Source: Antedon mediterranea (Eukaryota; Animalia; Echinodermata). From it: a stretch of DNA of 64,000 nt. The stretch is from NCBI RefSeq assembly GCF_964355755.1, contig NC_092675.1:29732912-29796911 (forward strand), read 5' to 3'. The position numbers were made by a program, and so were the translations under genes. This document shows, in pieces, positions 1 to 64,000 of this stretch (positions within the stretch are counted from its first letter, which is position 1; each line of letters starts with the position of its first letter). Below the pieces are notes generated by a model that ran no database searches, was not told the origin of the DNA, and saw nothing but the letters and a program-made list of their open reading frames with translations.

Positions 1-1761
1 TTGAATCACCCATGGAACCACCCAAGATGACCCCAGGATGACCCCATCAGAGAACAAGGGGTTGAATCACCCATGGAACCACCCAAGATGACCCCATCAT
101 AGAACAAAAACTTAAAATAAAAAACAAATGAAATATCCAATGAACAAGAATACCAAGCAGAAGGATGAAATCAAATCGTGCATGAAATGTGGTAGACCCA
201 AAAATGAAGTACATATGTTGAAAAGAAATACATTAAACATTTCATGTTCTCCTCTACTCATCTATACTTCAATTTGGATTCACCGCCAACTGTTGAATGT
301 GCAAGTCTGGTCACATTTAACACACCACTTACATTTATGAGGGAGGAGGAAGGGTCTTTTCAACCCCCTCATATGAGGAGTCCTCACAGCCCTCTGGAAC
401 ATTGATCATTTGTGTGCTTGTATTTTCTTTGGGAACAGAAACAATTATATTATTGAATAAAAAATATCCACAGATGACTGTAACAATTGCTTAGGCTTTT
501 CACCATAGAAATAAAATCAACACATGCATAATCAAAGTATCAGCCTCTTTTGTAAACACATCAATGTAATGTTAACATAATGAACACATTTGTAGAAGAT
601 AATTCAGTATAAATTACAGGAAATCTACAGAAATAAAGCATATGTGATGTATACAAACACAGTTTTGAATTTTGAACCTAGATAAACATATTATAGTGTA
701 TTCTAAATATTTACTGTACTGTACTTTGTTAAAATGGAGATGAATGGCATGAATATGCCCAACACACAATAAAGTGAATGACATCAAACTGCCATACAGA
801 TGATTAGAATTATGAAAGTATTGAAAACTGCTATGTATTCAATTGCTAATGTGATTATGCAGAATGTACAGTATGGACAGACAACAGTGCAATGTAATGA
901 TTGTAATTGGTGGGGAGAAAATATGATGAACTTAACAACAGTCAGGAGTGCATAGGGGCATGATTCTTCTTTTGACAGTTAAAATAAAATTATGAACTAC
1001 TTTTTAATATAGGCTAATGGCTCTCCATAGAGTTCAAACATTCCTGCCTCCCCACCCTGATTAAAGTCAGATCTATGGATAAGATGGGATTAACTTGCCA
1101 CATGAATATGATTTGTCATTCCACAGTATACTGGCAAAGTGAATAAGAAATAACAAACAGAAACATCATCATTCAACAGAAAATATTAATGTTTTATTTT
1201 TTATTTATATTTCAAATCATTTGAATCTTATACTTTTTATAGTAACATCAAGGAATTGTTAATCAAGTTAATTTTATAATTATTTGCCTTAAATTTATTT
1301 ATAAAAAAATTACTAAATACTGAAAAATTATTCTTAAATTTAATATTTCAACATTATTAAATATTAAAATCATCAAATATTCTGAAACCAGAAATTCGAA
1401 AATGTCTACTATTCCAACAATGTTGTCATTTGACATAGTTTATAATAATTTATTCCTTTTGGATTTTAATACAATTCTGGTTTCTAAGGAGTCAACTTGC
1501 GAATACAATGATATCATCCATTATATGCATGTATGTTGATTGGTATAACAACTTTTGTATGGTTTTATTATGTACCTAGACTACTAAATACTGCCCAACT
1601 TCCTATATTATAATATTATTATTTCCTATATATTCAATGTCTGTATAGAGGTATTATGTCAAGAGTTTATCATCTGAATATATGAAGCTTGTAGTAGTAG
1701 TATTAATATACAAAGCACCAATTTACTATACTGTATTTTTATATAAAACACCCAGTCAGGT

Positions 1762-4700
1762 TTAAAAAACATCAACTTCATCGCAAGATTTATCCACTAC
1801 AAGAGGTGTTTGTGAATTCTCTCTGCCAATATGTTTTCTGGGGTTGTCAGAATCTTCAACTTTCATATCAACATTTGACGTGTCATGAATTTCAAAAGCT
1901 CCCTCTATACCTAATTTAAAGATTCAAAATTAAGTTCAGTCACCATAGACAACAAAAGGTGAACAGAAATAAGCAATTGAATTGACTGATAGTTTCAAAC
2001 TTGTGAAGTACGGTACTGTTTGTGACAATGAAATGGAGATTTACAATGACATCAGCTTTTTTGTTTTTAAGGACAACTTTGAGAATCTGCAATGAATCTG
2101 TTTGATAACATTTATCATTGAATCAAGACTAGAAGACATCAGAATAATTTCCATAAATAAACCAAATTTTAATATTCACCATGCTGAGTACAAGTAAAGT
2201 ACCAAAACCTACAAAGAACATACAGAATGGATCCAGAAAACGAGGGGTTCACAAAACTCTTGAACAAATTAACTAGGTAAAACATATTTTAACACAAAAT
2301 AAACTGAAAATAAGATGATCAGAAAACACAAAATGAAAGACAAATTTAAGAAAGATTAAAAAGATTAATTAAACCAGGGAAAAGTGAATTCTTCCCTGAT
2401 AAAACTATTGTCTCAAAACCCTGTCCAATATTTTAAAGTCAGGGCGGATTCAAGGGGGGAGGGGTCCCAGCTGACCCGGTCCCTCTCTAAATTTCACAAA
2501 TTGCAGTGCAAAAGATAGGACATCAAATTATGTTCAGCACTTCATTTCACTACTTTAGCCCACCCCCCCCCCCCCCCCCGCCCCCCTATTTCAAAATCCT
2601 GGATCCGCCACTGAGAATGATGTTAGCTAGAATGTTAACAGTCCTTTATTACATGCATAAGTATCCACCACCAACTAAATGATTTATTTATTCACATTTA
2701 ACATACCTCTTATGTTACAGTATGGGAGGCTAATCAATATAGGAAGAGTTCTCATAGCCCTCAGCTGCAACATTGATCATTTGTGTGAAAAAAATAAACA
2801 GAAATAACTATTTTATTTATAAATCATGAATGAAAATATCAACAAAATTTATCTAACTTAAATTTCAATCCATTTTTAAGCTTGTATGTAACAGCCTGTA
2901 CCCCAAAACACAATAACAGGGTGTAGCGTGGGAATGAAGTAGTCTCGTACAAAGTACGATATTTTTTTAAACATCAATATAACATTGATTGATTGATGTA
3001 ATGAACAAATTTACTTTAGATAAGAGTAAGTTAATAAATACATGGTTTAGCTTTTAACTATGATATCCTTTCATACAGTATTACATATAATTGTGTGCTG
3101 ATAAGTTTTCAATAATGAATATCCTGTTTCCTACAGTATACTAATAGGCATGTATCAAATGCAAGTTTAACATTCTCATAGTACCATACAAATAATTAAA
3201 ACAAGTCACTGGTGTCTATATAACATACTATAAAACAAGTCACTGGTGTCTATATAACATACTATAAAACAAGTCACTGGTGTCTATATAACATACTATA
3301 ACAGTAATTCTATTTTTTTAAAGTTTTCTAGTTGCTGTATTAATTGTCTTTCTGTTTTTGCCAGAATCCAAGAGGAAACCCAGTATTTTTTCTGAAAAGT
3401 TATGATTCTTCCATTTGTTTTGTCTTCACAAGCGATCGAAAGTCGGTGAATCACACAGAAGAAAAACGAAAATATCAATCCGCATGCAATGCATGTTGGG
3501 ATTTACAGCAGGCCACTTCAATTAATAAAATCAACTTATTTTTAATCGTTTAAAGACGAAAAAAGTTATCGCAATAGGACCATCTATTATTTATTTTTAT
3601 ATTAAATTTTTTATTTAAATTAAACAAGTTTGTCACCTAATAAATTAGATCTAAAAAACGTAGGGAATGAGGCTTTAAGATGAAAAGCTCAAAATCACAT
3701 AGCCCATGTTGAAATATTAATGTTAAACAAAATGGATGGAGTGTGAAAGTGAAAGGAGTGATGATAGGATCTTAAAAGGCGAAAACGATCTTAAAAGGCG
3801 AAAACAATTTTAAAAACTATTAAAAATATAATGAGTACAACAAGTATATATAGCCACCATTAAAAGAACTATCGGCACAGTAAATGTAATTTATTATCTT
3901 TTATCAATATCTTCATCTATTGGCCCAGGCAATGATGCCTAGTTCACTGTGTCAATAGATAACATAAATAAGGAGCACATCAATGAAAACAATACATTGC
4001 CGCTATGAAGCAATTGACCTGACCTGGTCAACCATGCTGATAGAAAACACTACTTTACATGCACGGTGTTCCGCGTCAATAGTAAACTTTCACTACATGT
4101 ACGATTACACTGTGCCGATAGCATTATCCATAAAACCTACTAAAAGTATGATGAGAGAAAAGCCATACCTGATGATATTGTTTTCACTTTTTCAGTAGAA
4201 CCGTTTTTATAATTTGGTTGAAGTTCCAAACTACCTTTACCCACTGACATCTTTTTCACATTGCCATCACAAACAACCTGAGAACTTTCAACTTCTTTGG
4301 ATTTTTCATTTGGACCTTGGTACCTAACAAAAACATTATTATTAATATATTTTGTTATAAATACAGTAGATTTAGGCTTAATGTTTAAACAAATATATCA
4401 TAGGTATAAAGACCAGAAACAGAACAGTCAAACTAATAAAATAGATACAATAATAATGAAGCTTTTTACTTATTTTTCAAGTTTGCAAGCAAGTATAATT
4501 CAATGCTTTTATTATAAAATCCATAAACTATTTTATTCACAAGCAAATTTTAAAAAATTAGAAAATATTTTATAAATAAATCATAAAATATGATTTACCT
4601 TTTTATATATATTCTTATACACACAACTACTGTAATGATAATCAATATGACAAAGAAAACTATTAAAAATATCTGCCAGCCTTCCCAGCCACTATCTGAA

Positions 4701-7700
4701 AGAAAAAAAAAATTTCGCACATTCATACACACAAAAACAAATAAAGAAGCAGCTGAACGCAACACAACTCTGTGTCGACATAAGCACCCTGAGCAACTGA
4801 ATGCAACTCAATTCTGTGTCGACATAAGCACTCTCAGCAACTGAACGCAAGTCAATTCTGTGTCGACATAAGCACTCTCAGCAACTGAACGCAAGTCAAT
4901 TCTGTGTCGACATAAGCACTCGGAGCAACTGAACGCAACAACTCAATTTTGTGTCAACATAAGCACTCTGAGCAACTGAACGCAACTCAACTCTGTGTCG
5001 ACATAAGCACTCTGAGCAACTGAACGCAACTCAACTCTGTGTTGACATAAGCATTCTGAGCAACTGAACGCAAGTCAATTCTTTGTCAACATAGCCATCT
5101 GAGCAACTGAAATAGACTCAATTCAACTTTGTGTCGACGTAATCTGCTCCTAAAATATGTTCATTTCATTTATTTTAAAGAAAAAACAGTGAACAAAGTT
5201 AAAAATACAAACACAAGCAACATAAAACAAAAATGCATTGAGGTGTTAGTGTTAGTAATTTCTTTCTGGCTGTTTTCAATATTTTTTTTTTTGATTTAGC
5301 ATTCACTTATTTTATTTTATATCTCCACCAAGATCCAGCTCCCTGATACCCATAGCATTATTATTTTTTCACTAATTTTCCACAACATCTCTAGGCTAGT
5401 CCACAATGTGATATGATGCCTCTGGGCTGGCCCACAATGTCCCCAAAATATGACACCGTTAGGTTGGCCCACAATGTCCCCAAGATGCATCTAAGTTGGC
5501 CCACAATGTCCCCAAGATGCCTCTAGGTTGGTCCACAATGTCCCCAAGATGGCTCTGGGTTGGCCTAAAGTGTCTGTCCCCAAACAAGTTTTTATTCTAA
5601 GTATTTTAACCAGGTTTGACTTTATCAAATAAAAAAGTACTTGAATTAACAGATAGGACAGTTAACTTGTTAATTTGTTATAAATAGTAGTAAAAGAAAA
5701 ATACCAATAAGTTACTTTTAAATAAATTGTGATAAATGCAGATTTGTGCTTTTATTTGATGATAATATTAAATATTAATCGTGTTATATAATAATTATTA
5801 TATTATTTACAAGATTAGTAAACTCAGTAATAAAAGGGGTACCAACTATTCTAATGTATGATATTTCATTTACTACTGCTTCAAATGGCTATCTACAATA
5901 CCTGTAGGTTGAGGATCATTGGATGACATAACTGTACTATGCTTAATATCTGCAGTAAAATAATAATTATTGTTGGAAAATGTTTGATTTTTGACAATCT
6001 ACCTAGGAACCAGTTACGTTAGCAGAGTTTTTACAAACTCTAGGTCCAGGTGGCAACACAATAGGTCACATCAAATCAAAAGCTCCCAAATAAAAGTATG
6101 AGAACCCAGTTAAAACAGTGAACACAGCATATATTTATATTTAAACACATTTTACTCATAAAAGCAAACTGAAAATCTGTTGAAACATTTGTGTGATAGA
6201 TTTGATGTATCTTTGTGGTTAAGTTGTCGGGCACCACCAGGGTACTGGGTACAAATCCTGTCTATGGTTTCTAATAATTTGTTTATGTTGTGAGAATTAA
6301 TAACGGGACGTGAAAATAGTAATTGACATAATAAAAAATAAGATTAATCTTGCTTCAAAGTACAGTACTGCAGAATTAAAGAAACTAAATTGAAATCTTT
6401 CATTTGTAAACCAAAAAAAAAACCAAAGTTTTGAACTACTGCAAGTGCTGCTGTAAAAATAAGATCAAGAAAAGGGGGAAAAATGGAAGTTCATACCAGC
6501 ACACAAAGTATAGGGATATACCCTCGTCGCTTACCAGGGGTTTAAACTAATGAACTGGGGGTTAGCACCAGTTGCGTCTCAGAACTCAAGCACCTCTATT
6601 TATCATTTATAAAGTACAAACATAGCATAGCACAATGTGGCAGGATTAGTTTTCACTCTCTTTATATTAAAATACACAAAATAAAATACATGACAAAAAT
6701 TGTAATAAAATTGATATATAAAATAGCATTTTTCAGTCAAGCAATCCAACCTAATGTAACCACAATAACATATAATGAGAACATGTTTTTTTATACATAA
6801 TGTGAAGAAAACACAATTATACAGTAGTGAGCTTACACTATCCATAATATATACAGTAATATCAGGTAATGTACCATTTAAAAAAAAAAACACTTACAGT
6901 GTAATAAGCAGTGTGCTTGTTAATTGGGTTTTGTCTCAGCGTGCAATGCCAACAATATGAATGAAAATTATTTTGGACAATGCAGTACCAAAGCAACAAA
7001 GCAATATTAGCTTTGCAACTAGATTATTCTAAAAGTGGGGTAGATACGGAAGCTATCATAGCACATGAGTATTAGAATAGCAGTGCAATTAAATTTAATG
7101 AAATAAATAAATATCATTCAATTAAAGCATGTAAGACTTTATAACGGTTTTGTAAAATACAGGTACCAAGTAGACAACTAACATACCCGTTGCTAATAAG
7201 TTCAGGCTATTGATACTTCGTGTTGTCTCTGTTGTTATAACCCAGGAAAGACATTAAAATAAAACATGAAAGGTATTTCATTTCACATGTTTAACATTGA
7301 AACATTCAAGGTATATTTATCCATTTAAGTACTGCACCTTTCACCTGTTAAATTTTACAGATATACAAACTTGAATTTACATGCATACTGACGTATGTAC
7401 GATCAGATAGAGAATTGTGTTACTATAATTTAAACAATCTGCAACATTTGAATTATTTTATTCGGATATTTCCTTTTTTTTATCTCAATTTAAAATGATC
7501 TTCCGATGTAATGGCACATTCTGTATCTGAAGAATTCTTTTGTTTGGATTCAATAGATATTATTATTCTGTTTATATGGGCATGTTAAATTGTCTTCATG
7601 GAAAATGTATTCCAATCAAACATGTGATTGAATAATATTTTAAAAAATAACATGATTATTTAGTGATACCATGAAGGTACCTGGATGATGATACTTTACC

Positions 7701-8606
7701 AATCAGACATGTGATGGAATAACATTATATGAAATGATGATTATTTGATTATAAGATAAGTACTGAAATGTTGGCATTTAATGTAATACTATAGTACAGA
7801 TAATATCTATATAGACTTAACGTGTCATGTTACCTTCAGGGTTAGATGTAGTACCTTCAGGAGTACTACTGTATTCAAAAGTAAACTCTGTAGTACCTAG
7901 AATATCAGACGAATTAGTCAAATCTGAAATATACATAATAGCATGCTTCGTTTCAATGTATATAATATTTTATTACATCTTAAACGATTACAAAGAGTTT
8001 TTGTGTTTTTTTTAGACTTTTTCACATTTTCATATAACATAGTCATATTAGGAAAGATGGCAGTACAGTAGCCGTAAAGAGTATTAACTTTGTTTGTAAT
8101 AAATATTAATAGTGTTAATATTGGACTAAGCTAGATACTGTACCCATACATACATACAGAGAGTATATATAATATTAGATTAATAAATATTATACTTGTA
8201 CAGTATATTGCAATAAATTTATTTTATATAATTACATACAGATGCATACACAAAATTGCTTGTTTCCATGCTAAATAATGTGAGCTGCACAATGAAGCAA
8301 TTTTAACGTTGGGTTACCTTCAGCTGTGATGGTTTTTGGATGGGTGTGTTCATCTGTTATAGGAAATTGCGTAGAATCTACATCTGGTGTCTGTGTCAAA
8401 CCTGAAACCATATTTTCGTTAATAATGCTATACACACCATGCAATTAGTATTTTGATATAATTATTCAGAATTCAAATGCAATTAAATTTTTAGAATCCG
8501 TCTACGGCGAATTATATTAATGATATTGATATTTCTCCTTAAAAACATGCATTTTTACCTTCTGTTGTAAAAGTAGTAGAAATAGTAGGCACAGTTGTAG
8601 TGTAAC
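1762..8606 (-). CDS. Uncharacterised type I single-pass membrane protein with a Thr/Ser-rich mucin-like stalk (5' end unresolved, possibly extending to ~14800)
   Basis: GT-AG, phase-compatible exons: 8559-8606 (GYTTTVPTISTTFTTE), 8318-8401, 7834-7923, 5902-5949, TM exon 4599-4695 (DSGWEGWQIFLIVFFVILIIITVVVCIRIYIKR), 4169-4323, and probable last exon 1762-1910 ending in TAA. Further exon-like blocks at ~13835-13965, ~14196-14280 and ~14700-14800 could not be joined confidently. Confidence 0.65.
2441..2613. mobile_element. Short MITE-like element with CAG(T)GGCGGAT(T/C)CA ends
   Basis: Begins CAGGGCGGATTCAAG and ends CTGGATCCGCCACTG (imperfect inverted repeats), with internal G and C runs. Confidence 0.5.
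3196..3300. repeat. 36-bp tandem repeat, about 3 copies
   Basis: AAAACAAGTCACTGGTGTCTATATAACATACTAT repeated. Confidence 0.9.
3322..3674 (-). mobile_element. Truncated copy of the TTAA-flanked (Kolobok-like) element at 49907-50532
   Basis: Ends CTAAAAAACGTAGGGAATGAGGCT followed by TTAA; reverse-complement similarity to ~49907-50250. Confidence 0.7.
4750..5140. repeat. ~42-bp minisatellite, about 9 copies
   Basis: GCAACTGAACGCAACTCAATTCTGTGTCGACATAAGCACTCTGA units. Confidence 0.9.
5385..5583. repeat. Degenerate ~30-bp tandem repeat
   Basis: GGTTGGCCCACAATGTCCCCAAGATGC units. Confidence 0.75.
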
Positions 8607-11600
8607 CTGAAAATGTATGATGATTAAAAAAACAAATAATCCTACAATTTCATTCCAATATTATAATTTTTGTTAGAAATCAGACCACGACTTATACTCT
8701 ATACACCGCAGCATGATTTTTTTATTTAAGCATTTTATAAAAAATAAACCGAAAATTACAACATTAATAACAAACAATATTGAGCATTTATACGCTTTTT
8801 ACCGGAGTCTTACAATGCGACATGAACATTATTGAAATACGGTAGGTGAGTTTTCCTAGAGGTTTGAATTAAAAATGGGATGGAGTGTAACGGATGGAAG
8901 GAGGAAGTTGGTTCCAGATGTTGCTGCCTGAGCAAAGCATGATCATAATTATTAGAGCTAGATGTTCATAGTTATATATAAATATAATTTTTTTATATTT
9001 TATAATAATTATAAATACTTTAATACTAATAGTTGAAGTAAAAAAAGTTTGTGAGAATAATCTTAAAAAAGAACCAACAACAACTACTATAAGATCACAA
9101 TAATGGTAAACAATAGAGTAACTTTATTGGTTTTTGTCCTCCTTGGCGTGCCATAAAATACTCTTTTTTTTTTGCCTTCTATCCTCTTCTTTTGTATTGA
9201 ACTTAAATTACATAATAAAAATAATTACAGTACTGTAATAAAAACATAAGGAAAATAAATATGTTTACTGTACTTGAAAATTAAATGAAAAACTTTTATT
9301 TACTGTAAAAAAGGGAAAAGAAAATGTATCTTACGGGGCAGTGTGTTTCCCTTGAAGGATAAAATTAATAAAAACTTTAAAACTGCAACATATTCAACAA
9401 GTTGTCAGCAACTGTGTAATGGCGAGTATAGCAGCTCTTACAGTACAGTCTTTTCTTAAAAGTTTATACTGTACTGTAATGTATTTAAACTGTTGTTTCA
9501 ATGTTGATATAACAGTGCATCCTTGTTTATTATAAAAACACTTGAAGCAGGACAAATACTGGTAGTATAGGGTAAAATAATGAATAATAACAGCTTAAAA
9601 TGGTTACTCATACTGCAAATGATATTCAGACTCAGTCCGTGAAAAAAAAATTAATTAAATTAGTTTTTTAACACAAAATAACTTCAGCTGTGATGGTCAA
9701 CACATCATTTCTGATTTTCTGTTGAGCACAACATTTTTTCTTCGAAACATTTTTATAAATAGGATCATGTTGTAACTAAAAATAGCTCCATATGCAAAAA
9801 AAAAAGAGTTAAAATATCTGAATTTGACTAGAATCAGGTTTTTCAAATCATACAGTATTCAAAATTGTATTCTCTAGTTCTGAAGAAACAGGACCTTTTA
9901 GTATTGTAAACCACATACTGTACATTTGGCTTCAGAGAAGTTGTTTATGGTTAACCATTTTTATTACATACTGAATCAACATCTTGAACAGGAAAGCCTG
10001 TTAATTGTATTGATCAGTCTGGTTAATAATTACCAAATATCATAACAATTATGGCTAGCTAATCTTGACAAAATGGTATTACAAAACAAGGGAATGATTA
10101 TGGCTATTTGGATACACCTTCTCTTTAGGCTGTCGTTTATACTGTAGTCTGATCATAAATTTTGTTTGATTTCCTGGTAGATTTCCCTTTAGAATTTGGT
10201 AGAAGGGGAACTTAAAGCGGAAATAAATTATATTTGTCACTGAGGGGGACATAAAAAGGGAAAGTTTATACTTTGTAATTGTACATAAGAAATATAAATG
10301 AAGTTTATTCAAAAAGACTTCCTGGTTCCTCAAATTAAACTCAGTGAAATATTTTATAAGGAAACTATTAAAATACAGTGGCTCTATTATCAGCATATTC
10401 TAGACAGTATTCATGTTGATCAGATAACATGGGCTGGGCATCGTTAAAGGTTTATGTCGACATTCATGTAGTATAGTAGAAGTATCGCATTATAAGCATG
10501 GTACGGAGATTGAATATTATAATAATAACATTAACAACATACATCAAACTACATTCATTTAATTAGCAACAATTCCTATTTTTCAATCATTAAATAATTG
10601 ATTATCAAAAATTATTTTTAGAAATGTTTCTCATTTAGTAATATAATACTCTATTCAATCATAATAATAAATAAGAAATTCCTTTCTGAGTCACCTTTAT
10701 AATCAAACTATGTCCCCATTGTTCAAACAAAGCTATAAATCAGGAAATTCAGGTCAAAATTCTACAATTGTTAAAGGATTAAATCTTTTTTGCAAATAAA
10801 TTACTCACAAGTTTATGATTTATTTTGCGTATATATTTTAAGCATTGAAATAATTACAACTTGAGAACTGGAAATTGGAATGAAAATAAGAAGTAATAAA
10901 ACAATAAATTGTTAATTAAAAGATTTTAAGCAGAGAATACTGTATTTTGAAGATCTACATAATGACGTAAGGTTACATCCATCACATGGATATTACTATG
11001 AAGCAATCACTATAACAACTAAACGCTATATATTTGACTAGCTGCAGTTTGAATTTATTTTTGATAAACATTATTCGCAGCATAATTTAAGCATTTTGCC
11101 AATTTATAGGAATAATGTATACTGTACCTCTCTTCGGATAGAGAGGCTAATGTTGGTTTATCCAGGTAAGCTAGGCACGAAATAGACTAAAGATTTATTT
11201 TTGAGATAGGCATTGTTTTATTGCAACTTATTAGAAAAAAGAATTCATAATTTAGTAGCAATTACTAACAGGACTAGAACTGGTCGTTGACATTGCTTGA
11301 ATTTGCCAGTAAAATGAGTCATGTTATTCATACTGAGTTTAAGTCAATGTAACATGCCAAATATTGTCACCAGAAACAGGAGGTTTTAGTTAACAACCGA
11401 CTTTCAACTTGACAGATAGTTAAGACTGTTTAATACATAAAAAGTGTATGGAAATTGAAAATTGCAAGACAAGGAACAGATCTGTAAACATACAAAATGT
11501 CTTCAAACAGAATATTATTATTTGGCATGTACTAGTACTTTTATAAATAGTAATTATTTACTCTACAATACAATAGTACTTCAAATACTTTTCTAAATTT

Positions 11601-11610
11601 ATATATTTAT

Positions 11611-13792
11611 GGGCAATTCCATGGTCACTCGCATTACACATTACAGTCATTTTTGTTAGTCTAAGCTTTGTACTTTCTATACTAATTGGATTTTTAAGTC
11701 AATGTTTTATATGAACATACTTTAGGTGCAAGTCTTTAATAAAATACTATAAAAAAAATTGTATGTCTTTTACTTCGACAATGACGCCATTGCGAAATTC
11801 TGTCACACGCATTACACAAAAAGGACACAACAAAAATTTGATTAGATTTGATAAGAACGTGTCCTTAAACTAAAAATATATGAATCAAAAGATCTTTTAT
11901 TTTTAATTGCTGTACTTTTAAAGTATAAAATAGGATAATAAAAAAATTCAACATTACATAGATTTTAAAAATATTTTACATTTTAACAAAAAAGTCCCGT
12001 CACTCGCATTACTGTCACTCGCATTACCGTAAGAAGTGAACTTAGTATTTACTAAGCAAAGCAGAAAGAAAAGTAGACAATAATTAAATAATGCAACATT
12101 AAACCACTCAAAGAATGTTATATCAATTTTCAAGTAAAAACTTTTATTTCAACTCATTTGGATGAAGTTCTAAAAGACATCATCTATTTTTAACACTAAC
12201 AGAACATCTTGATTTTTTACAAACACAATAACAGAACACTTATACGGTCACTAAAAATGAAAATAGAAAATTCAAACAGCCATTTTACAAATTATGGAAC
12301 TCAAAGTTCTTCGCAAACCAGCATCAAGCATTCTTTTTGCCCTGGTAGTGGCTTTAGCAAAGCCATAGCACTTCTAAAAGGTGATGGCCCGTCTGATGCC
12401 AAAGCAGCCTTCTTTGCTCTGAACTAATAGCCACACGTTTTCTATTAGCAACTTTAAGAGCATCAATCTTCTGCTTCTTCAAAGCTGGTGGCAGAGCTAG
12501 AATTTTCTCTTTTCTTTTACTTTTTTACTTCTTTTCGAAATTTCATTTTGTTTGTTTCTGTATGAGGTGTATTTTCCCTCGGCTTTCAGTTTTTCTAGGT
12601 ACTTTCTCTGTCGTTCGGCCATTTCTAAAGGCAGGATGCAAATGTGAATGATAATTTAAAATTATTTTTAAATAATAAGCAATTATATATTTTGTTTTTA
12701 AAACTACAATGCTTTAGACCTGGTGGTTTAAAATATGCCTAGTAAATAATAATATATAAATAATAATATATAAATAAATTATTATAGCCTTAGGCCTATG
12801 CGGTGTTTTCAAATTATAGAATTTGAAATAATTAACACTAACAATATAAGAAAAAAAAACTTAAAAATTGTGATTAAATATAAATGTATACTTATTCTTA
12901 CCTTCTTATCTTCACAAAAGATTGTACCAAATTTGTTAAATCTCACCAGATTTAGTGTTTTTTATTTAATGAGCTCTTATAATGATTTGATTTTTCAAAT
13001 GATTTAACTGCAAAAAGGTCGTTGCTAGGGATTGTGCCCTCAACAAACCTAATGCTATAATTATTATACTGTAGTGCCTCCAAATAAGGGCCAAATCACA
13101 CATTGTATTATGAAATTAATGTATATACTAATTCTGGGACTAATTCATAACTAATGATAGATTAATTACTATTTTACTTTACAAAAAAAAGAGTTTTAGT
13201 AATGTCACTCGCATTACATTGTCCATTTTTTAACGTCACTCGCATTACATGTCACTCGCATTTCACTTTTCAATGTCTCAACAATTTTGTATTTACGGGG
13301 ATTTTTTATTTTTATTTGTCAAATTTTAATTGTTCAAAGTAGTATAGCTAAATTATAAAATTTCATTAAAAAAAATTATCATCATGATGGTATAAAAAAA
13401 AAAATCATTTTTTTTGTCACTCGCATTACATACCCTAATATATAACAGAATATACACAGCACTCCTATGGGATATTCAACATTTGTAGTTATATAATATT
13501 TTCCATATATCTTAAGTGTACTACCGTATTACTTAGACATGTTACTTTATAAATATTGCTTTGTTGGGAAAATAATAATCAGTTAACGTAATTACCTATT
13601 TTTCACACCTAAAAAAAAATATATATTCAACATTGAATAAACGTAATTTTTTGGCTGCAAAAAGTCATAAATGAATTGAAAAAGTTAAAAACCTAGTTCC
13701 CACATATTCAAAGAGTAACATAAACACAAATTTTGAGCTGACTAATTAATTTGAATTTTTTTGGTCATGTCCATGTTTGCATGGAATTGCCC
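11611..13792. mobile_element. 2.2-kb non-autonomous or decayed TIR DNA transposon (superfamily uncertain)
   Basis: 13-bp TIR GGGCAATTCCATG...CATGGAATTGCCC with AT on both flanks; about 8 internal GTCACTCGCATTAC motifs; broken Lys/Arg-rich coding remnant at ~12300-12630 (-). Confidence 0.8.
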
Positions 13793-15641
13793 ATATACAT
13801 TTCCTCCAAGGCATGATGTAAACATTTTACTCACTTGGTTTTTCAGGAAGGGAAAAATTGAAAGTTGGTGGAGGAATGTGGCACTCACAGACCCTTTCAT
13901 GGAGGAATCCATCGAAACATCTGCCTTGTTGTGACATGTGCTTAGAATATTTTTATTTGTAGAATCTGTGATACAAAATATTATATTTGTCTTTAATAAA
14001 TATTAAGGAGAAACGTTTATGCGACACGGACAATCTCTATTCAGAGACAAACAAGCAGCTAATACTAGTTAAATCAGTAGCACTTTACATCAATTATCAT
14101 AAAATTAAACTTTGAACATTTCTGCAGGTAGGTAATTATAATATAGCAAGTCATAGTCTTGATCTACTGAAAAACATACTTGAATTTTAACTTACCATAT
14201 GAAAATAATATTCCCAAATTAAGGTTTAATTATATAAACTTGAGTGTTCTTCTACATCGAGCAAACTGTTGTTGTTAAAGCTGAAAGAAATGTAAAAAGG
14301 CTTTAGTAATTATTAGAGAATTGCTATTCTTTTACTGTATCCTTTACACACATTAGATCCAAATATACTGAACTGAACCTAAACTGAAGACCTTTTGGGA
14401 TTAGGTTAGGCCTACCGTACAGTACCAGTAAATGATTTACGCTCAGTTTACATTATCTAGTTTGAAAAAAACAGCTTGATGTGTCCAATGGCAATGATAA
14501 TGACAGCATTTAAAAAAAAAAAAATTTAATATAGGCCTACTATCTTACCAACTATATAGTATAAAGTATAAGTAGCTCTACTGTATAGTAAAGTAGCCAC
14601 ACTAAATCAGGAAGGAGGTATAAACAAAAACAGTACACATACTGTATCTACCAAAACCCCAAAAAGATGCAGTTCTTATCACCAAGTAAACATACCTTAA
14701 TATTATTGGTTGAATTTGTCTCCGTCCTACATATTCTAAACAAAACAATAAACAACCGATCCGAGAGAGCAACAGTGTATCAACCAAATACGTTTCTCTA
14801 TTAAATAAACAATGAAGTTGTTGTAATCCACAAATAGAGGGCGCACCATCTGTAATTCCAATTGTCAGATGAAGGAATTTCCTTGTATCATACAGTACAG
14901 TATTATATAATTATGAATATTATAACATGCATAATAACATAATTTATATAATACCATATTTAGAATTATACCGTACTTTATCAACATTATTTACTGTTCA
15001 AATAACTATTCAATTGTTTCCATTGTGTATACAAATTATTTTTATATTTTATATAATATTGTCTGTACAGTAGTAGTAGAAGATTTTCTGATTTTTATAT
15101 GAATTAGACCAATAAAAGATGAGTTAAATCAAACCATGATTTTTATTAACTATTAAAAATAAATATCTAATTAACTAACAATAATACAACATAAACATAA
15201 AAAATTAAAATTAATAAAATAACTCCTGAATTATTATGCAATTTTAAACTAATTTCATAGTGTGTAAAGTATTTTCAAATACTCTACAGAAACATTTTAC
15301 AGCATACTTAAACTATAAAAAAATGTACTTTAAATTAAAGGTACTGTAGTACATCCTTTAAACTGTTGGAGTAAATGACCCAGAGTTTAGTTCGTAGAGG
15401 AGAGTCAAGGGAGGGCTCAGCTGTTCACAATGCAGCCCACTCAACAATCCTGCTTCCGTGGTTTCAGTTATAATGGGTATTTTGGCAGCTGAGCATATAC
15501 ATTCCTTTTCTCTGTGCCTATAAGTTCCTTTTCCCTGTGCCTATAAGTATTTCTTGGCTAGCATTTTAAGAATCTTGAGCAATTGGTAATAGTCTTACTG
15601 GTCTACTAGCATATATTTGTATGCTAGCATCTTCTTAATGT

Positions 15642-16702
15642 CTAAGATTCTTGCATGCTCAATTGTGGGTAGACTCTGTAGGCAGCATATCTCCCTGCAT
15701 ATATCACATAACCCCAGGCCAGCATTACTATGGCAGCAAGTACCTGAAACATTGAACAAATTAAAAAAAATTGAGAGAAGACGTACAACACAACAAGCCC
15801 TTATATAAAGAAAACACAATCCACCAGTCAACTACACAATTCATATTATTAAATACGCCTTTTTCATGAAATGGAAGACATCTTCGATCGATAACATTCA
15901 ATGCTGTGCAGGGAGAGCATATCTTCAGAGGACAAGTTACTTTTTAAAAATTCTTAATTCCGTAACACTAACAGTCTTCTTGTGGACAAAATTGTTACTG
16001 TAAATGTTCTTAAAAGATTAGTAGCTTTCTTTCAGACTAAAAGTAATAGTATGGTATTGAATCCCCCTGGAAAACAATAAGGTTTATCGCAAATAGCTTC
16101 TACAATGCATGATGGGAAGGGTTTGGGAGCAAACGTCACGACGTGTACGTACGTATATACGTACGCGTCGTGACGTTTGCTCCCAAATCCTTCCCACCAT
16201 GCGTCGCGCACGCTATTTGCGTTATTGAAAAATTGTTTTGTGAAAAACCCGTATTAAAGACCTATGCAGGCTAGTAGGCTAGGTAGAACAGCACCCGAAT
16301 ATGTAGTACTAACTAGGCCAGCCTTACCTGGCCTGCTATGATGTGTGCGCCAAACATACACCGCCTCACTCAGGTCAGTAGTATAGGAGGCCGGCCTAGA
16401 GCCCACTGCTGGTGTAGACTGTAGGCAAGGTGGATTAAGCCTAGCTAGGCTACCTTAGCCTCTACTTCTAGGCCTAGACTCTAGGCTAGAGGCTCTAGCT
16501 AGCTAGGCTACGCTAGGCCTAGAGTAGTACTAGTAGTAGGCATAGATAGGTAGGTAGGCCTAGCCCTAGGCCTAGCCTAGCCTAGGCTAGATAGAGTAAG
16601 GAAGTATGTAATAAAAATACTGTATTAGGAAGTCTACACAATTGAAATGCAATTTACCAAAGAAATGAGCCGATCAACTGTTTGTTTGCTAGTTATTCTC
16701 AT
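15642..16702 (-). CDS. SMIM27: SMIM27-like small integral membrane protein, 48 aa, two coding exons
   Basis: Exon 16658-16702 (MRITSKQTVDRLISL, donor GTAAAT) plus exon 15642-15743 (acceptor TTTCAG; VLAAIVMLAWGYVIYAGRYAAYRVYPQLSMQES*). Aligns with remembered human SMIM27 MKPVSRRTLDWIYSVLLLAIVLISWGCIIYAS and lies divergent from TOPORS as in human. Confidence 0.85.
16086..16222. repeat. Imperfect ~135-bp palindrome (hairpin MITE-like) in the SMIM27 intron
   Basis: TGGGAAGGGTTTGGGAGCAAACGTCACGACG...CGTCGTGACGTTTGCTCCCAAATCCTTCCCA, with outer CGCAAATAGC/GCTATTTGCG. Confidence 0.85.
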
Positions 16703-16934
16703 GGTAATAATTTGGTTGTAAGGAATAAGAAAAACTCATCTTTACAAACGTAAACATGAACAACCAACCGTCGTTAGGCTAGCAGCTAGCTAGGCCGGCT
16801 GCATTGATTTTTTTGCGATCTTTGATTCGACGTTGAGGGCGATGTTTCGTATTTATTCTGGAACAAAACGGAAAGTACGATCGACTAGCCTACAACAAGA
16901 AGTGATTTTGATTTGTAGACACCCACAAAATAAG
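16703..16934. promoter_or_regulatory. Putative bidirectional SMIM27/TOPORS promoter and TOPORS non-coding exon 1
   Basis: CpG-containing stretch between the SMIM27 ATG (16702, -) and a + strand donor AAG|GTAATT at 16934/16935. Confidence 0.55.
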
Positions 16935-18173
16935 GTAATTTTGTGACAATTCTACTTCTTTCTAAAAAATAAATTGAATTATTATTATACTGATAATTAT
17001 ATAGTTTGTGTTAAGTACATAGATTTACAGATTCTGATATATTTTTAATTTTATAGTCGAGAAACATTGGTCTAAATTTTCGGATGCACTGTGCCTGTGT
17101 GTCCTGAGCCAGCGTCAAACACAGCAGTAACTGCTGGTTATTATCGACGAGAGCGGATGAGGTTTGATTTGACCCATCATGAGAAGCAGTCAGTAGGGGG
17201 ATTGTTTAGCCTAGAAAACGTTCGCTATATAATTATTCGTATTAATCCTTTCACAGTATAGTCACACTGTCAAGTAAGTATCTTTTGCAGAAAATGTTCA
17301 GCCTATTTTAATAATAATTCATAATTGTTATTTTATAACTTAAATTACAAATTTTAGTTTTACAAGCGAAGTGTAGTGACATCATAATTCACACTACAGC
17401 CTAGGGCCTAGGCCTATGTATGTGCGTGTTAATACAATATTAATAATATGATTTAACATACAGATCCTAACGAAATTAAGTAAAATTGTTGAAGATAAGA
17501 AACAAGAACAAGTCAGGCCGACTACAGGCTCCTAGAGCTGATACGTAAAGAAATCGACTGTCATTTGTATTGTACCAAATTCCATGCAAATTTTAGATCA
17601 TAATAAATAGCGCACATGCAATATATATATATATTTTAAAAAGTTTTTACAGTTTTTAAATGGGAATATAATTTTAAACCTAAATATAACATAATAATTT
17701 TAAGTGGGATTGATGTACAATTAATGTTTTTAATTGTAATTTTTATCTATGTATGATGTACTCTTGTGAATGTTTTGTTTATTTTACCATAATTATTTTC
17801 TGTCGAGGAAAACAATTTTTCCATGTACGCATTTTTATATATAGAACAAAAAAGATTTGATTTGATAAATGATTTCAGTGTGAACGCTACTCATTGTGAA
17901 TCATCTAACAATTGTGTCCAGTGCAAGGTGAAATCTAAAATAACAAAAGGTTGTGTGTGCGAAACTGATGTATAGTACAGTGTAACAATAGAATTGCATA
18001 ATACTAATTATTTTCAAAGTATGTTGGACTTTTGTTAGACTTTCCACAGGTCTTCAGTTAGGTTTTTTTTTATGTTATTGTTAAATATTAATATTTTCTG
18101 CTCAAGTATTATATGTTGTATGAAACGCCATGTATTGCATTGTATTGTTTCCTTTCTTTCAGACGATAATAAA

Positions 18174-20837
18174 ATGGCATCAAAAGAAGTTGTGATACCA
18201 CCTGAACAGACCACAACACCACCTGTATTGACGAAGGACAAGACAGAAGAAAATGTGCCACGCCCAGAACGAAGTTCTTCACCCGATGAAAACTGTTCAA
18301 TTTGTTTAAACCAATTTGAAAATCAGTCATTTACCGATCAATGTTTTCACAAATTCTGTTTTGTGTGTATTTTAGAGTGGTCAAAGGTCAAGGCGGTTTG
18401 CCCATTATGCAAGACCGCTTTCAAATCAATTATTCACAATATTGTTTCTAACGAGATTTACGATCAGTATCATCTTCAGCCAAATGCCCCAGCTACAGAG
18501 GAACATGAACAAGAGGTACGGAGATTCAGATATAGGACCACAGTGACTGATGACCACAGATATGCATGGGAGCGTCAACGAAACCATACATTTCTGCAGT
18601 TACCGCATGAAAATAGTAGATTTTACATGACTCATCATGAAGATCGGAGACGATTGCGTATTCAAAACCTGAGACGTTCCCTCGAGCAGAGTATTCGAAA
18701 TAACATGCGTTTGCAAAATCAGCGCAATGCTGCATATAATTTTCGTCGATATATCTACGGAGTTGGATCATATGTGAAGCAAACACGATTTAATCGGTTT
18801 TCAGGATATCGTGATATTTCACTTGGTTACTTCCAACGTAATCCTGCAGCGGCTTACCGGTTTGTGCCATGGTTACAGAGAGACTTGGGTGTGATATTTA
18901 ATGGAGATCAGAACCATGTACTTTTTGTTACAGAGTTGATCTTATCACTTATTCAACGTATAGATATCCAAACATATGAGTTCAGAAACAGTCTTGAAGG
19001 ATTTTTGCTCAGTAAAACTGATCATTTTGTTCATGAGTTCATCAATTTTGCACGTTCCCCGTATGATGTCACAACTTACGACCAGATGGCGCAATATAAT
19101 ACATCAAGACCTAGCGAACCCCCACCGGTGGATATTAACGAACCGTTGCTTGTCATCTCCAGTGATTCTGACACAGATGTCATTCTAGATTTGAGTTCCC
19201 ATTCAAGAGAAGAGGTTCTTCCCACTGCCTTCCCTCTGTTAGAATCTGACATTAATGTCATTCCTGGAACATCTGGATCCAGTAGCAATACACAGAATCA
19301 GATGGTGAAGCAGGAGAAAAAGGACACTACAGAAATAAATTTAACCAATGAATTATCTGATGTTGAGATCATTGGCTACTTACCACCTTATCGTGAACGA
19401 ACTCCAGTAGTGGTCACACTATCCTCTGACACAGAAGAGGATGAACAACCCACATGTAGGAAATGTGGCCAGCCTAAACACACTTCAAAGTGTAAGAAAA
19501 TTAAAAGAAAACCAAAAAATCCACATTGCATGTATTCAGCTTATCAATCTAGTTCTGCTGAAGATTTTAGTAGATCAAGTCAGTCAAGGAGTAGAAGTCG
19601 GTCAAGACCAAAGTCTGATAGAGTCAGCTCATCAAGAGATAAAAGTGTCACAAAAAAATTAATATCAACCTCGGCATCTTCATCATCTTCTGGCAATTAT
19701 TCGTCGGATACCGAAGATTATTCTAAAGATAAATATAACAAATCAAAATCTCGATCTCCATTTGAAAAATATGATAGTTCCGCTACGAAACATTGCAAAT
19801 CTTCCAACACTAGGTCTTACAAAAAACAACGTAGATCACGAAGTAGATCTGCAGGATTCGGATCACGTAGTAGGTCCCGTAGTAGATCACGCAGTATCTC
19901 TCACATTCGACAAATGTCACCATTCTACAAGACATCTAGAGATCGCTTCAGATCACGTAGCAGGTCAGGAAGTAGATCTCAAAGGACTCGCAGGTCTCGG
20001 ACTAGAAGCAGGAGTCGTGATAAAGAAGCTACCAGTAGATCCCACACCAGAAGTCACGAAAGAGACAATAGGCACAGGTCTTCTACAAAATTTGTAACAA
20101 AATTGTATTGGTCAGATGAATGTGACCAAAGTGCTGTGAATTATAGACAAGGTGATAATAATAAACATATTAGCAACAGAGAAAGTATAAAACGACACAG
20201 GTCATCGGAAAGAAGAAGCTCGTCGAGAAGCAGAAGTTACAGGTCGTCGTCGTCTTCCAAGAGTAAAGCATTATTTAAAAGAAAATACTTTCAAAAGGAA
20301 AGGTCAAAGGAAAGGTCAGTTGGAAAAATAGATTCTTCAAAAAGGCATAAACAGAGATCGAAAGAAAAACAAGAGGCAAGAAGAAAAAGAAGAGAGAAGA
20401 GGCAATTAGAAAAGAAGAAAAAAGCAGCTGGTGTTTCTAAAGATTTAATTGTTATTGATCTGACAGAATCTGCGGATGAAAAAGCAAGGAATAGAGAAGG
20501 TCAAGAAATGATAGATGACAGTTTATTATTTGAGGAAGAAGTTGGAACAGTGAACCAAGTTGAACATAATCTATCTTTTGGCCAAACCTCGGACGTTGGA
20601 CCAATGAGAGCAATGCTACTAGAAGATGTCACTCAGACGATTCCTCCATTGAATGTTGTAGATCCTTCGCTCGATGCTGTTGATGAAATATTTGGAAGGT
20701 CAGGCAACCAATCTTTAGAACCAATTCAAAAAACTGCTTTTGATTTGATGATAGAAGCAGAGAGAATGCGCCTTCAGGAGATGTTTGAGCAAAATCCTGA
20801 TTTAAGACGAGACGCCATGAAAGCTTACAATAAATAA
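18174..20837 (+). CDS. TOPORS: E3 ubiquitin/SUMO ligase Topors, single coding exon, 887 aa
   Basis: C3HC4 RING (CSICL...CFHKFCFVCILEWSKVKAVCPLCK), RRFRYRTT, PWLQRDL/HFVHEFINFARSPYD motifs, SIM-like motifs (LLVISSDSD, VVVTLSSD, LIVIDLT) and an RS-rich region. Acceptor TTTCAG at 18162 makes ATG 18174 the likely start. Confidence 0.95.
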   Translation: MASKEVVIPPEQTTTPPVLTKDKTEENVPRPERSSSPDENCSICLNQFENQSFTDQCFHKFCFVCILEWSKVKAVCPLCKTAFKSIIHNIVSNEIYDQYHLQPNAPATEEHEQEVRRFRYRTTVTDDHRYAWERQRNHTFLQLPHENSRFYMTHHEDRRRLRIQNLRRSLEQSIRNNMRLQNQRNAAYNFRRYIYGVGSYVKQTRFNRFSGYRDISLGYFQRNPAAAYRFVPWLQRDLGVIFNGDQNHVLFVTELILSLIQRIDIQTYEFRNSLEGFLLSKTDHFVHEFINFARSPYDVTTYDQMAQYNTSRPSEPPPVDINEPLLVISSDSDTDVILDLSSHSREEVLPTAFPLLESDINVIPGTSGSSSNTQNQMVKQEKKDTTEINLTNELSDVEIIGYLPPYRERTPVVVTLSSDTEEDEQPTCRKCGQPKHTSKCKKIKRKPKNPHCMYSAYQSSSAEDFSRSSQSRSRSRSRPKSDRVSSSRDKSVTKKLISTSASSSSSGNYSSDTEDYSKDKYNKSKSRSPFEKYDSSATKHCKSSNTRSYKKQRRSRSRSAGFGSRSRSRSRSRSISHIRQMSPFYKTSRDRFRSRSRSGSRSQRTRRSRTRSRSRDKEATSRSHTRSHERDNRHRSSTKFVTKLYWSDECDQSAVNYRQGDNNKHISNRESIKRHRSSERRSSSRSRSYRSSSSSKSKALFKRKYFQKERSKERSVGKIDSSKRHKQRSKEKQEARRKRREKRQLEKKKKAAGVSKDLIVIDLTESADEKARNREGQEMIDDSLLFEEEVGTVNQVEHNLSFGQTSDVGPMRAMLLEDVTQTIPPLNVVDPSLDAVDEIFGRSGNQSLEPIQKTAFDLMIEAERMRLQEMFEQNPDLRRDAMKAYNK

Positions 20838-21104
20838 AAATCCTCCAACTTGGTTTACTGTTATTTCCAGTATTGTGATTTGGACACATGTTTAAATTAT
20901 TATTTTTTTAAACTTTACTTTGCTATTTATATTTTGATGGTTACTTTATATGTTCAATGTTAATTTGTATGCTAAAAATTAGTTAAAATTGCTATAAAAA
21001 TAGAAACATGTTATTAAAATTAGATATCGTACCATAAAATTATAAAACATACATGAATAAAAAACCTTAAAACATTCACTTATTAAATATCTAAAAAAGA
21101 GCTA

Positions 21105-21410
21105 GTGGTGCCTATTAATTATATCCACCATGGTGGGAACTGGAGACGACCTAAGTCTGCTGGTTTTACAATGAGGTACTAGAAAGCGGTTGAATCTGAG
21201 AGACCGAGCTGACTAATGAAGAGGGGGAAGTATTTCTCTAAACAGCTCGGATTTTAATAAGCCTTCCCCGAAAGACAACACCAGTTTGTTTCTTCTCTCA
21301 ACAAGAGTAGGTAAACCAGTAACAGACAATGCATGATCATAGCACAAATAGTTGTTACCTAGCATGATTCGCAATGCTCTCTTTTGTACCTTTTCAATAG
21401 ACTTGGACAT
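21105..21410 (-). mobile_element. 5'-truncated CR1/L2-group LINE, ORF2 C-terminal fragment
   Basis: IEKVQKRALRIM...YDHAL...LPTLVERR...LPP followed by an in-frame stop and a CKTSRLRSSPVP tail. Confidence 0.85.
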
Positions 21411-22976
21411 ATCCTTATATAATATTTATATGTTTACTGAAATTCTCTCCCTCGGTATTACCTGTACTAATACCAGGGCTTGCTAATACACACACCAACA
21501 TTTTTGTTTTCACAAACCATTATGTGTGAGAGGCAGGGCTGGGGAAAGAAAGTGATATTAATGTACATTTGTACATTGTTTCTGTTTAAATGAAATTTAC
21601 AAATTAAATGTCGTGTTCACAAAACTACCATGTGATTATTATTTTGTGCTGTAGTAAGCATAGGCATGCTATTTCTCCCCATTACATGTTTACAAAACAA
21701 CAACAACTTGGCTCCTGCTATACTCTTAGTTCTGTTTAGTTTGACAAAAAAGTGATGTGCCCAAATATGGTAGTGATATGACATCATCATGTTCATATAT
21801 GGGCACATCACATTTGTTGTCACTAAAGTTTGATAGTGTAGACAGAGCTTAAGCAGCATTTAAATTGTGATCTCAGGGATTTTGTTTTCATTTCATTATT
21901 TTAACATTGCTTGATAAGTTTAAACAACATTTTAACCAAAAGTATGTATTACAATTATTTTCCTTGTTAATTGTATTCAATATATTTGACTACATACAAT
22001 AAATGAAATAATGTAGCAAAATAGTACTTATTTTAAGTTACAGTATTTTTATTTCTATAAATATTTCTTGTTAATATAATGATATAATTGTATAGTCTTA
22101 ATAAAGTTGACCTTGCTATGTTTTAAATATTTAAACAATTGCTGCATTGGGTTCAACTTAATTGAAGTACAGTTGTAATACAATAATAGTTTTTGTTTTT
22201 ATTTCGAATCTATATAAATACAATAAGCAAAATATATACAGGAATACACAATTAATTCTTAACACAGATTGGGTCCTAGAGCTAACTGTGTTATATGAGG
22301 GAATAGTGAAATTATAATATCACTCTTTCCTGGTTATAACATCTCAGATAACATATACTGTATAAAATGTAAATTCTTGGACTTTTTTTCTTTTTCAGTT
22401 ATAATTTTATTCCATGTTCCTAGCACGTTTGGTGGTTAATACACACTACATATGAGTTTATATTATTTATTAAAAATGTTTGTTTGATTATGAATGTACA
22501 TAATTGAATTAGAATAATAACTGTAGCTTGTTTTTGATAATATCAAAGCGGATGAAAGTAGTAAACATATTAAAGTCATCTATGCATATATTATTTTCAG
22601 TGTTTTATTTTCACCATGGATTTTCGCCAAAATATCTCAAAACAATCTCTGGAGTTCCTACTATATAGTACTAGACACGCATTGACGCAATTTTATGACG
22701 TGATGAAAAAAATATGTAAATATATTTATACTGTATAGAGATTAATCACACTACATGGAAGCAAAAATCAACTCTGACTATAAACTGTACTACATTCATT
22801 TTAATAAAGTTCAATATGTTTTGTATGCAACAACAAGGCTTATTTCTATTTAGGCACAGTGTTATTTTAATTAGTGATACATTTTATTTTTATGCTGTAG
22901 TGTTGTCATTTGATAACAAGACGAGTTCCTTTGCATTCTCTCCAGTAAATATACCGTGATAAATTAGTTTTGAAGT

Positions 22977-25900
22977 TCATCGTTTTAATCTGAGAAGAAA
23001 TGCGTGTCTACATTCCTTGCTTTCTTCCGGATAATACTTGTCATAAAAGTCTACGATGAATTCTTCAGGTTTGAATCCAAACCTCTGATATAAAAGCATC
23101 GCTGAATTGGTCGCAGACACATGTAGAGTTACGTCTTTACCCATGCAAGTCTAGCAAAAAACAGAAAGTAAACATATAAATTTAGTTTAACAGCAGCATG
23201 TGATCCATTGTGGGGCACTGAATTGTCTTACAGTTGTCACAGAAACCATACATTCCAACAGCCCACTTTAGCTAGGAGACTCCTGTATTTTAGACTCGTC
23301 TCCAAGCCTAACATTGTTTTCCACATTTTCTCCTGGAATACACAGATAACTAAATGGTGATGTATATGTGTGGTTTTCTGCATTGATAACAAAAAGGCAA
23401 ACACACAAGCAAAATTACAATATTTAAGCCATTGTATGTCCATCTACATCCATCATTTTTTTCTAAACGGAAAGGGGATCCCTCACATAGCCATAACGCG
23501 ATACCGCTTGTGACCTCCAGTTTTTTTAAACTTTAGATATATTGTATGACAACCCTACAAATAATAGAGTTCACCAATATTAAATAATACTAGTGTTTGT
23601 ACCTGTATAAGATGATAAACCATAAATGTAGCAATACCAGCACCTCTCCATTCAGGATGAACAAATAAAAATGATATATACGCCACATTATACTTAACAT
23701 CTGGTACCATGAACCCAAAACCGATCACAACCTTTTTATAAAGCGCCACCACGCTGAAGTCCGAATACTGTAAACATTCAGATACTGTCAAAGAATTTAG
23801 AAATAGTCCGTCAATTAATAATGTACTCCTCAGATACTAAATCTACGAATCATGTAAAGCTCTGCCTACACTATCAAACTAGTTTGACAAAAAAAAGTGT
23901 GGTGTGCCCAAATATGGTAGTGATATACCCAAATATAGTAGTGATATGACATTGTGTCCATAAATAGGTACATCACATTTCATATGTGCAAAAAATGTGA
24001 TGCCCATATATAGACACGATGAGGTCATATCACTATCATATTTGGGCACATCACATTAGTTTGATTGTTTGACAGAGTTAACAAATTAACAAACAAACCA
24101 GATTTATGAAACTTACAATCCACTCCTGGCCAGAAGAACTCTCTACATAGAGCATTCACAGAAGGAATGTGCTGTGGCCTTACATAGCAGTAGTCTATTG
24201 GTCCTAGAGGCTCGGGTATAAATGATGGATCCATCTTTGCCTTGTGAGACATCAATTCTTCTAATAAACGCAATTTCATTGGCCGGCTTTCAAAATCTCT
24301 TCTAATAAATGGTTTTAATACCCTGAAAGGATAGTAGTATCTTAACTCAAATAACTAATTGCTAAGCAATAGCACAAGTATTTAGATTGTTACTAGTAAC
24401 AATCCTACTGGGTACAATGATAAAAATAGTAAAATATATTTCTGTCCAAGACTAAAGCAATATTATTTTTTTTTAATAACAGTTTCCATGTACTAAAATC
24501 CAGGGAGCAGTTGACCAATGACATAAGGAGGGGAAGGGGGTGGTGGTGTTAGGAGGAGGCAGGGGCATTGGGGCTTGCTTCCTCACTTGGATCAAGGCAA
24601 TCTAACAATCCAGGATGCTGAGATCAAAGGGTTTATCTGTGGCTGCGACACGATCAGTTTGATGCCCTTCAACAGACTGTGACACATCACACTGCTGAGA
24701 ATATGTACATAGTACAGTACTGTCGGTATTTGTTGCAGCCAGACATAAGATCAAAGGAGTGTTACGAGTTCCTATCTTGGTAAGGCAACCTCAGTGTCCT
24801 GTTCGATTGCCTTGCTTGAATCTTGTTTTGGCAGGTTATAAGTCTCTGATGCGTAGGTTATTATTATTATCACAAAACTAATTATATCTCTATCTATTAT
24901 ATTATGCAAGTCCTACCTAGATGTATAAGGACTACAAATATTTTGTAATGACATCTCATCCTGACAACCAACAAGACGAGTGCGAAATGTAGGGTTCCTC
25001 ATCTTGTAATTCTTGACTGATGCTTGAGGTATCTATTCAATTGAAATTCAATTATATTGATTGCCACAAAAATACAGTATTATAATGTTATACAGTATAA
25101 ATCTTTTTTTTTTAAATTTATTTATTTTTTATTTATTCAATTTCTGCCATATACATAACAAAGAAGACAAAACAATTATAAAAGGAGGCACGGAAAGACC
25201 AAACAGGTGCTAAACACCTATGCTAGTTGGTCAACCCAGAACAGAGAAAAATAAATAAATTACGTTCTACAATAAAAGCATCGACAAGAAAGCGACCAAC
25301 TACACACATTTTCGATATCAAAATTATTTAAAAAATAAATATTGAGATAATTTTAAAGATAGCGCAGTAAAATTCTAAATAACTTTATAAATAGGTCTTA
25401 CCTGAAACCTGTCAAGAATCCTGAAGTCGGACGAGTAGCGTGTGATGTGTCCAGTTTTAGCGGTCATTTTTGGACTATGAACCTCAAAACACGAAGGGTC
25501 AATGGCAGTAGTGTTGGTGATTGATTGTAAGTAAGATTGTAGAGTTGCGTCTAAATCTAGCAAAGGGAGCCCTCGTTGTCTTTTCTCTTGACGTACTAGA
25601 AGCTTTCTACGTAGTCTTCGCGCACTAAGATCCGATTCAACGGCTTCGGGACAGTTTTCTAAGAACTTTAAAAGTTGTCTTTCTTCATAAATGCTGATTG
25701 GTAGAAACCTGGAAAAAGAGAGATAAAAACACCACAGAGAAAATAAAACTTGACACCATACACACAAAATGTAACAAAAAGTTATATAATAATAATAATC
25801 TTGCAAATCTTTGACATAGATTGTCATTGTGCAAACGTAATGTAAAGTAAACACTTTAAGATGTTGAAATATTTGCACACATACATTGATGTTTACACAG

Positions 25901-28900
25901 ACTTGTTCCAAGATTTACATCGATGTAAAATGCTTCTTTAGGTTCTTTACATGGTAAAAATTTATTTATAGTGTGAATTAGTTACTTAGTTAAGATTAAC
26001 TGTAAGATAAAATTTTAATTCTTACTTTGGAACTTGAGGAGTTTTTCTCTTCTTAACTTCCGTTACAACAGGTTTTGCTTTTCTTGATACTTTAGTGATG
26101 ACCTCTGTACCTTCCCCAGACTTGCTATAGATACTACTGCCCTCATCATCATCCTCATCATCTTGATATCTCCTCCCATGGTGTAAATCAAGTATGTGTA
26201 AGGGGAAACTATGAATGGGCGTGGTCCCTCTAGAAATAGCTGCTCTAGATGTTATACTCATGTCATCTTCATCATCACCCTCCATAAAGGCAGATGGCAA
26301 ACCTTCTGAAAACAAATTACTTCAATATACAGTAACAGTATATTACATCCATTAGGACACCCCTATTCAAGGGACACCACTATTAAAGGGACATCACTAT
26401 TAAGGGGGAAACCCCTATTCAGAGGACAAACCTATTAAGGGAGAGGGACATCCATATTAATAGAAGACCACTGCCACCCCCTCTCCCACCCCTATTAAGT
26501 CGACACTTTCCTGCCAAATGAGTGAGGTTCAATATAAGCTTTATCAGTTTGGCCAACCCTAATATTCAGTAATGACTACTAATGTGAATTGAGGGGCAAA
26601 ATATACTTTGTCACTTAACATTAAATGGTGCCTATTAATGGGACACAATTACACAACCATTAATTGAAATTAGTATTTATAAAGTCATACATTAAATAAA
26701 CATTATAAGGATGGATAAATATCTGCTTGAATATCAAGGTGTCTCTTCCTTAAATACTCACCATCCAATGCCAGATCACTCTCTGTCAGAAGTCCTGACA
26801 TCACAGAGGAGTCACAGCTATTGTCACCACCCAGCAAGCTAAGAATGGGAGGCGAGTCTGGCATAGTTGGAGCGCCACCGAGTGAACTCTCGCTGCCATT
26901 AAAACTCTCTCTACTCATATCTTCAAGATCAAATTCTCCAATCATGCGTGTTCGTACCTCCTCTAGTTTAGCTTTTCGAATGTCCTTTGCTTCCTACAAG
27001 AAATCAGTGAAATAAATGAAATGGAAGTGAAAACGATTAACTAGATAAATATAGATCATGAAGGAGAACAACCCATTTGATTTGTTTAAACACAATATAG
27101 TAGTATTATATACTGTATAGTATATAAGTAGTTTTGAATCAGCTCATGTAGGCAAAAGTGCAATCCTTGAAGTTAAATTGACTCTGAATTCAATGCACTC
27201 TTTTGACCTGCTATTTCTTAGCTGTCATTATTTTTTATAATAAACAAAACTATGTATACCACCACTAATACACATTAGAACAAAAAAATATTTAAAAAAA
27301 CATAAAATTGTCGCTGACCTGAGTTCTAGATCGTTTCTCTTTCAATTCAATTGCGGATTCAAATGACGATCCCCTCTTGCGATTGCGCAACCCTTCTACC
27401 TTGATTGTGGGGTCAAAGATCATGCGGGGCTTTCTCACAGGTAGTGGTTTAGCATTTGATAGTGCTGCACAGAAAAAAATGAAAAAACAATGACATAAAT
27501 GATTTTGACATAATATAAGTTTTTCCCTGTCATTTCAATGGTTAATTTTGTATCATATGTCCTTAAGTACTAGTTCTATTGCATGGTAAAAGTTCTAACT
27601 AATTGTTCTATTTAATGGTTCTGTTAAACAAGAGCTCTTTGTAAAGATTTTTGGAATGTTGTGCAACGCAAGTCTCTTGCCTCTCAAAAATTCGAAAATC
27701 ACCATGTGCTGTCTATTTCATTATCTGTTCTACTCCAGGTCATCCATAATCCAAGTGATACCTTTTTAATTGCCTAGCTTTCTGTCTAACCTTTGACATA
27801 TTGATTAAAGATGGAAGCAGTGATTAAATTGAATAAAAGGTTAGTTTAGAACCTTATTTGTGTATGTAAATAATGAATGTTTGAATGAAATATTTTCATT
27901 TCTTGACTAATCAACTCGTCTTTGTCTCGCTAATTCTTACTGGTAGCATCAGCTTTGATGACAGGTGGCTTGTTTTCAATCAGAGCCCACCAACCAGATT
28001 CTCCAAACTCTGCAGCTCCTGAACGGAACCATTGTTTGTTACCGACAGACAGAACACCAGCTACTGTACCATGCCAGGTTTGACTTCTGGGTCTGGAAAA
28101 TATAAGTTTCTTTCTTTATAAAATTGCCATCAAACTATACAGAACACCAAGAGAGTAATAATAAATAATAAAAACAAAAAAACCTACATAAAAACCACTC
28201 ACTAAAAATAGACTTAGCAAATTCTATATTTTGGTGGTTAATTCTGATACAAAAACAAGGCTATATACATGGCTGCAGTCGTGTGCGAAAATTTAAGTTA
28301 GTGTTTACCAACCAAACGACCGACATAGTGAGCTGTAGAGTCACGACTAAAAATAGATGAGAAAAGGCTTGGTTGTAAATGACACTTCCACAAATATCAA
28401 ATTCTTACCTATTACCAAATAGCAGATTCCAATTTTTACCAATGAAATCACAGACGTCCTCCTTCCAGCGGAAGAAGCCTCGTCTACCACTTCTTTGGAG
28501 GCTTAGGTTGTATAGGGTCAGGATTACTACTTGTTGCCTATGAATGAAGTTAGGGAGAAATTCAGGTAAAGTTTTTGGTAATTGGAAGAATCCATTTTAA
28601 TATATTTGTATTTGTATATTTTGCACAATTTTTAACTGGGTTAACTTACCATGTTAGTCTCAGACGTTCAACATCTTCTTGGCCTTCTGGTGCGCAGTTA
28701 CAACACACCAACTTGAAAAAACTATCTCCCTCTAACGACGTTGGAGCTCCTGATTTTAAGCACTCTTAAAAGAGAAAATAAAATGATCTGTTATTTCTAA
28801 AAGTGGCCATTTTAATTTACATAAAAGTTTTACATAACTATACAGAAACTCTCTTTTTCTCTACTGGTGAAAAATATATGAATACAAGAAACTAATTTGC

Positions 28901-31900
28901 TGCTATAAACCATGATTAAAGGAATATGGTACAAAGTGGTAATAGTATAATTGCATACATGCCAACATCTGCAGTTAAAAAAATAGGAGGGGTGTTTTTT
29001 TTTTGTCTATCTATTATATACAATGGCATACATTTGTGTTGGTCTGTATGTAATTGGTACAAGTTTGAAGATGCTCAACTTGCTATTCACTTAGCTTATA
29101 TTGTCAGTAGTTGTCTTTGATGTGTCGTGTCAAAATCATTCTGTGCGTGCACAGTTTTTCGACTTGGCTGCTATGTAGGAGAACCACCTTGTTTTTTTTT
29201 ATTGCTGACCCATTCTGAGGTGGTGATACCCACCGAGGTGATACCCACCGAGGTGATACCCACCGAGGTGATACCCACCGAGGTGATACCCACCGAAATG
29301 AAAGTGTCTTTTACATTCTTCACATTGCAACTGTACACTTTCTTTAGTATTATCACCACAATAACAAATACTTTGTTCTGATGCACTTTCATTTTCCTCC
29401 TTTACAGGATCCATCTTTCCAACCTCCTCATCTTTTCTCTCTTGATCTGTTTGTTTCTCTGGTGGTGGTGGTGCACAGGTGCCAGGACTTGTGTCCATTG
29501 AAACAACATCAATCTCGTCATTTTCACCCTGAAATTAAATTGTTTTATAAATCTTGGAACATATTTCTGGTTTCTAAATACCGACCTCTCTTGATATTAA
29601 TTGTGGGAGTGTCCTGATAATGATATCTTCAGTCATCTTCCGCGACTCCCGCTACAATTCGATTTCTTGTGATATTTTGGATAAGCAAAAAAAAAACATT
29701 TCACTCAATTATAAACAGATCACAGACCAATATAAGAATCTAGCAGTACTGTATGGAACGCCTCCTCTGCCTTCAGTTCACATTTATCATGCAGTACACA
29801 CCAATCGTAATGCAGTACACACCAATCGTCATGCAGTACACACCAATCGTCATGCAGTACACACCAATCGTCATGCAGTACACACCAAACATCATGCAGT
29901 ACACACCAATCGTCATGCAGTACACACCAATCGTCATGCAGTACACACCAATCGTCATGCAGTACACACCAATGGTCATGCAGTACACACCAATTGTCAT
30001 GCAGTACACACCAATCGTCGTTCACATTTATCATGCAGTACACACCAATCGTCATGCAGTACACACCAATCGTCATGCAGTACACACCAATCGTCATGCA
30101 GTACACACCAAACATCATGCAGTACACACCAATTGTCATGCAGTACACACCAATCGTCATGCAGTACACACCAATCGTCATGCAGTCAAATATTGCGTAA
30201 TTTATACCGCCACCTATCGACAAAATCGAATATCACGTGAGTTTTATTAGACGGCTGTAAAACTAAGACTATTTAAACTTCTTTTATGGAATTCAATAAT
30301 TGCAATGGCCTCCTAGCCTATGGAACGCCTCCTCTGCCTTCAGTTCACAATGGTCATGCAGTACACACCAGTCGTCATGCAGTACACACCAATGGTCATG
30401 CAGTACACACCAATGGTCATGCAGTACACACCAATGGTCATGCAGTACACACCAATCGTCGTTCACATTTATCATGCAGTACACACCAATGGTCATGCAG
30501 TACACACCAATCGTCATGCAGTACACACCAATGGTCATGCAGTACACATCAATCGTCATGCAGTACACACCAAACATCATGCAGTACACACCAATTGTCA
30601 TGCAGTACACACCAAACATCATGCAGTACACACCAATGGTCATGCAGTACACATCAATTGTCATGCAGTACACACCAATCGTCATGCAGTGAAATATTGC
30701 CTAATTTATACCGCCACCTATCGACAAAATCGAATATCACGTGACCTTTATTAGACGGCTGTAAAACTAGGCCATCGACTCTAAGATTTCTTTTATGTTT
30801 GACATACTGTACTTATTTTAACCGCTACACATCTCTGTGAATGCTCTGTTTTTTATATATACAATAATTTATTATGCGAGACACAGGCGCGGCTAGGAGG
30901 CCATTGCAATTATTGAATTCCATAAAAGAAGTTTAAATAGTCTTAGTTTTACAGCCGTCTAATAAACCTCACGTGATATTCGATTTTGTCGATAGGTGGC
31001 GGTATAAATTACGCAATATTTGACTGCATGACGATTGGTGTGTACTGCATGACGATTGGTGTGTACTGCATGACAATTGGTGTGTACTGCATGATGATTG
31101 GTGTGTACTGCATGACGATTGGTGTGTACTGCATGACGATTGGTGTGTACTGCATGATAAATGTGAACGACGATTGGTGTGTACTGCATGACAATTGGTG
31201 TGTACTGCATGACCATTGGTGTGTACTGCATGACGATTGGTGTGTACTGCATGACGATTGGTGTGTACTGCATGACGATTGGTGTGTACTGCATGATGTT
31301 TGGTGTGTACTGCATGACGATTGGTGTGTACTGCATGATGATTGGTGTGTACTGCATGACCATTGGTGTGTACTGCATGACGATTGGTGTGTACTGCATG
31401 ACGATTGGTGTGTACTGCATGATAAATGTGAACTGAAGGCAGAGGAGGCGTTCCATACTAGCCGCGCCTGTGTCTCGCATAATAAATTATTGTATATATA
31501 AAAAACAGAGCATTCAAAGAGATGTGTAGTATGGAACGCCTCCTCTGCCTTCAGTTCACATTTGTCATGCAGTACACACCAATGGTCATGCAGTACACAC
31601 CAATCGTCATGCAGTACACACCAAACATCATGCAGTACACACCAATCGTCATGCAGTACACACCAAACATCATGCAGTACACACCAATCGTCATGCAGTA
31701 CACACCAATCGTCATGCAGTACACACCAATGGTCATGCAGTACACACCAATGGTCATGCAGTACACACCAATCGTCATGCAGTACACACCAATCGTCATG
31801 CAGTACACACCAATCGTCATGCAGTCAAATATTGCGTAATTTATACCGCCACCTATCGACAAAATCGAATATCACGTGACGTTTATTAGACGGCTGTAAA

Positions 31901-34900
31901 ACTAGCTATTCAAACATTATACTACAGCAATATGGAACGCCTCCTCTGCCTTCAGTTCACATTTATCATGCAGTACACACCAATCGTCATGCAGTACACA
32001 CCAATCGTCATGCAGTACACACCAATGGTCATGCAGTACACACCAATCGTCATGCAGTACACACCAATCGTCATGCAGTACACACCAAACATCATGCAGT
32101 ACACACCAATCGTCATGCAGTACACACCAATCGTCATGCAGTACACACCAATGGTCATGCAGTACACACCAATTGTCATGCAGTACACACCAATCGTCGT
32201 TCACATTTATCATGCAGTACACACCAATCGTCATGCAGTACACACCAATCGTCATGCAGTACACACCAAACATTATGCAGTACACACCAATTGTCATGCA
32301 GTACACACCAATCGTCATGCAGTCAAATATTGCGTAATTTATACCGCCACCTATCGACAAAATCGAATATCACGTGAGGTTTATTAGACGGCTGTAAAAC
32401 TAAGACTATTTAAACTTCTTTTATGGAATTCAATAATTGCAATGGCCTCCTAGCCGCGCCTGTGTCTCGCATAGTAAATTATTGTACATATAAAAAACAG
32501 AGCATTCACAGAGATGTGTAGCGGTTAAAATAAGTACAGTATGTCAAACATAAAAGAAATCTTAGAGTCGATGGCCTAGTTTTACAGCCGTCTAATAAAC
32601 GTCACGTGATATTCGATTTTGTCGATAGGTGGCGGTATAAATTACGCAATATTTCACTGCATGACGATTGGTGTGTACTGCATGACGATTGGTGTGTACT
32701 GCATGACAATTGGTGTGTACTGCATGACCATTGGTGTGTACTGCATGATGTTTGGTGTGTACTGCATGACGATTGGTGTGTACTGCATGATGTTTGGTGT
32801 GTACTGCATGACGATTGGTGTGTACTGCATGACCATTGGTGTGTACTGCATGACCATTGGTGTGTACTGCATGATAAATGTGAACGACGATTGGTGTGTA
32901 CTGCATGACCATTGGTATGTACTGCATGACCATTGGTGTGTACTGCATGACCATTGATGTGTACTGCATGACGATTGGTGTGTACTGCATGACCATTGTG
33001 AACTGAAGGCAGAGGAGGCGTTCCATACAGCAACTCACGCATGTCTACTACTACACCGCACGTGCTTTATGACTAAAATGGCTGGAAAAACTATTAAATA
33101 AATCTTGGAATCTTTAGGACGTAAAGCACGTGCGGTGTAGTAGTAGACTATGGAACGCCTCCTCTGCCTTCAGTTCACATTTATCATGCAGTACACACCA
33201 ATCGTCATGCAGTACACACCAATCGTCATGCAGTACACACCAATGGTCATGCAGTACACACCAATCGTCATGCAGTACACACCAATCGTCATGCAGTACA
33301 CACCAAACATCATGCAGTACACACCAATCGTCATGCAGTACACACCAATCGTCATGCAGTACACACCAATGGTCATGCAGTACACACCAATTGTCATGCA
33401 GTACACACCAATCGTCGTTCACATTTATCATGCAGTACACACCAATCGTCATGCAGTACACACCAATCGTCATGCAGTACACACCAAACATTATGCAGTA
33501 CACACCAATTGTCATGCAGTACACACCAATCGTCATGCAGTCAAATCTTGCGTAATTTATACCGCCACCTATCGACAAAATCGAATATCACGTGAGGTTT
33601 ATTAGACGGCTGTAAAACTAAGACTATTTAAACTTCTTTTATGGAATTCAATAATTGCAATGGCCTCCTAGCCGCGCCTGTGTCTCGCATAGTAAATTAT
33701 TGTACATATAAAAAACAGAGCATTCACAGAGATGTGTAGCGGTTAAAATAAGTACAGTATGTCAAACATAAAAGAAATCTTAGAGTCGATGGCCTAGTTT
33801 TACAGCCGTCTAATAAACGTCACGTGATATTCGATTTTGTCGATAGGTGGCGGTATAAATTACGCAATATTTCACTGCATGACGATTGGTGTGTACTGCA
33901 TGACGATTGGTGTGTACTGCATGACAATTGGTGTGTACTGCATGACCATTGGTGTGTACTGCATGATGTTTGGTGTGTACTGCATGACGATTGGTGTGTA
34001 CTGCATGATGTTTGGTGTGTACTGCATGACGATTGGTGTGTACTGCATGACCATTGGTGTGTACTGCATGACCATTGGTGTGTACTGCATGATAAATGTG
34101 AACGACGATTGGTGTGTACTGCATGACCATTGGTATGTACTGCATGACCATTGGTGTGTACTGCATGACCATTGGTGTGTACTGCATGACCATTGGTGTG
34201 TACTGCATGACCATTGTGAACTGAAGGCAGAGGAGGCGTTCCATAGTAGACAGCGTGAGTTGCTGTAGTATAAAGTTTGTATATAGCCTTAGTTTTACAG
34301 CCGTCTAATAAAAGTCACGTGATATTCGATTTTTTCGATAGGTGGCGGTATAAATTACGCAATATTTGACTGCATGACGATTGGTGTGTACTGCATGACG
34401 ATTGGTGTGTACTGCATGACGATTGGTGTGTACTGCATGACGATTGGTGTGTACTGCATGACCATTGGTGTGTACTGCATGACAATTGGTGTGTACTGCA
34501 TGACAATTGGTGTGTACTGCATGACGATTGGTGTGTACTGCATGACGATTGGTGTGTACTGCATGACGATTGGTGTGTACTGCATGACCATTGGTGTGTA
34601 CTGCATGACCATTGGTGTGTACTGCATGACCATTGGTGTGTACTGCATGACCATTGGTGTGTACTGCATGATAAATGTGAACTGAAGGCAGAGGAGGCGT
34701 TCCATAGTGTAGCGGTTAAAATAAGTACAGTATGTCAAACATAAAAGAAATCTTAGAGTCGATGGCCTAGTTTTACAGCCGTCTAATAAACGTCACGTGA
34801 TATTCGATTTTGTCGATAGGTGGCGGTATAAATTACGCAATATTTCACTGCATGACGATTGGTGTGTACTGCATGACGATTGGTGTGTACTGCATGACAA

Positions 34901-35783
34901 TTGGTGTGTACTGCATGACCATTGGTGTGTACTGCATGATGTTTGGTGTGTACTGCATGATGTTTGGTGTGTACTGCATGATGTTTGGTGTGTACTGCAT
35001 GACGATTGGTGTGTACTGCATGATGTTTGGTGTGTACTGCATGACGATTGGTGTGTACTGCATGACCATTGGTGTGTACTGCATGACGATTGGTGTGTAC
35101 TGCATGACCATTGGTGTGTACTGCATGATAAATGTGAACGACGATTGGTGTGTACTGCATGACCATTGGTGTGTACTGCATGACCATTGGTGTGTACTGC
35201 ATGACCATTGGTGTGTACTGCATGACCATTGGTGTGTACTGCATGACCATTGTGAACTGAAGGCAGAGGAGGCGTTCCATAGTACTGTAGTCTGTAGTTA
35301 GTAAGTAGTAGAAATTATATACATTTTACATATCTGAAGATTGTTAATTTTATCCAAAAATATTGGGATAAATTGCATTTTTGCAGGAAAGCGGGAAACT
35401 GACTTCCACCATTATATTAATTAGGAGGAAAGTTGGGAGGTCGGGATGGAGGTATTCAAAACTTTTTATTTATTATTTAGACTAGCCTAGGATGATGATA
35501 TGGCTGCAAACAAGTTTTTTCAGGGCTGGTGCAGAGGGATACGCTGCAGGGGGATCCGCTGCAGGGGGCTGACACAATAAACACACTACAGAACAGTGTA
35601 GACTACAGTACACACATAGACATACTGCTGCTGCATGCTGCACACATCAAATGACTGTTTATCACATCGCCTAGTTATAAATGTCGAAGTTACTATTTCT
35701 ATCTATATACTATATGTTTTATATATAATTTCCATTATTTACTATTTTACCTGATCGCCACTAGTTCGGTTGATTTCCGACAT
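22977..35783 (-). CDS. KAT14: Lysine acetyltransferase 14 / CSRP2-binding protein (ATAC subunit), multi-exon
   Basis: Exons include 29295-29528, 28650-28764 (GDSFFKLVCCNC...ERLRLTW), 28409-28537 (QQVVILTLYNLSL...FRWKEDVCDFI), 27941-28092, 27319-27464 (ELKEKRSRTQ), GNAT exons (PIDYCYVRPQHIP, FLFVHPEWRGAGIATFMVYHLIQ) and a last exon ending HAFLLRLKR* at 22977. The first coding exon is uncertain: best candidate 35751-35783 (MSEINRTSGDQ|GTAAAA), alternative ~29586-29636. Confidence 0.93.
24590..24820. repeat. Degenerate inverted-repeat (MITE-like) element in a KAT14 intron
   Basis: CAAGGCAATC...CAGGATGCTGAG versus CTCAGTGTCCTG...GATTGCCTTG; inner TGGCTGC/GCAGCCA pair. Confidence 0.5.
25105..25340 (-). 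mobile_element. LINE 3' end, near-identical to ~60720-60938
   Basis: Reverse complement of the 3' UTR and A-rich tail seen at 60.7-60.9 kb. Confidence 0.85.
29217..29296 (-). repeat. 15-bp tandem repeat containing a KAT14 splice donor, about 5 copies
   Basis: (CGGTGGGTATCACCT)n on the - strand, starting at the exon end 29295. Confidence 0.9.
30319..31457 (-). mobile_element. Foldback transposon B (1139 bp), inverted, inserted in the spacer of A
   Basis: TSD CTAGCC at 30313-30318 and 31458-31463; its spacer is the reverse complement of the A/D/E spacer. Confidence 0.93.
31931..33027 (+). mobile_element. Foldback transposon D (1097 bp), inserted in the spacer of C
   Basis: TSD CAGCAA at 31925-31930 and 33028-33033; left arm 472 bp, spacer 174 bp, right arm 451 bp. 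Confidence 0.93.
33149..34245 (+). mobile_element. Foldback transposon E (1097 bp, near-identical to D), inserted in the spacer of C
   Basis: TSD GTAGAC at 33143-33148 and 34246-34251. Confidence 0.93.
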
Positions 35784-36802
35784 AATTGCTAAGCTTACAC
35801 GGTTACACCTGGTAGCCTCCTCTGGTTTTTTTGTTGACGGGAGGCAGAGAATACTATCGCGGAGCTAGCTCACTGCAGAGTGACTCGACCTCGAGCACAG
35901 CCAAAGTGAGCCCTCTATAGTCCAGAAAGTTGTCAGAAATAAATTGAATCAAGTCACAAAAAATTCTATTCTAGTTCTCAACTATTTAATTATCACAACA
36001 ATCATTAATGTACATTATTAAATTATTGTCACACAACATTTATACAATTTCATTTCTGTATCGAATCTTAATAAATAAATTGTACAAACTACATCTGTGT
36101 ATCCTACACAGAAATCTTTATTGCAATTTTGAAATATTTTGATTTGAATTTCTATAAACATATCAATGAAATGTAACAGTAGGTAGGCATGAGGAAGGAG
36201 AGAAGGAATGATAATACTATAATACTTTAGAAAGCCATGTCAAGGTGAATGCAGTGACAGAAGCAGCTAAAATACAAACTTTCTAAAGGTGCATTGGAAA
36301 TGAAAATACGGTATAGTAATGAGTTTTGAATCCTCATGACCCGGCATTCTTCTTATCTTAGGGCCTGTTCAGACCTACAGAGTTATGCTCTCATATTGTA
36401 CATGGAGTACAACTCAATAGGTCTGACCCAAAAAAAATTATTGGAAGCCACCTCTTACGACACGATCTTTCGTTTGTTATGACAGCTCAAGGTACAAGAA
36501 TAGTGTATCGATGCAAAGTCATGCATCAAAGATTTTTAACTTTAACCAATCAAATTTACTCCTGCATACCAGATTTGACCAAATCGGTGACCTAAAGTTT
36601 CAAATGAAAGCGTTAGTTAGGCAAATCTAAAAACTTTTCTGTTACGACGCTAATTATAATATGACATTGCTTGCGATATGAAAGCATAACTCCATGGATC
36701 TGAACATACCCTTATATACATTATGTACATAGCCAAGAATGTAAACTCGAAAAATTTATTTTTACTGATGTGGGGTTCTAAGGCAGTAGACTAAACTTGT
36801 CA

Positions 36803-37020
36803 CACTTGCACTAAGTATCTGACGTAATGACTATCACCTTATCTCCTTTCATCAGACCATTCTAGTACTATTGTTAGTACAGCGGTACCATACATCTAGC
36901 CTAAACCAATCACTTGCACTAAGTATCTGAAGTAATGACTATCACCTTATCTCCTTTCATCAGACCATTCTAGTACTATTGTTAGTACAGCGGTACCATA
37001 CATCTAGCCTAAACCAATCA
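36803..37020. repeat. ~110-bp tandem duplication downstream of the IFT74 stop (likely 3' UTR)
   Basis: CACTTGCACTAAGTATCTGA...CCTAAACCAATCA occurs twice. Confidence 0.9.
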
Positions 37021-37096
37021 TTGTCTGTAGGTTTCCTATGCTGTTTTACTCTGTGCTCTGATACTTCTTATCAAAATCATTGTTATGTGAGTGTTT

Positions 37097-40000
37097 CTAT
37101 CTCTTAGCTCCCTTGATAAGTCCATCTTGTATCAGCTTGTTGTACTCATTTAACTGATGTTGTACATCACGTACGATTGGTTGGTAGTCACTCTCCATGC
37201 TCTTGTTAGCAATGACTTATCAAACGGAAAAAGTTAAGAAAAAGCAAAATATTGAATGTATATCTATAATACGTAAAAAAGTTATACCATTAATATTAAA
37301 AGTTTACGAAGATAAATTAAATAGGTTTACACTCTAAATAATATTATCATAATAATATGGTTCAGTATAAGCAATATAAAAAGTTTGAAATCAAAATCTA
37401 ATTTGGTATTTTAATATTTAAAATATAAGGATACATTCTTTCATGACAAAGTTATTCTGTTCATGGTGTTGCCATTTCCGTTCCATGTTGCCAAGTTGTG
37501 TGAATGTCTCATTCTCGTTCAACTGTGCTTTCAGTGCTTCGTATTGGCTGGACAGCTCCTGCATGTCTGTATATAATGTATGCCATCATAAACAACTTTT
37601 TCATGAGAAATTCAACCTAACAATTACGGTTATAAAGCTCTGTCTACACTATCAAACTAGTTTCACAAAAAAAAAATGTGATGAGCCCAAATATGGTAGT
37701 GATGTGTCCAAATATGGTAGTGATATGACATCATCATGTCCATATATGGGCACATCACAATTTTTAGTCACATAAAGTTTAATAGTGTAGACAGAGCTTT
37801 AGAGTTTGGGCTTTATATGTCTGCCAATGTTTGTCTTTCTTTCAGAGAGTTCTCCTACTACAATCTTTTCAGACAAGACCTGATAAACATGTGTGAATAT
37901 TAACAATAATTATTCACAAAATGCACTCTTCAAATTTAAAATAAACAAAGAATGAAAATTCAATAGAAAGAACATATTTAGTATTTTTACCTTTTTTGTA
38001 AATTTCCTTTCTTTTTGCCAAAATTACTTTTTCCTGACCAAGTTTCTGTAAAAATATACAAAATAACATATGAATATATATCCAAACATCCCAAAAAAAC
38101 AGAGTACAACATGACACTTATATATCTTGATCTTGGGACTTTTGAGGATGTGCCTGTGTGTCCCTCCATCAATAAACAAAATAATGATAAGGAGAAAACT
38201 TTAAAATGTGGTTAAACGCTGTTTACACTATAAAAATGTGATGTGCCCATATATAGACATGATGATTTGGGCATATCACTACCGTATTTGAGCACATCGC
38301 ACTTTTTGTCAAACTAGTTTGATAGTGTAGACAGAGCTTTAGACCACTTACCTTTTTCTTTTCTTCAGCATTCTTCTTGACCGTCTCCAGGTCACTGAAG
38401 ACGTCCAGTTCACTCTGCATCTCGTCAATTGCCAATTTCAGTTGTTCCATCTCTTCTTTGATCTTCATCTCCAGTTGCTCAACTTTCTCAAGATCCACTT
38501 GTAGTCGGGTACTCTCTGAAAGAAAATAAAACATTGGTAGACACGTACAAAAGAGAGGGAATATTATATGTTAAATTAAACATAAAAAAATCAAGAATGG
38601 CAAATAAAATAGTTTGAGCTGTACAGGTTGTGAGTGGAACTAGTAACGATATTACTTGGATATCATCAAGAGTAAACTACATTTGATCGAGGATCCTTTG
38701 AAAATCAGATTCATGTTTTAAGTCTTTGGATGACATTTTCATGATTTTTGTACTCCAACTTAACTTAACTATGAAACTTTATGTGACAAAAAATGTGATG
38801 TGCCCATATGGAAATGATGATGACATGATATATGGGCACATCAAACTTTTTTTGTCAAATTAGTTTGATAGTGTAGACAGAGCTTTAGGCTGTGAAAGAG
38901 GATGAAAGTATGGGATTACTATGATCACTCACCACCAGCAAGAGATGATGCAGTGGCTTCAGATTTCTGCATCTCATTCTGTTTAAAATTCAAGTCATCT
39001 TGCATACGAGCTAATTCCTTAGGTGTTGGCATGTGCTTCTGTCGACCAACATTCTAAAAATAACACACCTCATTAACATGTCTACAATTAGTACAGGAAA
39101 GATAGGCTCAATAGAATTAGTAAAAGGTTGAACAAATTGCAACAGAATTTATTTATATTTCATTACAATGCATTTCTATAAGGTCCATATATGAACATAC
39201 TAAACGTCTAGAAAAATTCTGATAGGATAAATAGGTTTTTTCAAAGAAATTTTTTTATTACAAATCAAAATGGCCGCCAATTGTCTAAAAATTGATCAAA
39301 AAGCAAAAATAAAATACTTATAGCATGTATAATTTATATAGTTCTGATTGGCTTTAAACTTAATGGATAATTACATTATTATATATACTTACTTATACTG
39401 TAGTATATATAATTTATATAGTGATGATTAATTTACTTAATGAATAATTACAAATCATTTGATTTATTGATTGGAATGATAAATACAATAATACAGTATG
39501 TTGCAACTAACCCTGCTGATATGTCCAAGTAAGGCAACTATACTTAATGCATAATTACAAATCATTTGATTTATTGATGGAATGATAAATACAATGTTGC
39601 AACTAACCCTGCTGATATGTCCAAGTAAGGCAACTATACTTAATGAATAATTACAAATCATTTGATTTATTGATTGGAATGATAAATACAATGTTGCAAC
39701 TAACCCTGCTGATATGTCCAAGTAAGGCAACTATACTGCTCTGTAGCATCTCATTTCGCTCCTAAAAGAAACAAAAACAAATGGGAAAACACTGCTTTTA
39801 GATTCTACATTGTTCATAAAGCTCTGTTTACACTATCAAAAATATATCATCGTGTCCACATATGAGCACATCACATTTTGTAAGTGTAATAGTGTAGACA
39901 GAGCTTAATACAAGTTTTAAATAAAAAGGGTGAAAAATCATCCATCTCATACAAACACTACAAATACTGTACATACATACTACACTTACCAACTCTAGCT

Positions 40001-43000
40001 TTTTAGTTTCTTCAAAACTGTTAAAGAATTCTGAAAAAAAACAAAACAAAAATAAGTTCAATTACGAGACTGAACAATTTAAACAATGTTACCATAATGA
40101 ATGTGAATATATGCTATTAAAATAATTGAGAAAGAAACATACCAGATACCTGCAATAATGTTATGCTATTATGTGTTATACAATATGTGATAATCTACAT
40201 GGTAGATGGATGAAGCTATTGTTTTAACCATGTGACTATATGTGGCGTAGGTTTTTATATATTTATATTTATATATATTCAGGTTGGAAGTATCAGACCG
40301 TTAGGATAGAGTGCTCAATACCAAGGTAGAGCATAAATAAATAAAATAACAGCAGAAAACTTGGTTACTTCATTGTTTTAATCGCTACAAATCTGTTTCG
40401 TACGACCAGCATGTAGCTGGCGCACTCTTCAGGTGAAATATAAAAACATAAGTGACACAGTTATATCACAGGACTTAATTCAAGTGAGTCATCAGGAAGT
40501 CGTATACAATAGCCTATTGTTTCAATTAGATAAACTATTTGGATCTGCAATTTAGTAAGAACTTTTTCCTATACAGTATATATATATATTTTTGTTTCCT
40601 TTGTTCTTGAGCTATGGATTAATTTTTTTTATCCCGAAATAAAAGATGAATGAATAATTGTTATTATTTTGTAAATAATGAATGCCAAAATGTGCATATA
40701 TAAGATGACAAAGACACATACCAGACATGGTTTCTTCTCTCTTCTTCAATTCCTTGTACTTGCTATTCTTTTCACCTGTAATGCAACAAATAAATGCAAA
40801 AAATATGCGTATATCTCCAAGTGTACAATGTTTTAAAAAATTGTTAAAAAGTTTTTTTTCCTAAGGAAATTTAGATGTTCTATTTGACCTTGTATACTGT
40901 TCTAATTATTGTACAGCGATTTGGTCCTATAAATCTATATAGTATAGCATATAGTACACATACCATACCAATGATAACATCATTCTTAAAACACAATTGA
41001 CTAACTAAGACTGTAAAGAAATTGTTTCAATGAATATACCTTGATGGTCTTCTAATTCCTGATCCAATTCTTGCAGCTCATTTTGTAAGCTCATAACTTG
41101 ATCTTTAAATTCTTTCGTCCTAAAAGATATAATAGAAATATTAAACTTGAATGAAATTGATAGAAAACATTACACATTGTTGGCCTGACTGGTGTCTAGT
41201 CTGTCCAACAACATATTAGATGGGCCATCTTCCAAAAGACGGTTATACTTTATTGAATGTTGAGATATCTGTTCTATTTTGTTCTGAATTAGGATGTGAA
41301 TGTTGATCACGCATAAACATAATATCACCATATCATCCCTATACATAATATTTTTAAAGGGGAAATGTAAAGTGGAGAGGTGCAAATTAATAAAAAAATA
41401 AATAAAAGGCCCCCAGGCATTTATTTTGATGAGGGTCCTTTATTCAAATAAATATGGTAAACAAAAAATCTGAAAAAAGAAATACTCACTGTTTTTCAAT
41501 TCTTGCTATCTCTTGGTTGTCCTCCTTGACTTGTCTTAGTAGTTTCTCTCGTTCTTCAGCTGGTGAGCCTTTTGATTGCTCCTCTTGGATCAACTGCATC
41601 TTCTTTGTTTCCAATTCGTGAAGTTGTTCGTACAAACGAACTGCTTCTTGTTTTACTTGTGACTGAGACAGTTCCTGAATTTAAACAATAACATTCATAA
41701 CAAAATATAAATATTAATACACACAATAGAACCGAACCCTTGGGACACTCCAATCATGGGACACTCCAATCATGGGACACTCCAATCATGGGACACTCCA
41801 ATCATGGGACACCCCAATCATGGGACACTCCAATCATGGGACACTCCAATCATGGGACACCCAATCATGGAACACTCCAATCATGGGACACTCCAATCAT
41901 TGGACACTCCAATCATTGGACACTCCAATCACGGGACACTCCAATCACGGGACACTCCAATCACGGGACACTCCAATCATGGAACACTCCAATCATGGGA
42001 CACTCCAATCATGGGACACTCCAATCATGGGACACTCCAATCATGGGACACTCCAATCATGGGACACTCCAATCATGGGACACTCCAATCACGGGACACT
42101 CCAATCATTGGACACTCCAATCACGGGACACTCCAATCATTGGAACACTCCAATCATGGGACACTCCAATCATGGGACACTCCAATCATGGGACACTCCA
42201 ATCATGGGACACTCCAATTAAGAGTGAAAAAAGTTTTATGTTTGACCCAGGGAAGAGTGATGTACAGTAATTTCAATCTTCTCTGGTTTAATCTAACCCA
42301 TATTCAGGTGGACACTCCAATTAAGAGGACACTTTCTGGTGAAACAAACAAGAAATTATTTAGGTTTAAACACTACATCCACCCACATTTCAGGGGTCAC
42401 CTATACTCTGTTAGATCCCAAAGGTTTACTAGGCCCATAGGATTTCTACTGTATACATACATCTTCCAGGTTTTCCTTTTTTGTGCTGATCATGTCTAAC
42501 TCTTGTTGTTTGCCCTCTAAATCTTGAGACAGCTTTTCACTTGTCTTCTTCAGGTGAACATATTTCTGTTTCATTACAGGGTCCTGTCAATTAGAAAAAA
42601 AAAACATTAATTGGCAAGAAATTAACATTCGTCAATTAAGTACAATCCTAAACTTTATTCTGACAAGCAGTATTTAAACATAAAGCTCTGTCTACACTAT
42701 CAAACTTTATGTGACAAAAAAAATGTAATGTGCCCATATATGGACATGATGATGTTATATCACTACCATATTTAAGCATATCACTACCATATTTGGGCAC
42801 ATTGTCAAAACTAGTTTGATAGTGCAGACAAAGCTTTAGGATGATTCTTACCATGTCTTCTATAAGTGTGTCTGCCATTCGTCTACATTGCTGAATCTCT
42901 TGCTCAATTTGCTGAATTTGATGTTCTTTACTAAATAAAAATAAAACAGTTGTCACATAAATAACTAGTCTATCTTGCCTTTGTGTCTAAAGCTCTGTCT

Positions 43001-46000
43001 GCACTATCAAACTAGTTTGACAAAAAAAAGGTGATGTGGTCAAATAGGGTAGTGATATGCCCAAAGATGGTAGTAATATCATCATCATGTCCATATATGG
43101 GCACATCACATATTTTGTCACATAGAGATTGATAGTGTAGACAGGGCTTTACAGAAATTGTGCAACTTTCCTTCAATCAATTGTAGTATTCTGATTAGAG
43201 AATACTCCCTCCATTTCTGTATTAATTCTTTTCTGTTTCCCACTTTCTGTCAAAGTAGTAGCATTATAATAACTATAACTGTGCTCCTTGTTAAACATGT
43301 TAATGAAAGGAAGTTTAAATACTTACTCTTGTCTTTCAGAGAAAATTACATCTATATTTTTTGCTTCCTCTTCATTCATTTCTTTAAGCTGTAAACAATT
43401 ATTATTGGTTATTACTACAACTATTTATTATAGTCAGTGGCGTAACAGCTATGAGCGCTCACTGGCTAAATCCAGGGGCCCCAAGCCATAAGAGGGCCAG
43501 GGCATGAGCAGCCTCAGTGCAATTGCCTAGCATTGGAGGCCTGTTAGAAGTGTTAAACCAGGGGCTTTTGTTCCCTGTGTTACGTCAATGGCTTGACAAA
43601 ATCATTTATAATAAAAATAGGACCAGAACTAATAATGATTTACGTTATGATTTACGTTATCCCACTTTATTTTTATTACGATTAACAATCAACAGTATTT
43701 TGTGTTAAATGATGGTTCTTCCAAAATTAACCACATACCTCATTATAATCTTCAATAACATCATCCATCTCAGTGTCTGTGTTTACTTTATCAAGTAGCT
43801 AAGAAAACAATAAAATGATTGTTTATGATGTCATAATATAATGTCTCACTTAAATGAAAACCCCTTTTTAATTCTATACCAACATCTCAATCGTCTTCAA
43901 CTCCAAGGCCTTAATGACAACCTCAAACATGTGTGTGCTTTTTAGGGCAAGTAATCTTCAACCCCAATGCCTTAATGACAACCTCAAACATGTGTGTGCT
44001 TTTTAGGGCAAGTAACATACAATAACATACTAAACTGCTGTAGGTATATTTTGAAATTAGATTCCCTAATTTATAGTAAATGGACTTATATTATTTGAAT
44101 ATTTTGTATACAGTAGGTGCATACTGGAATAGTTGTTGTGGGCTAAAGCTATTACAATACCATTGTTTACACACCATATTGTAATCTCCCAGTTGTCCCT
44201 GCAGTTGCTTAATTTCATTAGCTTTCAACTCCGCTCTGCGAAAACAAAACATTTTCATGACATATATATAATAATAATTTTTAGATTTAAAAATCAGTGA
44301 CAAAACAATGCACAGAAAGACAAATCACCAAATAGACCTTTATGCAGCTAGTTTGACATTATATATTAATACCTTTTCTCATATGATAAAAAGCTATCAT
44401 TCTCGTCATTAACTGTGTCTATTTCTTTTTGTAGTCTTGCGTTTTCAGTGGCTAACTCACTCATCTTGGTGCGTAGCAGTCCAAGGTAGTAGGACGAGTC
44501 CATAACTACACGCTGCGGACCTATTAATATGCAGCAATTTAAAAGATTTTAAAACATAACCATTTTGTTTGTATTTGTTTTCATTCAGCCAATTGTGATT
44601 CAAAAACTCATTTATTTAGCAAATTTCAAATTGGCACAATATAACATCTTTGACTATTAGTTGATCATTTAGAATAAAATGATCACCTATTGTTATTGTA
44701 TGGTATCTTAAATTATGATGATTATTATTATTTTATTATATACTAAACACATTTCGAAAGACAAGGCTGAATAAAAACACAAATAAGAAATATCAAGGGA
44801 GACAACAAAGCAGAAATTACCTTTCTTAGCTGTCCTCATACCCCCTAGCCCTTGCTGTGTTGTGGGCCGATCAACTACATTTATCCTGGAATCTAGCACT
44901 AATAATGAATAAAATAAACAATTTTATAATTCTAAATAAAAGTAGAAAATTGCATATTATTCAGAATTACCAAACAATTTAGCCACATGTAAATTGATGC
45001 CATGTATCTTTCTTGAAGTTGATTCAATCAAACTCACCCCCTCCTGTTGGTAATGTACCCCCTCTGGTTCCTGGTCTCCCGGTTCCTGGTACTTGCTATG
45101 AATTAAAAAAAAAAAAGTCATCTAGAATATTAGCATAGCACTGTTTCTTGATATTGTTGATGTGCTATTGTCATATTACATTGAATTTATAACATAACAA
45201 CTCACACAGCAGGAGTAACATTATACAAAGTTATTGTATACGCTATCCTGCTGTAAGACTTGGTGCTTACCTCATTTAAGAAAGTACCAACTCTCACAGC
45301 AGGAGTAATACAATTTTATTCAGTAATTTGTGACTAGACTGGAAAGATAAATTACAATATTCTAAAACAGTAATTTAATGACTAACTTTTTATATATTTA
45401 TTTTAAAGTTTATGATGAAAGTAGTGCAGAATTAAAACTGCAAAAATAAGCTGCAAGCAATGGCAAATGTACAGATTTTAAACATATTTTTAAATAATAA
45501 AACTGAATGTAGGCCCTATGGCAGACTGTTGTTTACCATTGCACCTGTAGGAACTCGCATTCCTGTTGCTGGTGGCGCTTGTTTCATTCCCGATGCTGGT
45601 CTCATTCCTGTTGTTGGTCGACGACCTGAACTACTCATTGGACGACTCCTGAAAAAAACCAAATCCAAATTTTGATTATTAAACATTCTTATTAATTAGG
45701 CCTAGCCTACCTAGTCCTCTAGCCTAGCCGTAGATAGCAGGGAGATGTAAATAAAAAAATAATAATTTATTACATCTCCCTGATTTTATAGTAGGCTAAT
45801 TTTGGTAAACAGGCAATGAGGCTAGGCTAGGCCTAGTGTCGTTTTATTTACAATTTACTTAAAAGACCCCATCACATCCATCCCCAACATGTAGTCTATC
45901 TAGCCTAGGCAAGCTGGTACTTCTCATCAAGAGGAGACCACCAGCAGGCTGCGGAGAGCCAATTTCAGCCAGTGAGTGAGTGTGCAGAGAGAGAGTCGGA

Positions 46001-46095
46001 CTTGGTTAGTTAGGCCTAGCTAGCAAGCAAAGTAGTCTTGTATAAACACTTGAATTAACTATATTATCATTTATTAAATATAAACAAACTTACAT
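37097..46095 (-). CDS. IFT74: Intraflagellar transport protein 74, multi-exon
   Basis: [18 protein letters not shown]; [14 protein letters not shown]; [10 protein letters not shown]; [19 protein letters not shown]; [12 protein letters not shown]; [39 protein letters not shown]; stop TAG ends at 37097. Confidence 0.95.
37216..37434 (-). other. U12-type (minor spliceosome) GT-AG intron, last intron of IFT74
   Basis: 5' splice site GTATCCTT; branch-like TTCTTAAC about 18 nt upstream of the AG; splicing restores MKE-F-IANK. Confidence 0.88.
37635..37799. mobile_element. ~165-bp MITE with TA TSD (representative of about 10 copies)
   Basis: TIR AAGCTCTGTCTACACTATCAAACT flanked by TA. Other full or partial copies near 21740, 23858, 38222, 38775, 39819, 42683, 42989, 48328 and 60275. 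Confidence 0.88.
39430..39740 (-). repeat. ~100-bp tandem triplication of an IFT74 exon 3' half plus its donor
   Basis: AGTATAGTTGCCTTACTTGGACATATCAGCAGG|GTTAGTTGCAAC occurs three times. Confidence 0.88.
40382..40436 (-). ncRNA. Minimal type I hammerhead ribozyme motif (Penelope-like-element type)
   Basis: TCAC-CTGAAGA-GTGCGCCAGC(TACAT)GCTGGTCGTAC-GAAACA(GATT)TGTA-GCGA: core, long stem II, short stem III, GUA cleavage triplet and one mismatch in stem I. Confidence 0.72.
41740..42218. repeat. 16-bp minisatellite, about 30 copies, probably inside a Tc1/mariner-like MITE remnant
   Basis: (TGGGACACTCCAATCA)n; flanks CAATAGAACC (~41724) and GGATTTCTACTGTA (~42440) resemble CAGTAGAA-type TIRs. 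Confidence 0.85.
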
Positions 46096-46187
46096 TTAAT
46101 AAATAAAATTGCATACAATAATCTAGGTCCTACACCTTAATAATTAATGATAACAATATTTTAATCTGCGGCGGCGAAGTGCAACCC

Positions 46188-47459
46188 GTTGGCAAAGCAA
46201 CTCCGGAATTTCCTCTCGCAAAAGTTTGATAGAGGGCGCTTATTCTAAAACAGATAATTAATTTCAATAATAAAATGTGCGTACAGTACTATTACAGTAT
46301 ATACATTTATTATTAATATAAAAAAAGGTGGTATATTATTATGAAAGAATGTTTTATGTTTTGGGACCTTTAATCCGATACCTTTATAAATGATCAAAAT
46401 CACCATCGGATAGCTGGAAGCTGTTAATATTGAAGTTGAAATCCTCTTAATAATAATAAACAAGAATATTTCTTACAAAAAACGCTGCTCGCTTATTGGT
46501 ATTGCTAAGGTCAAGTCTGGGGGTCACTTCATCACGCCTAGATACTTCAAGTATCCTATTACAAACAAAAACTTCAATGGACTGTTTTGATAATAATTCA
46601 ATGATTATCTGACAGCGAATTATATCATGGGACTCATAAATACCAGAATGCTTTGGGATTTGTCATTAGACTCTTTTCTCAGCCGTTTTTGGATTCAACA
46701 GGTGGTACCAATAAATTATAGTGGAGTTTCCATTTTAACAAAAATGTCAAAGTGTAGTACTATAAAGCTGCTTGATTTCATCTAATGAATGAGTCATCTC
46801 GTGTGACGTAGCGGGCTAGAGCAGCAGCGTGAAAATGTCAAAGTGTAGTACTATAAAGCTGCTTGATTTCATCTAATGAATGAGTCATCTCGTGTGACGT
46901 AGCGGGCTAGAGCAGCAGCGTGAAAATATGACACATAGGCTCATCTGTTGGAAATGCGTCAATACAAGTTTATTTTAAGTTTAGTCCGCCTCTGCTGTCT
47001 TGCTTTAATTCAATGGATATATCTATTTTTCTTCAATTCCAAAAATGTAATCGAAAAAATATTTGATAAAACATGGAATCCATAGAAATAATGGATATGG
47101 TAATTTTATTTTTGTTTATGTTTTTTTTAAATAAAATCATTAGGCATATATGATTGTTTTTTTATTTTTTTGCCAAAACTAAATAACTTTATTTAAAAAA
47201 TACAAAATGCGTTTCAGAGTTTGATTTTATCATACTTAGCCTACGTTTTCATGAAGTTGTCGAGATGTTTTGTAACATGCATTGACCCTCAAAACTGTGA
47301 CGTACACAGTAAGTCTCTATAAATACACAATGTATTTAATCACTGACTAGGCCCAAAACACTTCAACAACACAGTAGTCACCAGAATCAATAAAGGAATA
47401 AGTCTTATTGTCCAATATCAGACACGTGAAAAGCTTCCCATAGCAACGGACGGGCCAAT
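46188..47459. promoter_or_regulatory. Divergent IFT74/TBATA-like promoter region with X-box (RFX)-like and CCAAT motifs
   Basis: GTTGGCAAAGCAAC at 46188-46201; CTTCCCATAGCAAC at 47434-47447; GGCCAATC at ~47453-47460; + strand donor CAG|GTAAGA at 47617/47618. Confidence 0.55.
46742..46926. repeat. 91-bp tandem duplication
   Basis: AAAATGTCAAAGTGTAGTAC...GCAGCAGCGTG occurs twice. Confidence 0.9.
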
Positions 47460-49906
47460 CACAAAGCGAATTCCCCGTACGTGGTTGGACACCCTAAACA
47501 TTAAGAAGTTATGTGTAGTCATGTGTGCTGAACAGTTACGAAGCTTGCTTACTAAGACAGGACGACGATAACAAAATTCGTATCATTTTAAAGTTATAAC
47601 ATCACCAAAAAGCACAGGTAAGATATGAATTATGAAGTACAATTTGTATTTTCGTATTTCGTTATATAAATTTTGACATGACTTGATGATGTGTGTATTG
47701 TTGAGTAGACAAAAAAGATTGAAGATGAACTAAGTGGGATTTCTTATTACTGTGACGTGGTCGTGTGCTTTACGATACCAAGTACGGCCATATTATTATA
47801 TATTTTTATTTAGTAACAACAAACAATTGCTTTGCGTCAATTTACTTCATGTGGCACTAAGCAATGGCCTCTAGTAGGCCCATGGTTACAATTATTAAGG
47901 TCCATGGTAAAAAGAGTCGTGTAACCACTTCAAATTCAATAGCAAACAGTGTACAGTATCAGCTCATATAATAATAATATGTTACGTTACCATAAAATAT
48001 GATATAATATATAACACAGTATAACTATTATAAATAATCAGTCAAGTAGGCCTAACGTTTCCTGAACCTAGCAGGATGTCGTAGACCTATACATACGTTT
48101 ACATGTGCAAACAACATGATCTACTGAATTAAAGTGCAAACAACTCCAAAGACCCGAATAAAGAAAAAGGATATTAAGAATGTATTTTATTAGATTTGCT
48201 TGATAATATCTTTTTAATATTAAGAAATCATTAATGTAACTTGGTTAAAACCATCTTCATCCATATTGGTTTCGTTGAATTTTTAGAGGATTCGAATATA
48301 AACTAAGTTCCTAATTAAATTGAGTGTTAAGCTTTGTCTATACTATCAAACTTTATGTAATGTGATGTGCCCATATATGGACACAATGATGTCATATCAC
48401 TACCATATTTGTGCATATCACTACCATATTTGTGTATATCACTACCATATTTGGGCACATCACATTGTCAAACTAGTTTTGACAGAGCTTTATTGATTGA
48501 TGTATGAGTATTTCAATACAATGTACAATGTGGGTGGTAGGTTTCAGATCTTAGTCCAAAATATTATTATCTGCACTCAACACCAAATATCGACGTAGTT
48601 GAACAACGGAAAGTGTGAAATCAAACGTACTTGGTTAATTACATTATTTGTAATCAATTCTACGTGTGTAAAGCAATCATTAAAATAATTAAAAATAATA
48701 TTTGTGAAATATTCTTTGAGGGAGGTGAATGTAAACACGTTAAAAACATGTTAAAAACAAGGTACCACCAGCGATTGGTATATGTCAGAGACAGTGTGGC
48801 GATCTAAGCTGTTTGAAATGAGGAAGAGGAGAGGATGGGGCATGGCAGGGCCTAACAGGGTAAAATGGGCTCTCACTTGGATCCTCCATTGGCAAAAAAA
48901 CAAAGTAAACTCGTGACAATACGATATACAAAAATAAGGTACCACCAGTGATTGGCAGTGGTGATCTAAGCTGTTTGAAAGGCCGGGTAGAGGGTGGGGC
49001 AGAGGCCTACATAGTTTAAAATGAACTCTCCATTGGATCTTCCAATGACAGAAACCAAAGTTAACCTAAAATAACTAATTAAAAACATTCCATTTACCTA
49101 CATTTTCCCTACGAATTTGTTATACTATTACAGTATTTTGTACAGTAATTCAAACACCCGTAACGATGTAGAAAATTAATGAAATAAAAAAGCAAAACCT
49201 TACTATTTATCTTCTTTATGAATAGTTAATGATTATCTGATTTATGATTGCATTGAATAATGAAGGAAAGATTAACTCTAATAATACTAAGCAATTTATG
49301 ATCTTCTAACGGAAATTGCACAGCTGCGAAATAAACGTAAAAGAAAATAAAATAATTTAAAAAAATCAACTCAAAAAAAATCTCATTTTTAGAAATTCTT
49401 ATCTACAATTTAAAGTATAAGGATATACATGCACAAAAACAATGTTATAATATGTTGGTCCTATCATACAGTACTCTACTGAATGTATTGTCCCCCCAAA
49501 ACATGACGAATTAAGATTAATAACAAAAAAAGACTTGCCACTTGCCAAAATATGCCATTTCGTAGTTTTAATAGTTAGGCCATATCACTTCCGAAAAAAA
49601 AAAACTGAATCAATAAATGTTTTCACATATAAAAAGACAGAATAAATGGTTATATTCAATCAAAAACCCATTTACTTCCAGTCAATTTGATTATTTTTTA
49701 TTTAAATTACAGTTTTTTTTTAGATATTTTTTGTTTCGATCCAATTTTTGATCGAGAATAACTATTATGTGAAATTAAAATGACATATTCAACACAAACA
49801 TTAACAACAATTTTTTTCATGGGGACAATTCATCTTTAATACATTTCTGGCACCTCTCTTCTAAGATGTTTAGTTGTTTGACCTTTATTTAAAATTCATA
49901 AATTAA

Positions 49907-50532
49907 AGCCCCATTCCCTACGTTTTTTAGATCTAATTTAAGATCACAAACTATATTTAATGTAAAAATAATACTATATGGTCCTATTGTGATAACTTTT
50001 TTCGTCTTTAAACGGTTAAAAATGTGAAAAATAAGTCGATTCTAATAATTATAGCGGCCCGCTATAAATCCCAAAATGCATTGCGCGCGGATTGATATTT
50101 TTGTTTTTCACCTGTAATTCGCCCACTTTTCGATCGATCGTGAGGCCAAAACAAATGGAAGACTCCTAACTTTTCAGCGAAAATACCGGGTTTTCCCCAA
50201 TTTGTATCAACGGAGTCTGGCAAAAATAGAAAGACAATTAAAGCAGCAACTATACAACGTCAGGCTAGGTATATAGCTTGCGTACGATGTTCGTACGTTA
50301 CCGATGTTTACCAGCTAGGCCTACAAAACTAAGCCTAGCTAGGCTAGGCCTAAGACCGTCCACGAGAGGTCGATCGCCGCGAGCTACTTAGGTAGTGCAT
50401 TGTTTCTCACTTTTTATCATAATTTACCATAAAACGTACATTTAAGACAAGGAATGACATGGTTTAATGTTTTTAAAGTGATATATATGTATTATTTTCC
50501 AAAAAACGTCCAAAATTGCAGGGAAAGGGTCT
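49907..50532 (+). mobile_element. TTAA-flanked non-autonomous DNA transposon (Kolobok-like)
   Basis: TTAA|AGCCCCATTCCCTAC...GCAGGGAAAGGGTCT|TTAA; second partial copy at 3322-3674. Confidence 0.75.
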
Positions 50533-51159
50533 TTAATAGTGGACGATTGTTGCTGTGTGTTGTGGCCTAATTTGTGAATGGTTACGTTCCTTTAAAAGTT
50601 TAACAAATAGAATCAACTATACGGAAACATTATAGCAAACTTGGCCAATTAAAAACATTCCATTTACCTACGTTTTTCTTACGAATGCTACAGAGTGATT
50701 GATTATTCTACTATAGTATTTTGCACTTTTAATTCAAACACAGTAAAACCATCGATCATTGTTTCGGTCAGGTTTGTTAAGAACATGACAAATATTGAAG
50801 TGCTAACAAATCAATGATTAAATTAGAGCATTTAAATTACACGTTTTGTGTTCTTAGATTTAATGTTCTTGTCAGAACAAACACGATAAATCAATACAAA
50901 TAATGACTACAATATTACAAAGTATGATCTCCAAGGCAACGGCTCGTTTTCAACAACCAATTAATAATCAGAATAGATGCTACTTTGTTTAAAAGTGTGT
51001 TTAACGCTCCCACTGCCATCAATTAAACTGCACAAACAAATACTGCAATACCGTACTAAAAATAAAAAAAATCCCATTTTTTTTTTATTATTGAAAGGAC
51101 CATTTGTTATTATACCGTACTTATCATCCAAACAAATTGTGCTATTATACTCAATGTTA

Positions 51160-51830
51160 AGATTTACGTTCATGCTACGTGAATGATGTAGATTTACGTT
51201 CATACTACGTGAATGATGTAGATTTACGTTCATACTACGTGAATGATGTAGATTTACGTTCATACTACGTGAATGATGTAGATTTACGTTCACACCACGT
51301 GAATGATGTAGATTCACGTTCATACTACGTGAATGATGTAGATTTACGTTCACACTACGTGAATGATGTAGATTTACGTTCACACTACGTGAATGATGTA
51401 GATTTACGTTCACAATACGTGAATGATGTAGATTTACGTTCACACTACGTGAATGACGTAGATTTACGTTCATACTACGTGAATGATGTAGATTTACGTT
51501 CATACTACGTGAATGATGTAGATTTACATTCACACTACGTGAATGATGTAGATTTACGTTCACACCACGTGAATGATGTAGATTTACGTTAGCACTACGT
51601 GAATGATGTAGATTTACGTTCACACTACGTGAATGATGTAGATTTACGTTCACACTACGTGAATGATGTATATTTACGTTCACACCACGTGAATGATGTA
51701 GATTTACGTTCACACCACGTGAATGATGTAGATTTACGTTCATACTACGTTAATGATGTAGATTTACGTTCATACTACGTGAATGATGTAAATTTACGTT
51801 TATACTACGTGAATGATGTAGACTTACGTT
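51160..51830. repeat. 30-bp minisatellite, about 22 copies
   Basis: (GATTTACGTTCATACTACGTGAATGATGTA)n. Confidence 0.95.
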
Positions 51831-52372
51831 TACGTTGGCAGAGGGTGTAAACCCCCTACTTTAAGTGGTCACTCACCTTTGTAACGACAACGTCACATAT
51901 GCTTATTATAGGAATATCGTACTATATATTTAATGTCATATTTATCTCTACCCGGTGATATGGGATAACCATACTTAAACAAGATATAATTAGCCCGATA
52001 TGAAAATTGATAGATAGATCCCTTTTGTAACGACGGACAGATTCACACTCAAACAAAATTGAACAAGTTAATCAACGGAAGACAGATTACATCATAGTTT
52101 AATATGCAGCTATCAGCAGCACATTCTGATGTTGTTATAAACCCATTGATTGTCAGCCTACACCCAACATTTATTTTATTGCCACCTTTGATCCAGACAG
52201 AGTTAGTTGCTATGGGGATGGTACACACAATACTACTCGAGTGCAAGTTCAAAGTTAAGTTTTTAGGTCGTTTTAAGTGTCTCTTGGGTAAAGCAATACC
52301 AGTGTGCAACAAGTGGTATCATAAATTGTCTAAACCACACCACAACATAAAACTTGCATTAAAAATACAACA

Positions 52373-52894
52373 ATGACAGCAATTGGTGAGTCATATTAAA
52401 TAATTTAATGTGTTATTTAATTGTTATTAACCTGTATTTTATTAAAGCATGGTGGGAGGATGCTATCCTTGGATTGAGTGTAGGCCTATTTCAATTTAAT
52501 ACTTGTATTATATGAAACCAGTGATGAAATAGTAGTAGTAGTTAGTAGTAGCGAAATAAATGTGAAAACATGATTATGTTTGGCTACCACAACATTTTAA
52601 AGACCCATTCATTTAAATTATGAAATCTTGTAACAGAAAATTGATAGTACTAATTATATTGACAATACGATTTATAAATAAAACTCTTAAATCCTGACTA
52701 ATAATAATATGTATTTGGATTAGATACAAGTATTAAATTTAAAAGAATAACATATCTTCAAATGCTTTTTGTTAAAAAATATTTTGCGGTACATTATCTT
52801 TAAACCATTTTTAAGCAAATAGGTTTAAAATGAATACAAATTATATACAAATATATATATATATATTATATATAATATATATATATATATATAT

Positions 52895-52938
<44 letters not shown>

Positions 52939-55900
52939 TATATATTATATATAATATATATATATATATATATATTATATATAATATATATATATATATT
53001 ATATACAAATTATATACAAATACAGTTTGTACAGTATAATTCTATCTATTTACTTTTCTCTATTTTAAAATATATAGCAATTTATCATACTTTTATTTAA
53101 AACCTAAATAATAAATAAATGACAGATTGTCTATCAACCTAACTTAATGCTGGCTACCTTTTTGCTTGTAGTTGTAGAAAAGTAATTTAATCTGATTTGA
53201 TTGATATGATTTTGATACCAATTGATTTCTGATATTTTCTATAAAATCTCTTAATTTAATTTAATAATCAAATTATAAATGCAAACAGGAATTTTCTAAA
53301 TAAAATGTCTTTATTTATATAAATAATTATTTCATTCGACAGAGGCAAAGATGGCGGTTTTTCGACCCCAAGGTAAACCACTTATTGTTCCAAACGCACT
53401 GAGTCACAACGTGAATACAGGTATGCTACCCACTACAAGGAAAGACTTTGCAGGGTCTAGACCAGCAACGTCATCAGGCACTAGGTTTGGTCAGCTCAGC
53501 CAAAACCCATTCTTCACCAGACATAACCCTCACCCTGGTCGTGTACGACACATCAAAGGTAAGGCCATTCACAATACTAAAATCTGAAAAGAAAAAGTAT
53601 ATTATATAAATTAATAGAAGTTCAAGAAGTACTGTAAAAACAAATAATCTCTAACTGTATCACCAAAATTTGAAATTTAGAAATTTTATGAAAATTAATT
53701 AAATAATTCTGTGAATATCTAGGCTTCCATTATATTTTACTTAAGTCAAGATATTAGAAAGTGCTTAAGTGAAAACAATCTTTATTTATCTACTAACCAG
53801 TTCTTTTTATCTCAACAAATGTACTGTCATCTAAGATAGAACAAAAAGTATTCACAAATATTTGCTATTTTGGAAACCTATACTTAAGAACATTCATTGA
53901 CTTAAAATTATGTTTTTGATATCAAGCAAATTTGATAAATCTGTGTTACTATCTTAAATGTTTTTTATGAGACATTTATGTGCAAATGTCTTCAACAAGA
54001 GTGACATTTTATGAAAAATCCGGAAATAAAATACATCACAAAATAAATGTACGGAAATGATATGATAAATCATGATTTTGTATGGTTAAAGATGTATTGT
54101 CTCCCTGAAAAAATAATTAAAACATTTTCTGTTGAATATGCCATTTTAATGTCACATATTAGTTATCCACTTTGATCAAAAATTAGATCTTCATTTTTCA
54201 TGTTTTTGGGGGACAAATACATCTTTAATGTTCTATGACAATTATTTAATGTATGTTTTGCAATTTACAATTTCCAAGGATTAAATGATATTCCAATTTG
54301 TGCCGTCCGTGATGATGACAGGCCTCCAACAGCCTACAGACGATTACCCACTTCTGAAACGCCGCGAAGATCCTATCAGATGCCTGCCACTCAAGCGAAT
54401 AAATTTGGTTCAAATCAACCGACACATCTTAGTGCGAAAGATTTTGACAGAAAATTACTACAAAATTTGAGTAAAAAATATCAATTAGAGATGAGTAAGT
54501 GAAGCATGTATTCTGGGTTGCCAATTGTCTGCTGTCTCACATCTTTACATATTTTTATTTCATGTTTCATTCTGAATTTAATTGTAGTTCACTAAAAAGA
54601 ATTTATATTCAACTACTAACAATTAATAATTTTTAAGAAACTTGTCCGCTTTTATTTGCAATGCAGCACGCCATTTTAACATATTCATAACAATTTGGAT
54701 ATTCTAGTTAGCATCGCCATTTTGTTCAACATGATCTATAATATAAAACAAGCTCTTGGAAGAGTTCAAGATTGATTTTGAGTAGAGTCGTAAACAAAGT
54801 TACATAAATTTACTTGTTAAGGGTTGTAATAAATGTTTATTTTAACAACTCTTGAATGAAGTGGAGCTGTAGTTTGGTGGTTAGCATGCTTGCCTTCCAA
54901 TCCAAAGGTCTGGGGTTCGATCCAGACCTAGTGCCAGGGTAACTCACGACTCTTTTAACTCCACTCGTTAAGCCTCAAATGAGACCTTAGTTTATAAGCA
55001 CGATAAATTATAAAATAGTTTATCCATCCTGTAATTGGCAAGTTTGTGTTGGCTGTTGGATGCGAATGAAATAAAAAAAAATATAATGGGAAAAATGATA
55101 TTGACATTTCTATGAATTCAAGTGTAATAATCAAAAATCCTATCAAACATTCTTATTAGTTGTTTTTACTTTACAGTTTTTCTTTAGCATGTTCCATCTG
55201 CTTTCAATCTTACTTTTTATTCACTAACCTACAAAACACATGGAAAGGCAACTAACTGCCTTAATTCATAACATTGACTACTCATCATGTTAATATGCTC
55301 ACAAAAACTCAAGGCAATTGTCTCTTAGCAACCAAAAATGCATGTGGTCACTTTACAGCAATACCTAGCAACTGAGGATCTTCGGCAGGCAATCAGACGG
55401 GGCATGTGAGGGAGGCAGGCGGGGCATGTGAGGGAGGCAGGCGGGGCATGTGAAGTAGTCAGGTCTATATTTAGGCATGTAGACAATGTTCAAATAGATA
55501 TCCACCATTTTCCCTACTGTTTGCTATCAAACCAAAATGCGGTGCTCATTTGCATGTTTTAATACGCAGGTTTACTAGACGTTCCGATATGTACGGTGCA
55601 TGATGATGGTTACATGTCAAACGTGAAATACGGCAAGGCCAAACCACCATCAACCGCAGACAGCCGAAAGCTCTACTCATACAGCATCCCTCAGCGAATT
55701 AACAGACATAATTATAAAATTCAAAATTTAAATCCAACTTTGAACTCAGGGATGTTTCCAATTAACACGATAACTGGTTTGAGTTCTTACCCAATGGGGT
55801 TTAAAGAGAAAGCGTACCCAAAGCTAGGTGTTGGTAAGTGATCATCGCTTTAAAATACTCACCTTTAGGTTGTACTACACGGGCATACAAGCAATAGAAT

Positions 55901-58900
55901 AAGATCTGAACATGCTCACAAACTAATGAATGTTGTCATAGCTTCTGTAACTGGAACCCTAGTATTGGGACAGCTTTGAGACCCAACAAAGTGTCCTCTT
56001 AATAGCCTTAAAAGTCTCCTAAACAGGGTTTGGTCGTGTTAAAATATATATTGCTTGCCCGATTGCTTGTCCGAAAGTTTCTCCTTAATATGGGTGTACT
56101 AATGGAGATGTTCTACAGTATACCGTATACTAAATTGGGAATCACCGTGGATGCGAAAAATTTAAATCATACATGCTCATGATTAATCTATTGTTTTAGT
56201 GCTGTGTAGTACAACTCAAAGGTTACTATTTTTACTGCAACACAACTTAACTATCATCTTATGTTTGTGAATATAATACTAATCCTGTCGTGTAATAGTT
56301 TTTTAACTAACTATACATTTCAAATTACGGTACTAACAATCTACTCATTTAAAAGCACTGTATTGCATTGAAAAATAAAAAACACTTTAAATAAAATATA
56401 ATACAGCAGGGCACTTATAGTCGGATGGGTTTTAACTAACTATACAGATTACAGATTACAGAAAAAATATATTTGTTTATAAACAAATAAATGTAAGTAT
56501 GCAAAACAATGTATCTTTAATATACTATTATTGAAATAAAATGTACATATTATTTATCATTAATTTATATACATTGCAAAAATATGTTAAACTTAAAATT
56601 TGAATTTGAATACCCTTAAAAATGCACAAAAAAATATATAAAATAAATATACTGTATAAAAATAAATATATATAAATTAAAATCCATTTTTCAATGACTA
56701 TTCTATAATTTATAAATTTAATAAATTGTTTTAATTTAATATTAAAGTACCCATGACAGACTCCTGGCGTGATGAATTACGAGAATTCACAGAGAAGGCT
56801 GGTCTAAGCCTGCCGAGAGAGGTAAGAGAACAGCAAGATGAACTGCCTCGTAGAACGTCTGTCTACTCGGCAGAAACAGGCAGACTGATACCATCAAGGT
56901 CTATGCAGCGAGGATATTCAAGACAGCGCCAACGTGAACCTCATTATTTTAATCATATCCAACCAGAGCAAGCTAATGAATCACTAGTAAGTATTGTATG
57001 AATAATGAAGACAATTATAATACGACGTCGTTATATAATGATTTGATAGAGGTTATGATGCATATGATTATGGACTTTATAATGATTTGATAGAGGTTAT
57101 GATGCATATGATGATGGACTTTATAATGATTTGATAGAGGTTATGGTGCATATGATGGACTTTATAATGATTTGATAGAGGTTATGGTGCATATGATGGA
57201 CTTTATAATGATAATATAATGAAAATAATTTAAAAAAAATGAATACAGTAATGTAATAATGTCATGGTGATAATTATGGCCACTAACCATTAATCATTAT
57301 ACAAATAATGAATGTTTATGAGTTGGATGGTGAGAATATTTCATGAGTTGAACAGTTCTATATTTACCAAGGCGGAGCTGAGTTGAGTTATACAACAGTC
57401 AATTTTTCATTGAATGAAATATTCTTTCCATTCAACGAATACAAAACATTTATCAATGAATACAAACAGTAGGTTGGGAAGCTATTAAATAGACGCAGAA
57501 TACAGTTATTGATGGTGAGCACAACAAGTCCATTTCCGAACGTGATCAGTCTAAACGTCAGTTATTGATGGTGAGCACAACATGTCCATTTCCGAACGTG
57601 ATCAGTCTAAACGTCATGTTGCAAAAATTCTCAAAATGTTTACAGAAAGCTGAACATGCATTAGAGCGTGTTATTTATCACCATTAGATATGTCACTTTT
57701 TCGTTAGGTAAAGCTAAAACATGATGCGAAATTAACCAATTAAATTACCAGAATACAATCAGTGTTATAAAACATGATAAATGACAATGATGTTCTATTG
57801 ATATTTGTTAACATTCAAGTGTGCCATTGTACGACACCAATATAAACCTTTATATTATTTTTTCTACTACAGATATTGGAAATGCTCTGTCAGATTCTAC
57901 AGACAGATTCTATAAGTGCTGTCCAGTCTTGGTTAGTTTCAGCGAATCACAGAGGTAAACAATCATGTATTATATAGTAAAATATTAAACATTATAACAC
58001 TCTCCTTCACAACAACAAGAATCTACTTAGATGTTATATGAACAAATAATAAATGTTTTTTATATTTATGCAATGGTACAAATAATTTCATTTGGTGAAA
58101 TATGAAATTCCATTTTCAACCCGGCTTTACCTTTTATGAATCTTATAAAATTATTTGTACCATTACACTCATAATCATTCATTATTTGTACCATTACACT
58201 CATTAAGCATTCATTATCTTTACCATTACACTCATAAGCATTCATTATCTGTACCATTACACTCATAAGCATTCATTATTTGTACAATTACACTCATTAA
58301 GCATTCATTATCTTTACCATTACACTCATAAGCATTCATTATCTGTACCATTACACTCATAAGCATTCATTATTTGTACCATTACACTCATTAAGCATTC
58401 ATTATTTGTACCATTACACTCATAAGCATTCATTATCTGTACCATTACACTCATAAGCATTCATTATTTGTACAATTACACTCATAAGCATTCATTATTT
58501 GTACCATAACATTCATAAGCATTCATTATCTGTACAATTACACTCATAAGCATTCATTATTTGTACCATTTCCCATAAGCATTCATTATTTGTACCATTA
58601 CACTCATAAGCATTCATTATTTGTACCATTCATTATTTTAAACAGAAATGGAAAAATCAATTCATTTTTCAAATTCCTTAAACATACAGAAAAAGATTTA
58701 GTTTTGGACATGATTCGAACAGCTATGCTGCCAGATGAGCAAACCCTAAGGCAGCAGTTCGATCCTTCATTAATGCATCAACAACCGCCTTCAAACATGA
58801 ACTTACAAAATGGATATGGAGAAATAGATAAATTCCATGAGGAAGACCAAACGCGGTATTCACGGTATGCTTATGATGAGGATGTACGTAAAAGCGCTTC

Positions 58901-61131
58901 ACGCAAGTCTGATAGAAAAGGTATAAAAACAATTTAGTAATTTGTAATCTAGTTTTATCAATTTTAATTTAAACTATTCAATCCAATTACATTTATTGTG
59001 GATTTTACAACAATAAAACATACATCACACATGCTGTACCTGGGGACATCACACATGCTGTACCTGGGGACATCACACATGCTGTACCTGGGAACATCAC
59101 ACATGCTGTACCTGGGAACATCACACATGCTGTACCTGGGAACATCACACATGCTGTACCTGGGAACATCACACATGCTGTACCTGGGGACATCACACAT
59201 GCTGTACCTGGGGACATCACACATGCTGTACCTGGGGACATCACACATGCTGTACCTGGGGACATCACACATGCTGTACCTGGGGACATCACACATGCTG
59301 TACCTGGGGACATACACATGCTGTACCTGGGGACATCACACATGCTGTACCTGGGGACATCACACATGCTGTATCTGGGGACATCACACATGCTGTACCT
59401 GGGGACAGCAAATTCAATCTCTTTCGATGGGACGTCTCAGTCAGCAGTGATACAACTTTACAAATTTAAAATAAAACTTGGAAAAGATTGGTTTTATTAA
59501 TTTAGGTTAGTTGGCCACAGGACCCACATTGATTATTATGACATTTCAAGTTTCAATTTATTTTAACATGTTTTACAAGTTTATATGATAACTAACAAAT
59601 GGTTATGGATGATTGTAAGAGCGAGGCTCGTTTACCGGTGTCCCATAGTGCAGTATATTACAAACAACATGAAGATAGGACAAAGGTGCAATAATACATA
59701 ACAAAACAATATGTACTGTACAGGGATAGCTTTTACATTGATTAGGGTGTGGCTGAGTGTTAAATGTATATTTCCCTTTTTTCACAGAAAAGTGTTTTCC
59801 TAATAGGGGCTACTTTTCTGAATCATGATTTGTAAAAAGTAGATGGATAACAATTTGAATCATTCATTGACTGCTGGTTGTTCTTGAATAAAAAATAATA
59901 CTAAGGGTACTATCTGTTGTTACTTACAGTATCTAATAAAGGGTTACTGATTTCAACCTTATTATCTACAGTACAACCAATTAAAATGATTGATCTTTCA
60001 ATTTTAAAAACTACAAAAATAGAAGCAGAATAGAGATGCACTTAAACATTGACATTAATCTCAATACACTTATATCTTGGCAACCAAAACATGACCACTT
60101 TACAGCTAAATATATAAGTTACTAAGCAACAGTTTAATTGTCAATCAGTGTGTACACATCACAGCTCAAAAACTCTTTAAATTCTTGTTTGTTTGTTTTA
60201 TTGATTTCCACACATTGTGTACACTCTAAATCAACATACATAATTAAAAGCGGAATGAGTGTGGAAGGTGACCAAAGCTCTGTTTACAATATCAAACTAG
60301 TTTGACAAAGAATGTGTGATGTGGCAATATAATTGATAGTAATATGACATCATCATGTCCATATATGGGCACATCACATTTTTTTGTCACATAAAGTTTG
60401 ATAGTGTAGACAGAGCTTTAGTTAAAAAGTTATTGGAGAACTAAAGAAGTTCTCACTTAATATATAAAGATTAAAAACAAAAGAAAGTCCAAACGATAGA
60501 TAAAGAAGAAGATATCCATAAATCCAGATGCAAATTAAATAAATTTGTGTGAAACTCTCCCGCTCTTCTTCTGTTGGTACTCTTTTTGATATTCATCGCT
60601 GCAGAACTGAATCTTCTTTTCAATCATATATCCAACGTGTTACCAGAATTTGGAATAGTTTACCCAGTAAAATCCGCAACTTAAATATTTCTGTTAGTTC
60701 TTTTATCTCAATATTTATTTTTTAAATAATTTCGATATTGAAAATGTGTGTAGTTGGTCGCTTTCTTGTCGATGCTTTTATTGTAGAACGTAATTTATTT
60801 ATTTTTCTCTGTTCTGGGTTGACCAACTAGCATAGGTGTTTAGCACCTGTTTGGTCTTTCCGTGCCTCCTTTTATAATTGTTTTGTCTTCTTATGTTTAT
60901 GGCAGAAATTGAATAAAAAAAAAAAAAAAAAAAAAAATACAAGAAAATATCAGAAAGAGAAATTCTTGGACGATAAAGAGATTAAAAATATATATTTACT
61001 ATTAGTATTATACTATTGTTATTATTACTTTTTTTGTTACAGGTTCATCAAAAGCTGATATTTTAAAAATCCATGATTCTCCACGAGCTGAGTCACCCTC
61101 AAAAGGAGTAAAAAAGCCACCGAGTAACTAA
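52373..61131 (+). CDS. TBATA: TBATA (C10orf27)-like protein, multi-exon
   Basis: Exons 52373-52385, 53343-53558 (RFGQLSQNPFFTRHNPHPGRVRHIKG), 54279-54494 and/or 55570-55833, 56748-56986 (TDSWRDELREF...YSAETGRLIP), 57873-57954 (ILEMLCQILQTDSISAVQSWL), ~58690-58920 (EKDLVLDMIRTA) and 61043-61131. Confidence 0.85.
52845..53015. repeat. (TA)n microsatellite
   Basis: Interrupted TA run. Confidence 0.95.
54090..54224. mobile_element. 135-bp TTAA-flanked MITE (Kolobok-like)
   Basis: TTAA|AGATGTATTGTCTCCC...GGGGGACAAATACATCT|TTAA; a related longer copy lies at ~49482-49835. Confidence 0.75.
54861..55082 (+). mobile_element. tRNA-derived SINE
   Basis: tRNA(Gly-TCC)-like head with A-box-like TAGTTTGGTGG, CTTCCAA loop and B box GGTTCGATCC; unrelated body; A-rich tail. 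Confidence 0.75.
57030..57212. repeat. 43-46-bp tandem repeat, about 4 copies
   Basis: TTATAATGATTTGATAGAGGTTATGATGCATATGATGGACT units. Confidence 0.9.
57503..57616. repeat. 56-bp tandem duplication
   Basis: CAGTTATTGATGGTGAGCACAACA...CTAAACGT occurs twice. Confidence 0.9.
58150..58635. repeat. ~31-bp minisatellite
   Basis: (TTATTTGTACCATTACACTCATAAGCATTCA)n. Confidence 0.93.
59023..59408. repeat. 23-bp minisatellite, about 17 copies
   Basis: (CATCACACATGCTGTACCTGGGGA)-like units. Confidence 0.93.
60545..60938 (+). mobile_element. 5'-truncated CR1-like LINE with poly(A) tail
   Basis: HRCRTESSFQSYIQRVTRIWNSLPSKIR...ENVCSWSLSCRCFYCRT*, then a 3' UTR, AATAAA and a ~23-nt poly(A). Confidence 0.85.
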
Positions 61132-62585
61132 GTCAAATCACCGAGTAACGGAAGGTCAATGCAAAACTATCAACTAACTAAGTTAACGTGAAACCACAAG
61201 TAAACTATAAGTTAATGTCAAAGCCGGTATATTTAACAATGAATGGTACTGACTGGTATATTGTAATGAAGTGGTATTGGTACTTGGTACTACTGTAGTA
61301 CATGATAATGGATGGTATGGTATATGGAATCATGGTGTATGGTACTGACTTGTTTGTACATAATGGAGTAGGTACATTAACATTTTATTGGTACTCTAAC
61401 AACTGTAGTACATATGGCATATGAAATCATGGTAAATGGTAGAGTACATTACATGAGATGGTATTGGCAGTCAACATAAGACGACTGTACACTAATAATA
61501 CTGAAGTATCTATTAACTGAATAATTTTAAATAAATTAAAACGTGTTGGGTATTAAACTCATAAAGCAAAAGCTGTTCCTACTATTTTGTTGTAGTTACC
61601 AAATGTTTTTTTTCTATTCATTAAAAGTAAAATGCTGAAAAACTGTGGTGATAATGGTGTTTTACTAGTTTGAGTTACTAGTTTAATTCCTAAATGATCA
61701 AAATTCTCTCAATTTGGTCTAACATTATTGATGTTATGTTTAAGTGCTATTTTCAGGTTTTATTTTACAATAAAGTAAGTGAATGTTACTATGTGCTATT
61801 AAAGTACAATAGTCTATCAACACTGTAAAATATTCAATGTAAATATTAACTAATGTAAATAGTATTGTTGAAAATACATTAATGTTGATATCTCTATTCA
61901 TATTGAAACTATTTGCTGTACTTTTGTTGGCATTAGGTTTTTGGCGATATTTCTGTCATGTGATACAGATTAAAATTGAAAGGTTTTTAAAAATATATTA
62001 TCATCATAAGTTCATAGTTCAAATTAAAGGTTTGGTTTAACAAGTTTTTCAGCGTGTACTATATGTAATGTTAAACCATCACTGGCACTACACCGTGTTC
62101 TTATGCAATAAATGTATATTTGTGAGAAAATATGTGGAATTATAATCTATTTTATTTAAATAAATAAGAAAATTCATCTTAGTATTTTAGGTTCACTTCA
62201 GTTGTGGAAGACAATGTATTTGTGTTTATGATTCTCTATTTTGAAGATGTAGTTTAGTTTGAACATTGAGATGGAGCTTTTATTCATAAGCTACATATCT
62301 TGATAAAGCCGTAGATTATGGCTGTTAAGGAATAATAAAGAAGGGATTTACTGTACGAAGACTTTGAATTTTGCAAAAAACAATGCCATCATTTGCATAC
62401 ATGGCCTAAAGCTTTTTTTCCAGCAAGCTGTATATATGTAAATCAAACTTACAAACTTTGCACTAAAAAAAAAAAATTATTTTCCTTCTCCATCACAATA
62501 ACATGGCTCATCCTGTAAGTGCCTTCCGTTTCTCATATATGTCCCAATAAAACAAAATTTAAAAGAGGAGATATCTACCGTCTCA

Positions 62586-63440
62586 TCAGCTGTCGTCTTC
62601 AGTTTTCTTTTCTTCTTTAACTTCTTGTGAAACACTGTAAGCACTTTGCTTATCTGATATATTTGTCATTTCATCTTTTAAATTCATGCATTTCTGGTCC
62701 TTAGCATCAAGTAATGCGTCTGCTGACAAAATGTTTTTACTTATCAAAACTTCACTATCATCTTGAGATTGACTATCTTCTGTTTTGACCTCCTTTTTTA
62801 TCTTAATTTTATCATTTTCATCTGTTTTTATACAGTTTTCATTTTGTTCATTACCATCAAGTTTTTCCTCGCTATTTTCTGTCATTTTATTGTCTGTTTT
62901 ACAATCTGTTAATTGTTTTCTAAGTGGAATAACCTTTGAAATGGTTTCCTGCCAACTGTTACACTGAACAAACTGCAACATTATTTCAAAAACTGAAAAG
63001 CAAAAAAGTTAATAATGATTTATGATACAATTTATGATAATCTGTATAGTATTTGAGAACATTAAATTAGCATCTGAAATGTTATATACCCTGGGATAGG
63101 AATTGGCTGTAGTGTTAAAACAGTTGAGCCTCTATTGAGGACACCTTCAGGACCAAAAAAAGTGCCTTAACAGAGATGTCTCCTAAATCAAAGCATATTG
63201 AGGATGATTAAAGCATATTAACTTAAATATTAACTACATACGTGTTGCACCTCAAATTTTATATCAACATATTGATTACGTCATGCAAACCTTCAAGTAA
63301 AAGAGATTAATTAATCTATGGGCCAATAACATACCATGATTTACTGTCAGCACTTTCCTGGATTTCAATTGGACGTTATTACCTAATGGCAACTGAGCAT
63401 GCTCCCAACCTTTATCAACTGCATTCTGGAAACATACACC
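62586..63440 (-). CDS. TRMT10A: tRNA m1G9 methyltransferase TRMT10A, last two coding exons (gene continues beyond the window)
   Basis: Exon 63335-63440 (GVCFQNAVDKGWEHAQLPLGNNVQLKSRKVLTVNH) plus exon 62586-62992 (VFEIMLQFVQCNSWQETISKVIPLRK and an acidic tail). Confidence 0.88.
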
Positions 63441-63574
63441 CTGCAGAGAAAAAAAATAATAGTATATAGAGGGCTCATTTAGTTATTATTACAAAATACT
63501 TTTCAAGCAAGCAAGCTGGGAAAAAATGGTGCTATGATTACAGCATACACTGAGCAAGGAATTTAAGACAAATA

Positions 63575-63931
63575 ATTTATTTTTATTTTTTTATTTTATT
63601 CAATCGAAACCAACAGCGATAATTACCGCCACTAACAGGTTTGATACAAACAAAGCCAGGACTGTTTAAAGCACCTTGATTGGTCCTAACATTGATCAAG
63701 GGCTTCTCTCGTCCAGTGCTCACCTTGACCAGAAGTCTGAGGCAGATACTAGATGCAGGGGCTGCCATAAGAGTCAGCAGTGCTGATTTCAAATGCCTAA
63801 CGGGACCCCAGCTCCATATACAGCACCCGTTATTCCCAGATGGTCTCCCATCCAAGCTCTAACCAGGCCCAACGTCGCTTAACTTCGGTGATCTGACGAG
63901 AACCGGTGTTTCAACGTGGTAAAGCCGTATC
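63575..63931 (-). mobile_element. 5S rRNA-derived SINE (SINE3 class)
   Basis: 63817-63931 is a near-complete 5S rRNA (TACGGC...CGGTTCTCGTCAGATCACCGAAGTTAAGC...GCTTGGATGGGAGACC...GTGCTGTA) with no T-run terminator, followed by ~220 bp of body and an (AATAA)n tail. Confidence 0.85.
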
Positions 63932-64000
63932 TACCGTATAAGAAACTAATCTGGTTGAACATTACACTCACTTTATGGTGGTTGTGATCCACTAGGCCCC

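Follow-up and report, generated by a model that had tools for sequence, protein, structure and literature searches.

We found that a 64,000-nt stretch of the Antedon mediterranea genome (contig NC_092675.1; hereafter the window) carries on its minus strand a small spliced gene that encodes 48 residues and lies head-to-head with TOPORS. We read this gene as the crinoid SMIM27, encoding a membrane helix predicted to serve the MKS complex as a small subunit in the ciliary transition zone and likely sharing a promoter with TOPORS, and we give this reading as a whole a probability of roughly 0.7.

A two-exon gene is predicted to encode a 48-residue microprotein

Translation of the window joins coding exons of 45 nt and 102 nt on the minus strand into a frame of 48 residues, the first 38 of which are exactly the 38 residues quoted in an earlier annotation made from the letters of the window alone (the sequence-only reading). 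That reading had proposed a spliced 48-residue gene upstream of TOPORS, and the proposal is borne out by the exons, a GT-AG intron, a spliced contig from one sequencing run (X1) and a homologue, P0086, each described below. The intron opens with a GT donor at 16657 and closes with a pyrimidine tract followed by AG at 15745-15744. The gene and the elements within it are as follows.

16658..16702, minus strand: coding exon 1, 15 codons, with the ATG at 16702-16700 and A at -3; inside the spliced X1 contig; 7 of 15 residues identical to P0086
16703..16793, minus strand: 5' leader, to the extent seen in the X1 contig; the start of transcription may be further out
16689..16757, minus strand: upstream open reading frame, out of frame, with ATGs at 16757 and 16739 (22 and 16 residues), overlapping the main start codon
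15744..16657, minus strand: GT-AG intron of 914 nt, phase 0, after codon 15, matching the X1 joint; same codon and same phase in the human gene
15642..15743, minus strand: coding exon 2, 33 codons plus TAG (ending at 15642), with most of the hydrophobic segment and conserved W25, G26, I29, Y30 and A31
15334..15641, minus strand: 3' UTR, to the extent seen in the X1 contig
16085..16224, no strand: palindromic multi-copy element within the intron, probably MITE-like, with 67-nt arms that are 85% complementary

The summed depth of the palindrome is very high, far above that of a single copy, in three runs. An AATAAA motif lies at 15147, beyond the part of the 3' UTR covered by X1.

One run carries the spliced form

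Five sequencing runs from two studies matched the locus, none of them recorded as RNA, and four of the five were compared with the window. Strand was assigned from splice-site polarity, and the assembled contigs carry no transcript starts, ends or levels. In X1, a run from one study that is RNA by guess only, a single 613-nt contig spans 15334-15740 and 16655-16793 and skips exactly 914 nt (15744-16657), a joint reported as 'skips 914, CT..AC (cut +3)'. The 16658/15743 junction predicted by the sequence-only reading is therefore present in one contig of a run whose RNA status is guessed; the joint was seen in none of the three other runs compared, in which contigs extend from the exons into the intron.

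Within the coding exons, X1 and the window disagree at 15655 only, in codon 45 of the variable tail, and run X3 has this difference too. The 308-nt 3' UTR adds five more differences, and the total is insufficient to test for selection. The spliced contig also bears 32 loose letters on its 5' side (at 16793) and 30 on its 3' side (at 15334). These loose ends match nowhere in the window at up to three mismatches and may represent an allele, a distant exon or an assembly artefact.

An unnamed homologue supports both exons

Searching 1.84 billion representative proteins with exon 2 alone and no word index returned a single match at E ≤0.001, a 48-residue protein designated P0086 (E 8.7e-05), with residues 2-29 of the query aligned to residues 17-44 and 15 residues left in front. 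Because those first 15 residues had played no part in the search, they provide a blind test of exon 1. Exon 1 is identical to the P0086 N-terminus at 7 of 15 positions with a score of 30, the highest among the 114 15-mers of the window that start with M and are followed by GT (next best, 11), and two of the 50,690 stop-free 15-mers of the window reach that score. Exon 2 is identical to P0086 at 19 of 33 positions. The crinoid peptide and P0086 are equal in length and identical in register at 26 of 48 residues (7/15 plus 19/33). P0086 derives from one 1,984-nt Logan contig and forms a single-member cluster with no name.

A search with a three-row alignment recovered P0086 itself and nothing else, and a word-index search of 5.8 billion proteins (26-86 residues) gave no candidates for a query made of exon 2 and 16 residues encoded by the intron. 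The peptide search that the sequence-only reading had put forward as a check thus yielded one unnamed homologue, but no named SMIM27 appeared among the matches of the three protein searches and Pfam returned no family for the microprotein. PDB held no sequence at E ≤10, and the best Atlas score (0.78, unnamed) fell under that resource's threshold for a lead. Unlike the microprotein of the window, the neighbouring TOPORS protein was recovered from protein collections (P0004), which suggests that the small gene has gone unannotated.

The gene is the likely orthologue of human SMIM27

We compared the crinoid peptide with the human TOPORS-AS1 open reading frame, which is listed as 55 residues on the plus strand of chromosome 9 with a PhyloCSF score of 99.96 and a frame kept in 17 species, and for which the BED columns list 45 coding nt followed, after an intron, by 123 nt (PMC4568590, supplement file 10, row 9323). 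A preprint equates TOPORS-AS1 with SMIM27. By hand count, the human and window peptides are identical at 16 of 38 residues in an ungapped alignment of residues 1-38 (positions 1, 5, 8, 10, 14, 17, 19, 20, 21, 25, 26, 29, 30, 31, 36 and 38; BLOSUM62 sum of 86), and beyond residue 38 they share a YP pair after a four-residue gap. The likeness to human SMIM27 stated in the sequence-only reading consequently holds against the printed human frame. It also extends past what was claimed there, since 45 coding nt precede the human intron, so that in human and crinoid alike a phase-0 intron follows codon 15. Human SMIM27 and P0086 are identical at 19 of residues 1-38, and 14 residues are common to human, window and P0086 (hand count).

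As a null for this alignment, P0086 and the window peptide were shuffled, either whole or within N-terminal, membrane and tail segments, in four designs of 100,000 shuffles each. A sum of 86 was reached by none of the 100,000 shuffles in any design (highest sums of 42, 53, 63 and 85), and 16 identities were reached by 0, 0, 1 and 78 shuffles, respectively. The strictest null was the segment shuffle of the window peptide, in which 78 of 100,000 reached 16 identities and one scored 85.

Convergence of short hydrophobic peptides, with an unrelated small gene lying beside TOPORS by chance, would be favoured by that single score of 85, by the ease with which short membrane helices align, and by the lack of a Pfam, PDB or Atlas family that connects the crinoid peptide with SMIM27. 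Convergence would, however, require an ungapped alignment from the first residue, the same intron codon and phase, and the same neighbour in the same orientation all to coincide, and we regard it as very improbable. Sequence, intron position and neighbour taken together make orthology very likely, and we have little doubt that the two-exon gene is the crinoid orthologue of SMIM27. It is accordingly a further member of a known gene and not a new kind of gene.

Among the papers listed, titles and abstract openings gave no invertebrate SMIM27 orthologue and no conserved SMIM27-TOPORS pair, although the primary functional paper may show such orthologues. Nothing was found in the supplements of PMC7066179, PMC3827063 and PMC4568590 (file 11), and the main text of PMC6886504 is without SMIM27.

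The human and crinoid proteins are alike in having about 50 residues and one hydrophobic segment, and in being encoded on the strand opposite to TOPORS at the 5' end of that gene, but they differ in length (55 versus 48 residues), with a shorter and less basic tail in the crinoid. Their spacing from TOPORS also differs: the human frame is flagged as overlapping an annotated CDS, which we take to be the exon with the TOPORS start codon, so that the human TOPORS start codon would overlap the SMIM27 start, whereas the crinoid TOPORS start is 1,472 nt away.

TOPORS is divergent and putatively shares a promoter

Two further features concern the neighbouring gene.

18163..20837, plus strand: TOPORS coding exon, with an acceptor before 18163 and the ATG at 18174; 887 residues with a RING finger and an RS-rich region; X1 contig over 18159-20848
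16794..16934, no strand: putative promoter for both genes and, likewise putative, a non-coding first exon for TOPORS, with a donor at 16935 or alternatively 17274; outside the X1 pieces

The plus-strand frame at 18039-20837 encodes an N-terminal C3HC4 RING (PF00097, E 3e-08 in Pfam), the conserved domain that follows it and an RS-rich region, as in TOPORS. With residues 75-360 as the query, we obtained 82 proteins at E ≤1e-10, the named ones mostly Topors. The best named match is a Topors-like protein of the crinoid Anneissia japonica (71%), the next near-full-coverage matches reach at most 47%, and the N-terminus that begins at the ATG at 18174 resembles that of Anneissia TOPORS. The gap between 71% and 47% would by itself point to a feather star as the likely source of the DNA. 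The divergent placement described by the sequence-only reading is what we observe, with TOPORS on the plus strand, the microprotein on the minus strand and 1,472 nt between their ATGs.

The X1 contig over 18159-20848 has 13 extra letters on its 5' side, suggesting a spliced non-coding first exon. The last four aligned bases of this contig fit the donors at 16935 and 17274 at three of four positions, the best of 18 donor-like sites, and with either donor the 5' end of TOPORS would be no more than a few hundred bases from the leader of the microprotein, which is seen to 16793. Position 16934, at which the sequence-only reading had ended its feature, is therefore a plausible end for a first TOPORS exon without coding sequence, with 17274 as an equally good alternative. 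CpG observed/expected is 1.42 in 16751-17000, and the human promoter is implied to lie within 1 kb of a coding neighbour (PMC11145268). We think it quite likely that the SMIM27-like gene and TOPORS share one putative promoter.

On the TOPORS strand, the reverse complement of the microprotein start context (window 16700-16710) contains an ATG and then a donor-like GT. A crinoid TOPORS start that overlaps the microprotein start (plus-strand ATG then GT, 16701-16705) was considered and found no support: a direct splice from there to 18163 would break the frame, the available bridging exons number only three, all of them short and with weak acceptors, and the end of the TOPORS contig fits this donor at one of four bases.

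The pair is seen at two end points

To survey TOPORS upstream regions, as the sequence-only reading had suggested, metagenome contigs were scanned with a 25-sequence TOPORS alignment, giving at least 586 stretches and, among the matches listed, 82 relatives and 79 loci; these TOPORS-like loci are short, lack a taxon and are in part other RING genes. No SMIM27-like gene emerged there. No credible SMIM27-like exon 2 was present in the 79 loci among the matches listed (best score 30.5 of 305,440 24-mers, compared with a hand-computed score of about 60 for the human sequence). Of the 35 loci with 2 kb or more of upstream sequence among the matches listed, 33 were scanned upstream and gave neither a two-exon nor an intronless model (best score 21.5, compared to 149.5 for the window itself as positive control). 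The remaining two loci, L067 and L073, were left out of the upstream two-exon scan and included in the exon 2 scan. Given its material, the metagenome scan speaks neither for nor against the pair outside deuterostomes.

The claim that the pairing is conserved from an invertebrate to human therefore stands for its two end points, this genome and the human genome, in both of which the genes are divergent at short distance, but gained no pair from the metagenome loci. These data resemble the head-to-head pairs described in work on ancient animal microsynteny (PMC3514665), in which two unrelated genes stay adjacent and divergent over long times; the present case differs in that one partner is a microprotein gene missed by annotation, and in that two end points are known. 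The SMIM27-TOPORS gene pair is likely older than vertebrates.

The predicted peptide is a single membrane helix

The sole hydrophobic segment of the crinoid peptide covers residues 12-30, with a maximum of 2.31 over 19 residues (2.57 for P0086), and a structural model of P0086 built from the three-row alignment predicts one helix over residues 2-39 (pLDDT 86.6, pTM 0.52). The shared residues 10, 14, 17, 21, 25 and 29 are spaced by three or four and would occupy one helix face, a spacing that would suit packing against another membrane protein.

Whether the transcript acts through this peptide can be weighed from conservation. The transcript might instead act chiefly as a regulatory RNA, antisense or promoter-associated, that yields little peptide, with the upstream open reading frame diverting ribosomes; work on human TOPORS-AS1 has treated it as a lncRNA (PMC8021562), and the leader covered by X1 has two upstream ATGs, one of them with A at -3, that precede and overlap the main start. 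The protein is nevertheless conserved in frame across the splice junction among crinoid, P0086 and human, as results from selection on a peptide, and the human frame has a PhyloCSF score of 99.96 and is kept in 17 species (PMC4568590). We consider the RNA role improbable, and predict that the crinoid peptide is very probably made.

A transition-zone role is the favoured function

The sequence-only reading had called SMIM27 poorly characterised, a description that is superseded by the table of a 2026 review, which lists SMIM27 at 55 residues, places it in the ciliary transition zone, and names the MKS complex as its partner and ciliogenesis as its function (PMC13143143). The MKS core is reported to be conserved across ciliated eukaryotes (PMC4092220). 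By analogy with SMIM27, we judge a transition-zone role for the crinoid peptide to be on balance probable. The entry in the review's table probably comes from Sun et al. in Dev Cell, reference 143 and the one other point in the review that concerns cilia.

Under this reading, the RNA would be translated into a 48-residue single-pass membrane helix, residues 12-30 would cross the membrane, and the conserved stripe of D10, S14, L17, V21, W25 and I29 would pack against membrane helices of MKS proteins, helping to build the ciliary gate. One promoter would drive both SMIM27 and TOPORS and so keep the two genes together. The peptide would likely share its workplace, and its mode of helix packing in the transition-zone membrane, with the small MKS-module membrane proteins TMEM17, TMEM216, TMEM107 and TMEM231. 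These are larger than SMIM27 and multi-pass, and Pfam gave no sequence link between them and the microprotein, as would be expected.

A true and translated SMIM27 orthologue could also have had a general ancestral membrane job, for example as a small subunit or chaperone of the secretory pathway, with the ciliary role secondary or specific to vertebrates and the promoter an ordinary bidirectional one of the housekeeping kind. SMIM27 scored in two monocyte CRISPRi screens, for NF-kB and for differentiation, although its neighbour may explain this (PMC11145268). The crinoid tail is unlike the human tail, and placement at the transition zone comes from the SMIM27 literature and not from the crinoid. 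Against a general role, the only function listed for SMIM27 in the review table is at the transition zone (PMC13143143), and the MKS complex is old enough for echinoderms to have it (PMC4092220). We therefore regard a general membrane role as rather unlikely and favour the transition-zone subunit.

Implications for the age and annotation of SMIM27

On these data, the peptide, the position of its intron and its place beside TOPORS would all predate the divergence of echinoderms from chordates, more than 500 million years ago. A review holds that most microproteins are young (PMC13143143), a view to which such an age for SMIM27 runs counter. TOPORS is itself described at the nucleus and the basal body and is a proposed oral-facial-digital syndrome gene (PMC8361718). 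It is tempting, if doubtful, to suppose that SMIM27 is an ancient ciliary-gate subunit, invisible to annotation, that has been held with TOPORS on one bidirectional promoter since the echinoderm-vertebrate ancestor because the two form a co-regulated ciliary unit. If so, effects ascribed to the 5' region of TOPORS or to the 'lncRNA' TOPORS-AS1 would in part be effects on the SMIM27 peptide.

As SMIM27 is seemingly missing from protein collections that include TOPORS, it would be counted as absent in surveys of how the transition zone evolved. The 14 residues common to human, crinoid and P0086 likely mark a binding face that is open to mutation tests, for which echinoderm embryos would be an easy ciliated system.

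Other features of the window

Several further features were observed in the window. An extremely high-copy short element occupies 21709-21975, and in each of the four runs its summed depth lies between the hundreds of thousands and the millions. On the minus strand at 50964-51749, a pentapeptide match (PF13599) below the cut-off falls on a 30-bp tandem array (51160-51830) and is likely an artefact of that repeat. Between 29787 and 35252, about 5.5 kb consist of a 21-bp satellite whose blocks alternate in orientation, which explains the many long open reading frames found there. A GNAT acetyltransferase exon (23558-23836, minus strand; PF00583, E 3.6e-09) is convergent with the 3' end of TOPORS, and the SPATIAL family (PF15256, best E 1.8e-08) is matched by three plus-strand frames at 53327-56998, which are likely exons of one gene.

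Follow-up and report, generated by a model that had tools for sequence, protein, structure and literature searches.

How do copies of one transposon family that is present at low number come to lie inside each other, and what decides where within the resident copy the newcomer lands? The question is raised by an apparent 5.5-kb satellite in a 64-kb window (the whole stretch of Antedon mediterranea DNA that was analysed, within which all positions are numbered), which can be read as mobile elements stacked on what is likely one allele, making a 5′ intron nine times as long as it would otherwise be. Target choice is understood for few eukaryotic DNA transposon families and IS3EU, to which this family likely belongs, is almost unstudied; a low-copy, likely polymorphic family stacked three deep offers a countable test of self-targeting against a hotspot with local hopping.

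Structure of the nest

Stack-based pairing of a 20-base terminus recovers five left and five right ends, which resolve into five elements, A to E, nested three deep, all of them without genes, with TATGG..CCATA ends and with a perfect 6-bp target site duplication (TSD) whose sequence differs in each of the five. Element A (29752..35281, forward strand, 1202 bp net of its guests, TSD GTACTG at 29746-29751 and 35282-35287) is the outer host. Its spacer holds the A-type element B in inverted orientation (30319..31457, reverse strand, 1139 bp, TSD CTAGCC corresponding to spacer positions 48-53) and element C of a second subfamily (31530..34706, given without strand, net 971 bp, TSD GTGTAG corresponding to spacer positions 114-119). 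C in turn carries the A-type element D in the left stem of its core (31931..33027, forward strand, 1097 bp, TSD CAGCAA at core positions 21-26) and E, the sister of D, in the right stem (33149..34245, forward strand, 1097 bp, TSD GTAGAC at core positions 136-141); the spacer of D is uninterrupted at 32403-32576. With guests removed, the lengths of A to E are all congruent modulo 21, as had been stated in a preliminary description of this DNA, which omitted C, the 971 bp of which fit as well.

A scan of the entire window for TAYGG..CCRTA pairs lying 60 bp to 15 kb apart and flanked by a 6-bp repeat returned A, B, C, D and E alone, and a search for the terminus, the unit and the inner arm with up to three mismatches gave no match in the window outside the nest. 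Parse and scan thus confirm base for base the five elements, ends and TSDs that had been proposed, and the earlier statement that the window holds no other copy is borne out. The nest is real as a sequence.

Contigs of four of the nine listed runs (X1, X2, X5 and X6) were aligned to two stretches, 401 bp around the D spacer and the left flank with the first 49 bases of element A. X1 and X2 are one sample, which may be the assembly's own source, X5 is from another study of the same organism (organism A) and X6 is from a second organism (organism B); X5, which holds spliced joints, is guessed to be RNA, and none of the listed runs is recorded as such. It is very improbable that the nest arose in assembly, through the collapse of a repeat. 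Its five perfect TSDs are distinct, the host sequences rejoin exactly, once the guests are taken out, to the intact 174-bp spacer of B, D and E, every arm has its own pattern of variants, and the contig across the left junction of A is without differences; a spacer contig of X1 moreover breaks exactly at the TSD of B, although this is weak, one of four predicted junction breaks having been matched. What speaks for an artefact is that the outer left junction alone is confirmed in contigs, that no compared contig spans the nest and that the best runs may come from the assembly's own sample.

An origin of E as the mirror image of D, through a strand switch within the palindrome of C, was rejected: E has the same orientation as D and a different TSD, and it lies at core positions 136-141, where the mirror site of D would be 150-155. 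The long reading frames in the arrays were judged a by-product of the 21-bp period, and the two that were scanned inside the nest had no Pfam match and hence no transposase family. Outside the nest, 134 of the 146 frames of at least 62 aa, the 12 left out being tandem-repeat frames, gave no match to a transposase family, and no autonomous element was found in the window. An Rfam search over 29500-36800 gave one match, of 28 bits against a cut-off of 75, which lies on an inverted-repeat junction and was put down to chance, and exact searches with the terminus or the doubled unit gave 0 matches in viral contigs and metagenome contigs.

Element anatomy and kinship

In each arm, a terminus of 36 bp is followed by 13-19 of the 21-bp units and these by an inner arm of 79 bp, so that element A reads terminus, 21-bp-unit array, inner arm, 174-bp spacer and mirrored right arm. 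The terminal inverted repeats are perfect over 31 bp (34 in C) and continue in imperfect arms of 375-514 bp, of which the 79-bp inner arm is nearly invariant across all ten. Foldback elements have long inverted arms of tandem subrepeats around a short middle, and the arms of 21-bp units around a centre of 174-179 bp support the earlier assignment to this architecture.

A, B, D and E are alike in their asymmetric spacer of 174 bp and in an internal duplication of 13 bp that each of their arms contains. C lacks the duplication and has a 179-bp core unrelated to that spacer, mostly palindromic, in which about 65-70 bp on either side continue the inverted repeat (folding energy -65 kcal/mol, against -9 for the A spacer). 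A second subfamily, palindromic almost throughout, is represented by C; as the duplication is absent and the core differs, the place of C in the 21-bp length series is a coincidence. Terminus, 21-bp unit and inner arm are kept between the two subfamilies despite the unrelated cores.

By their ends, TSD and repeat length, the first five terminal bases being compared, the elements likely belong to IS3EU. IS3EU elements have TA..TA termini, in fungal families TAYGG..CCRTA, and a 6-bp TSD (PMC10045372, PMC12730594), which supports the assignment suggested in the preliminary description; TAYGG..CCRTA ends and the 6-bp TSD are found here in five of five elements, with terminal repeats longer than 30 bp. 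The Repbase rule (PMC4455052) is that the terminal 11 bases align with those of a classified family.

Between D and E, 3 of 1097 sites differ (0.3%); the two lie 121 bp apart and have two spacer changes in common, at both of which all contigs compared in the four runs read the letter of A and B. Being sisters, they reduce the independent inner insertions to probably three rather than four. Neither B nor C is a local copy of A, as C belongs to the other subfamily and B is without the private spacer change that A carries. To judge by such divergence, the elements are young.

In run X1, spacer contigs have a depth of 1652-1884 against 26-30 for the single-copy flank, a ratio of 57-73, so that the family amounts to roughly 60 genome-equivalents. 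The core type of C is seen as loose ends in X1, X5 and X6, and both core types as well as the arms are also present in organism B.

Host gene and alleles

The nest lies in the first intron (29529..35750, reverse strand) of a gene, with GT..AG splice sites read in the sequence; the intron measures 6222 bp with the nest and 686 bp without it. The upstream exon (35751..35883, reverse strand), placed by contig evidence, is likely 5′ untranslated, and its far end is approximate, being drawn from 129 loose letters. The second exon (29294..29528, reverse strand), supported by contigs and a domain match, contains the start of a PHD-like zinc finger, and a domain match places a GNAT exon of the same gene at 23558-23836 on the reverse strand. 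The match of a spliced contig of run X5 to the window stops at 29532 and is taken up again at 35755, which places the nest in the first intron, some 470 bp away from exon 1 of this transcribed gene. Structure and atlas look-ups gave no name for the gene, which may be KAT14/CSRP2BP-like. The neighbouring TOPORS frame is 69% identical to its counterpart in the feather star Anneissia japonica, with other sequences reaching 47% or less at similar coverage, so that the host is likely a crinoid.

At the left junction of A, a 52-letter contig of run X2 crosses from flank into element without differences, at a depth of 177 against 254-315 in the flank. Another flank contig of X2 ends at 29753, and a 1603-letter contig of X1 with a depth of 29 matches the flank to this same base, the last that the filled and the empty site of A have in common, and continues for 1107 letters beyond it. 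On an empty allele that contig would, by computation, end at 36396, within an imperfect inverted repeat (36354-36396) and thus at a plausible contig break; relative to the window it has a 9-bp insertion and one substitution. A filled and a likely empty allele of the A site are accordingly present in one sample, and the nest is likely polymorphic. If so, all five insertions would have taken place after the two alleles had separated.

Excess of self-insertion

If insertion is taken as uniform in a growing nest, the probability that four events all fall in the centre is 0.0005-0.0006, which reproduces the odds of about 1 in 1000 calculated before, and that none falls in the arrays 0.016; with three events the values are 0.003 and 0.04. 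With the arrays blocked, the probability that all hits are in the core is 0.035 for four and 0.08 for three events. The odds against chance hence drop, from a probability of about 0.0005 to one of 0.003-0.08 with three events and/or blocked arrays, and all these figures describe one locus and 3-4 events, with the spacer defined after the data had been seen.

The meeting of copies at all is a larger anomaly than their position within the element. Chance nested pairs are expected at 0.005-0.03 genome-wide (assuming 60-120 copies and 250-400 Mb) compared with four in this one nest, and at about 60 genome-equivalents four nested hits cannot be random. There is a large excess of self-insertion at this locus, and junctions of the family with itself are seen at further loci in two organisms. 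In X1 and X2, among the rows listed, two arm units of a variant copy stand before a terminus, and in X6 two of the listed rows have a terminus that follows arm sequence. Insertion into arms is the simplest reading of these arm junctions; near junctions alone are seen, and a terminal duplication is possible. They argue for self-insertion elsewhere and against a spacer-only rule.

The main rival to an attraction between copies, possible though somewhat unlikely in our estimate, is that the locus itself is the attractor: open promoter chromatin with short local hops would collect insertions, the arrays being passively avoided, for instance wrapped in nucleosomes, and the spacer being open linker. 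The nest does lie in a 5′ intron, at the distance from exon 1 given above, of a gene seen spliced in X5, and Drosophila P elements favour genes at their 5′ ends, show insertion hotspots and make local hops (PMC2577343). D and E, close sisters with changes that contigs in all four runs lack, fit a local hop, and if only the 686-bp intron and the nest are open to insertion, all four events fall within the nest with a probability of 0.35. This account is opposed by the remaining 686 bp of the intron, where no family copy, fragment or other recent element was found, and by the rest of the window, equally without copies. With intron open and arrays blocked, moreover, the probability that all hits are in the core is still 0.003 (four events) or 0.01 (three), and the self-junctions in two organisms lie at other loci.

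Position of the insertions and target motif

The preliminary description had placed all inner insertions in the spacer and none in the arms. This holds for B and C, which lie in the spacer of A, while D and E lie in the inverted stem of C; that the arms are spared is true of the arrays of 21-bp units and of the inner arm of 79 bp, but does not extend to the stem of C. The four insertion points are 20, 38, 47 and 55 bp past the inner arm, with no fixed-distance pattern. The self-targeting that had been proposed is upheld as a strong excess of self-insertion but not as a spacer-specific landing pad: D and E are in a stem and likely not independent, and in X1, X2 and X6 ends abut arm units elsewhere. 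No spacer-to-terminus junction is among the 24 of 51 loose-end rows listed for the spacer, where single-copy junctions would be near or under the 1% filter; recurrent spacer sites of high frequency are thus not seen.

Preference for a target hexamer as the cause of the spacer hits was rejected, since it would predict array hits instead. The five TSDs lean to S-T-n-n-A-S, and among the other flanks, of which those without a final G were used, the consensus terminates in AC in all four runs (13, 10, 4 and 5 contigs) with an agreement of 0.48-0.59. The arrays of A contain GTnnAC, the apparent target hexamer, 38 times, its spacer 0 times. Leave-one-out motif weights, which like the motif rest on five sites and a weak consensus, place 84-91% of the targets of A in the arrays and 4-7% in the spacer, against array hits in none of the four cases. 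As the motif is dense in arrays that are not hit, to assume such a preference only adds to the difficulty of explaining the pattern.

Two further accounts address the position of the hits. A hairpin or cruciform extruded from the long inverted repeat could offer an unpaired loop or a strained centre preferred by any transposase, and in agreement with it a short centre lies between arms of 375-514 bp, and B and C are within the unpaired spacer of A. Drosophila Galileo copies, which are built in a similar way, contain nested insertions, and stem-loops have been proposed to lie behind their breaks (PMC2775673); the guests described there, however, are of other families, and all four guests here are of the same family as their host. 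As D and E, in addition, are found in the paired stem of the C core outside the central loop, such extrusion seems improbable. A similarly low probability attaches to the view that self-insertion is real but unbiased in position, hits in the arrays having been lost or missed by deletion or assembly collapse between the 21-bp direct repeats. Unit numbers of arms vary between copies in 21-bp steps, so that arrays change fast, and arm junctions are present in contigs; loss would account for the position alone and not for copies meeting, and young elements such as D and E, 0.3% apart, have had little time for it.

A model of insertion into resident copies

The explanation that we lean towards, with a confidence slightly short of even, is that transposase on a resident copy attracts new copies, shields the 21-bp arrays and leaves the centre open. 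It starts from five separate events of insertion, every one marked by a 6-bp duplication of its own, and from a site of A that contigs of one sample present as filled and, in our interpretation, likely empty. Transposase supplied in trans would move both subfamilies via the common terminus, 21-bp unit and 79-bp inner arm, and no fewer than three donors (B, C and the ancestor of D and E) would have struck the same few hundred bases, with E or D likely derived from a short local hop or a repeat hit by one donor. Putative binding of transposase on the resident copy would capture incoming ends, for which the centre would be the nearest free DNA. As 21 bp are two helical turns of DNA, the period would align bound proteins on one face of the molecule. 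The arrays would be shielded rather than forbidden, because arm junctions exist at other loci.

Several findings weigh against such tethering. The probability that none of the hits is in the arrays is just 0.016-0.04 and, with arrays blocked, that all are in the core 0.035-0.08; the vicinity of the first exon of a transcribed gene is a classic hotspot setting, and the arm junctions seen elsewhere speak against strict shielding. A broader proposal, in which the arrayed arms of an animal IS3EU lineage serve as a putative docking platform, transposase on a resident copy drawing newcomers of either subfamily into the unbound centre, and Russian-doll stacks are the normal way of spread that spares host genes and the elements' own ends, we consider rather unlikely. 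If tethering is true, arrayed foldback arms would gain a role in target capture; if instead the locus is a hotspot, the nest is neat but ordinary.

Comparison with known systems

Self-insertion is known in other transposons and apparently not yet described for IS3EU, a group largely unexplored in structure and in function according to PMC11934779. No report of IS3EU nesting or target choice was found in the open-access literature searched. From IS3EU and GingerRoot as described, the elements differ in the absence of a coding region, in arms of 375-514 bp that consist of 21-bp units and in a three-level self-nest.

Plant MITEs, such as Castaway and Gaijin of rice, Tourist multimers of maize and DcSto of carrot, insert into themselves, and the idea of a 'safe haven' has been published (PMC5172404, PMC3695323). 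Like them, the elements are non-autonomous, have inverted repeats and insert into their own family; unlike them, with their hundreds to thousands of copies and short ends, they combine about 60 genome-equivalents with long arrayed arms and a depth of three. Jiang and Wessler 2001 is said to be the primary paper on self-inserting plant MITEs.

Galileo, a foldback element, resembles the family in its long inverted arms, short middle and nested guests, and differs by 7-bp TSDs, guests of other families and a pile-up ascribed to low recombination at inversion breakpoints (PMC2775673). With the P element (PMC2577343), the family has in common self-insertion, a setting 5′ in a gene and, as it seems, a palindromic target motif and local hopping. 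The hotspot of P, however, is in its own terminal repeat, at a motif that scores well (PMC2577343), whereas here the best-scoring sites, those in the arrays, are avoided.

Should tethering hold, it would tie an animal transposon to the end-directed insertion of the bacterial IS3 relatives. In IS911, a member of the IS3 family, the transposase at a resident end directs insertion a few bases from the tip. Unlike those of IS911, the hits in the nest lie 400-600 bp inside the element, 20-55 bp past the inner arm.

Further copies and subfamilies

Two kinds of sequence from the sequencing runs bear on the wider extent of the nested foldback family. A contig of 1268 letters at a depth of 30, found in run X5 from another study, begins with the element terminus (as compared at 29741-29800) and continues into a flank which resembles the target of A, the outermost element of the nest, for 11 letters and diverges beyond. 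This contig most likely represents another family copy in a target similar to that of A, possibly a copy that lies within a transcript. Runs X1 and X2, both from one sample, contain a variant of the central spacer (at 32526-32596) with one extra base and seven substitutions, the depth of which in X1 is about 1/8 of that of the main spacer; the variant represents a third subfamily, absent from the window.

Insertion site and host gene

Matches of 10 bases to the 21-bp unit and to the terminus are located at 35606-35615 and 35815-35824, both less than 550 bp from the target of A, which itself shares seven bases with the 21-bp unit. That such look-alike sites drew A to this position is only weakly hinted at, because three separate 10-base terminus matches stand against approximately two expected in 58 kb. 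Within the nest, six AATAAA motifs on the strand of the host GNAT/PHD gene (at 30243, 30747, 30868, 31882, 32380 and 33598) could cause premature transcript ends on the filled allele, which carries the nest.

Other repeats and neighbouring genes

Short inverted-repeat elements that are 70-92% alike and have ends near AAAGCTC..GAGCTTT form a dispersed, older family, with members at 21737-21853, 23855-23980, 37633-37804, 38232-38344, 38768-38888, 42681-43153, which looks like two paired copies, 48329-48432 and 60274-60421. Upstream of exon 1 of the host gene, an imperfect inverted repeat pair (36354-36718; 43 bp, 79%, approximately 365 bp apart) is perhaps an old element. Several young minisatellites at 41741-42218, 51160-51830, 58150-58630 and 59022-59407 have periods of 16, 30, 31 and 24 and matches of 92-98%; inverted arms were not noticed at their flanks.

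The GNAT/PHD gene lies tail to tail with one long plus-strand frame (18039-20834), which encodes a TOPORS-like RING ligase. Three plus-strand frames matching Pfam SPATIAL (53327-56998) are probably exons of one more gene. A minus-strand coiled-coil exon (38226-38570), with weak, unrelated Pfam matches only, is presumably IFT74-like.
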